This document shows, one piece after another, positions 1 through 64,000 of a stretch of DNA of 64,000 nucleotides (position 1 is its first letter; every line of letters starts with the position of its first letter). Both the position numbers and the translations under genes were made by a program. Where the stretch lies: the NCBI GenBank assembly GCA_963767735.1, contig CAVYES010000007.1:192001-256000 (forward strand), written 5' to 3'. The notes beneath the pieces are model-generated. The model had not been told where the DNA came from. It did not search any database and worked only from the letters and a program-made list of their open reading frames with translations. This DNA comes from Candidatus Bathyarchaeota archaeon. Lineage in GTDB: Archaea > Thermoproteota > Bathyarchaeia > Bathyarchaeales > Bathycorpusculaceae.

Positions 1-209
1 TTCCCATGCTCTTCCGTAGTTTCGGCCACTTTTCGTTAATTCTGCATTAGTTACGAAGATATTGATATGATAAGTTAATTTACGAAAAACAAAAGAAGAA
101 AAAAAGGGAAAAAGATGCGCGGAGAATGGTGACATCACCACTGAAAATGAGTGCGAAATAATACCTTAATTTTTTATTTATTGATTAAACAATGCAAAAG
201 ATTGCAATC

Positions 210-470
210 TTACAGTTTCTTGTAAACGACGTCCTTTTCTTTCGCGGGCTGAACCAATTTTAATCCTATGCTTTGTCCGCCTTCAGCTCGTTGAAGAGAT
301 TTGCCCTCTGTTTGAATAGATTCTGCAATTTGCTCAAAATCAGTCGAAGGACCTTTTACTAGAATGTGATCTCCAACAGATAGGGGTAACATTAATTCAA
401 CAATTGCCACGCTAATTTTAGAAAAGAAATGTATAACATGCCCAACCTCGATTATGGCGTCTTCCACCAA
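210..470 (-). CDS. Small beta-barrel protein (translation elongation factor-like / U32 peptidase C-terminal-like)
   Basis: VGHVIHFFSKISVAIVEL...L.VGD.I...G..TDFEQ...SIQ...A..GQSIGLK pattern of the archaeal EF domain II-like small proteins; TTG start. Confidence 0.75.
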   Translation of the reverse strand: MVEDAIIEVGHVIHFFSKISVAIVELMLPLSVGDHILVKGPSTDFEQIAESIQTEGKSLQRAEGGQSIGLKLVQPAKEKDVVYKKL

Positions 471-668
471 AGTTTTTATCCTCTCTTTTAAATATAGCTG
501 GATGCCAATAAAAATCTTATGTATTATAAAATAAATAGAACTAAATAGCTAAAATTTTGGTCTTTGATACGTTTTCATGTGGGTTTATGTTAAAAATGGA
601 GTTAGTTTTTTTTAAGGGTAGAAAGGTGTTTTTTTGCTGAACGAGATAAAAAAAATCTGAGAATTATT

Positions 669-833
669 TTACCATCCTGAGGTGGCGTCTTCACCAGTTT
701 GCTCCAACGCCTTCTTTTCTTCGTCGCTGACATCTGGAGGTAAATTAACTTGATGATGACTTTCTTCTATTATTTCTCTTTTCTTCTTTCGCTCCCGAAT
801 AGTAAATTGACCCCTTTTTTGTTTTTCAGCCAA
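669..833 (-). CDS. Unannotated 54-aa charged small protein (MAEKQKRGQFTIRERKKKREIIEESHHQVNLPPDVSDEEKKALEQTGEDATSGW)
   Basis: Read manually; strong SD GGAGGTGA (839-846) just upstream of TTG; below the ORF-track length cutoff. Confidence 0.65.
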   Translation of the reverse strand: MAEKQKRGQFTIRERKKKREIIEESHHQVNLPPDVSDEEKKALEQTGEDATSGW

Positions 834-984
834 AACTTTCACCTCCAAAAATCAGAAAATATTATCCTTTAAAGAATAACGGAAATTTAATGTATTAACA
901 TGCGTGGTTGTGTAATAACAGCAACAATTAAAATTATAGAATAAAGGTTTAGGGAGATTAAAAAAATTGGAGTTTTTCGATTGC

Positions 985-1437
985 TTATGGTTGGTCAATG
1001 GACAATTCTTTTACTCTTGTTTCAATGAATTCGGCAACCTTTTGTTCGCTAAACTCTTTTTCGTTTTTTTGTAGCTGCAACTGCTCTTTTACAATGTTTA
1101 GGAGGTTTTCGATATCTATGGGTTTGATCAGGTATGCGTCTGCATTCTTGTTTAAGGCTGATATAGCATTTTGCATCGAAGGGTAACCTGTCACCATTAT
1201 TTTGCGTGTCCTTGGAACCGTATCCTTAATGAGTTTTAGCAGTTCAACTCCTTCCATGTCAGGCAATCGAATATCTAACAGCGCAATGTTATAAGCTGAT
1301 TTCTGAGTTTTTTGAACAGCTTCTCTTCCGGTGGCTGCTGAATCGACAATGTATCCTTCGTCCTCAAGTATGGTCTTCATGGTGTTCCTTATGTTTTCGT
1401 CGTCATCGACAACGAGGATTTTGGCATGTTTATCCAA
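985..1437 (-). CDS. Response regulator (receiver domain plus short C-terminal helix)
   Basis: ILVVDDD, LLDIRLPD (phospho-Asp), VTG and KP motifs; GGAGGTGA SD lies inside the upstream kinase gene. Confidence 0.95.
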   Translation of the reverse strand: MDKHAKILVVDDDENIRNTMKTILEDEGYIVDSAATGREAVQKTQKSAYNIALLDIRLPDMEGVELLKLIKDTVPRTRKIMVTGYPSMQNAISALNKNADAYLIKPIDIENLLNIVKEQLQLQKNEKEFSEQKVAEFIETRVKELSIDQP

Positions 1438-4142
1438 ATTTTTTCACCTCCAATTTCAGGTTTTGGTTCAATTGGCAAAGTAACTATGAAAGTTGTTCCT
1501 TTGCCCTTAGCTGTTTTAACCGTTATTTTCCCCCCATGAGCCTCGACTATGCGTTTGCATATCGCTAAGCCGAAGCCCATACCTTGCGCTTTCGTAGTGG
1601 ACAGAGGGGAGAAAAGTTTGGGCATAATTTCATCACTAATGCCTGTGCCAGTGTCTGTGAAAGAGATTTCCAAGCCATCATTAACTTGTATACTGTCGAT
1701 AGTTAATTTGCCTCCGTTCGGCATTGCATCAAGGGCGTTCTTGATAAGATTTATGAAAACACGTTTTATTTTATCAAAATCTAGCATAAGATTTCGCGTA
1801 TCTTTAAGGCAATTTACAATTTTCACTTTTTCGGGAATCTGAGACATAGATAAAGAGTCATTGAGCAACACGCTTGGGGAACACTCCTTCAACTCTAAAT
1901 GGATTTCTCTTGAGTAATCCAAAAGGTCACTGACAATTTTGTTTGAATAATCCACGCATCTATCGATTGTATCAAGCATTTCTTTAGCCTGGACCTCTGA
2001 GATTTCTGCGCCTTTCTTTTTCAAATAATAAGCTGAGTTTTTGATTCCCGTTAATGGATTGCGTAGATCATGCCCAACCATGCCTGCCAATTCGCCTATA
2101 GCGGCCAGACGCTCGGTCTTAACGAGCTTTGCTTGCGCCTGTTTCAGCAGTTCAGTCCTTTTTTCAATGAGGTCTTCGAGTTTTTCGGAGTACTTAGAGA
2201 GTTCGCTTTGCATACATTTAATTTTTGTAATATCAACTGCAAGTTCCAAGACGGCAACTACATTGCCTTCCTGGTTTTTCATTGGGGTAGAGGTGATCTC
2301 AAGGTTCAGCGTTTCTCCATGACTTTCAACTGTGGTTTCACGTTTGTCAATGCTGGCGCCATCAAAAATTTTCTTGACTCCGCAGGCTGGGCAAATTGAG
2401 TGATTGCCATGAATTGTTTCGTAACAAGTTTTTCTTTCTATATCGCCAAACATTTGTTTCGAGTGTGGGTTAATCCAAGTTATCTTGTAGTCTTTGTCAA
2501 CTATCATAAGCCCTGCACTAATGTTTTGTGTCACTGCTTCAAACTTGTTTTTTTCCTCTTCGAGTTTTTCCTGCAACTGCTTCTTTTCCGTTATGTCAAC
2601 AGTGAGCTCTAAAGCGGCTGTGACCTTTCCCTCTGCGTCCTTAATCGGCGTAGCAATAAGCTCATACCAGCAAGGCAGACCCTTTTCATGCAGGGTTTTA
2701 TTGAAATATTCTCGGGAATCAAAAGATGCCCCAGCAAAAACCTTTTCAGGCCCACAACCGGGGCATATGGTCTCAAGCGTATTAAATGTTGAATAACATA
2801 TTTTGTTTGTAAGGTCGCCCCCGTTGTTTTTCAAAAAGCTGTTTGTCCAAAGTATGCGGTAATCCTTATCAAGTATTACCAGCCCAGCTCCGATGCTTTT
2901 GGTGATGTCTTCAAGCATGTCACGTTCCTGTTTGATGGAGGCTTCCATCTTCTTTTGTTCTGAAATATCCTTAACTATGGCTGCTATGCAATTTTTATCT
3001 TTCAATTTTACTGATGCTACTGAGAGGTCAATCGGAAACACTGTTCCATCCTTCCTCAGCGATGTTAAATCAAAGTGTCTCTTTGAAAATGCATTGTGCT
3101 TTAAGTCGTTCAGCAACGCTTCATAATTCTCACGTCCCCATGACGGAATGATTAGTTCAGACATTTTTCCGCCTACTGCCTCAGCTTCTGCGAAGCCGAA
3201 GATTTTCTCTGCAGCAGGATTCCAATATATGACTTTGTCGTCTTCATCAACTAAAATGATGGCATCCATGGCAGAGGAGCTGATGGCGCGGAATTTTTCT
3301 TCGCTTGCTCGTAGCCCATCTTCGAGTTGTTTGCGTTCGGTAATGTCTTTTACTACTCCGACCGCATTCCATTTACCGCGTAACTTTATCGGCGAAATCG
3401 ATAATTCGGCAGGGAATTCTGTGGCGTCCTTGCGTCGCCCCATTAATTCAACGTTTCCAAATGTGAAATAGCCTGATCCTGTTTCAGTAAACAACTTTAC
3501 GCTTGAGCTGATTCGTTCTCTTCCCTCTTTGCACAGCGTATTTGGAACAACTAGTTTGTGTATATCTTTGCCAATTGCCTCTTTACTTTTGTAGCCGAAT
3601 GTTTTTTCAGCAGCCGGATTCCAACATGTAACCCTGGCTTTTTCATTCACCAAGATCATTGCATCCTTTGATTGTTGGAAAAGCTTCTTGTATTTCATCT
3701 CAGATTCCTGACATTGTTCATCCATTTTTGCAATTTTTACCAGTAGTTGTCCCTGAATCTGCCTTTTTTCCGTTACATCTCGTAGAGTGATTAGGTCAGC
3801 TGGTTCCCCAAAGTAATCAATCGTATTACCTTTTGGCTCAAAAAATCGAGTTTCTCCGTTTACAAGAAATGGGATTTCGTAATTCTCGATTGTTTCGCCT
3901 TTAATTCTTTTCTGGAGTTGATTTATAACAAATATCTTCGTTTTTTCATCAATAATTTTCAGGTCTTCAATATGATTACCTATTAATTCCTCACTTTTTA
4001 TTCCAAGATGAATACATGCGGTTTCGTTGGCAGCCAGCACAATACCTTCTCGATTAAATACCAAAATTGAGTCTGAAACGAAGTTTAGAAGCTCTTGAAA
4101 GTTATCTTTATACGCGTTGCTTTTGCTTTTCTTCTGCATCAA
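1389..4142 (-). CDS. Multi-PAS sensor histidine kinase
   Basis: About five PAS/PAC repeats, H-box GHDLRNPL, N-box NLIKNALDAM, DTGTGI and GMGFGL G-boxes. Confidence 0.95.
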   Translation of the reverse strand: MMQKKSKSNAYKDNFQELLNFVSDSILVFNREGIVLAANETACIHLGIKSEELIGNHIEDLKIIDEKTKIFVINQLQKRIKGETIENYEIPFLVNGETRFFEPKGNTIDYFGEPADLITLRDVTEKRQIQGQLLVKIAKMDEQCQESEMKYKKLFQQSKDAMILVNEKARVTCWNPAAEKTFGYKSKEAIGKDIHKLVVPNTLCKEGRERISSSVKLFTETGSGYFTFGNVELMGRRKDATEFPAELSISPIKLRGKWNAVGVVKDITERKQLEDGLRASEEKFRAISSSAMDAIILVDEDDKVIYWNPAAEKIFGFAEAEAVGGKMSELIIPSWGRENYEALLNDLKHNAFSKRHFDLTSLRKDGTVFPIDLSVASVKLKDKNCIAAIVKDISEQKKMEASIKQERDMLEDITKSIGAGLVILDKDYRILWTNSFLKNNGGDLTNKICYSTFNTLETICPGCGPEKVFAGASFDSREYFNKTLHEKGLPCWYELIATPIKDAEGKVTAALELTVDITEKKQLQEKLEEEKNKFEAVTQNISAGLMIVDKDYKITWINPHSKQMFGDIERKTCYETIHGNHSICPACGVKKIFDGASIDKRETTVESHGETLNLEITSTPMKNQEGNVVAVLELAVDITKIKCMQSELSKYSEKLEDLIEKRTELLKQAQAKLVKTERLAAIGELAGMVGHDLRNPLTGIKNSAYYLKKKGAEISEVQAKEMLDTIDRCVDYSNKIVSDLLDYSREIHLELKECSPSVLLNDSLSMSQIPEKVKIVNCLKDTRNLMLDFDKIKRVFINLIKNALDAMPNGGKLTIDSIQVNDGLEISFTDTGTGISDEIMPKLFSPLSTTKAQGMGFGLAICKRIVEAHGGKITVKTAKGKGTTFIVTLPIEPKPEIGGEKIWINMPKSSLSMTTKT

Positions 4143-4581
4143 CCCAAACCTCTAATTTTACCATTTTCCCATCATCTTCATAATGTAGTCTCATGAGCTC
4201 GACATATTGATTAAACGTTAAATCGGGAACAAGCCAGCTTGGACCGCGCCACTCGTAAAAGCAATCGATTTTTTCGTGAAGCTTCTTCATCATAAGTATC
4301 TCCAAATGTTTTGCGGCTACGCCGAAAATGCGTTCAAGTGCACCCGAAAAATCATCGATCCTGTAAGGAATATCTTGCTTTGGAATGATGAATTCTTGTT
4401 CCAAATGAAAGTAAATTAACGTTTTTACGTTTTCTCCTAAAGTCGAAAACGCGCCATCTATAGCCTCCAGTAGAACAGCTTCAAATTTTTTATGCCCAGG
4501 AGCTTTATTACTCAATTGTTTATCCCAACGGTGCCCTTTTTCATTACAGACAGTTATGAACCTATTTTTTTCTCGGTTCAC
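4108..4581 (-). CDS. DUF3227/NitrOD5-like small archaeal signalling-associated protein
   Basis: EAIDGAFSTLGE...IYFHLE..F.I....IP....DF..ALERIFG.AA..LE motif; overlaps the kinase start. Confidence 0.65.
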   Translation of the reverse strand: MNREKNRFITVCNEKGHRWDKQLSNKAPGHKKFEAVLLEAIDGAFSTLGENVKTLIYFHLEQEFIIPKQDIPYRIDDFSGALERIFGVAAKHLEILMMKKLHEKIDCFYEWRGPSWLVPDLTFNQYVELMRLHYEDDGKMVKLEVWVDAEEKQKQRV

Positions 4582-4861
4582 TAATCCTAAAACGAAGGAA
4601 GGGAAGTAAAGGGTTATGAATTTCTAATTATTACCACTAATCAGCTCTGAGCCCTTGACTTGAATACTTTAACTGTTGGATTCGGCCCACTACATTAAAG
4701 ATAAGAACTTGTTCAAACCTCAGATAACCAGCATTATTAATGAAGCAGTATTGAGTTGGTCTCCTTGATTCGCTTTTGGCCTGCGTTTTCCGTGAATGTT
4801 AAGGTTTTTATTATGGCTTGGCTTGTTTCATTTAGCTCCTCTAAAAAGCATATATCCACGT

Positions 4862-4937
4862 GGGGCCGTCGTCTAGCTTGGATTAGGATACATGCCTGGG
4901 GCGCATGCGATCCTGGGTTCAAATCCCAGCGGCCTCA
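4862..4937 (+). tRNA. tRNA-Pro (anticodon GGG), no intron, CCA not encoded
   Basis: Acceptor GGGGCCG/CGGCCTC, anticodon arm CATGC-CTGGGGC-GCATG, T-arm CTGGG-TTCAAAT-CCCAG; TATA-like TTTTTATTA upstream. Confidence 0.95.
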
Positions 4938-5151
4938 TTCAAGATTCTAAACCTAGCAACACAACCGCAGCAAATTTTAGGTTCATATCTTGCCGCAGAT
5001 AGATGCCTTGCTGCAAAGACTGCTGTTTTCGGTTGTCGTTCGATGGATGGATAACGACCGTCTTAAAGCGACTTTCGAGTTGGTTCTCAGAAAGGCGGCT
5101 TCTACGAAATATAACTTGCGCTTAGTGGAAATTGAACTTGAGGGTTCAATT

Positions 5152-5526
5152 TTATCGTTTTTTTCCTGCGGAAGAAGGCTGGATTGGGCTTGAAACTGGA
5201 AATCGGGTTAAAAACCGCTTGATCTCCTTAGAAGTTGTGAACCTTTTACATGGAAAACAGAGGCTAGTTTGAACTTTTCGCATGTTGAGAGAGCACGATT
5301 TTGACGTGATTTTGTAGGGTTTGAGTGGCTCCTGAAGTGGTGGTCGTTGTGGGAAGAAACCATACGTCGACGATTCATTTATGAGGTAAGGGCGGTTCGT
5401 TGCCGAACGGTTTCCGCCAGTTCTCTTGGTTTTCAGGCCGCTTTGGCATATTGTGAACAGGGACAGGTACGTTTTGGTTTCAGGGTACGGTTTGCACGCT
5501 CTACCGTGCTCGCGGCACCATAGCAT
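5152..5526 (-). CDS. Hypothetical basic, Cys-containing protein, possibly a degraded gene
   Basis: 124-aa ATG-started ORF between the tRNA and its partial copy; no family recognised. Confidence 0.3.
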   Translation of the reverse strand: MLWCREHGRACKPYPETKTYLSLFTICQSGLKTKRTGGNRSATNRPYLINESSTYGFFPQRPPLQEPLKPYKITSKSCSLNMRKVQTSLCFPCKRFTTSKEIKRFLTRFPVSSPIQPSSAGKKR

Positions 5527-5793
5527 CAGACTTATCGTAAGTTTTTTTATACGAAACTTAGGCAGCGAGCTTCTCTAAGTTGAGGCAATCTACAAAAGCG
5601 TCAATGAACCGTACCGGGTTTTGCTTGTCGACGTAATCATCAAGTATGTTTGGGAAGAGAACTGACTGATTTCTGTAATGGCCTGTTATGTGTTCGCTCA
5701 TGGCTTTTCAGCTCTTTCTGTTGCTCTAAAGCTAGTCTAGATTTAAGGTTAACGGAAAATAGCAAGCAAAGAAAGAGACTTTTCACTCAGTCT

Positions 5794-5822
5794 GATCTGG
5801 GTCTTAGACCCAGCGGGCCTCA
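5794..5822 (+). repeat. Degenerate copy of the tRNA-Pro 3' end (att-like remnant)
   Basis: GATCTGGGTCTTAGACCCAGCGGGCCTCA versus tRNA GATCCTGGGTTCAAATCCCAGCGGCCTCA. Confidence 0.55.
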
Positions 5823-6098
5823 CCACAAATTCACCAAATGACCTAAGAACCAGTTATCTGAAAGTACGTGCCTTGTATGGCAGCTTAATTTTTTGGATTA
5901 ATCTTCTAAAAAGCTAAAAATAAGGTCTTTGCAAGATTCTAGTTAATCAACCAATGCAGAATGATTTGTTTTTTTAAAATAAAAAAAGAGAATAAGTTTT
6001 ATGGGAGTCGTAAAATTAGGGAAGCATTTTGAGTATTTTGGGTTATTCGTTAGGATGATTGAAGCGAATGATGTTGAAGGATGGAGTCTGAGTTTGTG

Positions 6099-6197
6099 TT
6101 AAAGTTTTGTTTTGAGTTCCAACTTTATGCTGTACCCTATGAAGGCAAATGAACCGATTATTGTAGCTATTGAGGCTATATCAATTATTCCAAACAT
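6099..6197 (-). CDS. Unannotated 32-aa single-TM peptide (MFGIIDIASIATIIGSFAFIGYSIKLELKTKL)
   Basis: GGTGA SD, own TATA plus shared motif, ungapped homology to the peptide at 12459-12566. Confidence 0.75.
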   Translation of the reverse strand: MFGIIDIASIATIIGSFAFIGYSIKLELKTKL

Positions 6198-6240
6198 ATT
6201 TTCACCATTTTATTGTATACTTATGTACTTGCACAGCTAA

Positions 6241-6269
6241 ATATAAATACAGTTGTGATTTGTTCATAA
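6241..6269 (-). promoter_or_regulatory. Promoter with shared motif, site 1: TTATGAACAAATCACAA-N5-TTTATAT
   Basis: Motif 6253-6269, TATA 6241-6247; faces the 32-aa peptide. Confidence 0.75.
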
Positions 6270-6383
6270 TTATTCATAAACACTTGACAGCTGTCTAAAA
6301 TCCAACAGAAAATTTATATGCAATAACACCTTAATACTGTTAAGCTTAAACCTAAACAAGTAAAAAGAAAAAGAGGAAAAAAA

Positions 6384-6632
6384 TTGAAAGCCTATATACT
6401 CTTAAGCACTAAACCCGGCACGTCATTGGACGTCGTTAAAAAAATAAAAGAAAAAGTCACAGGGACCTGCATAGTATCTGCGGACGCAATCTTCGGCCGA
6501 TACGACGCAATAATAGTTCTAGAAGCCCCAGCACTTGAAGACATAAACCAAGTAGTTTACAAAATAATCGAAAAAGACCCCAGCGTGATCCGCACTGAAA
6601 CATCCATAGTTTTATCACCAATGCAACAATGA
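6384..6632 (+). CDS. Stand-alone Lrp/AsnC ligand-binding (RAM) domain protein
   Basis: KAYILL..KPG....V......ADAIFGRYDAI......RTETSIV; no HTH; T-tract after the stop. Confidence 0.85.
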   Translation: MKAYILLSTKPGTSLDVVKKIKEKVTGTCIVSADAIFGRYDAIIVLEAPALEDINQVVYKIIEKDPSVIRTETSIVLSPMQQ

Positions 6633-6736
6633 ACTCTTAGACAGAAACCAAAATTTCCCAAATCATTTTTTTTTTTTTAAAAATAAGATTTCAGGAAGAA
6701 AATAATACGGCTTATCCGAAATAAACTAATTCTATC

Positions 6737-7030
6737 TTAAATGGATGGAGATGTGGAGGGGGCGGTTTCTTCGGTGCATTTTGGTCCTTTGTGAGCTTTA
6801 AGTACAATGGAGCTTACGGTGCTTTTTACGCCTTTTATTTTCATGATCTTGTTCTTGAGGATATCTCGAAATTCTTCTATGTCGGCAGCTGAAACCAAAG
6901 TTACGATGTCAAATTCGCCTGTAACTTCGTATAATTCTTCAAGGTGTTCCAGTTGGGCAAGTGAGGTTAATACGGTATCCATTTCTGGAGATTCCACAAA
7001 TATATCGACGAATGCAAGGAGTCTTGGCAT
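6737..7030 (-). CDS. Stand-alone Lrp/AsnC ligand-binding (RAM) domain protein
   Basis: LYEVTGEFDIV...IMKIKGVKSTVSSIVL; no HTH; start placed at ATG of MPRLLAF by alignment to the 11591-11881 paralog. Confidence 0.85.
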   Translation of the reverse strand: MPRLLAFVDIFVESPEMDTVLTSLAQLEHLEELYEVTGEFDIVTLVSAADIEEFRDILKNKIMKIKGVKSTVSSIVLKAHKGPKCTEETAPSTSPSI

Positions 7031-7213
7031 ATGGGTCTTGCCATATTGAACATGAGTTTCCAATATTTATACTTTTTCTCGCATGCAGACAATTATTCCA
7101 TCCTTTACCTGACAAATGTGCGGCATCAAAGTTAAAAATTGGACATTTGAAAAAAAGAGCCATCGCTTGTGTTTTGGCATTCAGCAATCACGAGTTTACC
7201 AAGGGCTAAAACA

Positions 7214-7690
7214 TTAACTTGTGAAATTACCATAAACAGACGGATAATCTTTTATTAGCAACAGATTAAGCTGCAAAGGGTCCACATATGGACTGCCAAA
7301 AATCCAAAGCGTTCCCTGCTGATTCTGGTTCACCAGATTTGTTAACGAATCAACAGGAATTCCGGTTGCATTACTTATTCCAGGTATCTGCGCGTAAGCT
7401 TGCTGAAGTGTGATATCGGGGTCGACACCTGACGCTGATGGCGATACTGTCTCGTTCCTTGTCTGGAAGAACATAGGCGAAGTGAAGTTTTGAGCGATAA
7501 GAGCCGACCCTACGTTTTGCCCGTTGAGCTGGACTAATTCGCCGTTCGCTTGGTAGGGAAAGAAAACTTGGCCTATACCTGTGATTACTAATGGAAAAAG
7601 TATTCCGCAAATCAACAGCGAAACCAATGTCAACCCTATAATCGGTCTCAGGTTCTTCAGGACCCATTTTCGTTTTTGTTCAGTTGTCAT
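7214..7690 (-). CDS. kdpC: K+-transporting ATPase subunit C (short form)
   Basis: N-terminal TM, FPYQANG, GSALIAQNF, SASGVDPDIT, LNL motifs. Confidence 0.92.
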   Translation of the reverse strand: MTTEQKRKWVLKNLRPIIGLTLVSLLICGILFPLVITGIGQVFFPYQANGELVQLNGQNVGSALIAQNFTSPMFFQTRNETVSPSASGVDPDITLQQAYAQIPGISNATGIPVDSLTNLVNQNQQGTLWIFGSPYVDPLQLNLLLIKDYPSVYGNFTS

Positions 7691-7704
7691 ATTTTCTTTG
7701 CTTC

Positions 7705-9885
7705 CTAAATGTGAAGTACTCCACCAAGGAGCAGATCTATCAATTTAATTCCAACGAAGGGCACAATAACCCCGCCCACACCATAGATTAAGGTGTTCTT
7801 GAGGAAAAGAGCCATTGTGCTCGTGGGCTTGAAAGCGATTCCTCGCATGGCAAGCGGAATCAAAAGCGGAATGACGATAGCGTTGAATATGAGAGCCGAC
7901 ATGACAGCGCTTTGCAAGTTGTATAAATGTAAGATGTTTAGAGCGCTTAGCGATGGAATGGCTGTTGCCATGATAAAAGGCATGATTGCGAAGTACTTGG
8001 ACACATCGTTAGCTATGCTAAAAGCAGTAACCGCGCCTCGAGTCATAAGCAACTGTTTCCCAAGCATGACGACATCAATTATTTTTGCTGGATTCGATTC
8101 TAAGTCAACCATGTTCGCTGCCTCCTTAGCAGCTTCTGTGCCAGAGTTCATGGCGAGACCCACATCGGCAGCTGCAAGTGCTGGGGCATCATTACTTCCA
8201 TCGCCAATCATTGCCACAATTCTGCCTTCAGATTGCTCCCTCTTGGCGATGTTGTACTTGTCCTCGGGCTTTGCCTGCGCCACATATTCGTCCATTCCAA
8301 CCTCTGACGCAATACTTTTGGCAGTAAGCGGCTGGTCTCCAGTTATCATGACTGGGCGGATTCCCATGACTTTAAGAGCTGCAATTTTTTCTTTTATGCC
8401 TTCTTTCAGGACGTCTTTCAATCTGATTATTCCGATGATTTTGCGGTTTCTTGCGACGGCTATAGGTGTTTCGCCCTCCACAGATATTCCATCTACGATA
8501 AGGTCGTAGTTTGGAGGAACGGAATCTACAATTTTTTTGATCGATTCTGGAGCGCCTTTGTAGATTTCAATTTCAGCGTCAATTCTTGCTGCAACGCCCT
8601 CTTCAGGCACTATCGAGGATTTTCTTCTGATTCTCAGTCGGTCTCGTCCTGATTTGTCACCTTTCGGCAGCGTTAAGCCCATGTGAGTTATTTTCACTCC
8701 ACTAGTGCGGGTGCTGGCTGAGAACGGGTAAGTTTCTGAAAGCGCGAGAGAATTCAGTTCTTTCGGTAAGAAACCTTTCTCATATGCGAGCTTAAGTATG
8801 CTACGACCCTCTGGGGTATCATCATGCCAAGAAGAAAGGAAGGCTGCTTCACCTACTTCTTCTTCCGTAAACCCTTCCATTTCCACGAACTTTATTGCTT
8901 GCCTGTTTCCTACTGTAATGGTGCCTGTCTTGTCGAGCAGAACGACATCCGCATCGCCAGCTGTTTCTATCGCCTTGCCGGACTTTGCGATTATTTTGCT
9001 TTTGTACAGTCTGGACATTCCAGAAAGCCCGATTGCGGGAAGAAGAGCACCTATGGTTGTTGGGAGGAGGCAAACGTAAAGTGCTATTAGCACGGAGAGG
9101 TCAGCGCCTAAACCCAAAGCGACCGATATGCCTAGCAAAGTAAGTATTATAATGGTGAAGATAGCGGTTAATCCAATCAGCACGATGGTTACCGCAACTT
9201 CGTTAGGCGTCTTTGGTCTCTTAGAAGATTCAACCATCTTTATCATTTGATCAATGAAGGTCTCGCCAGGATTCGTCGTAACCTTCGCGGTCAAAGAATC
9301 GCTGACGAGTCGTGAGCCTCCAATAAGCGAGTCTCCAGGCGCCTTCCGAACCGAAGCGGATTCACCCGTAACAAGCGACTCGTCAACCATGGCGATTCCT
9401 TCCAGTATATCAGCGTCTAAAGGAACGACGTCGCCTTTTTCAATCAGGATAAGATCATCTTTTCTTAGTTCAGTCGATTTTACATCGACTATCTTCCTCG
9501 TCCATTCTTCCGTTACGATTTTTTTAGCCGGCACCTCAGTTTCTAATTTTCGTAAAGCACCGGCTGTGCTTTTTGCCTGTTGCTCAGCAAGAGCATCAGA
9601 GAGGGTGCTGAACCAAACGGTAATGAGGAGAATTGCGGCGACTGCAATATAGAAGCCTCGCAGGCCGACGCTGGCTACTGACCCGAAAGCCTGTGGAGCG
9701 ATGGCCATTGCTGCAACAATAAAGAACGTGATTTCAACTATTAGCATCACTACGTTTTTGAGCAGTGATTTAGGGCTTAAACGGATTAACGAATCAATCA
9801 GCACTTTTTTAGAGAGCTTCATTCCTTCATAGGAAGGTTCGCTCCTCTTTGCCGGTGCTAAAGTTTTCGTTTCATCAGAAGCCAT
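7705..9885 (-). CDS. kdpB: K+-transporting P-type ATPase subunit B
   Basis: TGES, CLLPTTIG, DKTGT, TGD, GDGSNDAPALAAADVG, SIANDVSKYF motifs. Confidence 0.97.
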   Translation of the reverse strand: MASDETKTLAPAKRSEPSYEGMKLSKKVLIDSLIRLSPKSLLKNVVMLIVEITFFIVAAMAIAPQAFGSVASVGLRGFYIAVAAILLITVWFSTLSDALAEQQAKSTAGALRKLETEVPAKKIVTEEWTRKIVDVKSTELRKDDLILIEKGDVVPLDADILEGIAMVDESLVTGESASVRKAPGDSLIGGSRLVSDSLTAKVTTNPGETFIDQMIKMVESSKRPKTPNEVAVTIVLIGLTAIFTIIILTLLGISVALGLGADLSVLIALYVCLLPTTIGALLPAIGLSGMSRLYKSKIIAKSGKAIETAGDADVVLLDKTGTITVGNRQAIKFVEMEGFTEEEVGEAAFLSSWHDDTPEGRSILKLAYEKGFLPKELNSLALSETYPFSASTRTSGVKITHMGLTLPKGDKSGRDRLRIRRKSSIVPEEGVAARIDAEIEIYKGAPESIKKIVDSVPPNYDLIVDGISVEGETPIAVARNRKIIGIIRLKDVLKEGIKEKIAALKVMGIRPVMITGDQPLTAKSIASEVGMDEYVAQAKPEDKYNIAKREQSEGRIVAMIGDGSNDAPALAAADVGLAMNSGTEAAKEAANMVDLESNPAKIIDVVMLGKQLLMTRGAVTAFSIANDVSKYFAIMPFIMATAIPSLSALNILHLYNLQSAVMSALIFNAIVIPLLIPLAMRGIAFKPTSTMALFLKNTLIYGVGGVIVPFVGIKLIDLLLGGVLHI

Positions 9886-11533
9886 TCTTTAACCCTCCGA
9901 AGAATGATCCAAGTGGTCCAATCGCCAAGAACGGGAAGAACGATAACACTACTAGTATGATGATGCTGACAACTAGAACTATAGTAAATAGTAATGTGTC
10001 GGTTTTGAGCCCTGTGCTGGTGCCAGTTCGTTTTCGCCCGATCATGGAGCCTGACAGTGCAAGCAAGATTAGAATTGGACCATAGCGTCCTATTAAAATG
10101 ACTATGGCAGTAGCTATGTTGAAGAACGGTGTATTTCCTTGGGCGCCTAGGAAATCTGAACCGTTGTTCGCTGAGGCTGACGTGAATTCCCATAGGATTT
10201 GAGTGAAACCTATAGAGCTTCCGTTGACGCCAATGGCTGCCGCTGCGCCCGAAGCATACGCTGTTACTGTGGGTATTAGTATGGAAATGGGATGAAGTAG
10301 GAAAGCCACCATGACAAGCAATACGTCATGACCAGTGATCTTGACGCTCAGGTATTCAGGAGTTCTTCCAGACATTAATCCAACGACGAAGACGGTAATT
10401 AAGACGAACATTACCATGTACATCATTCCAACTCCTTTCCCACCTGGAATCGACTGAATGAACATCCCCAGGAAACCAGAAGTTATCCCCAGAGGATGAA
10501 TCCCGGAAAGCGAAGCGTTAACGGAGCCAGTTGTGCACATAGTCGTAATCACAGTCCATAAAGTGGAAGAGAAACCGCCGAACCGAGTTTCAATTCCTGG
10601 ACCAATTGCGGGAATAGATGGAATAAACGCTAAAGCTAGAACGCCTCCGCCAAGAATCAAAGTGCCCCCTAAAAGGGGTATGGATTCGCTTTTTTTGCCT
10701 ATCATTTCACCGAAAACAAAGAGCAAAGCTAGCGGAAGCAGCAGCATCAGAATTATCATGATGACGTCAGTGTATTGGGAAGGGTTCATGAAGGGGTAGG
10801 CAGCGTTTGCACCGTAAAAGCCGCCGCCGTTTGTGCCCAATTGCATTATGCCGTCCAGGGAAGCAACAGGTCCAGCTAGAATTGTTTGTGTAGCCCCCTC
10901 TATCGTCTTTAGTGTGGTGTAGCCGGTGAGGGTTTGGGGTACACCCAAAGCAAGAAGTACGATTGAAGCTACAAAGGCGAGGGGCAAGAAAATTCTTGTA
11001 ATGGATCTGGTGAAGTCAACGTAAAAGTTACCCATGTCTTTTGAGCTGGGGATTAATCCTCGGATAAATGCGATCCCTACGCATATTCCTGTGATTGGAG
11101 AGGCAAATTGAAGCCACTGGAGAACGCCTATTTGGCTAAGATAAGAAAAAGCTGCTTCGCCGTTATAATGTTGCAGATCAGTATTTGTCGTGAAAGAGAC
11201 TGCCTGCATGAAAGCAAGGTCTGGATGTATGTCGGGGAAATGCATGGGGTTAAGGGGCAAGCTGCCTTGGAAGACCATGATTAGAAAAGCGACAACAATC
11301 ATGACTACGTTTACCATCAGGGCTGCAAGAAAGTACTGCTTCCACCCCATCGTCTGCTCTGTGTCTACGCCAATGATTTTGTAAATGAAGTTTTCAATTG
11401 GGTTGAATATTTTATCTAAACGGCTTGGTTTTCGATTATAAACTGCGACGAGATATGGCGCTATAAGTTTCGCTAAAACTAATGCTACACCAATAATTAG
11501 AACGACTGCCAGCGCCTGAACTGCATTTGTCAA
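9875..11533 (-). CDS. kdpA: K+-transporting ATPase subunit A
   Basis: Filter motifs TNTDLQHY, LGTNGGG, TTGSVN, SANNGS; GRTPEYL. An SD-preceded GTG at 11567 is one base out of frame and may be the true start if there is a 1-nt error. Confidence 0.96.
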   Translation of the reverse strand: MTNAVQALAVVLIIGVALVLAKLIAPYLVAVYNRKPSRLDKIFNPIENFIYKIIGVDTEQTMGWKQYFLAALMVNVVMIVVAFLIMVFQGSLPLNPMHFPDIHPDLAFMQAVSFTTNTDLQHYNGEAAFSYLSQIGVLQWLQFASPITGICVGIAFIRGLIPSSKDMGNFYVDFTRSITRIFLPLAFVASIVLLALGVPQTLTGYTTLKTIEGATQTILAGPVASLDGIMQLGTNGGGFYGANAAYPFMNPSQYTDVIMIILMLLLPLALLFVFGEMIGKKSESIPLLGGTLILGGGVLALAFIPSIPAIGPGIETRFGGFSSTLWTVITTMCTTGSVNASLSGIHPLGITSGFLGMFIQSIPGGKGVGMMYMVMFVLITVFVVGLMSGRTPEYLSVKITGHDVLLVMVAFLLHPISILIPTVTAYASGAAAAIGVNGSSIGFTQILWEFTSASANNGSDFLGAQGNTPFFNIATAIVILIGRYGPILILLALSGSMIGRKRTGTSTGLKTDTLLFTIVLVVSIIILVVLSFFPFLAIGPLGSFFGGLKNGF

Positions 11534-11590
11534 TTAATCCGAAACTCCAGATAACATTCGTGCTCACTATGGCTCCTTTCCGCTCCTGTT

Positions 11591-11881
11591 CTATTTTGCT
11601 ACCGAAGTATTAATTTTTGCCGCTAAACATTTGGGTCCCTTATGAGGCTGCAAAATTATCGTTACTATAGTGCTCTTTATGCCGTTAATCTTCAGTATTT
11701 TCTTATGCAGGACATCCCTGAACTCTTCAAGGCAAGACGCAGAAACTAAAGATACAATGTCGTATTCTCCGGCTACATCGTAGACTTCTTCGATATTTTT
11801 TAGTTCAGCGAGGGCCGTCAGCACATAATTTTTTTGGGACGGCTCAACGAATATATTAACAGACGCTAACAACCTGTTCAT
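11591..11881 (-). CDS. Stand-alone Lrp/AsnC ligand-binding (RAM) domain protein
   Basis: VYDVAGEYDIV...KILKINGIKSTIVTIIL; close paralog of 6737-7030, sharing the HKGPKC tail. Confidence 0.85.
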   Translation of the reverse strand: MNRLLASVNIFVEPSQKNYVLTALAELKNIEEVYDVAGEYDIVSLVSASCLEEFRDVLHKKILKINGIKSTIVTIILQPHKGPKCLAAKINTSVAK

Positions 11882-11967
11882 AACAAGACTGCCCTCTTAT
11901 CTAAAAGAATGATCTCTACTATCGCTGAGCAAGTTCTTGGCTGGAACATGGTCGTAAAACTCTGCAA
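11878..11967 (-). CDS. Possible 29-aa leader ORF (MQSFTTMFQPRTCSAIVEIILLDKRAVLL)
   Basis: AAGGAG SD before TTG; its stop overlaps the next start as ATGA. Confidence 0.35.
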   Translation of the reverse strand: MQSFTTMFQPRTCSAIVEIILLDKRAVLL

Positions 11968-12008
11968 TTTTTCTTCTCCTTAACTTTCATACTCATAACA
12001 TCTTTTCC

Positions 12009-12037
12009 TAATAAAGCTATTTGTGACTTGTACATAA
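12009..12037 (-). promoter_or_regulatory. Promoter with shared motif, site 2: TTATGTACAAGTCACAA-N5-TTTATTA (RAM-kdpABC operon)
   Basis: Motif 12021-12037, TATA 12009-12015. Confidence 0.75.
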
Positions 12038-12377
12038 TTATTTGGTAAAGCTGAACTAATTTACACCAAAATGTCTAATAATTGAAAACATGAACGCATC
12101 ATAAACGTAAAGTTATGAAAACATGTTGAAACGATAGGTCCTCCAAACCACAAAGTTCCTACGAAATAGAAACGTAGCTGGCCTTAAAACCAGTCAAATA
12201 AATTGATTTTTTTACTAATTTGCTCTTATCAAACAACTTTATGGCTACATGTAAAGATCGATATGCCTCTCCAAGAACGAAAGGCAACAACCATTTGTCG
12301 AAACAAACAGTAATTACCCAGCCAAACGTCTAACTTCAGTTATCACAATTGTACAGCTTTTTTATTTTTCTTAAAAG

Positions 12378-12407
12378 TTATGAACACTTCACAACCACAT
12401 TTATATA
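12378..12407 (+). promoter_or_regulatory. Promoter with shared motif, site 3: TTATGAACACTTCACAA-N5-TTTATATA
   Basis: Motif 12378-12394, TATA 12400-12407; faces the 35-aa peptide. Confidence 0.75.
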
Positions 12408-12458
12408 GGATGAAGCACAACTAAAAATCGTTCAATAAAACTGAAATTTGGTGAAAAA

Positions 12459-12566
12459 ATGTTGGGATTATTGGATATATTCTGGACATGCGTAATATTT
12501 GGGTCAATAGTCACAATAGGCTACCAGCTCCGTTCAGAAATAAAAAATGGCAAACTACCATCATAA
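12459..12566 (+). CDS. Unannotated 35-aa single-TM peptide (MLGLLDIFWTCVIFGSIVTIGYQLRSEIKNGKLPS)
   Basis: GGTGA SD, own promoter, homologous to 6099-6197. Confidence 0.75.
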   Translation: MLGLLDIFWTCVIFGSIVTIGYQLRSEIKNGKLPS

Positions 12567-12887
12567 GTTAATTTCTTGTTCACGCGCAAACATTTCGATT
12601 TTAATAAATATTAGCCAAACTTGGCTACAAAGCAATCATAAAAGCTTTCTAATAAAAGTCGTTTTATTGTCGAAATCTTATATGAAGAACGGATTGGGCA
12701 AGAAAAACCTGGAGAATCCTAGAGCCGTTACCGAGTCTTCCTAAAGAAAATCGATTTGGGCATTTGGAACTATGTTTTTCTCCGCCCATATTTGAATTTT
12801 TCTTTTGGTCAATAAAACAGTCTAATCATAGTCTTTTATCCATAAATTTATCGTTTTTATGGAAATACTTGCAGTTATTCATAATTA

Positions 12888-12916
12888 TTATGAACAAATC
12901 TTAATTAGGTTTATAT
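12888..12916 (+). promoter_or_regulatory. Promoter with shared motif, site 4: TTATGAACAAATCTTAA-N5-TTTATAT (APC permease)
   Basis: Motif 12888-12904, TATA 12910-12916. Confidence 0.75.
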
Positions 12917-12959
12917 TTCGCTAGACCTGATTTATTGACTAATAATTTGGTGTTACTAG

Positions 12960-13097
12960 ATGAAAAAGAGAATGGAATCTCCAAATGTAAAAGAGTCAAG
13001 CAGAAAGCACAAAGCACTAATCGTTAAAAAAGGCAAAAAACTATTTTCCGCTATTATCTGCTTGTCTCTCAGAGGAGGGAAAACATATATCTTCTGA
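12960..13097 (+). CDS. Possible 45-aa Lys-rich leader ORF upstream of the APC permease
   Basis: ATG after GGTG; MKKRMESPNVKESSRKHKALIVKKGKKLFSAIICLSLRGGKTYIF; overlaps the permease SD. Confidence 0.35.
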   Translation: MKKRMESPNVKESSRKHKALIVKKGKKLFSAIICLSLRGGKTYIF

Positions 13098-13128
13098 CGC
13101 AACTGATGCAAAGACTCAAAAAACTCAA

Positions 13129-14688
13129 TTGAAAAAAACCCTCGGCCTCGGCGGCGTAACAATAAACGCCATGGCATTAATAGCCCCAGGGGCTTTCTTG
13201 TGGCTTACTTTTCAGATAAACGCAGCCCAGACCTCGCCGTCTGGCGCTTCAACAGCCAACGACATATTTTTTGGCCTTACAATAGCGTTAATTTTGGCGT
13301 TCCTAACTGCCGCTTCTTATTCGTGGCTAGCCCAACGTTACCCCGATGCTGGTCCAGGCAGTTCGTATTACTTTGCTCAAAGAGCCTTACTAGACAACGG
13401 AGCCAGCAACACTTCAGCCAGAAACGCAAAGTTCGGTATCGGCTGGATTTCTCACCTCTACTATTGGGTCTACCCAGGGGTTATGGTTGCAGCGATGTCC
13501 CTCTTGCTAACATGGATTTTATCAGTACTTGGCTTCAGCATTTCACCCTTAGGAGAAATCGCTATTGCCTGCGCATTTGCAGTGGTTACAGGCGCTATAG
13601 CTTACCGCGGAATTCAAGGATCAACAAAAACAAACCTTCTCCTCAACATAGTTCAAATCGGAATGCTGGTCATAATCACCGGAATGGCCTTGGCATTCCG
13701 TTTTACTAACCCTCAACACGTATCCTTTACATTCACTAGCTTAGGCGGAATAGTCACACCTCACGATATCAGCTTCGTGTTATTTCAAGCGACCATCGCC
13801 ATCTTAGTACTAGTAGGATTCGAATCCGCAACAGCATACACCGGAGAAGCCAAAGATCCAAAGGTTGTTCCAAAGGCAATAATTTTATCTTTGATCATTC
13901 AAGGCGCCTTCGCGTACCTATTTGAATACTTTGGAGCCGAGGCATGGATGAACAACAGCTATACCATAACACAAAACGGCAAGACATTTACGGGATTTGG
14001 CGCCGCAGCAGTTTCGACCGCTCCCATCGGGGATATGGTTCACAACCTGGGAAACGTATTCCTTGGAGGCAACGGATTCACGCTAGAGCTAATAGTGGCT
14101 GCAATTGTGGCAGCTGCAATATTAGGCACTACCCTCGCATGCATGAACACCGGCGTTAGAGTAACTTACGCAATCAGCCGAGACACCGAAGTGCCTTATC
14201 ACCTCAGTAAGCTAAACCCAAAATACTCCACTCCAGCGATTGGCATCTGGGTAATGACAGCCGTTGCAGCCGCTATTGGATCCTTCGGAGTACTAACAAT
14301 CACAAACCTAACATCAATTACATTGCTATCAAACTTTGGCACCTTCCTGCTGTACGGACTAACAAACCTGATAGCGTTAATCGCGTTCACTAAAGAACGC
14401 AGTAACATACTAAAACGCAGAGTAGTTCCAATCGCAGGCTTCGCTGCCAACGCTGTCATGATGGCAACAATCGTGTACCTCAGCTTTGCAGGCGGAGGGG
14501 CTTCAGCATCAGAAGGAATCTTCGCTATAGCCGGCACCGCAATATGGTTGGCAATAGGTTTAATCTATTTCCGCGTCAACTCAAAATCAAAGTCCTCCGG
14601 TTTGTTCCCATTCCCAGGGAAAGACGAGGACGAAATCAAGACTGCAAGCAGTAAATCCAGAGCCTTCAAGTTCTGGAAAAAAAATTAG
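13129..14688 (+). CDS. APC-superfamily permease
   Basis: About 12 TM segments, GFESATAYTGEAKDP, RVTYAISRD, TP motif; start may be an in-frame ATA at 13087 after GGAGG. Confidence 0.9.
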   Translation: MKKTLGLGGVTINAMALIAPGAFLWLTFQINAAQTSPSGASTANDIFFGLTIALILAFLTAASYSWLAQRYPDAGPGSSYYFAQRALLDNGASNTSARNAKFGIGWISHLYYWVYPGVMVAAMSLLLTWILSVLGFSISPLGEIAIACAFAVVTGAIAYRGIQGSTKTNLLLNIVQIGMLVIITGMALAFRFTNPQHVSFTFTSLGGIVTPHDISFVLFQATIAILVLVGFESATAYTGEAKDPKVVPKAIILSLIIQGAFAYLFEYFGAEAWMNNSYTITQNGKTFTGFGAAAVSTAPIGDMVHNLGNVFLGGNGFTLELIVAAIVAAAILGTTLACMNTGVRVTYAISRDTEVPYHLSKLNPKYSTPAIGIWVMTAVAAAIGSFGVLTITNLTSITLLSNFGTFLLYGLTNLIALIAFTKERSNILKRRVVPIAGFAANAVMMATIVYLSFAGGGASASEGIFAIAGTAIWLAIGLIYFRVNSKSKSSGLFPFPGKDEDEIKTASSKSRAFKFWKKN

Positions 14689-14980
14689 CTCCCCTTTTTC
14701 TTTTTTAAGAAAACTATGGAAAATTTAATAAACAGTGTATATTTTAGTTCAAATTCGATTTTTTGCTTTGTAATTTGCTTTCGAACTTGACAATTCAATA
14801 ACGAACATTCTTTTACTTCACATTTAATGCCTCAACCTGCAAATGATTCAAATTCTTCAATCTATATTTCAAAATAACTGAGCAACGGCAACCCTAACCC
14901 CTCAGCCTTTCTAAACATTCTGGGTTTACTGGTGAACTCAGTACGCCTAGTGGACTTTTACATAATTTTTGATACTTTTC

Positions 14981-15045
14981 CAACCGTTTCAAACCATTTC
15001 TAACCATTTTCAACCAATTCCACCCGTTATAAACCGTTTTAAACC
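14981..15045. repeat. Degenerate 10-bp tandem repeat, about 6.5 units (nAACCRTTTY)
   Basis: caaccgtttc aaaccatttc taaccatttt caaccaattc cacccgttat aaaccgtttt aaacc. Confidence 0.7.
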
Positions 15046-15370
15046 TCAACCTGCAAAGATTTTAAGCCCTGAACCAAAAAAGCAACCCAAAAAAAGCTTT
15101 TTTAAAAAAGCACGAAAAAATTGTTTTTACCTATCTTCTACTCAGAACAGTGCCAAGAAAAGAAAAAAACTTTACCGCCACTAATATTTATCTGAAAAGG
15201 GATCGGCTAAATGTACACGATAGGTGAAAGAACGCGGGTAAATTAGAAAGAACTGGGTTTGTTGAAATGGAGCAAAACTAACAATCAAACAACAAGAAAT
15301 AGCTTAGAAAGAACTTAAGCAATTGAAACCACCCAAGTTTGAAAGCGTAAGGTGTACTTTATTTTACTTT

Positions 15371-15481
15371 TCATCTACTTTTCTTCATAACTCTTTTTTG
15401 AAAGATACTGTGCGGTTGACAATGAGAGTCCATTATAATCTGTTCTTCAATGTTCCGTTTAGTTTTTGAAGCTTTTTTCAA
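15371..15481 (-). CDS. Possible 36-aa basic peptide (MKKASKTKRNIEEQIIMDSHCQPHSIFQKRVMKKSR)
   Basis: TTG after GGTG, directly downstream of promoter site 5. Confidence 0.4.
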   Translation of the reverse strand: MKKASKTKRNIEEQIIMDSHCQPHSIFQKRVMKKSR

Positions 15482-15525
15482 TGATGACACCAATTTCGAT
15501 TTTACAAAGTGGTATGTTCAGGGAA

Positions 15526-15554
15526 ATATAAACGTAGTTAATACTTGTTCATAA
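15526..15554 (-). promoter_or_regulatory. Promoter with shared motif, site 5: TTATGAACAAGTATTAA-N5-TTTATAT
   Basis: Motif 15538-15554, TATA 15526-15532. Confidence 0.7.
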
Positions 15555-15655
15555 CTTTTATGAAAAGCTGAATTATTTTGTAATAATAACTTGTTATGAT
15601 GAACAACCAAAAAAGGTCTGGAGACTTGAACCGCATGATCCAAACAATAGATTGG

Positions 15656-16570
15656 CTAAATGGTTCCTATGATTAACCCTATTGTAAAGCTGAGCAGTGG
15701 CACAATCACCCAGCTTAAAGCTATCAGCAGAAACGGCTTAACCGAGACGAACTTGGATTTGTAAGATATTCCTGTTCCAAAAACTGCCGACGCCAAAGCT
15801 TGAGTGTTGGAAAGTGGAATATTTAAAATCGTAGCCGCCTCAACGAGAACCGTTGAAACCACAAGCGTCGCCGTAGCATTTGGGTACCGCATGAGAAAAA
15901 GCTCTTGAGCAACCCTACGAATCTCGCCAGCACTCAAATAGAATGTTCCGATAAATATTGCAGCAATTGCCGCTATGACGTTGGTTATATTGAAACCGCC
16001 CGTGGCAACTATCAACCCGAGGGTATTTGCTCCTAGAACATATGAGGTTGAAAACGCTAAAACAATTATCAGGATTTTGTAGGTTTGTAGTCTTCGCCAA
16101 ATGTTTTCGGTCCAGTTACGATTTATGATTCTGATGAGGTAAAACGCAAAAACTATAGCGATCAAAGGTGCCAAAACCCACATGGCCGCCACCTCAGCAA
16201 TGTAAGCGCTGTTTGTAAGTGCACCAGTTGCAATGGATAAGCCTGCGAGCAAACCGACAAGCGCCATGCTCATAGATGCTGGCACTCTAATTAAGTCGGC
16301 AACAACAAAAATTAATATGGCCACCAGCAAAGCTTCTGCCCGAAACTGCAAAGTCACATTTGGCAGCAGCACATGTATTGTTTTTATCATGCTGACGCCT
16401 TGGGCAACGAGTCCCAGTGAAAATCCTGCAGCGCCCAGCAGCATTCCAAGTCGTTTACTTATGATTCTTGAGCCTACGGCGGGGCCAACACAAGCGGACA
16501 GATTGTTGCCGGCAACTAACATTACCGTGATGAAAGTTAATATCAAAATAGCGATGGAAAGCCAAAGCAT
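15656..16570 (-). CDS. PiT-family inorganic phosphate/anion transporter
   Basis: GNN and GANT signature-like motifs, PLSNTQ, multi-TM; paired with DUF47. Confidence 0.85.
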   Translation of the reverse strand: MLWLSIAILILTFITVMLVAGNNLSACVGPAVGSRIISKRLGMLLGAAGFSLGLVAQGVSMIKTIHVLLPNVTLQFRAEALLVAILIFVVADLIRVPASMSMALVGLLAGLSIATGALTNSAYIAEVAAMWVLAPLIAIVFAFYLIRIINRNWTENIWRRLQTYKILIIVLAFSTSYVLGANTLGLIVATGGFNITNVIAAIAAIFIGTFYLSAGEIRRVAQELFLMRYPNATATLVVSTVLVEAATILNIPLSNTQALASAVFGTGISYKSKFVSVKPFLLIALSWVIVPLLSFTIGLIIGTI

Positions 16571-16576
16571 GCCGCG

Positions 16577-17257
16577 TCACTTAGTAATAGAGGTAACTAC
16601 GGATACGATGAGATCTGAGAGGTCCTCGCAGGAATCAAGTACGTCGTCGCATTTGTGCAAAAGCTCGGAATAATGGAAGAACTGCAAGTAATGCAAGTTC
16701 GGCGTCATGTTGTATAGCCTGTCAAATCCCCCGTTTTTAAAGTCATCGCCCTGTTCTTCCAAGGCTTCAATTTCTTTGCGCAGCTCCAAAATCTCTGAAA
16801 CGTTGGATGAGGAGAGCGCCTGAGTGAGCTTTGAGAGGGATGTTGTCGCGAGTGTAAGGAGGTTCATGTATACAGAGTCCCAACCGGGACGTTTCATTTC
16901 GAAACCCGCAGAGTAAACCTTCGCCATTCGATCTAATTCTCTGCTGAGGTAATAATACAAGTCAACTATGTCGTCAGCAACTTGGACGGATCTAAGCAGG
17001 TCATCTATTATGTTGGGGCTGATGGCGCCGCTTGTAATGTCTTCGCTTATTTTAAAGGCTATATCATCAGATTTTTTCTCAAGCAACTGCATGGCATTCA
17101 TGGTTTCAGTTACCTGTTTTTCGTTGACATCTACATTAAACATGCTTGACACGAGAGTGTTAGCTTCTGAAGCGATAGCTATAATTTGAGTAAGCTCAAC
17201 GAAAATATTTTTTTCTCCAACAACCAAGACACCCCTGAGGCTTTTCAGCATAAACAT
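16577..17257 (-). CDS. DUF47 / PhoU-like Pit accessory protein
   Basis: LEKKSDDI and LEEQGDD repeats, helical; upstream of pit. Confidence 0.85.
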   Translation of the reverse strand: MFMLKSLRGVLVVGEKNIFVELTQIIAIASEANTLVSSMFNVDVNEKQVTETMNAMQLLEKKSDDIAFKISEDITSGAISPNIIDDLLRSVQVADDIVDLYYYLSRELDRMAKVYSAGFEMKRPGWDSVYMNLLTLATTSLSKLTQALSSSNVSEILELRKEIEALEEQGDDFKNGGFDRLYNMTPNLHYLQFFHYSELLHKCDDVLDSCEDLSDLIVSVVTSITK

Positions 17258-17407
17258 CCTCCCAAATTTCAAGTTCAGTAATACTCGGTCAAGCAATATT
17301 AAGTATTTAAAATTTTCAAGTTTGCTTATAGCGACAAGATTAAAGATTGATTAAAGATGAAATGCTAAAAGCAAGGGCTTTGAGAGATTCTGGAAGTTCG
17401 CGTTCAA

Positions 17408-17890
17408 TCAAATAACTTTGCTGTATTCTTTTACGGCGTTCAAAGCAATCAGCGTGGTGGTTCTCTTTATGAAGCGTTCAGTCAGCAGTTTTTTTAAGTA
17501 ACCATTAAGGCTTGCATTGTCTCGGAACTTGGCGAAGACAATTGCATCATACTCTCCGGTTATATCGTAAACGGATAAGACATTGCTTTCTTTTGCAATT
17601 TCATTTTCGACTTCGATAATATGTCCGCCTTCAACCTGAATCATGATAATAGCAGTCAAGGTATAACCCATCTTCGCGGCGTCAACAACGGGCACGTATC
17701 CAAGAATTACGCCTTCACGCTCTAGACTATCAAGGCGATTGTGCAGAACATTTGGGGTTATCCCAACCCTGTAAGCTAGCTTACGCAAACTTACTCGTGA
17801 ATCTTCTTCCAATGCCCGTATGATTTGCAGATCAATGTTGTCCAATTTTATCGTTGGGGTTTCACTCAGTTTTAAGCCCAAAATTCTCAA
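17408..17890 (-). CDS. Full-length Lrp/AsnC transcriptional regulator
   Basis: LDNIDLQIIRALEEDSR HTH, LEREGVILGY, YDITGEYD RAM domain. Confidence 0.93.
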   Translation of the reverse strand: MRILGLKLSETPTIKLDNIDLQIIRALEEDSRVSLRKLAYRVGITPNVLHNRLDSLEREGVILGYVPVVDAAKMGYTLTAIIMIQVEGGHIIEVENEIAKESNVLSVYDITGEYDAIVFAKFRDNASLNGYLKKLLTERFIKRTTTLIALNAVKEYSKVI

Positions 17891-18181
17891 CCCCTAATGT
17901 TTTACTTGACGTTTGTTTAGTAAAACAAGAGATATATAAACATAACCGCATAAAAATTGGAACATTGTAAACAATAGTAAGCCTCGAAACCGCTTGAATA
18001 GACAATCGATACATGGGCAATTTACGAATGTACATTGATTACGAAATCGAGAGGTTTTTGACAAATACATAGCAACCCTAGACGAATCCTTCATTAACCA
18101 AGATTGCATAATGATGTAACGTTTATTTGGATGTACCAATAATTTAAATCCTAACGCTAAGTAGCTGATATATTCATAAAA

Positions 18182-19708
18182 TTGAAAAATAACCTGTTTG
18201 AAATGGATGATTTGCAGATGGCGAATAATGATGTGGACGTACTCTTAACTGCTGATAGAACACTAATGAGCAATTACCACGGTAACGAATTTCTGGGCTT
18301 CGGTACGTGTGCTCCGTCCAACTTCATCCCTGACGTCTTATACAGTTACATGTTTTTTCCGCCGATAGGGACAAGCAAGGGGTTGCCGACCGCCGCGCCT
18401 TATGGATTAAGAAAAATCGAAGCTCAACTGCAGAAAGAAGGCTTTAACGTTTTAACAATTAGTCCACAGCATCTTCGAAAATACCTTAAAACCGCCAAAG
18501 TTATTGGCATTCACACTATGGACCCGTTTGGTTTCGGTCCGGCATCAACTACATTGGCATCTGTTTTTCATAAAGAGCCATTTTTAGCAAGGCACTTCCA
18601 TGCATTAGTAACCAGCCCCATCATCAGAGAAGCTAAAAGAAATGGAGTAAAGGTAATAGTGGGCGGTCCGGGTGCATGGCAGTTCCGCTACAGACCACAA
18701 CTCGTTGAAAAAAAAGTGATAGATTGCGTCGTAGAGGGAGAGGCAGAAAACGTTATAGGAAAAATTTTCAAAGCAGCCTTAAGCGGCGAGGTGCTCCAGT
18801 CTCATTATGAAGTTTTAGCTAAAGACGCACCTCGGCTGGAAGATATACCCGACATCACGCAGCCTTCCGTTAATGGTTTAATTGAGCTTGGAAGAGGCTG
18901 CTGCCGAGGATGTGAATTCTGCAATGTTACGCTCAGACCACTGCGTTGGTACCCTTACGACAAAATCATTCGGGAATTGGCTGTCAACGTTGAAGTTGGC
19001 AAACATCGTGTTATCTGTCTACATGCTGAAGACGTAATGCTATATGGTTCGCAAAATGCAGTTCCAAATGACGAAAAACTGCTGAAACTTCATGAGTTGG
19101 TCATGAGCAAGGTTCACGCGATTAGTTGGAGTCACTGCTCATTAGCAGCCGTAGCCTCAAAACCGAAGCTTGTCTCTAAACTCTCAGAAATTATACTTCA
19201 GAAGCAAGCATGGTGGGGAGCAGAAATCGGTGTTGAAACCGGTTCAGCTGAACTCGCCAAAAAAATCATGCCAGCAAAGGCACTTCCATTTAAGCCTGAA
19301 GAATGGCCTCAAGTTGCACGACAAGGGTTTGGAATAATGCACGATCACAAACTAATCCCTGCAGCAACGCTCATTGTTGGACTTCCTGAAGAAACTGAAG
19401 GCGATATTATTAAGACGATGGAACTTGTAGACGATGTTAAAGATTGCCGAAGCCTTATTGTACCTTTATTCTTTGTTCCGCTGGGTCGGCTGAAAAACAA
19501 GGATTGGTTCAGAGAAACAGAAGTGAATAAACTACATGAGCAACTAATGTTCCTATGCGCAGAGCACAGCATTCGCTGGGTTGACAATCTACTGGACATG
19601 TCATTCATGGATAAGGGGTATAGGGTTGCTTTGAAAGAATTTTACAAGGTCTTCGCGGGATTAGCAAAAAGGCAATTAAGACGCTCTGAAATTACAGAGT
19701 TACAGTGA
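18182..19708 (+). CDS. Radical SAM protein with B12-binding-like domain
   Basis: GRGCCRGCEFC (CX3CX2C), APYGLRKIEA, IVGGPGAWQ, GVETGS. Confidence 0.9.
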   Translation: MKNNLFEMDDLQMANNDVDVLLTADRTLMSNYHGNEFLGFGTCAPSNFIPDVLYSYMFFPPIGTSKGLPTAAPYGLRKIEAQLQKEGFNVLTISPQHLRKYLKTAKVIGIHTMDPFGFGPASTTLASVFHKEPFLARHFHALVTSPIIREAKRNGVKVIVGGPGAWQFRYRPQLVEKKVIDCVVEGEAENVIGKIFKAALSGEVLQSHYEVLAKDAPRLEDIPDITQPSVNGLIELGRGCCRGCEFCNVTLRPLRWYPYDKIIRELAVNVEVGKHRVICLHAEDVMLYGSQNAVPNDEKLLKLHELVMSKVHAISWSHCSLAAVASKPKLVSKLSEIILQKQAWWGAEIGVETGSAELAKKIMPAKALPFKPEEWPQVARQGFGIMHDHKLIPAATLIVGLPEETEGDIIKTMELVDDVKDCRSLIVPLFFVPLGRLKNKDWFRETEVNKLHEQLMFLCAEHSIRWVDNLLDMSFMDKGYRVALKEFYKVFAGLAKRQLRRSEITELQ

Positions 19709-19811
19709 AAAATCTTTGATTTTTCCTAACTTCTGCTATTTTTTTCTTTGTAACTGGGTTTGATTTGGTGTAACCTTATTATGCTCATTTTAATTCAGTA
19801 AATATGAGGCA

Positions 19812-20537
19812 GTGAAATTGTCAGAGGAGTCAGGCGCAAAAGAAGATTGCAAGATAACCGTTGTCGAGAATGGGCCCTATCTGGTTTCTGGAAGCATCCC
19901 ATTGTTTACTGCGATAATATCATGTGACGCACATGGGATTCCAGCTACATGGGTTATAGGAAAAAACTTGAAGACTACAGAAAATTATTTGTTATGCCGG
20001 TGCGGTCAATCCAAAAACAAGCCATTTTGCGACAGCAGCCACTTGAAAGTGAATTTTGACGGGACAGAAGCAAGTGACAATGAACCTTTCGAAAAAATGG
20101 CTAAGGAAATTGATGGTCCAGAATTAACGTTGAAGGATGCGGAAATTCTTTGTGCTTCAGCGCGTTTTTGCCATCGAGGCGGGGATATTTGGGATGCAAT
20201 TCCCAGGTCAAACAACCCGACTGTAAAGAAAAACGCGATAGAAAACGCCTTCGATTGCCCATCAGGCAGGCTTGTAGTTTTAGATAAGACAACGGGCAGG
20301 ATACTTGAGTCTGCTTTAGACAAGTCAATAGGCATAATTGAGGATCCAAGTAAAGGCGTAAGTGGGCCATTTTGGATTCGCGGTGGAATTCCAATCTACT
20401 CGGCAGATGGCAAACTCTATGAAGTGCGAAACCGCGTGACGCTTTGCCGTTGCGGAAAATCCACAAATAAACCGTTTTGCGATAGCAGTCATTATCCAGA
20501 AGAGTCGGACAGAGAACCCGCTAGAGAGGTGAAATAG
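19812..20537 (+). CDS. Double CDGSH iron-sulfur protein with a central divergent 4Fe-4S-type domain
   Basis: Two LCRCG.S.NKPFCDSSH motifs, NGPY/SGPF; central CASARFC...CPSG. Confidence 0.9.
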   Translation: MKLSEESGAKEDCKITVVENGPYLVSGSIPLFTAIISCDAHGIPATWVIGKNLKTTENYLLCRCGQSKNKPFCDSSHLKVNFDGTEASDNEPFEKMAKEIDGPELTLKDAEILCASARFCHRGGDIWDAIPRSNNPTVKKNAIENAFDCPSGRLVVLDKTTGRILESALDKSIGIIEDPSKGVSGPFWIRGGIPIYSADGKLYEVRNRVTLCRCGKSTNKPFCDSSHYPEESDREPAREVK

Positions 20538-20539
20538 AA

Positions 20540-20866
20540 ATGAGTAAAAGACAGCGAGAGCAAACGGAAGAAAACATTGAAGACATTTTGAAGTCTAAAG
20601 ATAAGGCATTTGTGCTCTTCTATGCTTCATGGTGCCCATATTCCCAAGAATTCCTTCCCGTTTTTAAAGAATACGCCAAAGCCAATCCGCAAGAATGCAT
20701 AAGCGTTGTGATCGATGACAAACCAGACCTATGCGACAAATATGCAATCGAATACTACCCTACTGTGCTTCTTTTTAAAAAGGGAATGGTGCACAAAAGA
20801 CTTGATGCCACGCCGGGAGCGGGATTAACAAAGAAGGAACTGTTAGAACTTACCAAAAATCCATGA
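20540..20866 (+). CDS. Thioredoxin-fold protein with a CPYS site
   Basis: FYASWCPYS, YPT cis-Pro motif. Confidence 0.85.
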   Translation: MSKRQREQTEENIEDILKSKDKAFVLFYASWCPYSQEFLPVFKEYAKANPQECISVVIDDKPDLCDKYAIEYYPTVLLFKKGMVHKRLDATPGAGLTKKELLELTKNP

Positions 20867-20960
20867 AACGTATTGCGGCAACAGGAAACAATTTTGCATT
20901 CCAAGCTCGCTTCCGCAAAAGTATTTATAATTACCGCCATCAAGCAACTAAGTTTTGGGT

Positions 20961-21713
20961 TTATTTCCATTTAGTTAGTATTTCTTCTCTTTGGAAAGTT
21001 GCTTTGGCTAGGTAGAACAATGTGACGTCTACGACGGCTATTACTGCGGAAACTGCTAAGACGAGCAGGATAATGGGGAATGTGGTGAGTTCGATTGCAA
21101 AAACCAGCAGAAGTATCAGGGGGATAACGACGTATGTCCCGAGCTGCTGAGCTGCACGTATGTCGTTTACCCTGGAAGATATGATGACGTTGGCTTCGAC
21201 ACTTAAAACGCAGGCTAAAGGCGCCAGGACACCCAGTATTACTGCAAAATCTGTGTTCGGAAGCAAGAATAACCCGAATTTAATGTAGGACCAAACATCC
21301 ATTATTGTTAGGAATATTGCTGTGCCAATGTAAGTTACGCCCATAGTTGGGAGGAAGGTGGCTAAGCTTTTGCCCAACAGTAGCTCGCCATCTGTCGTCG
21401 GAGTAGCCAATAAGGGTTCAAGGCTTTTTTCGATTTTTTCGCCTACAATGCTGTACGAACCCATTATCGCAGGGAGAATTACGGGTATTATAACAAAATA
21501 CATCGAACCTGTGATTGCGACCGTATTAGCAGCACTAATGAATTGAACTCGTGTAAGTGTGGATGCTTGGGCTTCTAACGCATATGTGAGAATAAGGGGA
21601 AGTACCACGCCTGCGGCGAAGGGTAGGGCAATTAAGGAGTAGAGGATGTACTTGTTTTTCTTGAATACACTCAAGTCTTTTGAAGTTACTATCCATGACT
21701 TCCATAATCTCAT
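20961..21713 (-). CDS. ABC-2 type transporter permease
   Basis: SIVGEKIEKSLEPLLATP...LLLGK motif; multi-TM. Confidence 0.9.
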   Translation of the reverse strand: MRLWKSWIVTSKDLSVFKKNKYILYSLIALPFAAGVVLPLILTYALEAQASTLTRVQFISAANTVAITGSMYFVIIPVILPAIMGSYSIVGEKIEKSLEPLLATPTTDGELLLGKSLATFLPTMGVTYIGTAIFLTIMDVWSYIKFGLFLLPNTDFAVILGVLAPLACVLSVEANVIISSRVNDIRAAQQLGTYVVIPLILLLVFAIELTTFPIILLVLAVSAVIAVVDVTLFYLAKATFQREEILTKWK

Positions 21714-22639
21714 TACGCCGTCGCCTCCCGGATCAATTTCAAGTAGACATCTTCAAGGGTTGACCGCAACTCCGTTACGTATTGGATGTTTCCGCCCGCC
21801 GCTACAATCGCCCGCACCAACTCAGGATTATCTTTCTCTGGATCATCAATTTCGAGAATTAACTTATTGTCGCTGGTTTTCACGTTCTTCACCGCACTCA
21901 GCCCCTTAACAGCAGCTAAAACCGGGCTGGTGACGCCGTCCAGATGGACTATGGTTTTTCGATTGTATAAGCTGTGCTCCAAGTTTTTGGGTGAGTCAAC
22001 CGCAATTAGACGAGTTTTCAGGATGGCGATGCGGTCGCAGAGCCGCTCTGCTTCGTCTAGGTTGTGAGTGTTCAGGAAGATAGTGCGTTTCTCTTTTTTG
22101 AGGCCCAGAACAAAGTCCCGAACTGTTTTTGAGGCTTCCGGGTCCAAATTCGCTGTAGGTTCATCCAGAAACAACACTTGAGGGTCATGGATTAGGGCGC
22201 GGGCGATGGCGATTTTCTGTTTGGTGCCTTTTGAGAATGTGCCGACGGCGTCTTCTCTACGCTCCCAGATGCCCAGCAGCCGCAGGAGATGTTCAATGTT
22301 TTCCCGCCGCTTCGCTTCAGGAACCTCATAGAGTTTTCCGTAAAAGTCAAGGTTGCGGTAGGCACTTAAACTGTCGTATAAACCGACGTTTTCGGGCAAT
22401 ATGCCAACCATTTTTCTTATCTTGAGACAGTCAGCTTCATTGTCAACGGCAAAGTCGCCAATGCGGGCGTTACCGCTGGTTTTGCCGATTAAACAGCAGA
22501 GCATGCGCACAGTGGTGGTTTTTCCTGCGCCGTTGGGTCCAAGAAAACCAAAAACCTCACCCTCATCCACGTGCAGGGTGAGGTTATCTACAGCTGCTAG
22601 ATTGCCGAATTTTCGGGTGAGATTCTCGGTGTCAATCAT
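21713..22639 (-). CDS. ABC transporter ATP-binding protein
   Basis: GPNGAGKTT, FSKG, LFLDEPT, TH. Confidence 0.95.
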   Translation of the reverse strand: MIDTENLTRKFGNLAAVDNLTLHVDEGEVFGFLGPNGAGKTTTVRMLCCLIGKTSGNARIGDFAVDNEADCLKIRKMVGILPENVGLYDSLSAYRNLDFYGKLYEVPEAKRRENIEHLLRLLGIWERREDAVGTFSKGTKQKIAIARALIHDPQVLFLDEPTANLDPEASKTVRDFVLGLKKEKRTIFLNTHNLDEAERLCDRIAILKTRLIAVDSPKNLEHSLYNRKTIVHLDGVTSPVLAAVKGLSAVKNVKTSDNKLILEIDDPEKDNPELVRAIVAAGGNIQYVTELRSTLEDVYLKLIREATA

Positions 22640-22667
22640 GCCCTACTCTATCCAACATCAATTAGGT

Positions 22668-22937
22668 TTAAGCTTTTTCGTATTTAGATTCTTCTATACG
22701 CTTCTTTTCCAGCTCTTCCTCGGTTGGTTGAGTTTCAACGGTTTGCTGTTCTTGGCTTTTTTCTCGCTCAGGATAAGTGATTTGATCTTTGACAGAGGAC
22801 ATTAGGTTAAAGAAGCTACGTTTCCCACAGGCAGGACACTTGTATAACCTCAAAGGCCCAAGGCGCACAGCTGAATCAAATGGTGCATAATTTTTTTCGA
22901 AGACGGCTCCACATTTCTTGCATTTTAGCCTAGCCAT
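22668..22937 (-). CDS. Small zinc-ribbon protein
   Basis: CKKC...CPAC followed by a charged tail. Confidence 0.7.
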   Translation of the reverse strand: MARLKCKKCGAVFEKNYAPFDSAVRLGPLRLYKCPACGKRSFFNLMSSVKDQITYPEREKSQEQQTVETQPTEEELEKKRIEESKYEKA

Positions 22938-23119
22938 GCTGAATCAACGTAAGTCATTTCTCAATGTTAGATTAAAGTTTACCTGACAGGTAAAATCTTT
23001 TGCCATAAATTTAATCAACATGCCTGTTATGTTAGCATATTCTTTGGGTTAAGCCGTCGATAAATTGAAGGCTCGCTTGGTAGTTAATCTTTTTTAGATT
23101 GACCTGTTTGTTTTGAGAT

Positions 23120-24361
23120 ATGACTACTGCCATTTTTTGGCGCAGGGATGTACTTTCAAACGGTTTAAGAGTTCTACTATTCCCACGGCAATCTGCAAAT
23201 ACGACGCAATTATCAATCGCTGTTGAATATGGGTCGAATCAAGAACCCGAAGAAATAGCCGGATCCGCCCATTTCCTTGAGCACATGCTGGCGGGAGGTT
23301 CAACAAAACGAATTCAACTGTCTCGAGGAATCGAAAATTCCGGCGGAATTTTAGACTTTTACACCGAACACGAGTATATGATGAGCACCATGAATATCTT
23401 GCCCATTAAGTTAGCTGAAGCTTCTTTTGTCCTTTCCGAATTGCTTTTTAGCCACAGTTTTGAAGAAGAAAAATTCAAACAAGAACGCAAAATAATTCTA
23501 AACGAACTAGCGGAATCCTCAGATGACCCGACAGAACAAGTTGAAGAATTGTTGCTTAAGAGTTTATTTAAAAAGCATCCTGTGAAGCGTCCAATTGGCG
23601 GTTTCTCAAAAACCATAAAACAATTAAATTTAAATCAACTGCGCAATACACATGAAACAAATTATATTCCTCAAAACATGATATTGATATTAACGGGTAG
23701 TTTCTCTGAAAAAGAAAGTGAAATAATCCTTAAAGATTTTGAGAGCAAAACTACCGAGAAAACGCTTTTAAGAAAGACAACTCCCGTTGAATTGGGTAAT
23801 CCTGAGCCGCTGGTTATAAAGAAAAAACCGGGATTAGCACAAACATATCTGAGCATCGGGGCTAGGACGGTTAGTTCAAGTCAAAAAGACGCACCTGAGT
23901 TAGATGTGTTAAGTGCATTACTTGGTGGAGGCAATAGCTCAAGATTATTTATAGAACTGCGTGAAAAGAACGCCTTTACTTATGATGTCAATTCGTACAA
24001 TGACGTAGGTGTAGATTTTGGTTACTTCAGCATCAACTGCGCCGTGAAAAATAAAAATTTGGTTAAAACAAAGGAAATAATCCTTAAAGAATTATCTAAA
24101 CTGAGAATGGAAAAAATTCGAAACGATGAACTTGAAAGAAGCAAAAACTTGATTATTGCGGATATTCTCAGGGGAATAGATAATCCTCAGGAAACCTCAG
24201 AAATTCTTGCTTATATGGAAATACAATTTAACAGTGAGACATCATTAGTAGACTACATCAGCAAAATCCAGGCAGTTTCAAATGAGAATATAATGGATGC
24301 TGCCAACACTTACCTTCAGGAAGATAATCTTTCAACAGTTCTTCTTAGCCCAAAAAAATAA
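23120..24361 (+). CDS. M16 (pitrilysin-family) zinc peptidase
   Basis: LSNGLRV, HFLEH, SSRLFIELREK. Confidence 0.92.
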   Translation: MTTAIFWRRDVLSNGLRVLLFPRQSANTTQLSIAVEYGSNQEPEEIAGSAHFLEHMLAGGSTKRIQLSRGIENSGGILDFYTEHEYMMSTMNILPIKLAEASFVLSELLFSHSFEEEKFKQERKIILNELAESSDDPTEQVEELLLKSLFKKHPVKRPIGGFSKTIKQLNLNQLRNTHETNYIPQNMILILTGSFSEKESEIILKDFESKTTEKTLLRKTTPVELGNPEPLVIKKKPGLAQTYLSIGARTVSSSQKDAPELDVLSALLGGGNSSRLFIELREKNAFTYDVNSYNDVGVDFGYFSINCAVKNKNLVKTKEIILKELSKLRMEKIRNDELERSKNLIIADILRGIDNPQETSEILAYMEIQFNSETSLVDYISKIQAVSNENIMDAANTYLQEDNLSTVLLSPKK

Positions 24362-24422
24362 TTTACTTCTTTATGAGATAATTGTGGAAGTAGTTTTTTC
24401 AAGCTACTATTGTTAATGAGGT

Positions 24423-24548
24423 GCCGTTTGGCAGACTCCTCTAACTGCCTGAAAGGATGCCCAGAAATACACATTTGGGAGCCTAAGCCCCATAGTGCAG
24501 ATTTGGGACGGAGCCATATCTTGGCAGCAGGTTTGTCTACCAAACGAC
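24423..24548 (-). ncRNA. Candidate rod-like structured non-coding RNA or element
   Basis: 14-bp closing stem GTCGTTTGGTAGAC/GTCTGCCAAACGGC with nested helices up to a C(TTAG)G loop; GC-rich block in an AT-rich intergenic region. Confidence 0.55.
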
Positions 24549-24707
24549 TCGTTCAGTTCGTCGCCAATATCCTAACGTGATTAAAAGGAAAATAAGGGTT
24601 TGCGGTAGTGCCATGGCAGTCACAAGCAACCTGCAAGCTTTCGCTGAATAGATTTAACTATAAATAAGGAGCTATAGTTTTTGTTAACTCTTGAGGCGAA
24701 ATAGAAG

Positions 24708-25037
24708 TTGAATTTGGAAGAGATGAAGAAGCAAATAGAATCTCTTGTAATAGCAAAAGGATTTTACAATAACCCCGAGGATATTCCAAAGAAACTGCTC
24801 TTCGCTTTCATAGAGCTGGGCGAAGCTAGCGATGCTTGGAAAAAAGGATTGACTGAAGAAAAAATAGCTGAAGAACTAATCGACGTGATGTTTTATGTTT
24901 TAGATGCAAGCCGCTTAGCCTGCCCAAACATGAACCTCGACGAAGTATTCCAAAAAAAACTTGAAAAAAACTTTAACCGCCCGTTCCAATACGGCGAAGG
25001 CCACCGCAAGAAACAGTCAGAAGAAAACAAAAAGTAA
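24708..25037 (+). CDS. MazG-like nucleotide pyrophosphohydrolase
   Basis: IELGEASDAWKK...AEELIDV...KKLEKN..R. Confidence 0.85.
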   Translation: MNLEEMKKQIESLVIAKGFYNNPEDIPKKLLFAFIELGEASDAWKKGLTEEKIAEELIDVMFYVLDASRLACPNMNLDEVFQKKLEKNFNRPFQYGEGHRKKQSEENKK

Positions 25038-25051
25038 CAGACGAAGTTTTT

Positions 25052-25510
25052 ATGGCACCTCTTTCAAGTAGTTGTGGACCAAAAGTGGACTTTACTTATC
25101 CTGTTTACATACAGTTTGATTGCAATAGATGTGGTTTATGCTGCTGTGACACAAAACAAAAAACTAGGCATATTCTTCTTTTAGAAGCTGAAGCCAAAAA
25201 GATTGCCTCTCATACCTCTCGGCCCATACTTGATTTTTCAGTGGAAAATAAGGATCAGCTTCCCTACGTTTATGAAATGAAAAAGACATGCGAAGGCAAA
25301 TGCATCTACTTAAAACGTAATCAATGCAGCATTTACCCATTAAGGCCTTTAATCTGCAGGTTTTACCCCTTTGAGTTAAAATTCGACGAGAAGAAAGGTT
25401 TGCATAATTTTGATTTTACGTTTGAGTGCCCAGGAATAAACCAAGGCAAACTTATAGGTGAAAAAGATTTTAAAAAATTGTTCAAGTTGGCGCAAGAAAG
25501 CTTAGAATGA
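25052..25510 (+). CDS. YkgJ-family (CxxCxxCC) cysteine-cluster protein
   Basis: CNRCGLCC, C..L....CSIY..RP.ICR.YPF, CPG. Confidence 0.88.
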   Translation: MAPLSSSCGPKVDFTYPVYIQFDCNRCGLCCCDTKQKTRHILLLEAEAKKIASHTSRPILDFSVENKDQLPYVYEMKKTCEGKCIYLKRNQCSIYPLRPLICRFYPFELKFDEKKGLHNFDFTFECPGINQGKLIGEKDFKKLFKLAQESLE

Positions 25511-25518
25511 GGCTATCA

Positions 25519-25983
25519 CTAGAGTTGTTGGAGCACATCGGGCTGTTCTAAAATGATGCCGCAGTAATGACACTTTAATGACAAGGGCTCCTCGTTTTTA
25601 ACGTAAAACTTTGACACTACTGGTTCTTCGCTGTTACTTATACAACACGGATTTACGCATTTAACTATCCCTTTAATAGCTTTCGGTAATTTAACTTCCA
25701 GCTTTTCAACAACCTTGTAATTATGGATAATGTTGATTGATGCGTGAGGAGCAACCAAAGCAATCCTGTTAACTTCCTGCGAGTTAAGTGCTCTACCCTC
25801 AAACTTCACAATGTCCTTAACTCCGAAGCGTTTGCTTGGAATATTAATTGCAATAGTGATTACCCGTTTTTCCTTACCGGTAATTCCTAAAATCTTGATG
25901 ACGTCCAACGCGTATCCACCTCTAATGTGGTCGATAACTGTACCATCTTTGATTTTTGACACCCGAAGTTCCATTTCGCTCAT
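25519..25983 (-). CDS. pyrI: Aspartate carbamoyltransferase regulatory chain
   Basis: KIKDGTVIDHI, KDIVK, C.NP.CISN..EPV, CHYC. Confidence 0.95.
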   Translation of the reverse strand: MSEMELRVSKIKDGTVIDHIRGGYALDVIKILGITGKEKRVITIAINIPSKRFGVKDIVKFEGRALNSQEVNRIALVAPHASINIIHNYKVVEKLEVKLPKAIKGIVKCVNPCCISNSEEPVVSKFYVKNEEPLSLKCHYCGIILEQPDVLQQL

Positions 25984-26055
25984 TTGAATCCTTGTCCAGT
26001 AAAAGACTATTGCATCCGGCACCAAATAAGATTTTACATTAAAAATGGGGGACTA

Positions 26056-26778
26056 TTATAGGCGAGATGAACGCAGGTCAATGACAGTTGTACCGGCAAA
26101 CTTGTCAAAGTACCTCATGAATGTGGGATTTTTGAGTCGCCACCCAATAAGCAAGTCAAAGGGCAACAGAGGCAAAATTTTCCCAAAGTTCCTAACTGCT
26201 GCATGGTCATAGAACATTTTCTTTCCGTCAGTTCTAACGACCTTCAAACCCATAATGCGCTTGCCTATGGTTTGACTGTTGAATCCTTCAAGCAAAGTAG
26301 AGTAAAGCCAAAGAAGCCCCACGGTAATGAAAAGCACTGTACCGGTTAAAGCAGTTAAAAAGGTTGGTACCGACATAGAAAGGACCTGAGGCAGAAAAAT
26401 TATCGCCATCGTAATTGCGAGTATTAATGCGAAATCGATTAGAAAAGCAAAAATTCTGTTTTTTAATGAAGCAAGCGGAAGTTGGCTTTCTTTTCTTTGT
26501 ACATCCGCCACTTCTGCCCAACCTTCCACGTCATGGATAACTCTTACTGCGCTTTCACCAGCCCTGCTTAACTTATACTTACCAGTAGGGGTTTGCTCTA
26601 TGAAAACCTCTAACGAGCGAAGGTGAAAACTTAATTTTCCCGTATCAACCTTTAGCAAATTCAGCAGTTCAGTGAAAGATGACTCGCCTTTTTCGCTCAG
26701 GTTAAGCAGTATTTCACGTCGTAAAGGATGGGAAAGGATCGAAAGTATCTTTGAAATATGTTCTTGATCTACTGCCAT
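26056..26778 (-). CDS. ArsR-type HTH fused to an RDD membrane domain
   Basis: LSHPLRREIL...GKLSFHL; RIFAFLID, QTIGKRIMGLKVV, DKFAGTTV. Confidence 0.85.
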   Translation of the reverse strand: MAVDQEHISKILSILSHPLRREILLNLSEKGESSFTELLNLLKVDTGKLSFHLRSLEVFIEQTPTGKYKLSRAGESAVRVIHDVEGWAEVADVQRKESQLPLASLKNRIFAFLIDFALILAITMAIIFLPQVLSMSVPTFLTALTGTVLFITVGLLWLYSTLLEGFNSQTIGKRIMGLKVVRTDGKKMFYDHAAVRNFGKILPLLPFDLLIGWRLKNPTFMRYFDKFAGTTVIDLRSSRL

Positions 26779-26936
26779 GTTTCAGAACCAAATATTATGT
26801 TAACTTGTTAATTATGGGCGGTTTTGGCATATTTAACAGTATTCTTACAGTACTGCCATATAAGTCCAACCCAAAAAACTCGGGTAATGTTAGGGAAAAC
26901 ATAGTCTTTAAGTGAAAAGAAGCTATAATTTACGTT

Positions 26937-27836
26937 GTGTCAAGCGCTGAAGTGGCAGTTAAGGTATTCCGACAACTTGAAAGTGAAGATTTCAGAATAC
27001 TAAACATAATCGAATCCGCTATGAGCAAACGTGAATTTGTACCAGTAGAGCAAATAAAAAAATATGCAAAACTGCCAATGGACCGCATAGAATTTACTTT
27101 AGGCAAACTAAACAAGCTGGGATTAATATACAGATCAAAAGGAGCTTACGTTGGACACACCTTGAACTATGCAGGCTACGATTCCCTGGCGATAAATACC
27201 CTTGTCAAAGCAGGCGTAATTGACTCGTTTGGGGGAAGTCTTGGGGTTGGGAAAGAAGCGGATGTTTATGACGCATTAAGTTCCAGTGGCAAACGTATAG
27301 CAGTGAAATTTCACAGACTAGGCAGAATAAGTTTTAGGCAAACGAGAAGAAAAAGAGGCTACATACGAGAGCATTCCACGTGGCTTTTCCAATCGCATGT
27401 CTCAGCAGAAAAAGAGTTCCAAGCGATGCAACTTGTTTACAAAAACGGCGTTTCAGTGCCAGAACCAATAAGCCAAAACAGGCATGTTATTGCCATGGGA
27501 ATGATTGAAGGCGCAGAATTATCCAAATACAAAGAAATTTCAAAGCCGGAAAAAATCTTAAAAGAAATATTGCGCAATGTTAGGAAGGCGTACTTGAAAG
27601 CGCATGTTATTCACGCAGATCTCAGCGAATACAACATCATCCTAAAACCCGATGGGCACATACTCATTATTGACTGGCCCCAATACGTGATGTTTAATCA
27701 TGCGAACGCGCAGGATTTGCTTGAGCGAGACCTTAAAAACGTGCTTACTTTTTTCAACCGCAAGTTTAATGTAAAAGTAGCTATTGAAGAAGCCTGCGAT
27801 TATGTAACTGGGAAAACCAGAAGTCTGGTTATTTAA
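26937..27836 (+). CDS. rio2: RIO2 serine/threonine kinase
   Basis: N-terminal wHTH, GVGKEADVY, KFHRLGRISF, HADLSEYNI, IDWPQ. Confidence 0.95.
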   Translation: MSSAEVAVKVFRQLESEDFRILNIIESAMSKREFVPVEQIKKYAKLPMDRIEFTLGKLNKLGLIYRSKGAYVGHTLNYAGYDSLAINTLVKAGVIDSFGGSLGVGKEADVYDALSSSGKRIAVKFHRLGRISFRQTRRKRGYIREHSTWLFQSHVSAEKEFQAMQLVYKNGVSVPEPISQNRHVIAMGMIEGAELSKYKEISKPEKILKEILRNVRKAYLKAHVIHADLSEYNIILKPDGHILIIDWPQYVMFNHANAQDLLERDLKNVLTFFNRKFNVKVAIEEACDYVTGKTRSLVI

Positions 27837-28078
27837 TGTTTATCTGCGTCTAGCACGATGTAGAGAACGTTGTTTCCGCGAAGCAGCACATTGCCATAGT
27901 TTGTCATCAATTGTTCATCTTTGGACTCGTTTGCGCCTTCAAGAAGAATATTCATGTGCCCGTCACATTTTATCATTTTTCCCTTATAGTCATAACCGTT
28001 TTTGAGAATAACTTCAATATTTCCGTGCAACTGTTTTATGAGAACATTCAACGGTTTCTTACTTGGTTCCATCGTCAT
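27833..28078 (-). CDS. Sm-like (LSm) RNA-binding protein
   Basis: KPLNVL, LKNG..Y.G....DGHMN..L, LRGNNV. Confidence 0.92.
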   Translation of the reverse strand: MTMEPSKKPLNVLIKQLHGNIEVILKNGYDYKGKMIKCDGHMNILLEGANESKDEQLMTNYGNVLLRGNNVLYIVLDADKH

Positions 28079-28268
28079 AATTATCGTGTCCTAGTATATT
28101 GTTTGTAATATCCATGAACCTATGACCCAATATAAAAGCCTTATGAAAACCATTAGCGCAACTGAAAATAAAAGCCTCATTTAAGGTCTTTGGTAAAAGT
28201 TATGGAAAGCGTTCGTCAGCTAAATGGCTAAAAAAAGAGACTTGGGGTAGATGCTTGTACAGGGCATT

Positions 28269-28522
28269 TTAGATTCTGGACAGTAGTGATAAGAGTGCAA
28301 CTACTAGGAAAGCAATGCCAGTCCAAAACAAGTCACCACCAGTAAGGAAATACACGATGCTGCAACTATAATTGCTGGAATCAGAATTAGAAAAAGTTTT
28401 ATCAGAATTATTATTATCAAGCCAATTATGACCAGAATGATAAGAAATGGAATGCTAATTGCGCCAAGCCCCAAGCTGCTTAGAACAGAACATATTATCG
28501 GTAAAAACAATGCGAAGTTCAT
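28269..28522 (-). CDS. Small hydrophobic membrane protein with an apparent frameshift near 28357
   Basis: Hydrophobic ORF continues in another frame as VYFLTGGDLFWTGIAFLVVALLSLLSRI*. Confidence 0.6.
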
Positions 28523-28592
28523 GAGTTATCCTCAATAAAAATGTGTTGAATGCAAGTAATATACATTTTTGCCGCGGCTTGTCGGTAAAAAT

Positions 28593-29105
28593 TTAGGTTT
28601 TAATTTTTGATTTGATTTTTGGAATAACCTCTTTTTGCGTTTGCACAACCCCGTAGGTTGTTATCCTAAACTTATCGTCCAAAGTCTTCTGTACCACTCC
28701 ATTTTTTGCAAGTTCGCCTAAGCGCGTGCTGGTTATTTTGCCGCTTTTTTCAAGCTTAACTTGCAGCTCATCTTTCGATTGTGAGTCGCTGTTGAGCATG
28801 CCTAGTTGGTGCCCAAGGTACTGGGCGGCCAGCCAAATCGATAAGGCTTCATTATCCGTTAACTTGTTCTTAGGAGTCAGCAGGCTTGCGCCGTCGCCTG
28901 AAAAAGCCACTATGCCGTTTAAGTCTTTGGCGAGCTGCTGAAGGTCAACGCTTAGCCAAAGTTTTTGTGCTATTTCGAATGAGGGAATAAAGTCTTTGAA
29001 AAACTGGTTTACCAAGAGCCATGCATCTTGCGGGTCAGCGGAAAACTGCTGCTCAATTCCTTTATATTTGATTTGAACTTGGATTTTTTCTGCTTTTTGG
29101 CTCAA
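28593..29105 (-). CDS. Hypothetical protein, wHTH-like C-terminus
   Basis: 170-aa ORF in an operon-like arrangement; paralogous to its neighbour. Confidence 0.75.
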   Translation of the reverse strand: MSQKAEKIQVQIKYKGIEQQFSADPQDAWLLVNQFFKDFIPSFEIAQKLWLSVDLQQLAKDLNGIVAFSGDGASLLTPKNKLTDNEALSIWLAAQYLGHQLGMLNSDSQSKDELQVKLEKSGKITSTRLGELAKNGVVQKTLDDKFRITTYGVVQTQKEVIPKIKSKIKT

Positions 29106-29587
29106 CTCATTTTGCCTCTAAGCTTCTTGAGAACTTCTTCTTCAACCCATTTCTCGCCTTGAATTGTGAGCTTAAAATCTGGCTTGTTCGGGTCAGGCTT
29201 GAACACTTGCCCCCGCTTAGTCATCTCATTGAGTCGTGCTGGCACCATGCTTTTTATTCCGCTGGACTCCAAAAGCTTAGTTATTTGCGCCGCCGTGTTT
29301 TTTCGGTCTTGAGACGCGTAAAGAACCAAGCCGACTGCTTCGTAGTGGGTGAGGCTTTCGCGGGTAACTATGACTGGGCCTTCGGTTGTAGGTTCAACTA
29401 TGCCTTTTAACTGTGCTCCCGACGGCGTTAGCTTGTTTGAAACGAAATCAGATAGTTTCTCAACAAAGTTTTCAGGGATAATTCCCAACATGTCAAGAAT
29501 TTCTTGAGGGTTCTCGCCTTCAATGACGACTTCTCCGAAAGGGGTTTTTATACGTACTTCAATGTGCTTCATTTTACGCTTCTCCAC
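29102..29587 (-). CDS. Hypothetical protein, wHTH-like C-terminus
   Basis: 161-aa ORF; ARLNEM..RG.V...FKLT..G; 4-nt overlap with the next gene. Confidence 0.75.
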   Translation of the reverse strand: MEKRKMKHIEVRIKTPFGEVVIEGENPQEILDMLGIIPENFVEKLSDFVSNKLTPSGAQLKGIVEPTTEGPVIVTRESLTHYEAVGLVLYASQDRKNTAAQITKLLESSGIKSMVPARLNEMTKRGQVFKPDPNKPDFKLTIQGEKWVEEEVLKKLRGKMS

Positions 29588-29661
29588 TTACCCATTGCTA
29601 TACACTATGTTAAGCCTTTTTAGGATTTGCGGCTCAGCGCTGACTTTTGCGAGTAAAACGG

Positions 29662-31559
29662 TTATTTAAGGCGGTCTCTCAACAGCTTGGCAACCAATTC
29701 AGGATTAGCTTTTCCGCGGACTTCTTTCATTACAGCGCCCATAAGCATTCCGTAAGCGTTCTTACCCAACTTATCAACTGACTGCTTGTTAGCTGCAACC
29801 GCGCGGTCAATAATCGGTGCCAGCTCAGCTTCAGTTAACATTTTCAAACCCAATGCGGCTACTGCATCCTGCACTGATTTGCCCTCGTTCTTTGAAAGCC
29901 AACCGAAAACGTCTGCGACCGCTTCCTTTGCAAGCATTCCTGAACCGACAACGCTAAAGATGCTTTTGATTTGGTCATCTCCGACTGTTTCGACTTGCAA
30001 GCCTTCACGTTTTAGAGACTTTAAAGTCTCAGTCAAAAACGCTGCCACGGTTGAAGCTTGAACGCCAGTTTCTTTTACGATTTCGCCGAAGAGCAGATCG
30101 TATTCTGAGTCGGCAATTTGCTTGGCTAACTTCTCGTTCAAGCCGTACTGTTTTATCAAGCGTACGAGTTTTTTTTCGGCGGGTTCAGGCAGGTTTTTAC
30201 GTACTTTCTCAACTAATTCGTCGGTTATTAGTGTTGGCGGGATATCGGTTTCAGGGTACATTCTTGCGGCGCCCGGTCTTGGACGCATGTATCTTGTGGT
30301 TCCATCATCCTTTGCAGTTCGAGTTTCAGCTGGCACACCATTCACTGCTTCCTGTGCACGTTCAACAACGGCTTTCAGAGCATCTCTAACGTTCTCTTCC
30401 GTGTCAGCTACAAAAACTACGCGCATCCTGTTCGGCAGCTGTAACCGCTTTTCTTACGGCTTCCGTTTCCTGCTCGGTGATACCGTAATTTGGCATCTCA
30501 TCGGTATGGAATATTCCTCCAACTCTTCCCCAAAACTTTGCGTAGTCAGAAAGCTCCGTTCCAACACGAAAGTTAGGCATAAGTTCACGCTTTAGCAGTC
30601 CTGCGAAGCCTGGAAGTTTAACTGCCATAACTCTCTGGTTGCTATCGACGGCTTTGCGAATGACCTTGCATTTTGTCCCCATGAAAATGCTTCCAACTTC
30701 AGCAAAATTCTGCGTAAGGTCGGTTGTTTTAACGCCTCGTCTTTGCAAGTTCCTCTTTTACGTTGATTAAGCCAAGTTGGCGTTGAACCTCATACTCTAC
30801 CACTTTGGAGATTAACTCAAGCTCTTGAACGCCTTTTATCTCGATTAAGGCGCCGTTTGGCAAGGAAACGTTCAAGTCCTGACGTATAGTACCAAGCCCA
30901 CGCATAACTTTGCCAGTGTCACGCAGAATCCTCCCGATAGCGAACGCAACTTCCTGCGCTTCCATCGGCGAGTAGATTACCGGTGCTGTAGCAACTTCAA
31001 TAAGTGGTATTCCTAATCGGTCAATGCGGTAACGGATGGTTTTGCCCTCGTCCTCGGTTCCCGTTTTGCGTGCCGCATCCTCTTCCAGACTTGCCGCTTG
31101 CATCGGAATGATTTTTTCTCCGACTTTGATCCAGCCGTCTAACGCGATGATGCAGGTACGCTGAAAACCACTTGTGTTTGAGCCGTCGATAACGGTTTTG
31201 CGCATAACATGAACTTCGTCAACCGGCTCCATATTCATCATCAAAGATGCAGTCAAAACCACCTCTACGGCATCCAAGTTTATGGGGTGCGGCGGCTCCT
31301 CATCCATCTCGACGAGGCACGCGCTTGTCTTGTTGGCTTCGTAGAGGATTTTTACGCCTTTTTGGAATTCAAAATAGGCGGCGGGGTCAACTTGGCCTAG
31401 TTCACTCTGTGTTGGTCGCAGCCGACGAAGGAAAGTGATTTCTGGTGCTTCCTTGAAGAGTTCAGGTGGGCAACTGCAGAAAAGTTTTGAGCCCGTATTT
31501 AGTTGCTGGTGGATTTCTAAACCTACTTTTAACCCGACTTTAGCGTAGTCAATTGCCAC
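29662..31559 (-). CDS. gatE: Glu-tRNA(Gln) amidotransferase subunit E, two apparent +1 frameshifts (near 30740 and 30421)
   Basis: GLKVGLEIHQQL, MRKTVIDGSNTSGFQRT, IRQDLNVS, RPRPGAARMYPETD spread over three consecutive ORFs. Confidence 0.93.
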
Positions 31560-32907
31560 TTTTTTCTCCTCCTTCAACTATGCAGTCCTGCGGAAGCGTC
31601 CTTGGCAAGAATTCTCCTGCGACGTTAGTTTTCAAAAGTACTGCTGCTTCTTGGGGATTGTCTGTTTGTCCGAGAACCCACATGAGTTTGACAAGGGCTG
31701 TTTCAGGGAACATGTCGTCCGTTGGGATTACACCGAATGACAGCAAGTCTCTGCCCGTATCGTATACGTTCATGTTTACTCTGCCCCAAATACACTGGGA
31801 AGCCAAAGCAACCACCACACCTTGTGCCACAGCATTTTTTATGGCGTCAAAGCAGTATTTGCTCACATGACCCAACCCTGAGCCTTCCAGCAAAATGCCC
31901 CTGATGCCTCGGCTGACATACCAATCGATGACTGCTGGGTCAAACCCCGGATAAAACTTAATTAACGCAACTTTATCGCTGAAATTGGGTTTCAAAACCA
32001 GCTTCCTTTGGCCGTCGCGACGGCGGTATTGGTCTGTTAGCATACTGACCTGTTGGTTTTTCACTTTGGCGATTGGTAAGCCATTTATTGATTTGAAAGT
32101 GTCTCGTCGGCTTGTGTGGCATTTGCGAACTTTTGTTCCTCTGTGAACTATGGTGGCAATGTCCGAGATGGTTTCATGCATGGCTAAACCTACCTCGGCG
32201 AATGGTCCTTCACCAGCGGCTTTTACTGCGCCGATAAGGTTTGTTGCTGCGTCGCTGCTTGGCCGGTCACTGGAACGTTGTGCGCCGACAATGATAACAG
32301 GGACAGGCAGGTTCTGCAGTGCGAAGCTCAATGCAGCTGAAGTGTAAGCCATCGTGTCTGTACCATGCGCTATCACCACACCGTCCACGCCTGCTGCTAT
32401 ACGTTTAGCCACGGTTTCGGCAAGTTCTTTCCAATGGTTCTGAGTGATATTTTCACTGTATAAGCTGAAAACTATTTCTGTGTCAACTTTAGCGATGTCT
32501 GAAAGTTCAGGTACAACACCGTATAAGTCGCTTGCAGAAATTGCTGAGCGAACAGCCCCTGTTCGATAGTCAACGCGGCTGGCTATTGTTCCGCCAGTGC
32601 TCATTATAATGATATGGGGCAAAGCCGGGTTCTGTTTTGGCAGTGGCGGCGAGGCGAAGGCGGGTTTTGAGCCTTTCCCGATTTTTTCAATTTTAACTTC
32701 GGATGTTACACGGATGCCGATGTTGTAGCCGCTTTTCATTTTGACGATAACGACTGTGCCTTCGCCAAGTTCAGAGCGAGGGATGAGTATGCCTTCGTAT
32801 ATTTTGCCTTTGCTGGTGACTCGTATGATGTCTCCAACGTCGCAGTCTGCCGTTTTTAGGGCTTGAAGTGCTGAGCCCTTATAACCTGAATTTTCAAGTT
32901 GACTCAT
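31549..32907 (-). CDS. gatD: Glu-tRNA(Gln) amidotransferase subunit D
   Basis: KMKSGYNIG, TGGTIASRVDY, HGTDT, SSDRPSSD, GSGLGH. Confidence 0.96.
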   Translation of the reverse strand: MSQLENSGYKGSALQALKTADCDVGDIIRVTSKGKIYEGILIPRSELGEGTVVIVKMKSGYNIGIRVTSEVKIEKIGKGSKPAFASPPLPKQNPALPHIIIMSTGGTIASRVDYRTGAVRSAISASDLYGVVPELSDIAKVDTEIVFSLYSENITQNHWKELAETVAKRIAAGVDGVVIAHGTDTMAYTSAALSFALQNLPVPVIIVGAQRSSDRPSSDAATNLIGAVKAAGEGPFAEVGLAMHETISDIATIVHRGTKVRKCHTSRRDTFKSINGLPIAKVKNQQVSMLTDQYRRRDGQRKLVLKPNFSDKVALIKFYPGFDPAVIDWYVSRGIRGILLEGSGLGHVSKYCFDAIKNAVAQGVVVALASQCIWGRVNMNVYDTGRDLLSFGVIPTDDMFPETALVKLMWVLGQTDNPQEAAVLLKTNVAGEFLPRTLPQDCIVEGGEKSGN

Positions 32908-34504
32908 GGGGATTCTCCAGTTTTTTGGATACGTAAACGCCATCGTGTTCGTACCCGAAACGCATGTAATACCTTCTTGTTCCTAATGCACTGATAACTA
33001 AAAGCTTTTTGACACCAAAATCCTCGCGGGCGATGCGTTCAGCTTCCTTAAGCAGGTCTGCGCCAAAACCCCTATGCTGCCACGCTTCCGCAGAGTGTTT
33101 ACCCACTGGCACGAGTGGACCGTAAACGTGAAGTTCCCTTACAATGGCAGATGCAGTAGCAATAATTTCTGGCCTGTGAGCTTTTGGAGATGGAACTCGC
33201 AGTCGCAAATAGCCAAGTAAGATGTCGTGTTCCTTTTCTTCGGCTGAAATGAAGACTTCTTTGCCTTGTGAAGCGTCGTAGCAAATGGATTGTATTGTGA
33301 CTTTTTCCATGTCGGGCTTCACATGGTCGACTTCCATTCTGTGCCCAACCTCTCGGCATCGAATACATTGGCATTTGCCGCCTTGCTCCTTGAGCTTTTC
33401 ATTTGCGAGTTGGCGTAGATTGCTCTTTTTCACGCCAGCCAAGATAAGCCCTGCAGGGATGTCCCTTTGGACACGCATGACTCTTATCCACGGCGGTATG
33501 AATTTTTTGATTTCAGCGATTAGTGCCGCTGCTTGTTCAGTTGTGTAAGGCACGTATGTACCCTTCAGGTACCACTCGTTAGCTTTTGTACCCGCTATGC
33601 ATAGGCACGGGTAAATTTTTATCATGTCCGGTTTGAAAGCTGAGTCTGTAAAAACCCGTTTGAATGCGGCTAGGTCTTTTTGCGGGTTAGAGCCTGGCAT
33701 TCCAGGCATTAAGTGGTAAACAATTTTGAGCCCTGAGTCTTTGGCGATTCGTGTTGCCTCTTGCACATCGGCCACGGTGTGTGTTCTGCCAACTAAACGG
33801 TAAATTTGGTCGTCCGGGTTTTGCACCCCGAGTTCAATGCGGGTAACTCCCATGTCAAGCATTGCATCTATGTGCGGTTGTTTTGCCCAGTCGGGACGCG
33901 TCTCGACGGTTATGCCTACGTTGCGGGTTTTGCTTGTTTCAGCGTTTGCTTTTGCCTCCTCCAAGTTTGCCGAGGTTTTGCCTGTTATGGCATCTAAGCA
34001 GCGTTGAATAAACCAGGTTTGATACTCTACTGGTGTAGCGGGGAAGGTTCCTCCCATGATTATTAGCTCGATTTTGTCAATTTTGTGTCCAATTGCTGAG
34101 AGTTGATCGATGCGGCTTCTGACCTGCATGTAGGGGTCGAAGCTGTTTTGGGTTCCGCGCATGGCTGCTGGTTCATATCCCGTGTAACTTTGCGGGCTTC
34201 CTTGTGCTGGTCCTCCAGGGCAGTAAGCGCACGGTTCAGGCTGTGGGCACGGATAAGGTTTAGTCATTGTGGCGACCACAGTTACACCCGAGATTGTGCG
34301 CGTGGTTTTTCTACGCAAAACAGGTAAAAGACGCTTCGTTTCCTTTGGAGTTAAAAGGCTAATTAAATCGGAGTTTGACGGAACTTCTTCCAATTGATAT
34401 TTGCCAGCGGTTTTTATTTTAAGACGGTTTACATCATCACAAGTTGGTTGAGGCATATCCATTAGCATGTTTATAATTTCTCGAAGGGCATTTTCGTTTT
34501 TCAA
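32894..34504 (-). CDS. elp3: tRNA uridine(34) acetyltransferase Elp3 (radical SAM plus KAT)
   Basis: RTISGV, CAYCPGG, ETRPD, KIYP, RELHVYG, QHRGFG. Confidence 0.95.
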   Translation of the reverse strand: MKNENALREIINMLMDMPQPTCDDVNRLKIKTAGKYQLEEVPSNSDLISLLTPKETKRLLPVLRRKTTRTISGVTVVATMTKPYPCPQPEPCAYCPGGPAQGSPQSYTGYEPAAMRGTQNSFDPYMQVRSRIDQLSAIGHKIDKIELIIMGGTFPATPVEYQTWFIQRCLDAITGKTSANLEEAKANAETSKTRNVGITVETRPDWAKQPHIDAMLDMGVTRIELGVQNPDDQIYRLVGRTHTVADVQEATRIAKDSGLKIVYHLMPGMPGSNPQKDLAAFKRVFTDSAFKPDMIKIYPCLCIAGTKANEWYLKGTYVPYTTEQAAALIAEIKKFIPPWIRVMRVQRDIPAGLILAGVKKSNLRQLANEKLKEQGGKCQCIRCREVGHRMEVDHVKPDMEKVTIQSICYDASQGKEVFISAEEKEHDILLGYLRLRVPSPKAHRPEIIATASAIVRELHVYGPLVPVGKHSAEAWQHRGFGADLLKEAERIAREDFGVKKLLVISALGTRRYYMRFGYEHDGVYVSKKLENPHEST

Positions 34505-34597
34505 GGTTTACCAAAATAAGGTTCAGTTAAGTAATAAATAAACTACACTAACGTGAAATGATGTTTAAGACTTGAAAAACAGTTTTGCTCCTTGCGC

Positions 34598-34759
34598 TTA
34601 CATCCAGTTTTGGCCTGCTTTCCTTTGCAGAATCACACGTTTTTCGTAGTTGCGTCTGCTTCGGTTTTTTGGGCTTGGCGCTGTTTTTGGCGTCGCCTGG
34701 ATTTTGGGCGTTTGAGAGCGAACTTTTCCAGCTTTCGATAAAGATCCGTGAGTTGGCAT
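34598..34759 (-). CDS. rps30e: 30S ribosomal protein S30e (53 aa, missed by the ORF track)
   Basis: Manual translation [20 protein letters not shown]...RRNYEKR matches the S30e signature. Confidence 0.93.
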
Positions 34760-35211
34760 TTAATGCACCTTGCACATAAAGCATTAATGTCACACTTAAA
34801 CCTTACCAATTGGGATTAGCAGTTAACTCTTAGAAGATAAAGCGACCTCTTCTAGATTTCATTAAGGCTACCTTAGCGTTAGCGGTGCAATTTAGTTCCA
34901 TAATCGTCAGTTCTCCAGATACGGCTTAGTTAAGGATGCAAAAAAAATTGAAAACGTTCCATCAAAGAAACAAACAAAAAAATTTTAACCAATGCGCTCG
35001 TTCTAACTTATAGCACGGTCGTTCGAAAGCTTAGGCTTAAATCGATAGCTGCTATTTAGGGAGTTTAGTTAAGGCATTAAGCCTTAATGGAACATGAAAC
35101 GGCTGATATTTATGAGCGAAAAGAAGAAAAAAACCTTGCTTAACGCCAAGGTAAGATTTAAAGTGACCTTAATAGAAGCAAAGTCTGTTTTAAGCAACGG
35201 AGTCAATTTTT

Positions 35212-36354
35212 ATGCATTATTTTAGGATAAGCTTTAGCTCTTTAGCTTTGACAATCATTTTAGGTCTCAGCCTATTAAGCGTAACTTCATTGGCTTCTGC
35301 CAGCTTAGCCTCATATAACAACGTGCAAATAAACATCCAAACCTCAAACATACAAGCGGGCTACTTTACAGTCTCAGCGTTCAACATGACGGGTTTCCAG
35401 GAATCCTCAGTCCAAACTTATTATCCCGCAGCCTCCTTTGAACTTCCAAGCGGACAATACATTTTCACAGTCACCGCTAACAACCAAACCGACTCGAACG
35501 CTCCAGTTCCCGTACCACTCGGAGCCCTATCAAGCAGTAGTGGAAGCTCCTCAAGCACTCCAGCAGTGCCTATCCCTGAAGCTCCTTCAATCGAATACGG
35601 ATACTCAGTACAGCAAATCTCCAGCTCAACAAGCATTGCAATCACAACTCAAAACGTTTCTTCATTCCCAACAAATACCTTGACAATTCAAGTCCTCTAT
35701 GCCAACGGAACTGCAGCCGCAGATGCATCCGTTTCAGCCTCCACCATTGGATCCTTCTACTATTGGGGCTACGAATCCAACGTCATAACTTGGACCACAA
35801 CTGGACCTGACGGTTATGCAACCCTCGTCACACCTGTTGCTCCAGAGCAAATTGACGCGTGGAGCTGGCTACCCCTAAACCTTACCGGTATCATAGCGCC
35901 GCAAGTCATTGTCGCAGGCGAACCCATAAACGTGACTGGACCCATGGAGCCAGCCTACATCGGAGTTGCAGGCTCAACGATGATTGTTCCCCCACAAACA
36001 ACGTCAACAATCACGATGGTCACACAACAGCAAAACTACTGGGAAACTCCATACGCAGGCACCGCATCACCGGAAGCAAGTTCAGCATCAGGCGCTTCAA
36101 GCTCGGGTTCATCAGTTGGACCCAATGCAATCCCCGCTTCGGTGTATGCCCAGCAGCAAGGAAACCCGGCACTTCAGGTGACTCAAACGCCAACACCAAC
36201 TCCCCCAAGTATTTCCACAGCCAGTGGAAACATGCTATTCCTAACTTTAATCGCCATTATCGTGGCAGGAGTCGTAGTGGCAAGCGCAGTAATCGTCACA
36301 AGAACCAAAAGAAAACAGCAGCAGTCAAGCGCGTCGCGCGTGGAATTTCCTTAA
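35212..36354 (+). CDS. Secreted S/T/P-rich surface protein with C-terminal TM anchor
   Basis: Signal peptide, beta-rich S/T body, TPTPTP linker, TM followed by RTKRK. Confidence 0.8.
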   Translation: MHYFRISFSSLALTIILGLSLLSVTSLASASLASYNNVQINIQTSNIQAGYFTVSAFNMTGFQESSVQTYYPAASFELPSGQYIFTVTANNQTDSNAPVPVPLGALSSSSGSSSSTPAVPIPEAPSIEYGYSVQQISSSTSIAITTQNVSSFPTNTLTIQVLYANGTAAADASVSASTIGSFYYWGYESNVITWTTTGPDGYATLVTPVAPEQIDAWSWLPLNLTGIIAPQVIVAGEPINVTGPMEPAYIGVAGSTMIVPPQTTSTITMVTQQQNYWETPYAGTASPEASSASGASSSGSSVGPNAIPASVYAQQQGNPALQVTQTPTPTPPSISTASGNMLFLTLIAIIVAGVVVASAVIVTRTKRKQQQSSASRVEFP

Positions 36355-36745
36355 GCGCACAATTAAACGTTAAACTCTAAATTCAACCCCATAAGCATGT
36401 GGGCAAACAACAACGTTTAACCAAGACCCAACGCCTATTTTTATTGCCTCGCCAAAATTGAGCACCCATAACGACGGACTTAACAGAGGAACGCAAGAAA
36501 CACAAATCTTGCACCTATGACGAGTGAGTTCTACCCAATTATGGAACAGGTGAGGTGCGGGCCAAAAAAAGTCCCATGCCGAGAGAACTTAGCCAAGCAA
36601 AAAGCAACGCTCAGCGATGCGGTTAAGTGTTAGGTTACATGGGAGACAAACAGCCCGCAAAAAAGTGTTGCCTCAAGGTCATTTTTTAACTTAAGGTTTT
36701 TACAAAAAAAGGAGCTTCAGTTATTGTTTCAATCATTTGATTATT

Positions 36746-37891
36746 TTAGCTAGTCGATAAATGTTGTCCGTTGAATGTTATGGATTGGATTGTGTTTTCA
36801 TCTATCTGAACTACGCTGGATGGTAGAGGTACATATTCTAAGGTTGGTGAGAGTTTTTGTCCGTCATGTATGACCCACCAGAGGAACTGGACCTCAGCTG
36901 TAGCTTGAGCATGAGTCATTCCTGGCACTACATCTAGTTCCTTATACACCAGCAAATAAGTGAAACTGACTATAGGATACGCTTGTGGCTCTGGAGCATT
37001 AAGGAGGTTGACGTTTGCCCAGCTTTGATCGCCCGCTGGCAAACCACTGGAGGCAACTGATTGCACTGCATCCTGTATAGAACTGAGAGATGGCAAAATC
37101 CAGTTGCCCGAAGGATTCTGAACTGCCGCAACAGTCATGTTATTCTGCAGTGCGTAAGCAAGTTCAACATACCCGACCATATATGGGGTTCCCTGCACAA
37201 CCGATGCAACTCCTGGGTTCCCTTGTGCGCCGACTCCGATGGGCCAAGCTACTGTTTTGCCCTGTCCAATTGAACTGTTCCAAGCACTGCTTGAGGCGCT
37301 GAGGTATCCAGTGAAGATGAATGTTGTCCCTGATCCGTCAGACCTGTGTACTATCTGTATTGGTTGGGCCGGAAGCGTAGTGTTTTGGTTTAGGCTTTGT
37401 ATTTCGGGGTCATTCCACATGGTTACTATGCCTTGAAAGATGTCAGCTATGACTTTACCAGTAAGATGCAGCCCAGTTGGGATACCGGGCAGGTTGTATG
37501 CTATTGTGACTGCTCCGATAGTTTCTGGGATATGAAGTGCATTTGGGGCTTGTGCCATCTCTGCGGCGTTTAAGGGGGCATCTGACGCGGCGAAATCTAC
37601 CGTTTTACTTTCAAAATCGGTTACTCCTGCTCCGCTGCCTACGCCGTCGTAATTAATTTGAACCCCTGGCTGAACTTGCGCGGTGTACTGATTTATCATT
37701 GCAGTAAGTAGAGGCTGAGGAAACGTTGCTCCAGCAGCATCCAGGGTTATTGATTTCTGTGTTGTGGACTGCGAGTTTGAGTTGGATGCGGTCTGGCTTA
37801 AATATCCGCTCGCCATGACGCTGGCGATTACGATTACTATTGCGATGACGGCGATGATGATTGTGTATTTAGTTTTCATTTTATTTTGCAT
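36746..37891 (-). CDS. pstS: Phosphate ABC transporter substrate-binding protein
   Basis: GATFP.P, GSGAG, DFAASD, RSDGSGTT, GYVE, YPI. Confidence 0.95.
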   Translation of the reverse strand: MQNKMKTKYTIIIAVIAIVIVIASVMASGYLSQTASNSNSQSTTQKSITLDAAGATFPQPLLTAMINQYTAQVQPGVQINYDGVGSGAGVTDFESKTVDFAASDAPLNAAEMAQAPNALHIPETIGAVTIAYNLPGIPTGLHLTGKVIADIFQGIVTMWNDPEIQSLNQNTTLPAQPIQIVHRSDGSGTTFIFTGYLSASSSAWNSSIGQGKTVAWPIGVGAQGNPGVASVVQGTPYMVGYVELAYALQNNMTVAAVQNPSGNWILPSLSSIQDAVQSVASSGLPAGDQSWANVNLLNAPEPQAYPIVSFTYLLVYKELDVVPGMTHAQATAEVQFLWWVIHDGQKLSPTLEYVPLPSSVVQIDENTIQSITFNGQHLSTS

Positions 37892-38105
37892 CCTATCATG
37901 AAACTTAATACTGAAGACATATTATACCGCTTGTATAAGTAACTTATCTATATAGACTAAATTAACTTAGTGTATTCTAAGTCCAACCCAAAAATATGAA
38001 TCAAAAATTTGGTTCATGGAAGCATAAACAGTTAATATCCATATTTGCTAATCAATTTTGAATCATTTACAGTTATCCTCAAATACACGTCCATAGGAAT
38101 CGGAA

Positions 38106-39932
38106 ATGAAAATCAGCATCAAAACAGTAATTGCTCTACTAGCCACAACGCTATGCTTAATCTTAATTCTTAACTTTGTCTCTAATTCGGTCATACAATC
38201 CAACTTTTCAAAAATAGAACAAGACCAAGTTACGCAGACCATAGGAACAACTCAGGCTGCAGTAATAAACATGGTTTCTGCGATGGACAGCGAACTGGTA
38301 ACCTGGTCCCAACTTAACAGCACTTACGAATTTATCAAAAATCTAAATAGCGAATATCAACAGACATATCTAACGATTTCTTCACTCTCAAACCTCGGAG
38401 TAAACTTTGCATTTTTCCTAAATTCAAATGGCAATTTCGTTACTGGCATGGGTCTAAACCTAACGACTATGCAGCCGATGCAAATTCCGCAAGACATCAT
38501 AACACAAATATCCACTGACAATTTGATTTGGAATTTAAAAAGCGTAGGTAGCGACATAAGAGGTTTTATCTTGACGGAAGAAGGGCCATTGATGCTAGCT
38601 TCAAGACCCGTCCTGATGACCAATGGAGCAGGACCCGCAAGAGGCGTTCTGATTTTTGCCACATACTACAATTCTAACGAAATTAAAAAGCTAACATACA
38701 TAATGAATCTCCCAATGTCTCTTGAGACTATCGCCAGTTGGGAAAAAGAAAATAACATTCAAAATTCAACCCTCTCCGCATCCTACATCATACCGGTGAA
38801 TCAACAATACATCACAGGTTATGACATAATTGACGACATAAAAGGACAACCCATATTGGCCGTTGGGGCAACAATGCCAAGAACCGTTTACGATCAAGGA
38901 TTAGCTACAGTAAGTTACATAGATCAAGTCCTTTTAGTTGCTGGAATTATATTCAGCGCTATCATAGTGTTGCTCTTAGAATTTGCCATACTCAGACGGT
39001 TAGGTAAACTCACAAACATTGCGAGTAAACTGGGAAAGCGAGAAAACCCATCTCAAGAGTTACCAGTTTCTGGAAACGACGAAATAACATGGTTAACTTT
39101 GTCATTCAACGGGCTGCTTCAGGAGATACAAAGTCAAAGTCTTAAGCTTCAAAAATCGGAAAGAATGTCGGGGATCGGTGAGCTCGCGAGGCAGATTGGG
39201 CATGACTTACGCAACCCTTTAACAAGCACCAAATATGCCACATATTATTTGAGGCAGAAAGGAAATAAGTGTACTAATGAAGAAAGAGAAAAAATGCTTA
39301 ATATTATTGAAGGTGACATAAAGCGCTCCGACAAAATCATAAACGACCTTATAGAATACTCAAGCGACATAAACCTGGAAATCGAGAAGTGCTCACCCAA
39401 ATCACTTTTGAGAGGTGCTATGCTAAAGCTTCAAGTTCCCGAGCGCATCAAAGTGGAAAATCATACTTTAGATGAGCCGATGATGTTAGCTGATGTCAGC
39501 AAAATCGAGAGAGTTTTCATGCTAATCATTAAAAATGCCATAGAAGCAATGCCTAAAGGCGGAACACTTGAAATACGGAGCACTAAAGAAGACTCAAAGG
39601 AACAGATCACTTTCATTGATACAGGAGAAGGCATACCTGCAGAAATTCTACCGAAAATTTTCTCGCCTTTGCTTACCACAAAAGCGCAAGGAATGGGATT
39701 TAGCTTGGCAATTTGCAAACGTATAGTAGATAGTCACGGAGGCAAAATAGAAGCTGAAAGCGCTGCGGGCAAAGGAACCACAATTAAAATTACTTTGCCC
39801 ATAGAACCGAAAATAAATCAAGAAGACCAAAAAGCCCAGATATCTAAACCAGACCCCTTACTTCATTATAAAAGCCTCGAATCACAAGCCGCAGTCAACG
39901 AAGCTGCCTTTCAAGGAAAAAGAACTAATTAG
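38106..39932 (+). CDS. Membrane CHASE4-HAMP histidine kinase
   Basis: TM, CHASE4-like WS....YEF and SRPVL..G.GP.RGVLIF, TM, HAMP (GNDEI), HDLRNPL, DTGEG, GMGFSL. Confidence 0.88.
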   Translation: MKISIKTVIALLATTLCLILILNFVSNSVIQSNFSKIEQDQVTQTIGTTQAAVINMVSAMDSELVTWSQLNSTYEFIKNLNSEYQQTYLTISSLSNLGVNFAFFLNSNGNFVTGMGLNLTTMQPMQIPQDIITQISTDNLIWNLKSVGSDIRGFILTEEGPLMLASRPVLMTNGAGPARGVLIFATYYNSNEIKKLTYIMNLPMSLETIASWEKENNIQNSTLSASYIIPVNQQYITGYDIIDDIKGQPILAVGATMPRTVYDQGLATVSYIDQVLLVAGIIFSAIIVLLLEFAILRRLGKLTNIASKLGKRENPSQELPVSGNDEITWLTLSFNGLLQEIQSQSLKLQKSERMSGIGELARQIGHDLRNPLTSTKYATYYLRQKGNKCTNEEREKMLNIIEGDIKRSDKIINDLIEYSSDINLEIEKCSPKSLLRGAMLKLQVPERIKVENHTLDEPMMLADVSKIERVFMLIIKNAIEAMPKGGTLEIRSTKEDSKEQITFIDTGEGIPAEILPKIFSPLLTTKAQGMGFSLAICKRIVDSHGGKIEAESAAGKGTTIKITLPIEPKINQEDQKAQISKPDPLLHYKSLESQAAVNEAAFQGKRTN

Positions 39933-40181
39933 TTATCAATTTAGACCCAAAGGAAAGATAAAATATTTTCGTTAGGTTAAAAAGTCAAGTTTTTTTTCCA
40001 TATGCCTGTAATCTGCTAGCCTATTTTGTGTTTCAGCCTTAGAAGGGAAGCTAAATCGCGATATTTTAAAAGCTCAATAGAAGAAGAAACTGGGAAAATG
40101 GTGCCTCGACTTCTTCCCCTACTAAGTCATAACTGTAAAGCTGGGCTCAATCTGCTAGTTGGTTGTGAAAGTGTTGTTTTT

Positions 40182-40883
40182 TTAAAGGTCTTTGTTTCCG
40201 ATTTGGTTATGATGAACGAAGTCTTCTATGTCGCGGCGTACTCTGAGGGTTTTGTTTGCGGTGGTTGGGTATCCTAGGCGGCATGTGTATGCGATTTTCA
40301 TGTATTCTGGGATTGCTAGAAGCTTTTTGAGTTCTGCTTCAACATGCGGTGCGGCAAAGGAACTGAGAATTTGTAAGCTAACTCCTAAAGCTTGTGCCAT
40401 TAGCCAGATGTTCTCCATAACGCAGCCTAAACTCATGAAGCCTAAAACGTCGCCTGCTGAAGCCGGTGTCCTCTTTCTCGAATCATATATCACTATTAGA
40501 AGCGTTGGGCTTCCTCTGATGGACTGAGTCAGCGGCATAGGCGTAGCTTGGCGGGCAGCCTCTGAAATTTTCGCTGGGTCTATCCACGCCGGCGGAAACA
40601 TTGAGCCCAAGATTCCAGTTTTCTTTTTCAAAAGCTCCTCTTTTGAGAAGGACAATTGTTCATAGTTTTCCCGCAGAAACTCTTCGGATATGCGTGATTT
40701 GATGTTTCCTATTTTTTCCAAAGCTACCTTGTCGTCTACAACGATTATTTCGAAGTTTTGCATGTTATGCGCTGTAGGCGCCCATCTTGCAGCCTCTAAA
40801 ATCTGTTTCAAGTCATCTTTGGGTACTGGACGGTTCGGGTCAAAGGGTACTCTTGAGGATTGTCTTTCTTGAATTATTTTCAA
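40182..40883 (-). CDS. Nitroreductase family protein
   Basis: RQSSR..F, ARWAPTAHNMQ, ENIWLMAQALG, LGYP. Confidence 0.9.
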   Translation of the reverse strand: MKIIQERQSSRVPFDPNRPVPKDDLKQILEAARWAPTAHNMQNFEIIVVDDKVALEKIGNIKSRISEEFLRENYEQLSFSKEELLKKKTGILGSMFPPAWIDPAKISEAARQATPMPLTQSIRGSPTLLIVIYDSRKRTPASAGDVLGFMSLGCVMENIWLMAQALGVSLQILSSFAAPHVEAELKKLLAIPEYMKIAYTCRLGYPTTANKTLRVRRDIEDFVHHNQIGNKDL

Positions 40884-40897
40884 GATTTCACTCGTGT

Positions 40898-41911
40898 TTA
40901 TCCCTCGCTTACTTTCAAAACTGCTCGGAAATGAACTTTCGCAGACATCATCCGTTCAAAAGCTTCAGGGGCTTGCTCCAGCGGAAACACTTCCACCATG
41001 GGGACGACATGCGTTAAGACGCTAAAGTTCAGGGTGTCAGAGGCGTTTCCTCCAACCCAACCGCTCACAGACCTGACAGCGCGCATTAGCTGAACAGGCG
41101 AAATCTGCAGGGGATCATTGACGAAAGTGATGATTATCAATTGTCCGTTGCGGGCGAGCCCTCCGACAAGCTCTGATATTGCTTTGCTGTTTGGCGCGGT
41201 ACAAAAGATAGCTCGTGCTCCTCCAAGCTTAATTAATTCTTCTGCCGCATTCGCAGTATTCGCGTCGATGTAGATTTGAGCGCCAAGCCTTCCGGCTAAT
41301 GCTTCTTTTTCTTTGCCGCGAGATATAACCGCTGTTTTTAAGCCAAGCCTTACAGCGAACTGCAGTGCTAAATGACCTAATCCGCCTAAGCCATGTATTG
41401 CAATTAAGTCGCCACCTTGGACTCTGCTACTCTTCAATGCGCCCAGCGTGGTTGCGCCTGCACATAGAAGAGGCGCTGCTTCCACTGAACTTAGCTCGTC
41501 AGGAATAACAGAGAGCACATCCATTCGGGCAACCATGTACTCGGCGTATCCGCCGTCGGTTGAGATGCCCGTTGCCAAGGGGCTTTCGCAAGCCCAATAT
41601 TCACCTTTTAGGCATGATTTGCAGCGGAGACAATGTCCGCCGCGCCATCCTACACCCACTCTTTGTCCGATCTTCCAGTAATGAGACTCTGACCCTAATT
41701 TGGCGATGGTGCCGACAACTTCGTGACCAGGCGTCCTTGGGTACTGTAAACCGGGAAAATATCCTTGTTTGACGATTGCATCTCCGTGGCAGACTCCGCA
41801 GGCGTGAACCTTAAGAAGTACTTCATGTTCTTTTGGCTCCGGAATTTCTTTTTGAACCAACTTAAAATCTCCGCCAGGAGCACAAACTTGAATCGCTTTC
41901 ATTAATGGCAT
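40898..41911 (-). CDS. Zinc-dependent alcohol dehydrogenase
   Basis: CGVCHGD, GHEVVG, four-Cys structural Zn site, LLCAG, GLGGLG. Confidence 0.95.
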   Translation of the reverse strand: MPLMKAIQVCAPGGDFKLVQKEIPEPKEHEVLLKVHACGVCHGDAIVKQGYFPGLQYPRTPGHEVVGTIAKLGSESHYWKIGQRVGVGWRGGHCLRCKSCLKGEYWACESPLATGISTDGGYAEYMVARMDVLSVIPDELSSVEAAPLLCAGATTLGALKSSRVQGGDLIAIHGLGGLGHLALQFAVRLGLKTAVISRGKEKEALAGRLGAQIYIDANTANAAEELIKLGGARAIFCTAPNSKAISELVGGLARNGQLIIITFVNDPLQISPVQLMRAVRSVSGWVGGNASDTLNFSVLTHVVPMVEVFPLEQAPEAFERMMSAKVHFRAVLKVSEG

Positions 41912-41994
41912 AAAATTCACCTTTGATTCTAATTTTACCCGTTGCCTATAAACATTATCAACATCCAAAAAAGGCAGCTTGCAGGTTTAATTTT

Positions 41995-44900
41995 TTAAGT
42001 CATTGGAAACTCTACAATGAATTGTGTGCCTTTTCCAATTTGGGTTTCAACGGACACTTTGCCGTTTAATGCTTCAGTCAGCTTCTTCACTATTGCCAAT
42101 CCGAGTCCTTGCCCTTTGGCTTTGGTTGTGAACAACGGGTTGAAAAGCTTGATTTTCACCTCTTCAGGTATCCCTGGGCCTGTATCTGTGACCGTGATTA
42201 CGACTGAGTTATTTTTGCAGGCGGCGGTTATGGCTATTTTTCCTCCTGTTGGCATGGCTTGTACAGCGTTTGAGGTCAAGTTTGTAAGTATTCTTTTCAG
42301 AAACAGCGGGTCGGTGTTTATTTTTGGAAAACCTGCTTCTATAAGGGAAGAAACTGCTATTGTCTCAGGGATAGTCACATTTAACAAAACATCTTGAACG
42401 GCTTTTTCAAGGTCTGTTTCCTGCAATTGAGGCTTGGCCGTTTTTGCATAGTCTTGGAGGTCTTGCACGATTTTGTTCACATAAGTTAACTGTTCTTCAA
42501 TGTAGCCTATGCTTTCTTTGACCTCTTCTTTCTCGGCGGAACTAGGCAACAATTCAAGGCTGGTTTTAGCCAAATATAGTTCGCCGGTAATAGATTGGAG
42601 TGGATTGCGTATATCATGTCCAACCATGCCTGCCGTTTCGCCGATGGCTGCAAGCCGTTCAGAGTCTTTAAGTTTTTTAGTTCGCTCTTCAACCAATGCT
42701 TCCAACTGTTCCGAGTACGTCTTTAACTCTTTTTCGTTTGCTTCCAACATCTCAAGCATTCTGCTGTTAGCTAAGGCAACCGAGGCAATTTCTCCAAAGG
42801 CCATTGCCATTTCGCGGTCGCGCTGGGTGAATCCTCCTGGTTTATTAGCTAACCCGATTACCCCGACCACTTTCTTTTCAATTGTCAATGGTGCAAACAA
42901 CACGTTGTCGAGCCGCACATGACCCATCGGCATGAATTTACAATATTCGCTTTGTAGAAAATCATTTTCAACCGCCGCTTCCCCAGATTTGTAGGCTTCG
43001 GCGCGAAGCCCTCGTATGGGCATAGGCAACGAAGGATCAACTGTACAAGGTCGCCCTCCTGAATCCAAGAACAGAACCTCGTTTTCTTTTCCATTTTTAC
43101 TTAAAAGGGCAACATAGCCTGCTGTTGCGCCGATTAATTCTTTGGCTCCGTCAAATATTGCTTTGGCAGAATTCTGAAATTCGTTGTTTTGAAGAACTGC
43201 CCTTGACGCTGTCAATAATGCCGAAACCTCAGAGCCACGTCGGTACGATTCGTTAAGAGAGCTGGATAAATCCTGCTGCATTTTTTTGCTCTCGGTAATG
43301 TCTCGGTTGCTGGCGCGGCGGCCTTTCCATTTGCCGTTGTCGCCGAAAGCAGCTTTACATGAATGCGAAATCCAACGTGTCTTTCCATCGCGGGTTACGA
43401 TTCGAAAATCAACGTCGTGTGTCTCTTCTGAACTCATCAAATCAAAATGTGAACCGACGATTGATTTATCTTCAGGGTGAACGATTCTTGTGAGAAGTTT
43501 GGAGTCTTTGATGAACTCGTTAGCATCGTAGCCCGTGATGCTTTTAACTGAAGGCGAAACATAAAGCATTTGCCCATCGGGTGCAATCCAGTACTCCCAA
43601 TCATACGCGAAGTCAGCGACCGTTCGAAACTTAACCTCGCTCTCTTGCAATGCTTCCTCAGCAATGGTTCTTGAAAGAGCTGATGCCAAACGGTCAGCTA
43701 TTCGCTCCCACATCTGAATCGTTTCAAGATTAAACATTCCCTTTCTCTTGTCATTTAGCTGAAGCAGCCCCAACCGGGTGTCTCCGATAGCCAAAGGAAT
43801 CAGCGCAACTGACTCGTACCCTTCGCGGTTGCAGCAGTTTCGCGTTTTTCCACGTGACTCAGCAGTTGTTGTGGCAAGAAGTAAAGTGGTATTGTTTGTC
43901 CAGAAGCTTCCTTTTTGGGTGAAGAAGTCTTTGCTTGGGTCAAATTTTCCCGATACAACGGCTCCGCACATGCATTCGATAATCGGGTTGCCTTTTGAAT
44001 CTCGGACAATGTATCCTGCATTGTCTCTTGCGCATATCTGGTTCTCAAGCCGGACATGTTCAGGCGGGAAACCTCTAGTCACATAATATGGATATTCATC
44101 TCCTTCTTTGAGCCTAATACCAACTGCTTCGCAACCAGACTGCTTCTGGAAGAAATTGGAAGCTGCCTTTACAAGCTCACGTGGGCTAGTAGTTGCATTG
44201 GCAATTCTTAGGAATTCAACCATTATATCGCGTTCGGCTTCCGCTTTCTTGCGCTCCGAAATGTCGCGGATGGCACTAACTCTTGCAGGGTACCCTTTGT
44301 AATCAATGGCCCTAGCACTTACTTCAATTGGGAAAACTGAGCCATCTTTTCTTAAAGCTAATTGCTCAAATGTGCCTTCAATCCCTTTCTGCTGCAATGC
44401 TTTGACATGGGCTCTTTGTTCGGGAGCGACAACATCCATATTATTTTTACCAATCAGTTCAGCTACTTCATACCCAAATAGCTTCGCGAATTGGTCGTTA
44501 GCATCTAAAATCTTTCCATCAGAGGTAAATACAATACCCTCAAAGGACGCCTTCGCCAAACTGGAAAACCGGTTCTCAGCCTCTTTTAGTTCTAACTCAG
44601 CTTTCTTGCTATCTGTAATATCCTCGAAGACTGCTGCAAAATAGCCTTTTGCGGGACAATAAACTGAAATTGATAGCCACATGCTTAAAGGCTTAAAGAA
44701 TACTTCAAACTTCTCTTTTTGACCTGTAAGCGCCACTCTTCCGTAAATTTCAAAAAGCTCAGGATTAGCGGCTTTGATTCCAGGTATCACCTCAGTTACT
44801 TTCTTTCCGACAACCATATCTTTTTTTAGACCTGTTATTCTTTCAAAAGCACTATTAATTTGAAGATAAACAAAGTCAACAGGCTTGCTTTTCTCATCGA

Positions 44901-47900
44901 ATATCATTTGGCAATAAGCAAAGCCGTCAATCATGTTAGAGAAAAGAGAGCTATATTCATCCTCGCTTTTCCTTAATGCTTCATCAGCTTTCTTGCGTTC
45001 AGTAATATCGCTAAACATTGCTATGTTAGATACGTGTTTTCCGTTATCGTCAAATAATGGTGAAGCGTTAACAGCTGCCCATAGAATAGAGCCATCTTTG
45101 CGCCGGAACTCTAATTCTTTATACTGAATCTGCTCATTTTCTAATCCTTTTCTCATCCGCGGAATTTGTCTTTTTTGTTCTTCTTCAGACATGAGGTCAA
45201 AGCTCGATTTCCTGAGAAGTTCATCGGTTGAGTAGCCAAACATTTGAGCTAGCCTGTTGTTAACAAAGATGTGGTTACCATCAGGTTTGGCGATGACTAT
45301 ACCTTCCGCAGATGTTTCAACAATTGTACGATACTTTTGCTCGTTTTCAGCTAACGCTTCTTCAGCTTTCTTGCGTTCGGAGATATCTTTCCAAATGGAT
45401 AATAAAGTCTCAACTTTACCATTAACGGCGAACTCAGGAACAATGACATATTGATAGCATTTCACGCCTTCTTTACTTGGAAATTCAAATTCGCCTTTTT
45501 GTTCCTTGCCAGTTTGAAAAACATTTTGGAGAATTTGGGTCCATGTTTCCGCGAATTTTTGAGGTAACGGTATTTCATGGTTTGTTTTGCCTACGAAATT
45601 CTTTGAAGTTAGTCCAGTGGTTTTTTCAAAAGCAGGATTGATGTACAAGTAGCGCAGGTTTCTATCAAGCCTTGCAATAATATCAGGAGAGTTTTCGGCA
45701 AGGGTCCTGTACTTTTTCTCTTCTCCTCGTAATTCATTTTCGTGCTTTTTCAATACATCGATATCTATGAAGGATAAAACGGCGCCGTCTATTTTGTTGT
45801 CTTCAGTTATGTAGGGTCGAACCCGCATTTCATAAGAGCGGCCCTTCTCATCGCTAACTTCCTTGTTCACTGCGTTAAGTGTTGTGATTACTTCTGAGAT
45901 GGTTTTCTCTAAATCAGGAACCGAAATGGCGAGATGCACATTAGATATTGGCAGCCCAGCGTCCGAAGCACCCAGATTCAGAATTTTTTGGGCCGAAGGC
46001 GTGAAAAGTCTAATTTTCAAGTTGCAATCCACCATTATTACGGCTGGATCAACGTTCCTGCTCAGGTTCGTTACGTTATCGTTTAGTCTTGCGAGGGCTT
46101 GATTTCGGTTCTTTAATTCGTCGTTCAGAGTGGTTAATTCTTCGTTGCTTGATTGGAGCTCTTCTTTAGCGGTTTCCAATTCCTCGTTTGTACTCTGAAG
46201 CTCCTCGTTGCTTGACTGGATTTCTTCCATGGCGGAGCTCAATTCCTCGTTGGTTGCCTCCTGAGTCTCAATAACCGTCTGCAAATACTGTTTGGAAGAT
46301 TCCAATTCTTCTTTAAGTTCGCGAATTTGACTGCTCTTAACGTTCTCGCGCCCTTCAGGCGTAGTTGAAAGCTCAATTGTCTGGCGTAGATGCGCAGCGG
46401 CTGAACTGACATCTTCAAACAATACAAGGAAGAAGGGCTCTTCGTATTGTTTTGCGCTCAGGGGCATTACCTGAATATTAATGGTCTTCGATTGGTCACC
46501 ATAATGAAAGCGTATTGCCTCTTCTTTGATGGATTTTTTCTCTTTTTTTGCTCTGTAAACTGCTGTTTGGACTTCTGGCCTCAACTCTTTCCGAATCATC
46601 TTTGCTACATTCAAACTTGCTTGCCCCGATTCGGGTGAAAGATAAGGCGTAACATTTCCGCGAAAAACAAGAATATCCAAGTTACTGTTTACCAGTAGTG
46701 CTGCAGGAACATATTCCGTTATAAGTAACTGGTCTACTTCCTCCCGTATGAGAGAAACTGAGTCTCTTTTTTCAGGCTCTTTAAGACCTGCTTTTCCAAC
46801 GTAAGGAACCCCAGCTGCAAAGCCGAAATTGACGCGGGGCTGACCCTTCTTTTTCGTGTAAATAAAACCCCTCTTGTTAACTGGTTCAAAAAGGGCGGTG
46901 GATTTGCCGATACTTTCAGATTCGCCCAGAATAAGAAAACCGTTTGGCTTCAATGCGTAATGCAGAATGGACACTATTCTTTCTTGAAGTTGCGTGTCAA
47001 AATAGATGAGCATGTTTCGGCAGCTGATGAGACTCAAGTTGGAGAAAGGGGGGTCCGCCGATAAGTCTTGTTTCGCAAATACGCATATGTCGCGAATGGA
47101 CTTTGTAATTTGATAGTTTCCGTTTGAGCTATTGAAGAATCGTTTTAGGCGATTCTCTGAGACGTTAGCTTCTATGCTCTTGGGGTATATTCCTTGTCGG
47201 GCTTTGTCAACGTTTTTTCCGTTTACATCAGTTCCGAAAATCTGAATTAGCACATCCCGCGTGTCTGTTTCTTCGAGGAATTCTTGAAGCGCGATGGCAA
47301 AGGAGTAAGCCTCTTCGCCTGTGGAGCAACCGGGAATCCACATTCTCAGCGGTTCTTTAGGCGACAGGTTTTTTAAAAGTTCAGGAAACAGTTTTTCCTT
47401 CAAAATCACGAAAGTGTCAGGTTCTCTAAAGAAGCTTGTTACGCCGATAAGCATGTCATCGAACAAGGCTTGCAGCTCAGCGGGATGTGTTCCTAAATAC
47501 TCAGCGTACTTCGTTATGTTGTCAACGTGGCTTATTACCATACGCCGAGTAACCCGCCTATTGACCACTGTTTCTTTGTAGTGAGTGAAATCTACGTTGA
47601 ATGTAGATTTTAACAGGGTGAAGATTCTTCTTAAACCCGTTTCTTTAGTGGTCTTCGGTTCCTGAGATACTATTTCAGCACGAACCAACTGAGGGTTCTT
47701 AGCGATTTTTGAAAGCTCTTTTGCAATCTTGTCAGGGTAAAGAACGAAATCGACGGCTTCAGCTGATATAGCGCTGTAAGGCATGCCCGCATATTGGGCG
47801 GACTCTGGATCCTGGGCAAAAGTGATTCCCCCCTCAGCTTTAACAGCTTTCAGCCCTTCGGTTCCGTCAGTACCCGTTCCCGAAAGCACAATCCCGATAG

Positions 47901-48354
47901 CTTGGGTTTTCCGTTCCACGGCAAGAGAACTTAAGAAAGCGTCAATTGGCCTTAGAGACTTACCCTTCGGGTTAAGCTTGAGAAAGCCATCCGCTAAAGT
48001 CATGGTTGACCCAGGCGGAATCACATAAACATAATTGGGTTCAACATGCATCCCATCCTCAACTTGGAAAACAAGCATTCTGGTGAATCTTGAAAGAATG
48101 TCAGTCAGCATGCTTTCCTGACCTGCTGCAAGATGTTGAATTATCACAAAAGCCAAACCTGTATCTACGGGCAAACTCTCAAGCAACACCTTAAACGCTT
48201 CTAAGCCGCCTGCAGAAGCACCAACTCCTACAATCGGGAATTCTTGAGGTAATTTACTTTCAGAAGAGACCTGCTTGTTCGAATCACTTTTTTTATTTTT
48301 ACTTGTAGCCAAAATGCAACGTCCAATAAGCCTGTTGTGTTCCTTGGTCTCCAA
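41995..48354 (-). CDS. CheB-CheR-PAS(n)-GAF(2)-histidine kinase fusion
   Basis: CheB GASAGG/QHL/GTGTDG; CheR VTSFFR/GCSTGEEAYS/CRN; SSNEEL coiled coil; PAS and GAF repeats; HDIRNPL; GQGLGL. Confidence 0.93.
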   Translation of the reverse strand: METKEHNRLIGRCILATSKNKKSDSNKQVSSESKLPQEFPIVGVGASAGGLEAFKVLLESLPVDTGLAFVIIQHLAAGQESMLTDILSRFTRMLVFQVEDGMHVEPNYVYVIPPGSTMTLADGFLKLNPKGKSLRPIDAFLSSLAVERKTQAIGIVLSGTGTDGTEGLKAVKAEGGITFAQDPESAQYAGMPYSAISAEAVDFVLYPDKIAKELSKIAKNPQLVRAEIVSQEPKTTKETGLRRIFTLLKSTFNVDFTHYKETVVNRRVTRRMVISHVDNITKYAEYLGTHPAELQALFDDMLIGVTSFFREPDTFVILKEKLFPELLKNLSPKEPLRMWIPGCSTGEEAYSFAIALQEFLEETDTRDVLIQIFGTDVNGKNVDKARQGIYPKSIEANVSENRLKRFFNSSNGNYQITKSIRDICVFAKQDLSADPPFSNLSLISCRNMLIYFDTQLQERIVSILHYALKPNGFLILGESESIGKSTALFEPVNKRGFIYTKKKGQPRVNFGFAAGVPYVGKAGLKEPEKRDSVSLIREEVDQLLITEYVPAALLVNSNLDILVFRGNVTPYLSPESGQASLNVAKMIRKELRPEVQTAVYRAKKEKKSIKEEAIRFHYGDQSKTINIQVMPLSAKQYEEPFFLVLFEDVSSAAAHLRQTIELSTTPEGRENVKSSQIRELKEELESSKQYLQTVIETQEATNEELSSAMEEIQSSNEELQSTNEELETAKEELQSSNEELTTLNDELKNRNQALARLNDNVTNLSRNVDPAVIMVDCNLKIRLFTPSAQKILNLGASDAGLPISNVHLAISVPDLEKTISEVITTLNAVNKEVSDEKGRSYEMRVRPYITEDNKIDGAVLSFIDIDVLKKHENELRGEEKKYRTLAENSPDIIARLDRNLRYLYINPAFEKTTGLTSKNFVGKTNHEIPLPQKFAETWTQILQNVFQTGKEQKGEFEFPSKEGVKCYQYVIVPEFAVNGKVETLLSIWKDISERKKAEEALAENEQKYRTIVETSAEGIVIAKPDGNHIFVNNRLAQMFGYSTDELLRKSSFDLMSEEEQKRQIPRMRKGLENEQIQYKELEFRRKDGSILWAAVNASPLFDDNGKHVSNIAMFSDITERKKADEALRKSEDEYSSLFSNMIDGFAYCQMIFDEKSKPVDFVYLQINSAFERITGLKKDMVVGKKVTEVIPGIKAANPELFEIYGRVALTGQKEKFEVFFKPLSMWLSISVYCPAKGYFAAVFEDITDSKKAELELKEAENRFSSLAKASFEGIVFTSDGKILDANDQFAKLFGYEVAELIGKNNMDVVAPEQRAHVKALQQKGIEGTFEQLALRKDGSVFPIEVSARAIDYKGYPARVSAIRDISERKKAEAERDIMVEFLRIANATTSPRELVKAASNFFQKQSGCEAVGIRLKEGDEYPYYVTRGFPPEHVRLENQICARDNAGYIVRDSKGNPIIECMCGAVVSGKFDPSKDFFTQKGSFWTNNTTLLLATTTAESRGKTRNCCNREGYESVALIPLAIGDTRLGLLQLNDKRKGMFNLETIQMWERIADRLASALSRTIAEEALQESEVKFRTVADFAYDWEYWIAPDGQMLYVSPSVKSITGYDANEFIKDSKLLTRIVHPEDKSIVGSHFDLMSSEETHDVDFRIVTRDGKTRWISHSCKAAFGDNGKWKGRRASNRDITESKKMQQDLSSSLNESYRRGSEVSALLTASRAVLQNNEFQNSAKAIFDGAKELIGATAGYVALLSKNGKENEVLFLDSGGRPCTVDPSLPMPIRGLRAEAYKSGEAAVENDFLQSEYCKFMPMGHVRLDNVLFAPLTIEKKVVGVIGLANKPGGFTQRDREMAMAFGEIASVALANSRMLEMLEANEKELKTYSEQLEALVEERTKKLKDSERLAAIGETAGMVGHDIRNPLQSITGELYLAKTSLELLPSSAEKEEVKESIGYIEEQLTYVNKIVQDLQDYAKTAKPQLQETDLEKAVQDVLLNVTIPETIAVSSLIEAGFPKINTDPLFLKRILTNLTSNAVQAMPTGGKIAITAACKNNSVVITVTDTGPGIPEEVKIKLFNPLFTTKAKGQGLGLAIVKKLTEALNGKVSVETQIGKGTQFIVEFPMT

Positions 48355-48539
48355 AAATAAGTAACTAGCACAATTAATATGTTATCATCATTGAACTGAA
48401 CAAGCGGTCACGATTGCCGCCGGAACCAAAATAACCTAAATTTATCTTTGCTTAGAAAAAATTATGAAAAGAAAATTAATTGATACTTGCCAAAATTTTT
48501 GCTGGTCAGAACTTTAGTTTTGGCGGCAAGTATTAACAT

Positions 48540-48911
48540 GTGTGTGCTGCCACATTGGTAGTTGAATGTATTGAGGTTGAGGCGCTAGGAATATTGGAAA
48601 GAAAAACTAAAAGCTTTCATTTCCAAGAGATGAATTGGCTAATCAGTTTTCCCGATTCAGGAAATGAGGGAAGAAAATACCTCTGCTATTCAGTAGTGTT
48701 CAAAGATTGTAAGAGGGGAAACGTAAAGTCTCAAGTTAATTTAATGGATATTGTGGATGTTGCCGAGTTTGAAAAGAATTATCCTCACACGGTGGGTTTT
48801 TTCAAAGAACCAATCGATGAAAACGCAGATTTTAGCCCTAACTATCTAGAAATAAGAGTTATCAGGTGCATCGAAGAATTCTGGAAATTTTTAAACGATT
48901 TAGATATTTAG
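48540..48911 (+). CDS. Hypothetical protein
   Basis: ORF with protein-like composition; a later TTG near 48594 preceded by GAGG is a plausible start. Confidence 0.6.
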   Translation: MCAATLVVECIEVEALGILERKTKSFHFQEMNWLISFPDSGNEGRKYLCYSVVFKDCKRGNVKSQVNLMDIVDVAEFEKNYPHTVGFFKEPIDENADFSPNYLEIRVIRCIEEFWKFLNDLDI

Positions 48912-48973
48912 ATCACATTGCCATTGAGAAAAACGTGTGAAATTTTATGAATGGAATCTGTGCGAGATTAAGT

Positions 48974-51644
48974 TTAACGTGGCAGAGTCATGCACATGTT
49001 TATGGTGTATTCATCTATCGGTTTAGTTTCAAATCCTTTTTTGCAGCATAAATTAGTCATTTTTATGTTGGCGAGTGAAACGCAACTGTAAATAGTTTCT
49101 AATTTCAAGTCTTTAGCTATGTCAATAATGTAATCCATAAGTTTTGATCCTAATCCCAGCCCGTGCCACGAGTCGCTTACCATGATGGCAAATTCACCGT
49201 TTTTTCTTTCCGAATCAAGAATTAATCTTACTGCACCAATCATTCGCCGGTCATTTTGTAGCTTAGCGACGATGGCGATTTCTCGATCATAATCAAGGTT
49301 ACAGTACCGAGACAACGTGTCATGCGACATTTCTTTTATTATCTCAAAAAATCTGAACCTTACACTATCTTCAGACAAAGACTTAAACAGCTCATTAAAA
49401 CAGCGTTCATCCTCTGATTTGATTGGACGTAAAGCCACTTGAACACCATTTTTCAACGTTCGTTTGGTGACGTATTTTGTCGGATAAGGTGAAATCAACA
49501 AATGTTCATGATGATCAGCTGGCTCCCGCATAATTCTAGGCATATCGATAGTGATGTAGCCATCAACCACAAGAGGCCCACCGCTATTGACTATTAGAGG
49601 ATTTATGTCTATTTGTTTGATTTCGGGAAAATCAATAACAAGCTGGCAGAACTTTACCAGGATTTCTTCGATAATGCCTTTTTCGAAAGTGCCGGCACGT
49701 GAGGAACCATTGTTCCCGCTGAAATAACCTGCTTTTCTCTACTATTTGCCTGGCCAAAACCTGATTAAGCGGCGGAAAACCTACGCTTATGTCAAAGATT
49801 GTTTCAGGTGAATCTCCGCGGGTTCCAAAAATTATAGTTGAACCAAATTTATTGTTTTTCCTTAATCCCAAAAAAAGCTTGGTACAATTTTCTTGCATCT
49901 TTGGTTGAATAGCTATTCCTTGGAACTCGGCTAAGCTGCTGGAGTTAATTTTATCAACCATCTCCTTGAAAGCAATTGGCACATCGGAGGAAGAGTAAAC
50001 TTCACATGCGAACCCTTCACGCGTATTCTTAAACGTTGTTTGTGCATACAGCGCTTTCATAATAACTGGAAAGCCCAGTTCAGAGGCAAAAGCTAAGGCT
50101 TCATCAGTTGTCCTTGCGATGAGTGTTTTTATAGTGGGTATTTTGTAGGTTTCTAAGAAACAGAGAGACTCAGGTAGGCTAAGAATTTGCCTGCCCTCGC
50201 AAAACGCACGCCTTAAAGCTCCTTTAAGATGCGCTGAATCGCCTAAAACCATGGGTACCTCTTCTGGAGTTTGATACAGCAATTCCATGTTCCGAGTATA
50301 GGTATACATATTCATGAATGCTGCGACAGCTTCTTCGGGCGTTCTAAAAGCAGGTATGCCGCTGCGATTCAGCATTCTTCTGGCTTCTTGGCAATTGGTG
50401 TCTTCTCCCATTAACGCGACTAAAAGGGTTTTTCTTGTTTGATCAGCTAAATCAATTGCGGTTTGAGCTATGCTAGAAGGACTAGTGACTCCTTGAGGAG
50501 AATATATTACTAAAACGCTTCCGTCAGTTGGGTCTTCCAAGCAGACTTGCAGGGCACTTCTAAATCTTTCAGGCGTTGCTTCCTCAAGAATATCAACAGG
50601 GTTACAGGTACTGCAATAATGAGGCAAAATCCTTCGCAATGCACAATCCAAATCGTTACTCACTTGTGAAAGCCCGCCCCCTTTTAAGTGTAGTTGATCA
50701 GCAGCTAAAAGTCCAGGTCCACTAGCATTCGTAATTATCGTTAAGAAAGGACTACATGGATTTGGCTGCATCGACAAGGCTTTAGCACAATCAAAAAGTT
50801 CATTAATGGTATCTACGCGAACAATGCCAACGCGTCTAAACGCGGCATCATAAAGGTCGTCTTCGCTCAGTTGATTGATTTCCAAGAGAGGAAAATCAGG
50901 GCTTTTATTAAATCGACCTGCCTTGACGATGACAATGGGTTTGGTTCTGGCAAATCCTCTTGCCGCGCTCATGAAACTTCGAATATCCTTTATTTCCTCT
51001 ACATAGACCATGATAGCTCTTGTTTGAGGGTCTGCCCCAAAATACTCAATTAATTCACCTACGTTAACGTCAATCATGGTACCGATAGAGACAACTGCGC
51101 TGAGCCCAACTTTAGTTTCAGAAGACCAATCCAAAACCGATCCACAAAGCGCGCCACTTTGGGAGATAAAAGCAATTTTCCCAGGTATCGCTTTTTTGTC
51201 TCCAAAGGTCGCGTACAAGTTAGTTTTTGGTCTTATAACGCCTAAACTGTTTGGCCCTATTATCCGCACTCCATACGCGTTCTTGTATTCAAGAATCTGC
51301 CGTATAAGACTCCGACCAGTTTCATCATTTTCATTTAAACCAGCAGAAACAATAATTGCGCTTCGCACCCCAGATTTCCCGCACTCTTCAATAATCTGAG
51401 GAATCGTGTGTGCTGGAGTTGCAATGATTGCAAGATCGATCTTAGACGGAACCTTGTCAACGCTCGGGTAAGCAGCAACTCCTTGTACAGTTCGTTTAAA
51501 AGGGTTAACAGGAAAAATTAAACCTCGATATGACTCAATTAAGTTATGAAGTATTCTAGCGCCTAAGGAATCTTCGCCTTCACTGGCACCTATAACTGCG
51601 ATTGCTTTGGGATTAAAGAAGCAGCTAAGATTTTCCATTCCCAA
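48974..51644 (-). CDS. Pat/YfiQ-type protein (CoA-binding, ligase-like, degenerate ATP-grasp and GNAT domains), apparent +1 frameshift near 49716
   Basis: NPKAIAVIGAS, GPNSLG, SQSGAL, NPVD; the second frame gives VIDFPEIKQIDINPL and runs into the GNAT domain (RFRFF, LDYDREIA, HGLGLG). Confidence 0.88.
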
Positions 51645-51814
51645 TACTAATTCCTCGTAAACTACGTCTTTAAGGTGAGTAGACAGGGGCGATTTAGTTC
51701 GATATACTTGACGTTGTTTATTCTCCGAAGTACATCGAATTTCTTCCTTATCGATGGTTGCTCATCGTGATTTTTTGCTGACTCGATGTTTGGCTGCTGT
51801 AGGTTTCATTTGGT

Positions 51815-53126
51815 CTAAGTTAAGTTGACTTTTACTACGTGTGTGGAGCACGAAATGCATGGGTCATAAGCTCTTACTAACATTTCCAGCGTTAATTCGA
51901 TTTCTTTTTGAGGTTTATCGATAATCTGCGGGAGAATAGCTTTCATGTCTAACTGAATGTTTCCGTGGTTTTGGTTGGTTGGGATTATGCAGTTGGCTTT
52001 TGTGCATATTCCTTTTTCGTTGTAGGTGTAATCATGGAATAAGTATGCCTCTGGGCACCTCTACTGCACCAACGCCGTTGCCGGCCTTCACTTTGATTTC
52101 GGGTTTATTGTAGTCTGGTTGAGATTGTAGACCTGCTGCTTCAAGTTCGTTTATTAGGCGTATCGTATCTTCTACGCTGTGGACTACTTCGACGAGTTGA
52201 GCAATACTGTTCATGAAGGGATTATAGCACATTGGCAAAAGATTGAACTTCTTAGCTGTTTCTTGAGCCATCGGAGATAATCTCTTGTAATTGTTGTTAA
52301 CCCTAGCTAAGGCACCAACCATATACGATTCACGATTATGCTTTGCCCATTTAGCTGTAGATTGCGGAATAATGTACTCATTTGTGAATGAGAGATATTC
52401 TTTTACCGGTGCAGCGCCAGTGTCTGATGAAACCAGTTTTCCGTCATAGAGCGCGTATTCACTTGGGTCAGTTAAAGAAATATATTCGGTTTCTCTTTTA
52501 AAGTCAGGTAACTTGCCAGCTAAGCTCTTATATAATTCAGCCACGGCTACAATGCTTGGAATAGAATCTTGCAGTTTCTTTCTGACCGACGCCAATTCTT
52601 TCATCGACGGGATTTTGGAGAAACCGCCCGGTATCAATCTTTGCGGATGCGTTGTTCTTCCACAGAGCAAGTTTGACATCTCATTTGCGGTTCTGTGAAG
52701 TTGAAGAACTATCTTAACCTCTGGAAGATTTGTAGACGCGAGAGGAATTACTGAACCTACACCCATCAAGTCAGGCAGAACGAGAAAGCCTAAATGTAAA
52801 ATGTGACTCTGCAGATTTTCCGCGTGTAATGCTAGCCTTCTAAGTTTTAGGTCTTGGTCACTTACAGTTATGCCCATGGCTGATTCTGTAGCTTTCAATG
52901 AAGCAAGCGTATGGCCAATTGAGCATATGCCGCATATGCGAGAGGTGATATGGTGTAGTTCATTCCAGGATCTTCCTACAACCATGGCTTCAAAGAACCT
53001 TGGCGCTTCCGGAATATTCCATTCACATTTTTCTATAAGTCCATTTCTAATATTCACATTGATGTTTCCGTGTCCTTCAACTCTTGTTACGTGATGGACA
53101 TCAACATCAACATTTGTTCCTTTCAT
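51815..53126 (-). CDS. [NiFe]-hydrogenase large subunit (group 3b-like), apparent +1 frameshift near 52040
   Basis: TRVEGHG, RICGIC, EVPRG; the other frame gives HDY...PTNQN...RAYDPCISCSTH plus a C-terminal extension. Confidence 0.92.
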
Positions 53127-53860
53127 CTTTTTGCCTCCTGCCAACCAAAATACAATTTAAACTTACTAATTGCATCATCAACTGTGAGACCATATTTTAT
53201 CAAAACTTCCTTGTGGGAATTCTCATTTGGATTGTCCACAAGACCTCGACACCCCCAACATATTGTTCCCTCATTTACACAGCACGAGTTGCAGCCAGCT
53301 CTAGTTACTGTTCCGACACAAAATTGACCGCGCTCGAAGGCGCATACGTTCTCGTTTTTCTTGCATTCAACGCAAACCGGGTAAGTTGTAATTTCCGGCT
53401 TCTTTCCCAGCAAGAGTGATTTGACAACGTGTAAGAAGTCTTCTTTGTCTATCGGACATCCATGAACGTAGGCATCAACGGGAATTACCGCATCTATCGG
53501 TCTTGCAGCGTAACTATCAAAGAGCTTCGCATTTTCGCCATACACAATTTTTTTGACGCTATCCAAATCTTTGTAGTTTTTAAGAGAGTTGATTCCGCCA
53601 ATTGTCGCGCATGATCCTATAGCAACAACGATTTTAGCGTTTTTTCTGATTGCTCTTAGTCGATCTTCGTCTTGTAACCTAGTGCAGGAGCCTTCAACAA
53701 AAGCTATGTCATAATTGTCGCTATGTTCTTTCATAACTTCTCTAAAGCTGACAACTTCAACTTGACCAAGAAGAGCTAAAATGTCTTCTTCGAGATTAGC
53801 TACTTGTAATTGGTCTCCTTCACAGCCTGCAAAATCAAAGAAAGCAACTTTAGGTTTCAT
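53123..53860 (-). CDS. [NiFe]-hydrogenase small (delta) subunit
   Basis: CEGD, VEGS, GSCA, GCP, CVEC, C.G..T.AGC, CWGCRG. Confidence 0.92.
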   Translation of the reverse strand: MKPKVAFFDFAGCEGDQLQVANLEEDILALLGQVEVVSFREVMKEHSDNYDIAFVEGSCTRLQDEDRLRAIRKNAKIVVAIGSCATIGGINSLKNYKDLDSVKKIVYGENAKLFDSYAARPIDAVIPVDAYVHGCPIDKEDFLHVVKSLLLGKKPEITTYPVCVECKKNENVCAFERGQFCVGTVTRAGCNSCCVNEGTICWGCRGLVDNPNENSHKEVLIKYGLTVDDAISKFKLYFGWQEAKR

Positions 53861-53861
53861 T

Positions 53862-55787
53862 TTATAGAGCCTCCGGAACACCTTTTATTTTTGAATAATT
53901 AAAAACAGGACCGTCTTTACAGACGTAGATATGATTAATTTGGCAGTGACCGCACTTTCCGACACCGCATTTCATTCGTCTTTCAAGTGACATGATTATG
54001 TGATCATCGGGGACATTTCGTTTTTTCAGATCTGCAATCACAAATTTGTACATGACTGGAGGACCGCATAGTATCGATAGCGTCTTCTCTGGATCAAAAG
54101 AGACTTGAGGAATAAGCGTTGTGATTACACCTATGTTGCCGCTCCAAACTTCATTTTCAGGACACCAGTTTACTGTTGGTTTGAACTCAACATTTTCTTT
54201 GGACTCAATTGATGCCATTTCATCGCTAAAAAGCAGTTCCTTTGGCTCTTTACACCCGTAAAGCAGATAGACGCGACCATAGTCTTGCCTGTTGCCTCCG
54301 TCAAGAACATAATTGATCAGGGATCTGAGGGGTGCTATACCAAGACCACCCGCTACGAATAATAGGTCTTTGCCCTTTAGAGAGTCAACATCAAATCCGT
54401 TACCAAATGGACCTCTGATTCCTATTTTATCACCAATATTAAGCTGGTGCAATTTTGTGGTGACATTTCCTAACTTGCGTACGCAAACTTCGAATGTTTC
54501 TTTTTTTGTCGGTGAAGAGGATAAGGATATTGGCGCCTCGCCTATTCCAAAAACGGAGACTTCGACAAATTGGCCTGGTTTGTGATTAAGTTCTGATCCG
54601 TCGTCTAGTTTGATTTCAAACAGTGTTTCCATCGAAGTCATCGGCACTTTCTTGATTATGGTCGCTAACTTTGGTACGAAATTTATGTCTTCTTCCGTTT
54701 GAATGTTAACGTTTGGTTGAGCAGCAAAAGTTGCTATTTGCTCTCCACTGCTTTTGCTTTCTTGATACATGTCATTGAAGAGGTTAACTGGATTCGCTAT
54801 ATCTGGGAGGCAGTTTGAAGAACATCGTCCACAGCCAACGCAAGAAATAAAACCGAAACGATCAAACAAGTACTTTCCTTTTTTGAAATACCGATGGCGG
54901 TACCGTGTAGGTCTTGTAGCACGGAAATTTTCGCCTGACGCAATTTTCGCAAAATCTTCCAGTAAACAGCCATCCCACGTTCTGAATTTCTCACCATGCT
55001 CTAAGGAAAGATCAGGGTTATCTTTAACATCAAAACAATAACATGTTGGACACACTAGAACGCATGAACCACAAGCTAAACATTTTTCAGAATGCTTTTC
55101 CCAAAAGCCACTTTTCCCATAACTGTCCTTTAGTAATTCAGGAATGAGTTCAGGCGGAAAATCAAAATTTTGCTGAGACATACCCATAACTTCTCTTTTT
55201 TTCTGCCCAGCAATTTGCATGTCACGCGCCAATGCGGGTGTTACGTTTTTTGCGTATTTGGATAATAATTCTTCTCCTTTTTGAGAGCCAACGTTTATTG
55301 CATATCTATTACCCAAGTCTGTAAGCATAAGATCATAGCCATAATCTATGGCAGCGGAACCCATGAAAGAAGAAAAATTCCATTTCGACATTTTTTGAAT
55401 GTTAATGCCTATTATTATTGCTGCGTCTCGTTTCTTAAAATATTGGGAATCAGACTTTGTTTCCCTAAATATTTCATCCATGTGAAGTAGGGCTACGATG
55501 TCGTAGGGGTGAACTCCCACAAGTACCATTGGCTTGGTTTCTTCTGGATTTTTAGCGGAAAATCCATCTGACAAGTCATAGGTGAATAAGGTTTCGCGTT
55601 GAGGAAAGAAATATTTTTTCGGAGGGAGCAATGTTACGTCATAGTCAAGACGTAATTCTTCGGCGGATTCGAGAGGCGCAAAAGCAAATTTGTTCCCTCT
55701 TGATTTAACGCCAATAACGTTAAAGGATTCATCTTTTATTAAAGCATCTATAAAATTCTGGAAATCTCCTTTAGATATAATTTTCAT
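53862..55787 (-). CDS. Fused sulfhydrogenase beta (Fe-S) and gamma (FAD/NAD(P)-binding) subunits
   Basis: PPKKYFFP, CLACGSC...CPTCYCF, CVGCGRC, then PGQF, GPFGNGF, GGLGIAPLR, CGPP, ERRMKCGVGKCGHC, CKDGPVF in one frame. Confidence 0.9.
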   Translation of the reverse strand: MKIISKGDFQNFIDALIKDESFNVIGVKSRGNKFAFAPLESAEELRLDYDVTLLPPKKYFFPQRETLFTYDLSDGFSAKNPEETKPMVLVGVHPYDIVALLHMDEIFRETKSDSQYFKKRDAAIIIGINIQKMSKWNFSSFMGSAAIDYGYDLMLTDLGNRYAINVGSQKGEELLSKYAKNVTPALARDMQIAGQKKREVMGMSQQNFDFPPELIPELLKDSYGKSGFWEKHSEKCLACGSCVLVCPTCYCFDVKDNPDLSLEHGEKFRTWDGCLLEDFAKIASGENFRATRPTRYRHRYFKKGKYLFDRFGFISCVGCGRCSSNCLPDIANPVNLFNDMYQESKSSGEQIATFAAQPNVNIQTEEDINFVPKLATIIKKVPMTSMETLFEIKLDDGSELNHKPGQFVEVSVFGIGEAPISLSSSPTKKETFEVCVRKLGNVTTKLHQLNIGDKIGIRGPFGNGFDVDSLKGKDLLFVAGGLGIAPLRSLINYVLDGGNRQDYGRVYLLYGCKEPKELLFSDEMASIESKENVEFKPTVNWCPENEVWSGNIGVITTLIPQVSFDPEKTLSILCGPPVMYKFVIADLKKRNVPDDHIIMSLERRMKCGVGKCGHCQINHIYVCKDGPVFNYSKIKGVPEAL

Positions 55788-56046
55788 GTTTGAGGAACCC
55801 CGAAGAGATTTTGTTAGCATAACTGATGGGGATACATTTAACCTTTATGGAATAAATTCTCAAAATTAACATTTCTTCACTGTACATACTGTATATATTC
55901 ACATATAAGGCATTTTGACTATTTTACTTGACACAGCGCTAGCTTGATACATTTAACAGCCATAATAAAACCGTTTTATCAGGCTCTTCGTTAGCAAAGC
56001 TATCCATTTTCATTTCTTAAAGCGTTAAGGTCTAACATAACTTCCT

Positions 56047-57030
56047 TTATTGTTCCGTCATCTTTCTTCTGAGGATTGATGACGGTAACGAGTACATATA
56101 GAAAGTTCCGATTGGATCTTTGATTTGGCTTATTAGATTCTCAACGTCTTCCTCAGTTTGATGCTCCTGTTCTTCTTCCAACCCGAGAATAGAGGCTAAC
56201 GCGCTAAGCATAGCTGCGCCCTGTTCTATCGAGTTCGGACAAGGCCCGCCGCATCCTGTGCAGGGCATGTCAACGGTCAAGCACTTAGCTTCGCATCCGC
56301 CGCGAGTTGCTGGTCCCATGCATATTATTCCCTGTTCAAGCAAGCACTTTTCCGGTTCAGGAGTCTTCTCATAAACGCGGTATATCTTTGAGATTCTTTT
56401 GTCTTCCTTTTTTCTTTGGCATTCGTCACACACAGACTTCAATGGTGCAAGCACCGAACCCTTTGGAGGCAGTGCATTTTTCGCTATGGCTTCAACGGCG
56501 TTCGCTATTAGTTTAACTGGAGGCGGACAGCCGGGAAGGTAGTAGTCCACCTCAACAGTCTGATCTAAAGTCTTCACAGTGTCGTAGAATTCTGGAAGCT
56601 TCAAGACGCCTTCTTTCACTTCAGTCTTGGTTTTTGGAAGCACTCTGTTTGGATTGGAGGTGGATTTGGTTTCCAAGTAGACCTTGTTGAAAATCTCTTT
56701 GCGATCATGGAGGTTTGCCAGTCCTGGTATGCACCCCTCTTGAGCGCAGGAGCCGAATGCTACAAGCGTCTTGGACTTTCGTCTCAGGAGTTTAGCCATG
56801 TGTTCTTGTTCTTCGCTTCTGACTGAACCGTTGAAGAAGCATATGTCTATGTATTTATCAGGCATGGCTTCGACGTCTTTGTACTTGACGTCCATGGCTA
56901 CAGGCCAGAACACTATGTCCGCTATTTGCACCACATCTAATATTTTCTCGTTTAAGTCCAACACTGCTATTTCGCAGCCGCCGCAACTTGCAGCCCAGTA
57001 GAAGCCCAGTTTCAATTTCTCTTTAGCCAT
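56047..57030 (-). CDS. mvhG: F420-non-reducing hydrogenase small subunit
   Basis: CGGCE, GSCA, PGCPP, VCDEC, CLLEQG..CMGPAT..GC, PCTGC.GP. Confidence 0.88.
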   Translation of the reverse strand: MAKEKLKLGFYWAASCGGCEIAVLDLNEKILDVVQIADIVFWPVAMDVKYKDVEAMPDKYIDICFFNGSVRSEEQEHMAKLLRRKSKTLVAFGSCAQEGCIPGLANLHDRKEIFNKVYLETKSTSNPNRVLPKTKTEVKEGVLKLPEFYDTVKTLDQTVEVDYYLPGCPPPVKLIANAVEAIAKNALPPKGSVLAPLKSVCDECQRKKEDKRISKIYRVYEKTPEPEKCLLEQGIICMGPATRGGCEAKCLTVDMPCTGCGGPCPNSIEQGAAMLSALASILGLEEEQEHQTEEDVENLISQIKDPIGTFYMYSLPSSILRRKMTEQ

Positions 57031-57043
57031 CTGTTTTTCCGCC

Positions 57044-57934
57044 TTAGCACACTTGCCTTAATATTTTTGAACAGTCAACTCGCAATTCATTGAAAGCTAA
57101 TTCATTAGGTGACATTCCCATTGCTAGGCCCAGCAATTGAGGATAATGCAGAATTGGAATACCGTAGACTTCATTGAACATCTTTTCAATACGCTGCTGA
57201 TTCGTGTCGTACATGATGTGACAGAACGGGCAGATCGTTATCATGGCTTGTGCATCTACTGCTTTGATGTGGGTCAACTTGTCCCTTGCCAACTGCAGGG
57301 CAACCTTGTCGCTCACTCCTACACTCGGGGCGCCACAGCATTCAGTTTCATCCATGTAATCCAGGCATGTGGCACCAGTCGCTTCGATCAGCTTTTTGAG
57401 TCCTGTGGGGTTTTCAGGGTCCTCGAACCCTACAATGTCTTTCGGCCTCAAAATGTGACAGCCGTTGTGCTCCGCAACCTTGACGTTCGATAGAGGTTTG
57501 ATCACTGAGCGTTTTATTTTTTCCAGGCCGATATCCTCGATCAGCACTTGCATCAGATGCTTCGAGTTCACCGTCCCCTTGAACTCTAAATTTGCCTCCT
57601 TCAAATTACTGTTTATTTCGTCACGCAGAGACTTATCCTGCTTCAGCATACTTTTGACCTTTCTCAAGGTTCCTGCGCAGCCTGGGCACAGTGTCAAAAT
57701 ATCCAAACCTTGCTGCTCTGCCAAAGACAAATTGCGTGCTGACAAGATGAGCATTGTTTCATGGCTGACGGGGTCTAATGGAAGCCCGCAGCAATTGAAC
57801 TCGGGCATTTCAACCAGTTCAACGCCAAGTTTAGCGAGCACTTTGCGTGCGGAAATCTCGTAAGCTGAAACGCGGTACGGGATAGCGCATCCAAGAAACA
57901 GGAGATACCTATGTTCGCCCATCTTACTCACCAT
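57044..57934 (-). CDS. hdrB: Heterodisulfide reductase subunit B
   Basis: Two CCG domains, CPGC, HNGCH, CPFC. Confidence 0.93.
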   Translation of the reverse strand: MVSKMGEHRYLLFLGCAIPYRVSAYEISARKVLAKLGVELVEMPEFNCCGLPLDPVSHETMLILSARNLSLAEQQGLDILTLCPGCAGTLRKVKSMLKQDKSLRDEINSNLKEANLEFKGTVNSKHLMQVLIEDIGLEKIKRSVIKPLSNVKVAEHNGCHILRPKDIVGFEDPENPTGLKKLIEATGATCLDYMDETECCGAPSVGVSDKVALQLARDKLTHIKAVDAQAMITICPFCHIMYDTNQQRIEKMFNEVYGIPILHYPQLLGLAMGMSPNELAFNELRVDCSKILRQVC

Positions 57935-58439
57935 TCTTCTCGACGTGTTTCAGAAGGTGCACCCTTTGCAGAGTCTTCTTGATGCTTTCAGGATTGCTTT
58001 TAGGCAAAGGGGGAAGCCCCAGAATCTCGCGTTTCTTCAGCCTCAACTCCGGAATTTTGTATGCATAACCAGATTCCAGAATGCTTGCGCATTGGTCCTT
58101 GAATACCTGAGGCATGCAACCCTCTTGAGCCGCAAGATTTCTCAAGACACGAATGACACTTGCTACTTCAACGTCCTGAGGGCATCGGTCTGAGCACGTG
58201 AAGCATGCCGCGCAGAGCCATAAGGTGTCACTATGCAATACTCTTTCTCTTAGGCCAAGCTGGGTCATTCGAATTATCTGTCTGGGTCTGTAAGTGTCGC
58301 TGAACCTCGCGATGGGGCAATCTGACGTGCATGTTCCACATTGGAAACAGCGCATCAGCTTTTCACCACCCTGTATCTTTGAGATTTCATGTTTGAATTT
58401 AGGGTCAATTTCCGACTGTTTTATCGTTTCTGTTGTCAA
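57924..58439 (-). CDS. hdrC: Heterodisulfide reductase subunit C
   Basis: [12 protein letters not shown] and [12 protein letters not shown]. Confidence 0.93.
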
Positions 58440-58873
58440 GTTTTTACCTCCTTAATCGTTAACGGGCTTGGTCCCAATTCCTTGATCTCTCTCACCATGT
58501 CACGGACTACGGCTGCGAATTTGTCTCCTTCGCTTGCGGAGATCCACTCCAACCTGACGCGTTTATTCTCAATACCGAACTCTTGTAGGACCTTTTTCAG
58601 AAGGGTTATCCTTCTTTTAGCTTTGAAATTTCCGTTGATGTAGTGGCAGTCTGAGGGCAAATGGCAACCTGCAATGAGCACGCCGTCGGCACCATCTTTG
58701 AAAGCTTTTAGGACAAAGGCTGGGTCAATTCTGCCACTGCACATTACTCGAACAATTACAATGTTCGGCGGATACTGGATCCTACTCACACCGGCTAGGT
58801 CCGCGCCTGCATAGCTACACCAGTTGCAGAGAAAACCGATTATCTTGGGTTCAAAACCGTCGGAGGCAGTCAT
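58436..58873 (-). CDS. mvhD: Hydrogenase iron-sulfur subunit MvhD
   Basis: [32 protein letters not shown]. Confidence 0.93.
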
Positions 58874-61800
58874 CGTTCTTCCTCCAGCAATGCAGCGTCG
58901 ATCTGTGCAAGAATTTCTTCGTTCGTGAAGTGCCCTAATGTAATGGCTTTGGTTGGACAGGCTGTGCCGCAGGAACCACACCCTTTGCATACTGCTTCTA
59001 ACACGTGCGCAACGGGCTTGCCGTTCTTAATTTGAATTTCAACCGCTCCATAGGGGCACAGATGCTCGCAAATCCTGCAGCCACTGCATAAATCTTCGAC
59101 CACACTTGCAATGGTTCCTTCCGTCTCAAGTGTTTTCTTCGAAAGCACCGTAGTGGCCCTGGACGCAGCTGCACATGCCTGAGCAATGCTCTCGTCTAAG
59201 TACTTTGGTGAGTGCGCCATACCACAGAGAAAGACTCCGTCCGTGGCAAAATCAACGGGTCTGAGCTTCATGTGCGCTTCCAAGAAGAACCCATCCTTCG
59301 TTAGGGGCACCTTCAGCATCTCTGCCAGGTGCTTGTTTCCGGGATTGGGAACCGTCGCTGCGCTTAAAACCACTAGGTCAGGTTCTAGTTCAACTTCCTG
59401 CTTTAAGACTGGGTCCCAGAAGACAGCCCTGAGCTTTCCGTTGTCTATTGTGATGCGTGGTTTTCTTTCCTCGTCGTAACTTATGAAAAGAGTGCCTTTC
59501 GCCGCCGACTCGCGGTAGAAGTCTTCCTTAAAACCGTAAGTTCTCATGTCCTTGTAAAGAATGTAGACCTCCGTTTCCGGGTCTGTTTCTTTGATTTTGA
59601 GAGCGTTTTTTGTGGCTTGTCCGCAGCATATTCGTGCGCAATTCGGTTTTTCCTTGTTTCTTGCTCCAACGCACTGGATCATCACTACGCTTTTGGCCTT
59701 GAATTGGCCTTTGGCGAGGGTTTTTTCCAGTTCGTGCTGCGTTATTATCCTTGGGTCTTCACCGTAGAGGTATTCTGTAGGCGTGTATTCCATGGCCCCT
59801 GTGGCTACGATAATTATTCCGTGTTCGAGTTCCTTCAGCATGTTTGGCTGCTTTATCTTGGACTTGAAGTTGCCTACGAACCCGTAGACGTCTAAGACCT
59901 CTGCCTCTGTGTAAATGTGAATGTTTTCGTTTTTCTTAACCTGCTCGATCAGCTCGTGGAGTTTCTTTTGGGGATCAGTCTTCTCCCCCAGCAGGTAATA
60001 GATGTTGCGCAGGTGACCGCCCAACTCCGGCTCCTTCTCGACAAGGTGTACTTCAAACCCTTGCTTGGCGAGCTCTAAGGCTGCAGTCATTCCTGAAACC
60101 CCGCCGCCTATGACTAAGCCAACTTGAGTGACGTTTATGAGTGGCTTCTTCAAAGGTTTCAAAAGGTTGGCCTTAGCGGTAATCGAACGCACGAGATCCT
60201 TGGCTTTCTTGGTTGCTTCTTTCGGTTGGTGCATGTGGACCCAGCTGCATTGGTCGCGGATGTTCGTCATTTCAAACAAGTACGGATTCAATCCAGCTTC
60301 CTGCACCGTTTCCTTGAATAGTGGTTCATGAGTTCGCGGAGTGCACGACGCCACAACGACACGGTTAAGCTTGTTCTGCACAATCTTTTCTTTGATGAGC
60401 TTCTGTGTGTCCTGCGAACACGTGTAAACGTTCGCTTCCGCATAAACAACGTTGGGCAAAGTCTTGGCGTACTCCACAACCTCGGGAACATTCACCACTC
60501 CGCCAATGTTGATTCCGCAGTGACAAATGAAGACGCCGATTCGAGGTGGCTCTCGAAGGACATCTCTTTCCGGCGGGTAACTTCGCGCTGTAACTTGAGT
60601 TCCTCTGGCGCTAGCGATTATGCTCATAGCTTTGGCTGCAGCCCCGCTTGCTTGCGCCACGCTCTCTGGGATGTCTTTAGGCGCGGAAAAAGCCCCGCAA
60701 ACGAATATGCCTGGTTTTGACGTGCTCATCGGGGCGAACGTTTGAGTTTCGCAAAAATTATATTGGTTAAGCTCAATTCCCAGAACGTCTGCGAGTTCTT
60801 CTATATTTTTCGGAGGAATGCATACCTATGGACAGGACTACCATGTCGAACTCTTCGTTCACGGGCGTTTCATCTTTGACGTAGTGAACAAAAAGATTAC
60901 CAGTGGCTGGGTCCTCGGTGACTGAACCTGCGCGTGAACGCATAAATCTTATGCCATACTCTTCTTCAGCACGGTTGCGATATTCGTCAAATTCCTTTCC
61001 ATACGAACGCATGTCCATGTAAAAAATTGATGCCGCGAGCGGCGTGGGCGTGTGCTCCTTTGCTATCACCGCTTCTTTGATCCCATACATGCAACAAGCT
61101 GCAGAACAATATTTGTTTCCAACCTTATAATCCCTTGAACCCACACACTGAACGAACGCAACTCTTTTCGGTATTTCACCGTCTGAGGGCCGCAAGACAA
61201 GCCCGCCGTAAGGTCCAGAAGCACTCAATATACGTTCGAATTCGATGCTGTTAACCACGTTTGGGTAGCGTCCGTACCCATATTCAGTTTTGAGCCTTGC
61301 GTCGAAAGGTTCGAAGCCCGGCGCGAGTATTATTGAGCCTACCCTCAGTTTGACTTGGCTGTCTTTCTGGTCATACTGAATTGCACCAGCCTTACAGACT
61401 TCCTCGCAAGTTCCGCATCCGATGCATTTTTCGCGGTCGATCAGGTACTTCAGCGGTACAGCCTGCGGATATTCAACGTAAACCGCGCCTTTCTGTCCGA
61501 GCCCTTCATTGAAAGAATCAACCGCTTCAATAGGACACTTCTGGGCGCACAGACCGCATCCGTTACACTTTTCCTCGATTATGAAACGGCTCTTTCGTCG
61601 AAGCCCAACTTCAAAGTTCCCGGCTTGGCCACTCAAATTCGCTATCTCAGCGTTCGTCAGGATTGTGATGTTCGGGTGTCTTCCGGTAGCCACAAGCTTG
61701 GGCGAAAGAATACACATTGAACAATCATTTGTAGGAAATGTCTTGTCAAGCTGGGCCATCACACCGCCGATGCTGGGTCCTTTATCTATAAGGTACACCC

Positions 61801-61891
61801 TGAACCCTGAATCAGCAAGGTCAAGTGAAGCCTGAATGCCCGCAACGCCGCCGCCAACAACCATTACCGCGCCGATTTTCTCGTCAACCAT
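58870..61891 (-). CDS. hdrA: Large double-module heterodisulfide reductase subunit A (about 1000 aa), apparent +1 frameshift near 60818
   Basis: [20 protein letters not shown], ferredoxin motifs, QCVGSR, CHCG.NI, CTPRTHE, second [16 protein letters not shown]; linker [22 protein letters not shown] joins the two ORFs. Confidence 0.92.
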
Positions 61892-61897
61892 CTGCTA

Positions 61898-62668
61898 TTA
61901 CGCCTCCAAAGCCTTGTAGAAAGGCGTGTTCCCTTCAATGTGATCAACCGTAATCATGTTTCTTCTCCGCATTGCAACAATATGCTTGAGAACATCGCTC
62001 GGTTTCAGCTCGGTGGCCGCCGCCAGAGCCCTGATCGGCAACGAGTTGTTCCTCGTTAAAACATGAATCTTGTGACGCAGGAATTCGGCTTCAACTGCCT
62101 CGTCGAGAAGGTCCTCAAATTCCTCTTGAAGGACTTTTTCACCATAGACATTGCTTTTTTCGGTTAACTCCCTTTCCTTGCCAACTAGAACCCTTAGCCT
62201 GAAACCTGCAGCAACATCTATTGCAGCCGCAAGATTCTCAATCATCTTCGGGTCTGGTTTAGTTCCAGATAAGGGAGACGGACCCAGCTTCCTTATTCGT
62301 TCCGTAAATTGCGTCACTACTTGGGCGAATCTTTGGCCTTCCGATGCTGAAACCCATTCGAGTTCTAACCTTTCTGAACCCAAACCGCTCAGCGTCAACA
62401 GTTTTTTGAGCAGTTTAATTTTTTTCTCTTCATAAAGATTTCCTTCCGAGTAGTGGCAGTCGCCGGGGTGGCATCCCAAGACAATGACTCCGTCGGCGCC
62501 TTGGGCGAAAACTTGTAGAGGGATCACCGGGTCTATTCTTCCGCTACACATAACTCTTACCACTCGAATGTTAGAGGGATACTGAATTCTGCTTACACCG
62601 GCTAGGTCTGCGCCTGCATAACTGCACCAGTTGCAGAGAAAACCGATTATCTTGGGTTCGAATTCCAC
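61898..62668 (-). CDS. mvhD: MvhD with a C-terminal extension of about 120 aa (helical/wHTH-like)
   Basis: [23 protein letters not shown], then the extension. Confidence 0.88.
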   Translation of the reverse strand: MEFEPKIIGFLCNWCSYAGADLAGVSRIQYPSNIRVVRVMCSGRIDPVIPLQVFAQGADGVIVLGCHPGDCHYSEGNLYEEKKIKLLKKLLTLSGLGSERLELEWVSASEGQRFAQVVTQFTERIRKLGPSPLSGTKPDPKMIENLAAAIDVAAGFRLRVLVGKERELTEKSNVYGEKVLQEEFEDLLDEAVEAEFLRHKIHVLTRNNSLPIRALAAATELKPSDVLKHIVAMRRRNMITVDHIEGNTPFYKALEA

Positions 62669-62672
62669 TAAC

Positions 62673-64000
62673 TTAAGCCCCTCCTAGCGCAGACGTTGCT
62701 TCAGCGATAATTTGAGCGTCGCTGAAGTGCCGCATGTTAATGGCTTTTTCAGGGCAACTTGCGGAACACACTCCACAGCCCTTGCATAAAACATCGTTTA
62801 CCCTTGCAACTCCATGTTCATCCTTTCTTATGGCGCTGTACGTGCACAGCTTGACGCATGTGCCACATCCGGTGCATCTGGTCTCGTCAACACGAGCCGT
62901 TATTGCTTCGGTTCTAACTTTTCCTAGTGCTATAGGGATGCCTGCCCTCGATGCAGCAGCGTAGGCTTGAATGATGCTTTCGGGGACCGTTTTGGGTCCA
63001 TGCGCGGTTCCACATAAGAAAATGCCATCTGTCGCGAAATCGACGGGTCTGAGTTTAACGTGTGCTTCCAAGAAGAAGCCCTCTGCCCCTAACGGAACCT
63101 TCAGGAGCTTTGAAAGTTCGGTCGCGTCTTCCGATTTAACGAGTGGGGTGGATAACACTATGAGGTCGGGATCGAGCTCAAGTGCGTAGTTGCCCAAGAT
63201 GTCATGCACCTTAACTGAGAGTTTGCCGTTTGCGCCTGAACTCACCTTAGGTGGATTATCATCGTCGTATCTTATGAATTGCACGAAGTTATGTCTAGCC
63301 TTCTCATATTGCTCTTCGAAGTCCTTGCCGTACGCTTGCATGTCTCTGTAAAGTATTGAAACTTCGGAGTCTGGAAGCATTTCCTTGATTATCATGGCGT
63401 TTTTAAGTGCCATGGTGCAACATATTCGGGAGCAGTAGTTTCGTCCGCCCACTTTTCCTTCTCTCGCACCGACGCATTGAATCATAAGTATGTTCTTTGG
63501 CTTCCCAAGTTTTTCTTCTTTCATGAGTTTTTCAAGCTCAAGTTGGGTTATGACGTTCTTGTTTTCGCCATAGCAGTACATTCCGATGGGCTTAAAAACG
63601 TCGGCTCCTGTGGCAACCACTATCGTGCCAGCCTTGAGTTTTTCTTCGGTCCCCCAAAACGAGCCCTTCCAGAGGGGGGAGGGATTGATGTTGAGGGTTA
63701 CTTCGAAGTTTCCGATGAAACCATCAACACGCTTCACAGTAGAGGACGTATAGATTTTGATGTTTGGGTTTGAGCGCGCGGACTGGATGTATTCGCCAAG
63801 AACTTCTGAACTCAGCTTATCGCTGGGATACAGCCTGTATAGTTCGCATAGTTTCCCGCCGAGCTCTTGGTTTTTCTCTACTAAGTTCACATTAAAGCCT
63901 TGGTTGGCAAGGCTAATCGCCACCGTCATTCCTGAAACTCCGCCACCGATGACGAGTGCTGAAGGTTGAACCTCAATCTCAGGTTCCGTCTGAGGTTCGA
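62673..64000 (-). CDS. hdrA: HdrA-like flavoprotein, 5' part beyond the window
   Basis: GGGVSG, QCVGAR, CSRICC, EAHVKLRPVD, two ferredoxin motifs; frame open to the window edge. Confidence 0.9.
   Translation of the reverse strand, partial: EPQTEPEIEVQPSALVIGGGVSGMTVAISLANQGFNVNLVEKNQELGGKLCELYRLYPSDKLSSEVLGEYIQSARSNPNIKIYTSSTVKRVDGFIGNFEVTLNINPSPLWKGSFWGTEEKLKAGTIVVATGADVFKPIGMYCYGENKNVITQLELEKLMKEEKLGKPKNILMIQCVGAREGKVGGRNYCSRICCTMALKNAMIIKEMLPDSEVSILYRDMQAYGKDFEEQYEKARHNFVQFIRYDDDNPPKVSSGANGKLSVKVHDILGNYALELDPDLIVLSTPLVKSEDATELSKLLKVPLGAEGFFLEAHVKLRPVDFATDGIFLCGTAHGPKTVPESIIQAYAAASRAGIPIALGKVRTEAITARVDETRCTGCGTCVKLCTYSAIRKDEHGVARVNDVLCKGCGVCSASCPEKAINMRHFSDAQIIAEATSALGGA

Follow-up and report, generated by a model that had tools for sequence, protein, structure and literature searches.

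Archaeal promoters controlled by Lrp-type activators share a distinctive layout, summarised in one review (PMC2995911): the dimer site lies a few bp from the BRE, in a highly constrained position, and extra sites are found upstream. Ptr2 of Methanocaldococcus jannaschii and LysM and Ss-LrpB of Sulfolobus are described there with (semi)palindromic sites a few bp upstream of BRE/TATA and with added upstream sites on the same helical face. In the feast/famine regulatory proteins of Pyrococcus, a full-length Lrp, FL11, is accompanied by RAM-only DM1; FL11 has a 13-bp palindrome as its site, and DM1 reportedly responds to amino acids and 2-oxoglutarate (PMC2995911). Lrp-type regulation has also been connected with nitrogen in haloarchaea: an Lrp/AsnC protein of Haloferax mediterranei, encoded beside GS, binds the nasABC promoter, and the Lrp of Halobacterium is related to GS expression (PMC8143581). 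In bacteria, kdpFABC is controlled by KdpDE. NrpR, whose targets in methanogens include glnA and amt, is a repressor of a different protein family with a different operator.

The window analysed here, 64,000 nucleotides of a contig from a Candidatus Bathyarchaeota archaeon, carries promoters that resemble those of Ptr2, LysM and Ss-LrpB in the place of the site, in its upstream additions and in the family of the candidate factor, as the original prediction had suggested from the known placement of such activators. They differ from them in sequence (TTATGA-N5-TCAYAA) and in targets (Kdp, Amt and GS), binding and activation here being putative, and their half-sites have a 10-bp pitch, against two or three helical turns centre to centre in the review (PMC2995911). 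The site is 17 bp long, compared with the 13 bp of FL11. Full-length Lrp and stand-alone RAM proteins occur together, as in Pyrococcus, but the RAM-only genes lie inside target operons (RAM96-kdpABC-RAM108), where an interaction with Lrp is putative. The genes kdpA, kdpB and kdpC are shared with the bacterial KdpDE system; in contrast with it, promoter architecture is archaeal (TATA type), the genome encodes TBP and TFB, and the absence of KdpD noted earlier extends to the whole genome (95% complete), where no KdpD domain was found. Gene content overlaps with the NrpR regulon (glnA, amt), but only a sub-threshold NrpR-domain match was obtained (21.1 bits against a cut-off of 25). We consider it probable that the element is bound by an Lrp/AsnC subfamily that activates a small regulon for monovalent-cation uptake and nitrogen assimilation.

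The 17-bp motif, TTATG(A/T)ACA-N3-(C/A)(A/T)(C/T)AA, occurs five times in the window, at the positions first proposed: 6253-6269(-), 12021-12037(-), 12378-12394(+), 12888-12904(+) and 15538-15554(-). Direct reading of the sequence confirms a TATA box exactly 5 nt past every copy, TTTATAT at four and TTTATTA at 12021. The five matches compare with 0.01 expected from 100 dinucleotide shuffles, a figure that is circular taken alone because the pattern was derived from the same five sites. The sequence stretch of the motif element is TTATGAAC. Element 1 (6241-6279, minus strand; 29 bits) drives the gene for a 32-aa peptide and consists of a box TTATGAA (6273-6279), the core TTATGAACAAATCACAA (6253-6269), a 5-nt spacer and the TATA box TTTATAT (6241-6247); the genome has three further paralogous copies of it. 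Element 2, the kdp promoter (12009-12047, minus strand; 23.8 bits), has the core TTATGTACAAGTCACAA (12021-12037), the TATA box TTTATTA (12009-12015) and a poor box, TACCAAA (12041-12047). On the plus strand, element 3 (12368-12406; box TTCTTAA 12368-12374, core 12378-12394, TATA 12400-12406) drives pep35 and has orthologous sites in two relatives (G018, G002). Element 4 (12878-12916, plus strand; box TTCATAA 12878-12884, core 12888-12904, TATA 12910-12916) drives pep45 and an APC-family permease, and a second copy of this whole unit, 90% identical, lies on contig C6. Element 5 (15526-15564, minus strand) comprises a box TTCATAA at 15558-15564(-), a core at 15538-15554 and a TATA box at 15526-15532. 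An additional half-site, TTCATAA-N3-TTATGAA, had been ascribed to several copies: it is exact at 12878-12894 and 15548-15564(-), has one mismatch (TTCTTAA) at 12368, is replaced by a direct repeat TTATGAA at 6273-6279(-) and is absent at the kdp site (TACCAAA).

The genes named in the original prediction, namely kdpA/B/C, the APC permease, the full-length Lrp and the RAM-only proteins, were all recovered. Driven by element 1, pep32 (6099-6197, minus strand) encodes a single-helix membrane peptide (MFGIID...); its ATG, preceded by GGTGA, lies 72 nt past the motif start, and seven intact 32-aa copies across genomes differ by 152/133/281 substitutions at the three codon positions. Divergent from its promoter is RAM82 (6384-6632, plus strand; PF01037, 7.6e-8), a stand-alone RAM (Lrp/AsnC ligand-binding) domain, and this pairing is duplicated on contig C6 and retained in relatives. 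The kdp operon occupies the minus strand: RAM96 (11591-11881; PF01037, 1.7e-12) is its first long gene, followed by kdpA (9875-11533; 8.7e-175), kdpB (7705-9885; E1-E2 ATPase/HAD), kdpC (7214-7690; 2.7e-38) and, directly downstream, RAM108 (6737-7063; PF01037 at C7:198797-199009(-), 1.9e-16). A RAM gene adjoins kdpA in the kdp loci of relatives as well, and one follows kdpC in G003 too. Before RAM96 is a 29-aa upstream ORF (11878-11967, minus strand) with a TTG start and an ATGA stop/start overlap, whose translation is putative. The plus-strand ORF at 6807-7049 was rejected as a gene, being the shadow of RAM108. Beyond the operon, the plus strand carries the gene for the 35-aa membrane peptide pep35 (12459-12566), then pep45 (12960-13097) and, at 13129-14688, the APC-family permease. 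No match to any Pfam family, KdpF included, was found for pep32, pep35, pep45 or orf78. Below element 5 is a conserved lysine-rich leader ORF of ∼36 aa (15371-15493, minus strand; aligned start codon 15481 in an eight-genome alignment); in relatives it is followed by a permease gene, which is lacking at this locus, as tblastn with a relative's permease over 14600-15600 returned nothing significant. A DUF47-PiT gene pair (15656-17296) separates element 5 from Lrp160 (17408-17890, minus strand), a full-length regulator (HTH and RAM) and a candidate factor. A second Lrp paralogue of the same subfamily is encoded on contig C6.

Across the 3.04-Mb genome, 11 sites match the exact pattern, and a TATA-like heptamer stands at +5 of each. 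A weight-matrix scan, which imposed no TATA requirement, gave 12 sites at ≥22.5 bits, and one more, at 16.7 bits, brings the count to 13; every one of them has TATA at +5. The match that ranks directly below the 12 (19.6 bits) has none, and three shuffled genomes gave 0-2 matches at ≥20 bits. The motif stands in register at only one of 121 ordinary TTTAWAT promoters, these being the crude upstream regions, out of 1993, that hold a single TTTAWAT. The genome-wide comparison thus supports a specific cis-regulatory site and argues against a general extended BRE. According to blastn, paralogous promoters are limited to pep32 (four copies) and APC (two copies), and the remaining classes share only ∼35-55 nt around the motif, which suggests that the sites do not merely reflect duplication. 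Among 61 unique sites, positions that played no part in the search are conserved: T at motif position 12 is found in 100%, and the upstream box has T-10 at 0.92, T-9 at 0.95 and A-5 at 0.97. The conserved stretch extends ∼50 bp upstream of TATA, and the spacer between motif and TATA holds a conserved C/T/A. The 17-bp motif is best read as the promoter-proximal core of a ∼45-bp upstream control element of three 7-bp half-sites at 10-bp pitch (TTCATAA / TTATGAA / ATCAYAA), ending 5 nt before TATA.

A factor in this position, beside BRE/TATA, most likely aids the loading of TBP/TFB, as with Ptr2, LysM and Ss-LrpB, and by this analogy would activate rather than repress. The converse, that the site is an operator at which a protein of the Lrp or another family covers the BRE and blocks TFB/TBP until a signal releases it, seems unlikely but has the most to recommend it among the alternatives. 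With only 5 nt between motif and TATA, the final bases of the motif and the spacer's conserved C/T/A fall at the BRE position; TATA is near consensus (TTTATAT at 8/11 exact-pattern sites, when a single TTTAWAT occurs in so few upstream regions), and boxes this close to perfect would suit default-strong promoters kept down by a repressor. However, every site is upstream of TATA, with no overlap onto TATA or the expected start, and Lrp-type sites at such a position are described as activating (PMC2995911). Plain occlusion would also need neither the invariant spacing nor the helical phase, which is kept at the kdp site of G019: through a 10-bp internal duplication the middle half-site there is displaced by a full helical turn, and the distance from the last half-site to TATA stays at 5 nt.

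The motif with its TATA box, as an exact pattern, is present in 18/24 congeneric genomes, in 19/151 genomes (8/70 genera) of the family and in 0/16 genomes from other families of the order; a reversed control pattern gave 0 in every genome set searched, and more than 80 further sites were seen in relatives. Within the genus, eight of nine examinable kdp loci carry the motif (orthologous sites in G018, G013, G003, G022, G002, G012 and G019), as do two loci in another genus, so the site is conserved at orthologous kdp promoters. Counting against the favoured reading, no motif was found within 6 kb of the kdp locus of G010 or within 1.5 kb of six kdp loci of genera g83, g60 and g53. The element 5 type of promoter heads a leader ORF-APC permease unit in six congeneric genomes (G013, G003, G022, G012, G002, G019) and in two of genus g26 (G184, G200); what follows this unit is RAM and kdpABC in G013, G003, G002, G184 and G200, glnA in G019 and asnB in G022.

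Targets in this genome are kdp, two APC permeases, glnA-asnB, a type-II P-type ATPase, Lrp163 and small membrane peptides. Amt ammonium transporters are the commonest target in relatives: Amt and CitMHS are targets in six congeneric genomes, motif-Amt promoters occur in eight genomes of four other genera, and in genome L091 the motif precedes a KaiC-like-Amt-PII-Amt operon. In the present genome PII was not found, which, like the missing KdpD and the sub-threshold NrpR-domain match, speaks for the favoured reading. The two Amt genes of this genome lack the motif, which counts against it. The original prediction of a dedicated K+-limitation regulon, in which the Lrp at 17408-17890 and the RAM proteins sense K+ shortage and activate kdp, the permease and the peptides, has become improbable. 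The motif at kdp loci across the genus, Lrp160-type genes adjoining the APC-RAM-kdp operon in two genera, the RAM genes flanking kdpABC, the TrkH and MscS genes that come after CitMHS genes with motif promoters in G008 and G007, and a genome without detected KdpD would all fit it. It is nevertheless too narrow: KdpA is found in only 9/24 congeneric genomes against 18/24 for the motif, the element also drives glnA-asnB, a P-type ATPase and an Lrp gene here and Amt in 14 genomes, and the known RAM-domain ligands do not include K+ but comprise amino acids and 2-oxoglutarate (PMC2995911). The more likely signal is therefore the status of nitrogen, or of cations and nitrogen combined, with putative ligands of the glutamine or 2-oxoglutarate type.

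Gene linkage and co-occurrence make an Lrp/AsnC-subfamily protein the likely factor and the best candidate, in keeping with the family first proposed. Of the 14 genomes with a motif-Amt promoter, 13 have a gene of this subfamily ≤1.5 kb upstream; in the genus it ends 110-146 nt before the motif at 6/6 loci, and in other genera it is within 1.5 kb at 7/8. The Lrp163 gene is itself downstream of a motif promoter, in G003, G013, G018 and G019 the distance between an Lrp160 orthologue and a motif site is 0.1-2.9 kb, and in genus g26 the motif-APC-RAM-kdp operon has a homologue 57% identical to Lrp160 upstream of it. The 145 genomes of the family that fall outside the genus were scored for an orthologue-level Lrp (E ≤ 1e-49, a cut-off picked after viewing the bimodal score list), which is present in 16/17 motif-positive and 18/128 motif-negative genomes (Fisher p = 4e-11, relatedness ignored). 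The best named-family match of Lrp160 is the haloarchaeal Lrp (NCBIfam NF041396; 8.9e-36), but Lrp160 is not an equivalog because its 123 bits fall below the 190-bit family cut-off; the organisms are unrelated, and a common operator is not on record. FL11 (PH1519) is the second closest solved relative of Lrp160 (7.4e-23).

Several findings count against this assignment. The 18 motif-negative genomes have an orthologue nonetheless, and recognition helices vary among motif-linked Lrps while the motif is constant (S[AV]GTA[FY]N[HR][VI]K in other genera, SGVMASARIK in Amt-adjacent proteins of this genus, TPNVLHNRLD in Lrp160). In a tree of the Lrps, the motif-linked proteins form no supported clade, with a ubiquitous C8-type paralogue falling among them, and five congeneric genomes with 1-3 motif sites (G001, G004, G010, G021, G023) have only the ubiquitous paralogue. 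The unconserved helices and the five genomes missing the specialised Lrp would be expected if a factor of another family (RHH, an orf157/PAS-kinase pair or an uncharacterised winged-helix protein) bound the motif and the Lrp genes were merely co-located or co-regulated. L091 has an RHH gene between Lrp and motif, and orf157 with a PAS histidine kinase comes after pep32 in three genomes, orf157 giving a weak language-model lead (score 0.86) to an archaeal two-component output domain. Such a factor is doubtful: the RHH gene is absent from the 110-146 nt gap of the six congeneric Lrp-motif-Amt loci, no family match was found for orf157, and it is the Lrp orthogroup, the only candidate profiled, that co-occurs with the motif. 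That there is no dedicated regulator, only a promoter cassette that duplication has spread, or else an extended element read by one TFB paralogue, is very improbable despite three TFB genes and plain duplicates among the promoters, as conservation reaches well past the BRE, non-homologous genes in different genera carry the element with diverged flanks, and the element co-occurs with one Lrp orthogroup.

Binding by a single Lrp/AsnC subfamily, to which the window Lrp and its contig C6 paralogue would both belong, remains the preferred reading, and the stand-alone RAM-domain proteins in or beside target operons may modulate the factor. The genes behind this short signal are most likely a set under the control of one Lrp-type regulator in a group of uncultured soil archaea. 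The regulon, 13 promoters in this genome, would serve monovalent-cation uptake and nitrogen assimilation: Amt, at one locus with PII, recurs across genera, and glnA-asnB, APC permeases, a CitMHS transporter, a P-type ATPase and many one-helix peptides would be further members. In one lineage, kdpABC, here without KdpDE, may have been recruited to it.

In the window, the 17-bp motif TTATG(A/T)ACA-N3-(C/A)(A/T)(C/T)AA occurs at 6253-6269 (-), 12021-12037 (-), 12378-12394 (+), 12888-12904 (+) and 15538-15554 (-), referred to here as sites 1 to 5; direct reading and a pattern search both located the copies exactly where the original prediction had placed them. The predicted gap of 5 nt between motif and TATA box is exact at all five, the box being TTTATAT at four and TTTATTA at site 2, the kdp promoter. 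The expectation of 0.01 copies obtained by shuffling the window is circular, as the pattern was drawn from the same five sites. An extra half-site further upstream, TTCATAA-N3-TTATGAA, had also been described: it is exact at sites 4 and 5 and has one mismatch at site 3, while site 1 carries a direct repeat, TTATGAA, and the kdp site lacks it.

The motif is a (semi)palindrome with an A/T-rich centre, TTATGA-ACAAA-TCAYAA, and is perfect (TCATAA) at two sites in this genome (G000). The whole element consists of the blocks TTATGAAC and ATCAYAA together with an upstream box, TTCATAA/TTATGAA, which lies 10 bp off and is conserved though outside the search pattern. Across 61 unique sites, its conservation reaches 0.92 for T-10, 0.95 for T-9, 0.69 for C-8, 0.97 for A-5 and 0.89 for A-4; T at motif position 12 is present in all, and the spacer C and A are conserved, as are further positions out to about -28. 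The conservation of these free positions shows an element of ~45-50 bp, composed of three 7-bp half-sites at a 10-bp pitch.

Such a motif could be a general extension of the BRE, a reading that the whole-genome count excludes. In the 3.04 Mb of G000 (10 contigs, 43% G+C), the exact pattern has 11 matches, and at +5 of each stands a TATA-like heptamer. When this one genome was scanned with a 17-bp weight matrix that ignores the TATA box, 12 sites scored at least 22.5 bits, all with TATA at +5; the next-best match, at 19.6 bits, has none there, and three shuffled genomes yielded 0-2 matches each at or above 20 bits. A thirteenth, weaker site (16.7 bits, TTTAAAT at +5) stands back to back with another. 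Five of the 13 are in the window, six on contig C6 at 558-570 kb, and one each on C6 at 127.7 kb and 424.5 kb; the gap to the TATA box is 5 nt at every one, and transcription is predicted to begin about 50 nt past the motif start. Among 121 ordinary promoters, crudely defined as a single TTTAWAT upstream of an ORF of at least 150 aa, the motif is in register at one. These promoters show a weak A preference at -3/-4 and nothing stronger, which is too weak to judge the BRE quality of the motif promoters. The genome encodes one TBP and three TFBs, and is that of an archaeon. No Rfam family matched positions 5000-18500 at E ≤0.1, so this region shows no riboswitch or leader RNA of a known kind.

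The genes behind the element are diverse. Site 1 faces pep32, a 32-aa one-helix peptide; site 2 faces RAM96-kdpA-kdpB-kdpC-RAM108, in which the three kdp genes are adjacent and RAM96 and RAM108 are stand-alone RAM-domain proteins; site 3 faces a 35-aa peptide (pep35); and site 4 faces a 45-aa peptide (pep45) and an APC-family permease. Site 5 heads a lysine-rich leader ORF (~36 aa), after which no further gene follows. On C6, the element precedes two further pep32 copies, a frameshifted pep32 copy that precedes a 926-aa type-II P-type ATPase, a second peptide-APC unit, a type-I glutamine synthetase with two asparagine-synthase genes behind it, a 78-aa membrane protein with a full-length Lrp (Lrp163) next in line, an 86-aa ORF and a 47-aa peptide. 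According to blastn, duplication accounts for the pep32 promoters and for the pair of APC promoters, and for no others; between the remaining classes, similarity is confined to 35-55 nt around the motif. The two Amt genes of G000 are without the motif. A perfect palindrome, TGCAACA-N3-TGTTGCA, lies beside a TATA-like sequence upstream of the first of them (contig C4, 86263-86279); it is unique in the genome, and a second regulon built on it was rejected.

A small ORF, a candidate leader peptide or subunit, opens almost every motif-driven unit: a 29-aa uORF before RAM96 (11878-11967 (-)), which is not hydrophobic, the 45-aa ORF before the APC permease (12960-13097 (+)), the 78-aa ORF before the Lrp (fetched locus L003, 5526-5762 (+)) and a 70-aa ORF before the P-type ATPase (L003, 11388-11600 (-)). 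The intact pep32 copies have the same length, an ATG 72 nt past the motif start and a GGTGA ribosome-binding site, and substitutions among the seven intact copies fall 152/133/281 by codon position, with the third dominant; judged by this pattern, pep32 behaves as a real gene. The frameshifted copy (C6 565000-565111; L003 about 12000-12111 (-)) retains an intact promoter element. As to a possible KdpF, no Pfam family matches pep32, pep35 or pep45, though peptides this short are hard to detect. An 80-aa ORF at 6807-7049 (+) has no family and was discarded as the shadow of a RAM-domain gene (6737-7063 (-)) directly after kdpC; kdpABC is therefore flanked by RAM-only genes on both sides. G000 has 35 RAM-domain matches, most of them in stand-alone proteins (77-115 aa) and about a dozen in full-length Lrps. 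Downstream of pep32 in G000, G018 and G013, orf157 runs into the beginning of the gene for a 917-aa PAS histidine kinase (1389-4581 (-)); it has no Pfam or NCBIfam family, and a weak language-model lead (0.86) points to a thaumarchaeal two-component output domain. The APC permease has no solved relative at E ≤0.001, and its NCBIfam matches are far below their cut-offs.

Of the genus's 24 other genomes, 18 carry the composite of motif and TATA box 5 nt on; G000 included, it is carried by 19 of 151 genomes and 8 of 70 genera of the family, and by none of 16 genomes that belong to other families of the order. A reversed control pattern gave 0 matches in every genome of this survey. Nearly all sites of relatives keep the 5-nt gap. 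As the prediction implied, the site is conserved at the kdp loci of relatives, preceding RAM96-kdpABC in G000 and in five others (G018, G013, G003, G022 and G002). Two variants depart from the fixed gap. In G012 it is 4 nt. In G019, a 10-bp duplication leaves the last half-site 5 nt from the TATA box but displaces the middle one by a full helical turn; the duplicated stretch, at about 7769-7810 of locus L035, is a tandem (AATCACAATC) inside the motif, a natural one-helical-turn insertion. No site lies within 6 kb at the kdp locus of G010, whose KdpA diverges most, that of G009 is cut by a contig end, and six kdp loci of genera g83, g60 and g53 have no motif within 1.5 kb. The absence of KdpD, originally stated for the window, extends to the genome: G000, which is 95% complete, has no match to the KdpD sensor kinase (PF02702), in a search whose positive controls matched in 6 of 14 genomes. 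This sets the operon apart from KdpDE-controlled ones.

The description of these promoters as a K+ regulon is not supported. KdpA, found in 9 of 24 genomes of the genus and in 10 of 150 of the family, is rarer than the motif, and the element also stands before Amt and glnA/asnB. Within the genus, the loci fetched and scanned contain 71 sites, spread over 19 genomes. In one group (G000, G018, G013, G003, G019, G022, G012, G002), the element precedes APC permeases, RAM-kdp, pep32 and glnA/asnB. In a second (G005, G007, G008, G011, G014, G015), it precedes an Amt transporter with a signal peptide, and also a CitMHS transporter, behind which come a 100-aa protein and one of Amt, TrkH or MscS. Other genera hold 23 sites in 15 genomes, with Amt again downstream in g85, g18, g21 and g61. 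One such unit reads KaiC-like ATPase-Amt-PII-Amt; in this locus (L091 of G127, 431-5823), an Lrp gene and a 179-aa CopG-type RHH gene come before the motif, and a KaiC-like gene heads an ammonium-transporter operon in two further genera (L085, L092). Promoters of the site 5 type head a leader ORF and an APC permease in six congeneric genomes, continuing into RAM-kdpABC (G013, G003, G002), glnA (G019) or asnB (G022), and head APC-RAM-kdpABC in two genomes of genus g26. The permease has been lost behind this promoter in G000 and G018. The leader ORF (~36 aa, '..QPHSIFQKR..', 15371-15493 (-)), which overlaps the permease start in relatives, is followed in G000, and likewise in G018, by ~680 nt of apparently non-coding DNA (14689-15370) where the permease is gone. 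The label of K+ regulon should give way to that of a cation-and-nitrogen acquisition regulon that recruited kdp.

The proposal of an Lrp-family regulator is supported by gene linkage and co-occurrence. Lrp160 (17408-17890 (-)) and its paralogue Lrp163 both have an N-terminal AsnC-type HTH and a C-terminal RAM domain and belong to the Lrp/AsnC family. With a ubiquitous paralogue (C8-type) they form a subfamily of 40-48% pairwise identity, against at most 33% to the three other full-length Lrps of G000 compared. At all six congeneric loci, the end of a subfamily gene lies 110-146 nt ahead of the motif of the Amt promoter, and at seven of eight Amt loci of other genera such a gene lies within 1.5 kb upstream. 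One is also placed 0.1-2.9 kb from the site-5-type promoter in G003, G013, G018, G019 and G000, and one precedes the motif-APC-RAM-kdp unit in g26; a motif promoter stands before Lrp163 itself. In the family but outside the genus (145 genomes), an Lrp matching at orthologue level (E ≤1e-49 against the g18 protein) occurs in 16 of 17 motif-positive and 18 of 128 motif-negative genomes (Fisher p = 4e-11, ignoring kinship and with the E threshold set after the scores were seen), and the seventeenth has a 95-aa Lrp fragment at a contig start. A relaxed search of five Lrp-positive, motif-negative genomes gave one plausible variant site, in G077, and doubtful ones elsewhere; in G194 the reversed control had 4 matches and the pattern 3. 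Recognition helices differ among the motif-linked Lrps, five congeneric genomes with 1-3 sites have the C8-type paralogue only, and a tree with 2 of 12 inner branches supported does not show these Lrps as one clade. Taken together, the comparative evidence supports the Lrp subfamily as the candidate factor. The closest solved relatives of Lrp160 are an AsnC-family protein (PDB 8q90), FL11 and a 150-aa protein of Sulfolobus tokodaii; a literature search on 8q90 returned no relevant paper. Between the Lrp160 gene and the fifth promoter element lie genes for a PiT (PHO4) transporter and a DUF47 (PhoU-like) protein (15656-17296 (-)), an insertion shared by G018, G013 and G019; in G003 the Lrp abuts the element. 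Upstream of Lrp160, at 17891-17960, two copies of TTATG (TTTTATGCGGTTATG) immediately adjoin a TTTATATAT box and may form an autoregulatory site.

According to one review, the archaeal Lrp-type activators Ptr2, LysM and Ss-LrpB bind as dimers a few bp ahead of the BRE, where their position is tightly restricted, with extra sites further upstream, and activate through contacts with TBP (PMC2995911). The element matches this class in position, (semi)palindromy and helical-phase upstream sites, so that the original idea of an activator site just upstream of BRE/TATA gains support from its anatomy. A spacing held rigidly at 5 nt, and a duplication in G019 that preserves the helical phase, speak for contacts with the basal machinery and against simple occlusion. 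Repression instead of activation is a live rival, favoured by a motif 3' end that lies where a BRE is expected and by TATA boxes that are near-perfect.

As for the signal, nitrogen status is the likeliest, given the ligands of RAM domains, the Amt, PII and GS content of the units and a haloarchaeal precedent. RAM domains bind amino acids and, in DM1, also 2-oxoglutarate, according to the same review (PMC2995911), and in haloarchaea an Lrp whose gene neighbours that of GS binds a promoter of nitrogen assimilation (PMC8143581). The best named family of Lrp160 is the haloarchaeal Lrp (NF041396), at 123 bits and thus below the equivalog cut-off of 190. K+ stays in contention as the signal. An NrpR nitrogen regulon is not indicated in G000, where the best match to NrpR (PF01995) scores 21.1 bits, below the 25-bit cut-off; no PII was found in this genome.

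A more speculative joint reading, which we consider improbable, would make RAM96, RAM108 and RAM82, a RAM-domain protein divergent from pep32, the signal receivers. They might join Lrp in mixed oligomers, so that one operator would integrate K+ and nitrogen status, or might act directly on KdpABC and Amt, as PII does on Amt. The one-helix peptides heading the units would then be further subunits or regulators of these transporters.

Bathyarchaeia are abundant, uncultured archaea of soil, peat and sediment. Full-text literature searches found no described transcription factor-operator pair or regulon in the class, and searches of article texts on Bathyarchaeia and archaeal Lrp, kdp, glutamine synthetase, Amt and kdpFABCQ found no description of the element. 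The 13 promoters of G000 and more than 80 further sites in relatives provide a sequence-defined regulon with a named candidate regulator; synthetic DNA and recombinant protein would suffice to test both in vitro, no culture being required. The regulon shows how kdpABC can be controlled without KdpDE, and places one promoter signal over potassium uptake, ammonium uptake and glutamine/asparagine synthesis; among the unexplored components of this response are small membrane peptides, which are conserved, and RAM-only proteins.

Follow-up and report, generated by a model that had tools for sequence, protein, structure and literature searches.

Two micro-protein genes flanking a kdp operon

The window, by which we mean the whole stretch of 64,000 nucleotides analysed, derives from a Candidatus Bathyarchaeota archaeon and carries a kdp operon on its minus strand. 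The operon has the composition RAM_c-kdpABC-RAM_a, with kdpA at 9875-11533 (Pfam KdpA, E 9e-175), kdpB at 7705-9885 (Pfam E1-E2 ATPase and HAD domains) and kdpC at 7214-7690 (Pfam KdpC, E 3e-38). RAM_c, the first gene (11591-11881, minus strand; Pfam PF01037, E 1.7e-12), and RAM_a, which follows kdpC (6737-7063, minus strand; Pfam PF01037, E 9e-17), each encode a stand-alone Lrp/AsnC ligand-binding (RAM) domain. A third stand-alone RAM-domain gene, RAM_b, is found on the plus strand at 6384-6632 (Pfam PF01037, E 8e-08). On the other side of the operon, the plus strand encodes an APC-superfamily amino-acid permease (13129-14688; Pfam AA_permease_2, E 4e-22, with an NCBIfam amino acid transporter match below cut-off), and a 45-aa upstream ORF is located ahead of the permease at 12960-13097.

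Two very short genes flank the operon. The type-1 gene (6099-6197, minus strand) is separated from kdpC by RAM_a and RAM_b and is divergent from the latter, while the type-2 gene (12459-12566, plus strand) is divergent from the kdp operon. They encode 32 and 35 aa plus stop, respectively, each with a single predicted transmembrane (TM) helix, and matched the family profile described below with E values of 7e-21 and 2.5e-21. Translation of the two ORFs gave exactly the peptides written in the first-pass annotation. Their homology, which had been proposed from an ungapped alignment, was reproduced with BLASTP (12/30 identical residues, E 1e-07 in a single comparison), and the identities fell on the same 12 positions. 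Judged from their sequences, 6099-6197 (minus) and 12459-12566 (plus) are paralogues. The annotation had also described the peptides as unannotated. This held for the type-2 product, whose exact 35-aa sequence is absent from public protein collections, but not for the 32-aa peptide, which is present there as a 'hypothetical protein'.

Each gene had been predicted to possess a GGTGA Shine-Dalgarno (SD) sequence and a motif-bearing promoter of its own, and we located both elements at both genes. The type-1 promoter and leader (6198-6300, minus strand) contain the SD at 6206-6202, 4 nt before the ATG, a conserved box with TATA box at 6241-6267 and, further upstream, a TTATGAA repeat and the palindrome GACAGCTGTC at 6295-6286. 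In the type-2 promoter and leader (12380-12458, plus strand), the box and TATA box are at 12380-12406 and the SD at 12450-12454, again 4 nt ahead of the ATG. As had been noted, both genes face outward from kdpCBA (7214-11533, minus strand, as delimited with Pfam). We considered whether such an outward-facing pair might represent the ends of a mobile element, and rejected this because no DNA-level repeat is common to both window copies and the arrangement differs among genomes. We also suspected an insertion sequence remnant at 5561-5701, downstream of the type-1 gene, but dropped the idea when a Pfam search of this region gave no match.

A coding, lineage-restricted family of predicted membrane peptides

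The first-pass annotation had proposed a new small-protein family, and a search of related genomes did recover homologues. When a profile built from three copies was run against every stop-to-stop frame of 20 aa or more in the source genome (90,662 frames), five of them matched with E <= 1e-10, and the next best match had an E value of 0.17. The source genome thus harbours five family copies. One of them is frameshifted, and the orf62 adjacent to it, a conserved 62-aa ORF discussed below, is frameshifted too. Peptide genes were present in 47 of 120 genomes of the same genus, with 85 copies in total and up to five per genome, and in none of 147 genomes from the 11 other families of the order. 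Literature searches on KdpF, on Bathyarchaeia kdp and on small membrane proteins of P-type ATPases yielded no description of the family; the supplementary tables of catalogues (for example PMC11364881) may list it.

The two checks named in the first-pass annotation for the coding status, conservation of the reading frame in relatives and dN/dS, both came out in favour of a protein. All 16 copies in the first nine genomes are intact, type-1 orthologues in relatives retain the frame, and 37 clusters at 50% identity drawn from a library of 1.84 billion proteins preserve it together with the start codon, the SD and the length (30-38 aa). Mean pairwise differences at codon positions 1, 2 and 3 were 0.22, 0.14 and 0.41, pooled pN/pS was 0.32 among type-1 and 0.55 among type-2 copies, and dN/dS ranged from 0.06 to 0.3 in close pairs, indicating purifying selection. 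The peptide family is therefore conserved, coding and restricted to one Bathyarchaeia family. We infer that both ORFs in the window are translated in vivo.

Mean identity among copies was 0.79 in the promoter, 0.74 in the coding sequence and 0.60, the background level, in the 3' flank. As the promoter is the best-conserved part, and as other promoters with the box in the source genome drive very short, dubious ORFs, the ORFs might instead be untranslated, and conservation would then concern the promoter and a short transcript that acts as an RNA or in cis regulation. We regard this as extremely improbable, as it is the third codon position that varies most, dN/dS is low in close pairs, and frame, start codon, SD and length persist across the 37 clusters. 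A signal of RNA structure was also absent: an Rfam search with the peptide genes gave no match, and minimum free energy z scores against 200 shuffles were 0.30 and -0.28.

The best 19-residue Kyte-Doolittle means were 2.04 for the 32-aa type-1 and 2.03 for the 35-aa type-2 peptide, values from which insertion of both into the membrane would be expected. In the predicted topology, the N-terminus faces outward and the short, basic C-terminus inward. E27 is present in 40 of 40 sequences and I13 in 39, while D6, K29, S16 and R25 are found in 35-36. An acidic residue is conserved at each membrane boundary, and the tail is basic. Conservation is periodic at 100 degrees, the observed value being reached by 183 of 5000 shuffles. 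Sequence searches of the PDB with the peptides returned only rows at chance level (E 0.13 and 1.3).

A small hydrophobic peptide with a charged C-terminus, occurring in several copies of which one has decayed, also recalls the type I toxin peptides of the Hok, TisB, Ibs and Fst type. The family might accordingly form a self-assembling pore causing a cation leak, the spaced polar residues D6, S9, S16 and E27 on one helix face lining an oligomeric assembly, or arrest growth in the manner of a type I toxin. Unlike those systems, the family displays neither a conserved flanking region that could encode an antisense partner, the sense promoter being the only conserved flank (compare the 3' flank with the coding sequence above), nor an unusually structured mRNA that would hide the ribosome-binding site; a short antisense RNA that is not conserved may nevertheless exist. 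PADLOC gave no match for the peptides, orf62 or orf70 (an ORF that can follow orf62), and Pfam gave none for the peptides. In addition, their promoter is common to housekeeping transporter genes and glnA, which fits poorly with a selfish module. A pore or toxin is thus very unlikely.

A common promoter box and conserved gene neighbourhoods

The box, TGAACAAATCACAA adjoining a TATA box, is located upstream of the peptide genes and of the kdp operon, as well as before APC permease genes and glnA; the alignment of peptide promoters comprised 16 copies. Both peptide genes in the window carry ATGAACA..TCA.AA-N-TTTATAT, and a third copy of the motif is situated before the APC permease gene (12890-12916, plus strand). 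These three matches in the window compare with none in each of 100 shuffles. A degenerate form, TTATGTACAAGTCACAA-N5-TTTATT, lies upstream of the RAM_c-kdpABC-RAM_a operon (12008-12039, minus strand), and box-like sequences occupy the same place in five of the eight kdp operon promoters compared (the window, L024, L030, L032 and L033). A position weight matrix scan of the source genome detected 11 sites, which correspond to the five peptide genes, two APC genes, glnA and three small ORFs. A strict regular expression matched upstream of 37 of 43 peptide genes and three of four glnA genes and, in the fetched loci, of 10 of 15 APC genes. The presence of the same box at peptide, kdp, APC and glnA promoters indicates a single regulon for K+/cation and amino-acid homeostasis, probably under the control of an Lrp-type regulator and the stand-alone RAM-domain proteins. 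A candidate binder of the box is the full-length Lrp/AsnC regulator (HTH plus RAM; Pfam, NCBIfam) encoded at 17408-17890 on the minus strand. Near the corresponding island, this regulator has orthologues in L023, L028, L058, L064 and L066 and paralogues in L001, L030, L033 and L080.

Linkage of the family to K+ transport genes, anticipated in the first-pass annotation, was evident from synteny, from co-occurrence and from the promoter box common to kdp and the APC permease. Among the 120 genus genomes, which are related and therefore do not provide independent counts, 45 contain both peptide and KdpA, two the peptide only, seven KdpA only and 66 neither. At least one kdp-linked copy is present in 41 of the 47 peptide-bearing genomes, and 55 of the 85 copies have kdpA within 8 kb. 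The peptide genes are never within the kdp operon itself, and their own promoters make them separate transcription units. On the other hand, 30 of the 85 copies are not near kdpA, islands that lack kdp (L064, L066 and L080) still have intact peptide genes, and L078 (genome G117) has an intact kdp cluster with no peptide gene within 8 kb. A second kdp lineage, present in seven genomes, is accompanied by neither peptide nor box. The unlinked copies, the kdp-less islands, L078 and the existence of constant neighbours closer than kdp are evidence against a strictly Kdp-directed role.

These closer neighbours depend on the subtype. At all seven type-2 loci examined, an APC permease gene lies no more than 600 nt from the peptide gene. 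Type-1 genes neighbour either a stand-alone RAM-domain gene or, downstream, the conserved orf62, behind which some loci have a gene for a type II P-type ATPase; the string type 1 - orf62 - (orf70) - type II P-ATPase was observed at five of 19 type 1 - orf62 loci examined. The most constant arrangement of type 1 is the divergent pair with RAM_b, seen at all six kdp-linked type-1 loci compared and at eight of the 30 copies unlinked to kdp, whereas orf62 follows type 1 at 18 of these 30. All 21 genomes with orf62 also hold the peptide. Neither orf62 nor orf70 matched a Pfam family at E <= 0.04, and orf70 had no usable match in a protein atlas. The orf62 product was modelled as four helices (pLDDT 84.9), and a Foldseek search of the PDB with this model gave no match at E <= 0.001.

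Such neighbours raise the possibility that the peptides are membrane elements of a regulatory circuit, in which type 1, together with RAM_b and orf62, tethers or modulates, at the membrane, either the RAM/Lrp system that senses amino acids or a PAS histidine kinase. MgrB, a small peptide that feeds back on sensors, provides an analogue. The constancy of the RAM_b/type-1 pair, its persistence where the island has lost or never had kdp (L064, L066 and L080), and the association with orf62 agree with such a role. However, a soluble partner would find little to contact on a cytoplasmic tail of only about eight residues, neither RAM_b nor orf62 neighbours type 2, orf62 gives no clue to a mechanism because it matched no family or fold, and divergent genes may have nothing but a regulatory region in common. 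We consider a regulatory membrane element unlikely.

The promoter and context data could also be accommodated by a general membrane-stress micro-protein without a specific partner, which would be induced with the K+/osmolyte regulon and would alter the bilayer or serve as a lipid-like filler. Strong independent promoters, up to five copies per genome, varied gene contexts and promoters better conserved than the coding sequence would all be compatible with this. A specific contact is instead suggested by the polar stripe with its invariant E27 and near-invariant D6, S16 and R25, as well as by the tight, subtype-specific pairing of type-2 genes with an APC permease gene (7/7). A peptide devoid of a specific partner therefore seems quite unlikely to us.

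Candidate transporter subunits and known micro-proteins

The explanation that we tentatively favour, and consider possible rather than probable, is that the peptides are accessory single-pass subunits of co-regulated transporters. Both genes have promoters of their own, in which the operator box of kdp, glnA and the APC permeases recurs. Along the TM helix, a conserved polar face (D6, S9, I13, S16, I24 and E27) would pack on the membrane domain of a transporter, and this packing would stabilise or tune the co-regulated transporters. The proposed target of type 2 is the APC permease, and those of type 1 are P-type pumps, namely Kdp and the type II ATPase; these partners are all suggested by gene context. 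The task performed would be comparable to those of KdpF, MgtS or sarcolipin elsewhere, without homology to any of them. Genetic linkage to and co-regulation with a transporter, as seen in transporter-associated single-pass micro-proteins (a functional class, not a homology family), were indeed found here. Several observations count against a transporter subunit: besides the copies unlinked to kdp, the kdp-less islands, L078, the second kdp lineage, the position outside the operon and the frameshifted copy, the nearest constant neighbours of type 1, RAM_b and orf62, are soluble proteins and not transporters.

One can take the proposal of transporter subunits further, to a point where we find it doubtful. 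The peptides may represent KdpF-independent archaeal micro-proteins that regulate pumps, a single family having diversified to serve two unrelated P-type ATPases, Kdp and the type II cation pump, as well as the APC permease. They would be switched on together with these transporters by an amino-acid-sensing circuit of Lrp and stand-alone RAM proteins, which would stand in for KdpD/KdpE of bacteria and tie the uptake of K+ to glutamine/asparagine metabolism.

To our knowledge, small membrane proteins are usually overlooked, and almost nothing is known of them in uncultured archaea. The comparative support for this family is unusually clean, comprising a conserved frame, purifying selection, subtype-specific synteny and a box common to kdp, two permeases and glnA. 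Should the peptides bind pumps or the permease, micro-protein tuning of transporters would have arisen independently in archaea. If they have no specific partner, the family keeps its value as a well-defined marker of the regulon in this Bathyarchaeia lineage. The box itself offers a direct handle on the control of K+ uptake in an archaeon lacking KdpD/E.

According to the passages on KdpF in PMC6255902 and PMC12629597, both of which cite Gassel et al. 1999, KdpF is lipid-like, spans the membrane once and stabilises the complex. The absence of kdpF in front of kdpA, pointed out in the first-pass annotation, was confirmed, as the 57-nt gap between RAM_c and kdpA contains no such ORF. At the level of the genus, Pfam KdpF (PF09604) exceeded its cut-off in none of the 120 genomes, against five of 14 named control genomes. 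The peptides themselves resemble KdpF in size and architecture: a length of about 25-30 aa and a single hydrophobic TM helix are traits of KdpF, and the window peptides have 32 and 35 aa and one such helix. The family is also genetically tied to kdpABC in genomes without a recognisable KdpF. A relationship to KdpF, suggested earlier as something a profile comparison might reveal, nevertheless failed to emerge: hhalign against six annotated KdpF sequences gave a probability of 1.9% over 2 aligned columns. In addition, none of 16 family members matched PF09604, or any other Pfam family, at E <= 10, and none of the KdpF chains in the PDB matched the peptides at E <= 10. By these sequence comparisons, the peptide family is not related to KdpF. 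Further differences from KdpF are that the peptide genes are not upstream of kdpA in the operon, have their own promoter, are multicopy and often lie away from kdp, and that the peptides have a basic tail and, at both membrane boundaries, a conserved acidic residue.

A parallel can also be drawn with MgtS, MgtR, sarcolipin/phospholamban and AcrZ, which are single-pass regulators of P-type ATPases and other transporters. Members of this class are, like the peptides described here, micro-proteins with one TM helix (30-50 aa in the class) encoded apart from the pump. The peptide family is likewise linked to two P-type ATPases, Kdp and the type II enzyme, and to a permease, and is presumably induced together with the pump. 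It differs from the class in that it is archaeal and lineage-restricted and displays no homology to any of these proteins.

Two small ORFs on either side of the kdp operon

The kdp operon lies between two small ORFs, one on the minus strand translating to 32 aa (6099-6197, type 1) and one on the plus strand translating to 35 aa (12459-12566, type 2). The first-pass annotation had described them as homologous and unannotated, each with its own Shine-Dalgarno (SD) sequence and motif-bearing promoter. The coordinates and translations were exact, and the two peptides are identical at 12 of 30 positions without gaps (BLASTP E value of 1e-07, single comparison). GGTGA is found 4 nt ahead of the ATG in both genes, preceded by the element ATGAACA..TCA.AA-N-TTTATAT, a pattern with three sites in the 64-kb window (the two peptide ORFs and the APC permease) versus none in 100 shuffles. 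The term unannotated applies to the 35-aa sequence, which is absent from public protein collections, but not to the exact 32-aa sequence, present there as 'hypothetical protein'.

Between the ORFs, Pfam assigned three minus-strand genes to kdpA, kdpB and kdpC, bracketed on each side by a stand-alone RAM gene (Lrp/AsnC ligand-binding domain). Another RAM gene diverges from the type-1 gene, and an APC-type amino-acid permease comes after the type-2 gene. The bracketing genes, RAM_c (11591-11881) and RAM_a (6737-7063, adjoined by the divergent RAM_b, the pair spanning 6384-7063), lack an HTH and form the first and last cistrons of the kdp operon. This arrangement is conserved across the genus and no KdpD/E-like pair adjoins the operon, which suggests amino-acid-responsive control of K+ uptake. 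Downstream of the type-1 gene (985-4142) are genes for a 917-aa histidine kinase with several PAS domains and for a receiver-domain protein, and PAS kinases likewise adjoin peptide copies in the loci L001, on contig 6 of the same genome, and L031.

Across 16 copies from 9 genomes, frame, start codon, SD and length were all kept. Mean pairwise differences at codon positions 1, 2 and 3 of type 1 were 0.22, 0.14 and 0.41, pooled pN/pS was 0.32 (type 1) and 0.55 (type 2), and dN/dS in close pairs was approximately 0.06-0.3. Predicted folding of the presumed transcripts was no stronger than that of shuffled sequences (z of 0.30 and -0.28), and an Rfam search of positions 5000-16000 gave no match. 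The codon-level pattern indicates that the ORFs are coding; an untranslated element would be a highly improbable reading of a stretch whose frame is kept in this manner.

Distribution of the family and its link to kdp

When the 90,662 stop-to-stop frames of the 3.04-Mb source genome were all searched with a three-sequence profile, five copies were found at E≤1e-10 and the next best match had an E value of 0.17; the similarity of the two ORFs in the window is therefore not due to chance. Besides these two, contig 6 carries two intact copies and one whose frame is disrupted by two single-base insertions. The family is present in 47 of 120 genus genomes (source genome included), at 85 distinct places. 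Among 201 genomes sampled across the order, matches were confined to the source genome, 3/17 genus genomes and 1/6 sister-genus genomes, with none in 147 genomes from the 11 other families. Only 37 clusters reached E≤0.001 when 1.84 billion representative proteins were searched exhaustively with an HMM, all of 30-69 aa and clearly of the same family. The nearest relatives of the KdpA carry the source name Candidatus Bathyarchaeia. The micro-protein family is real, lineage-restricted and, as had been proposed, new, and it is embedded in a K+/amino-acid regulon.

Of the 120 genus genomes, 45 harbour both peptide and KdpA, two the peptide alone (neither genome complete: 85% and 69%), seven KdpA only and 66 neither. 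The raw Fisher p value of this co-occurrence (5e-23) overstates the case because the genomes are related to each other. A kdpA gene is located within 8 kb of 55 of the 85 copies, and one or more such copies are present in 41 of the 47 genomes with the peptide. The kdp loci of six of the seven KdpA-only genomes were fetched, the seventh, G004, holding only a fragment. All six carry a second kdp lineage (KdpA approximately 62% identical in five, 72% in G101) with the gene order RAM-RAM-kdpABC, and no peptide, APC permease or promoter box of the kind preceding the peptide genes was found within the fetched 12-20 kb. Conversely, an intact peptide gene is found without kdp in islands of the order Lrp-APC-(RAM_a)-RAM_b-peptide (G117, G124 and G248, the last from the sister genus). 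In G117, no peptide gene lies within 8 kb of the intact kdp cluster. These cases count against an obligate role in Kdp.

In many relatives with few contigs (G022, G094, G095, G099, G100, G111, G115, G120 and G130), stops or frameshifts appear to divide kdpA, while most of the peptide genes beside it are intact. These breaks may stem from indel errors in long-read assemblies and not from decay.

Neighbours of the two subtypes and a common promoter box

In all seven type-2 loci examined, an APC permease gene was present within 600 nt, with the peptide gene preceding it in the same orientation or converging on it. Type 1 occurs in two contexts. In the window and in 5/5 other kdp-linked type-1 loci compared, it is divergent from RAM_b, just beyond kdpC and RAM_a. 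In the second context orf62, a strongly conserved soluble ORF of 56-62 aa (mean column identity 80%; L026 9765-9953 and 13 other loci aligned), follows type 1 in the same orientation after approximately 45 nt. Among the 30 copies with no kdpA within 8 kb, 18 precede orf62, seven display only the RAM_b pairing, two are type 2 adjoining an APC gene and three have no recognised neighbour. All 21 genus genomes (of 120) with orf62 also have the peptide, and each orf62 is directly 3' of a peptide gene, broken in G019 by an assembly gap. In 5 of the 19 type 1-orf62 loci (G122, G071, G123, G019 and the source genome) the string runs on into a 926-aa type II P-type ATPase, usually via the orf62 paralogue orf70; in the source genome both the peptide and the orf62 of that string are frameshifted. 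The AlphaFold model of orf62 (pLDDT 84.9) has four helices, and neither a Pfam match at E≤0.04 nor a PDB fold match was obtained; a protein atlas search, performed with orf70 only, gave no usable match.

L001 (contig 6, 556000-575999) is a second island mirroring the window. On one strand are an APC permease paralogue (95% identical), the type II P-type ATPase, orf70 and the frameshifted orf62 and peptide, then glnA, two asparagine-synthase genes, RAM_b and an intact type-1 peptide. Peptide copies face outward at both ends, as in the window.

Sixteen peptide promoters align to TTATGAA.AATTATGAACA.ATCACAAC-N3-ATTTATAT, approximately 45 nt ahead of the SD, and type-1 promoters have an additional GAC-N4-GTC palindrome farther upstream. 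A PWM scan of the source genome gave 11 sites, corresponding to the five peptide genes, both APC permease genes, glnA and three very small ORFs. With a strict regular expression, the box was found in the fetched loci upstream of 37/43 peptide genes, 10/15 APC genes and 3/4 glnA genes, with 61 matches in all in 1.40 Mb on both strands. Of the six peptide genes missed, four differ from the pattern by one base on visual inspection and two had wrongly placed starts. A degenerate box, TTATGTACAAGTCACAA-N5-TTTATT (12008-12039, minus strand), lies ahead of the RAM_c-kdpABC-RAM_a operon, and 5/8 kdp operon promoters compared have a box-like sequence at the equivalent place. The common box argues that the peptide genes share their regulation with kdp, the permeases and glutamine synthetase, which is the limit of what sequence alone can show.

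Just past the permease (15656-17890) are a PiT/PHO4-type transporter, a PhoU-like DUF47 gene and a full-length Lrp/AsnC regulator (17408-17890), which, or a paralogue of which, recurs near the island in several relatives. This regulator is a candidate box-binding factor, with the RAM-only proteins as possible co-sensors. The main alternative to a transporter subunit is a membrane element of this regulatory circuit, which we consider unlikely.

Other small ORFs also follow box promoters. A 45-aa basic ORF (12960-13097) begins immediately after the box promoter and stops 31 nt short of the permease start, in a different frame. It has conserved counterparts ahead of the permease paralogue (71% identity) and in G018 (54%). 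It may represent an upstream ORF; alternatively, the permease start could be mis-set. At 15371-15560 (minus strand), a box promoter (PWM score 36) precedes only a 40-aa hydrophilic ORF, conserved in loci L023 and L028. Similar promoters on contig 6 precede 67-aa and 21-aa ORFs.

Possible function and comparison with known small proteins

One hydrophobic stretch dominates each peptide (best 19-residue hydropathy 2.03-2.04). In an alignment of 40 sequences, Glu27 is invariant, Ile13 is found in 39, and Asp6 (plus three Glu), Lys29 (plus four Arg), Ser16 and Arg25 are each found in 35-36. The best conserved positions (6, 9, 13, 16, 24 and 27) share one helix face; the periodicity of conservation at 100 degrees is a modest signal, reached by 183 of 5000 shuffles. 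By the positive-inside rule, the basic C-terminal R-x-E-L-K-x-K should be cytoplasmic. We tentatively favour a role as accessory transmembrane subunits for the transporters under common regulation, in which type 2 would serve the APC permease and type 1 the P-type pumps. A stress peptide without a partner seems quite unlikely.

The first-pass annotation had raised KdpF analogues or regulators, and noted correctly that no kdpF precedes kdpA, where the gap is 57 nt. Pfam KdpF exceeded its cut-off in 0/120 genus genomes versus 5/14 control genomes. The peptides agree with KdpF in size and in a predicted single helix, in a genus without a recognisable KdpF. However, they had no Pfam match at E≤10, an hhalign probability of 1.9% against six annotated KdpF sequences (plasmid records) and no matching PDB KdpF chain, and their genes are outside the kdp operon. 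Profile and position thus indicate that the family is not KdpF; the initial interpretation is supported in part, as to a new family but not as to a relationship with KdpF. Size and hydrophobicity also recall type I toxins, but no conserved antisense region was apparent in the flanks of the peptide genes, their mRNA is not unusually structured and their promoter is common to housekeeping transporters; a pore or toxin-like peptide is improbable. The nearest functional analogy is with KdpF, MgtS, sarcolipin and AcrZ, single-pass micro-proteins that bind and tune transporters. KdpF itself is described as a lipid-like single spanner by which the Kdp complex is stabilised (PMC6255902, PMC12629597).
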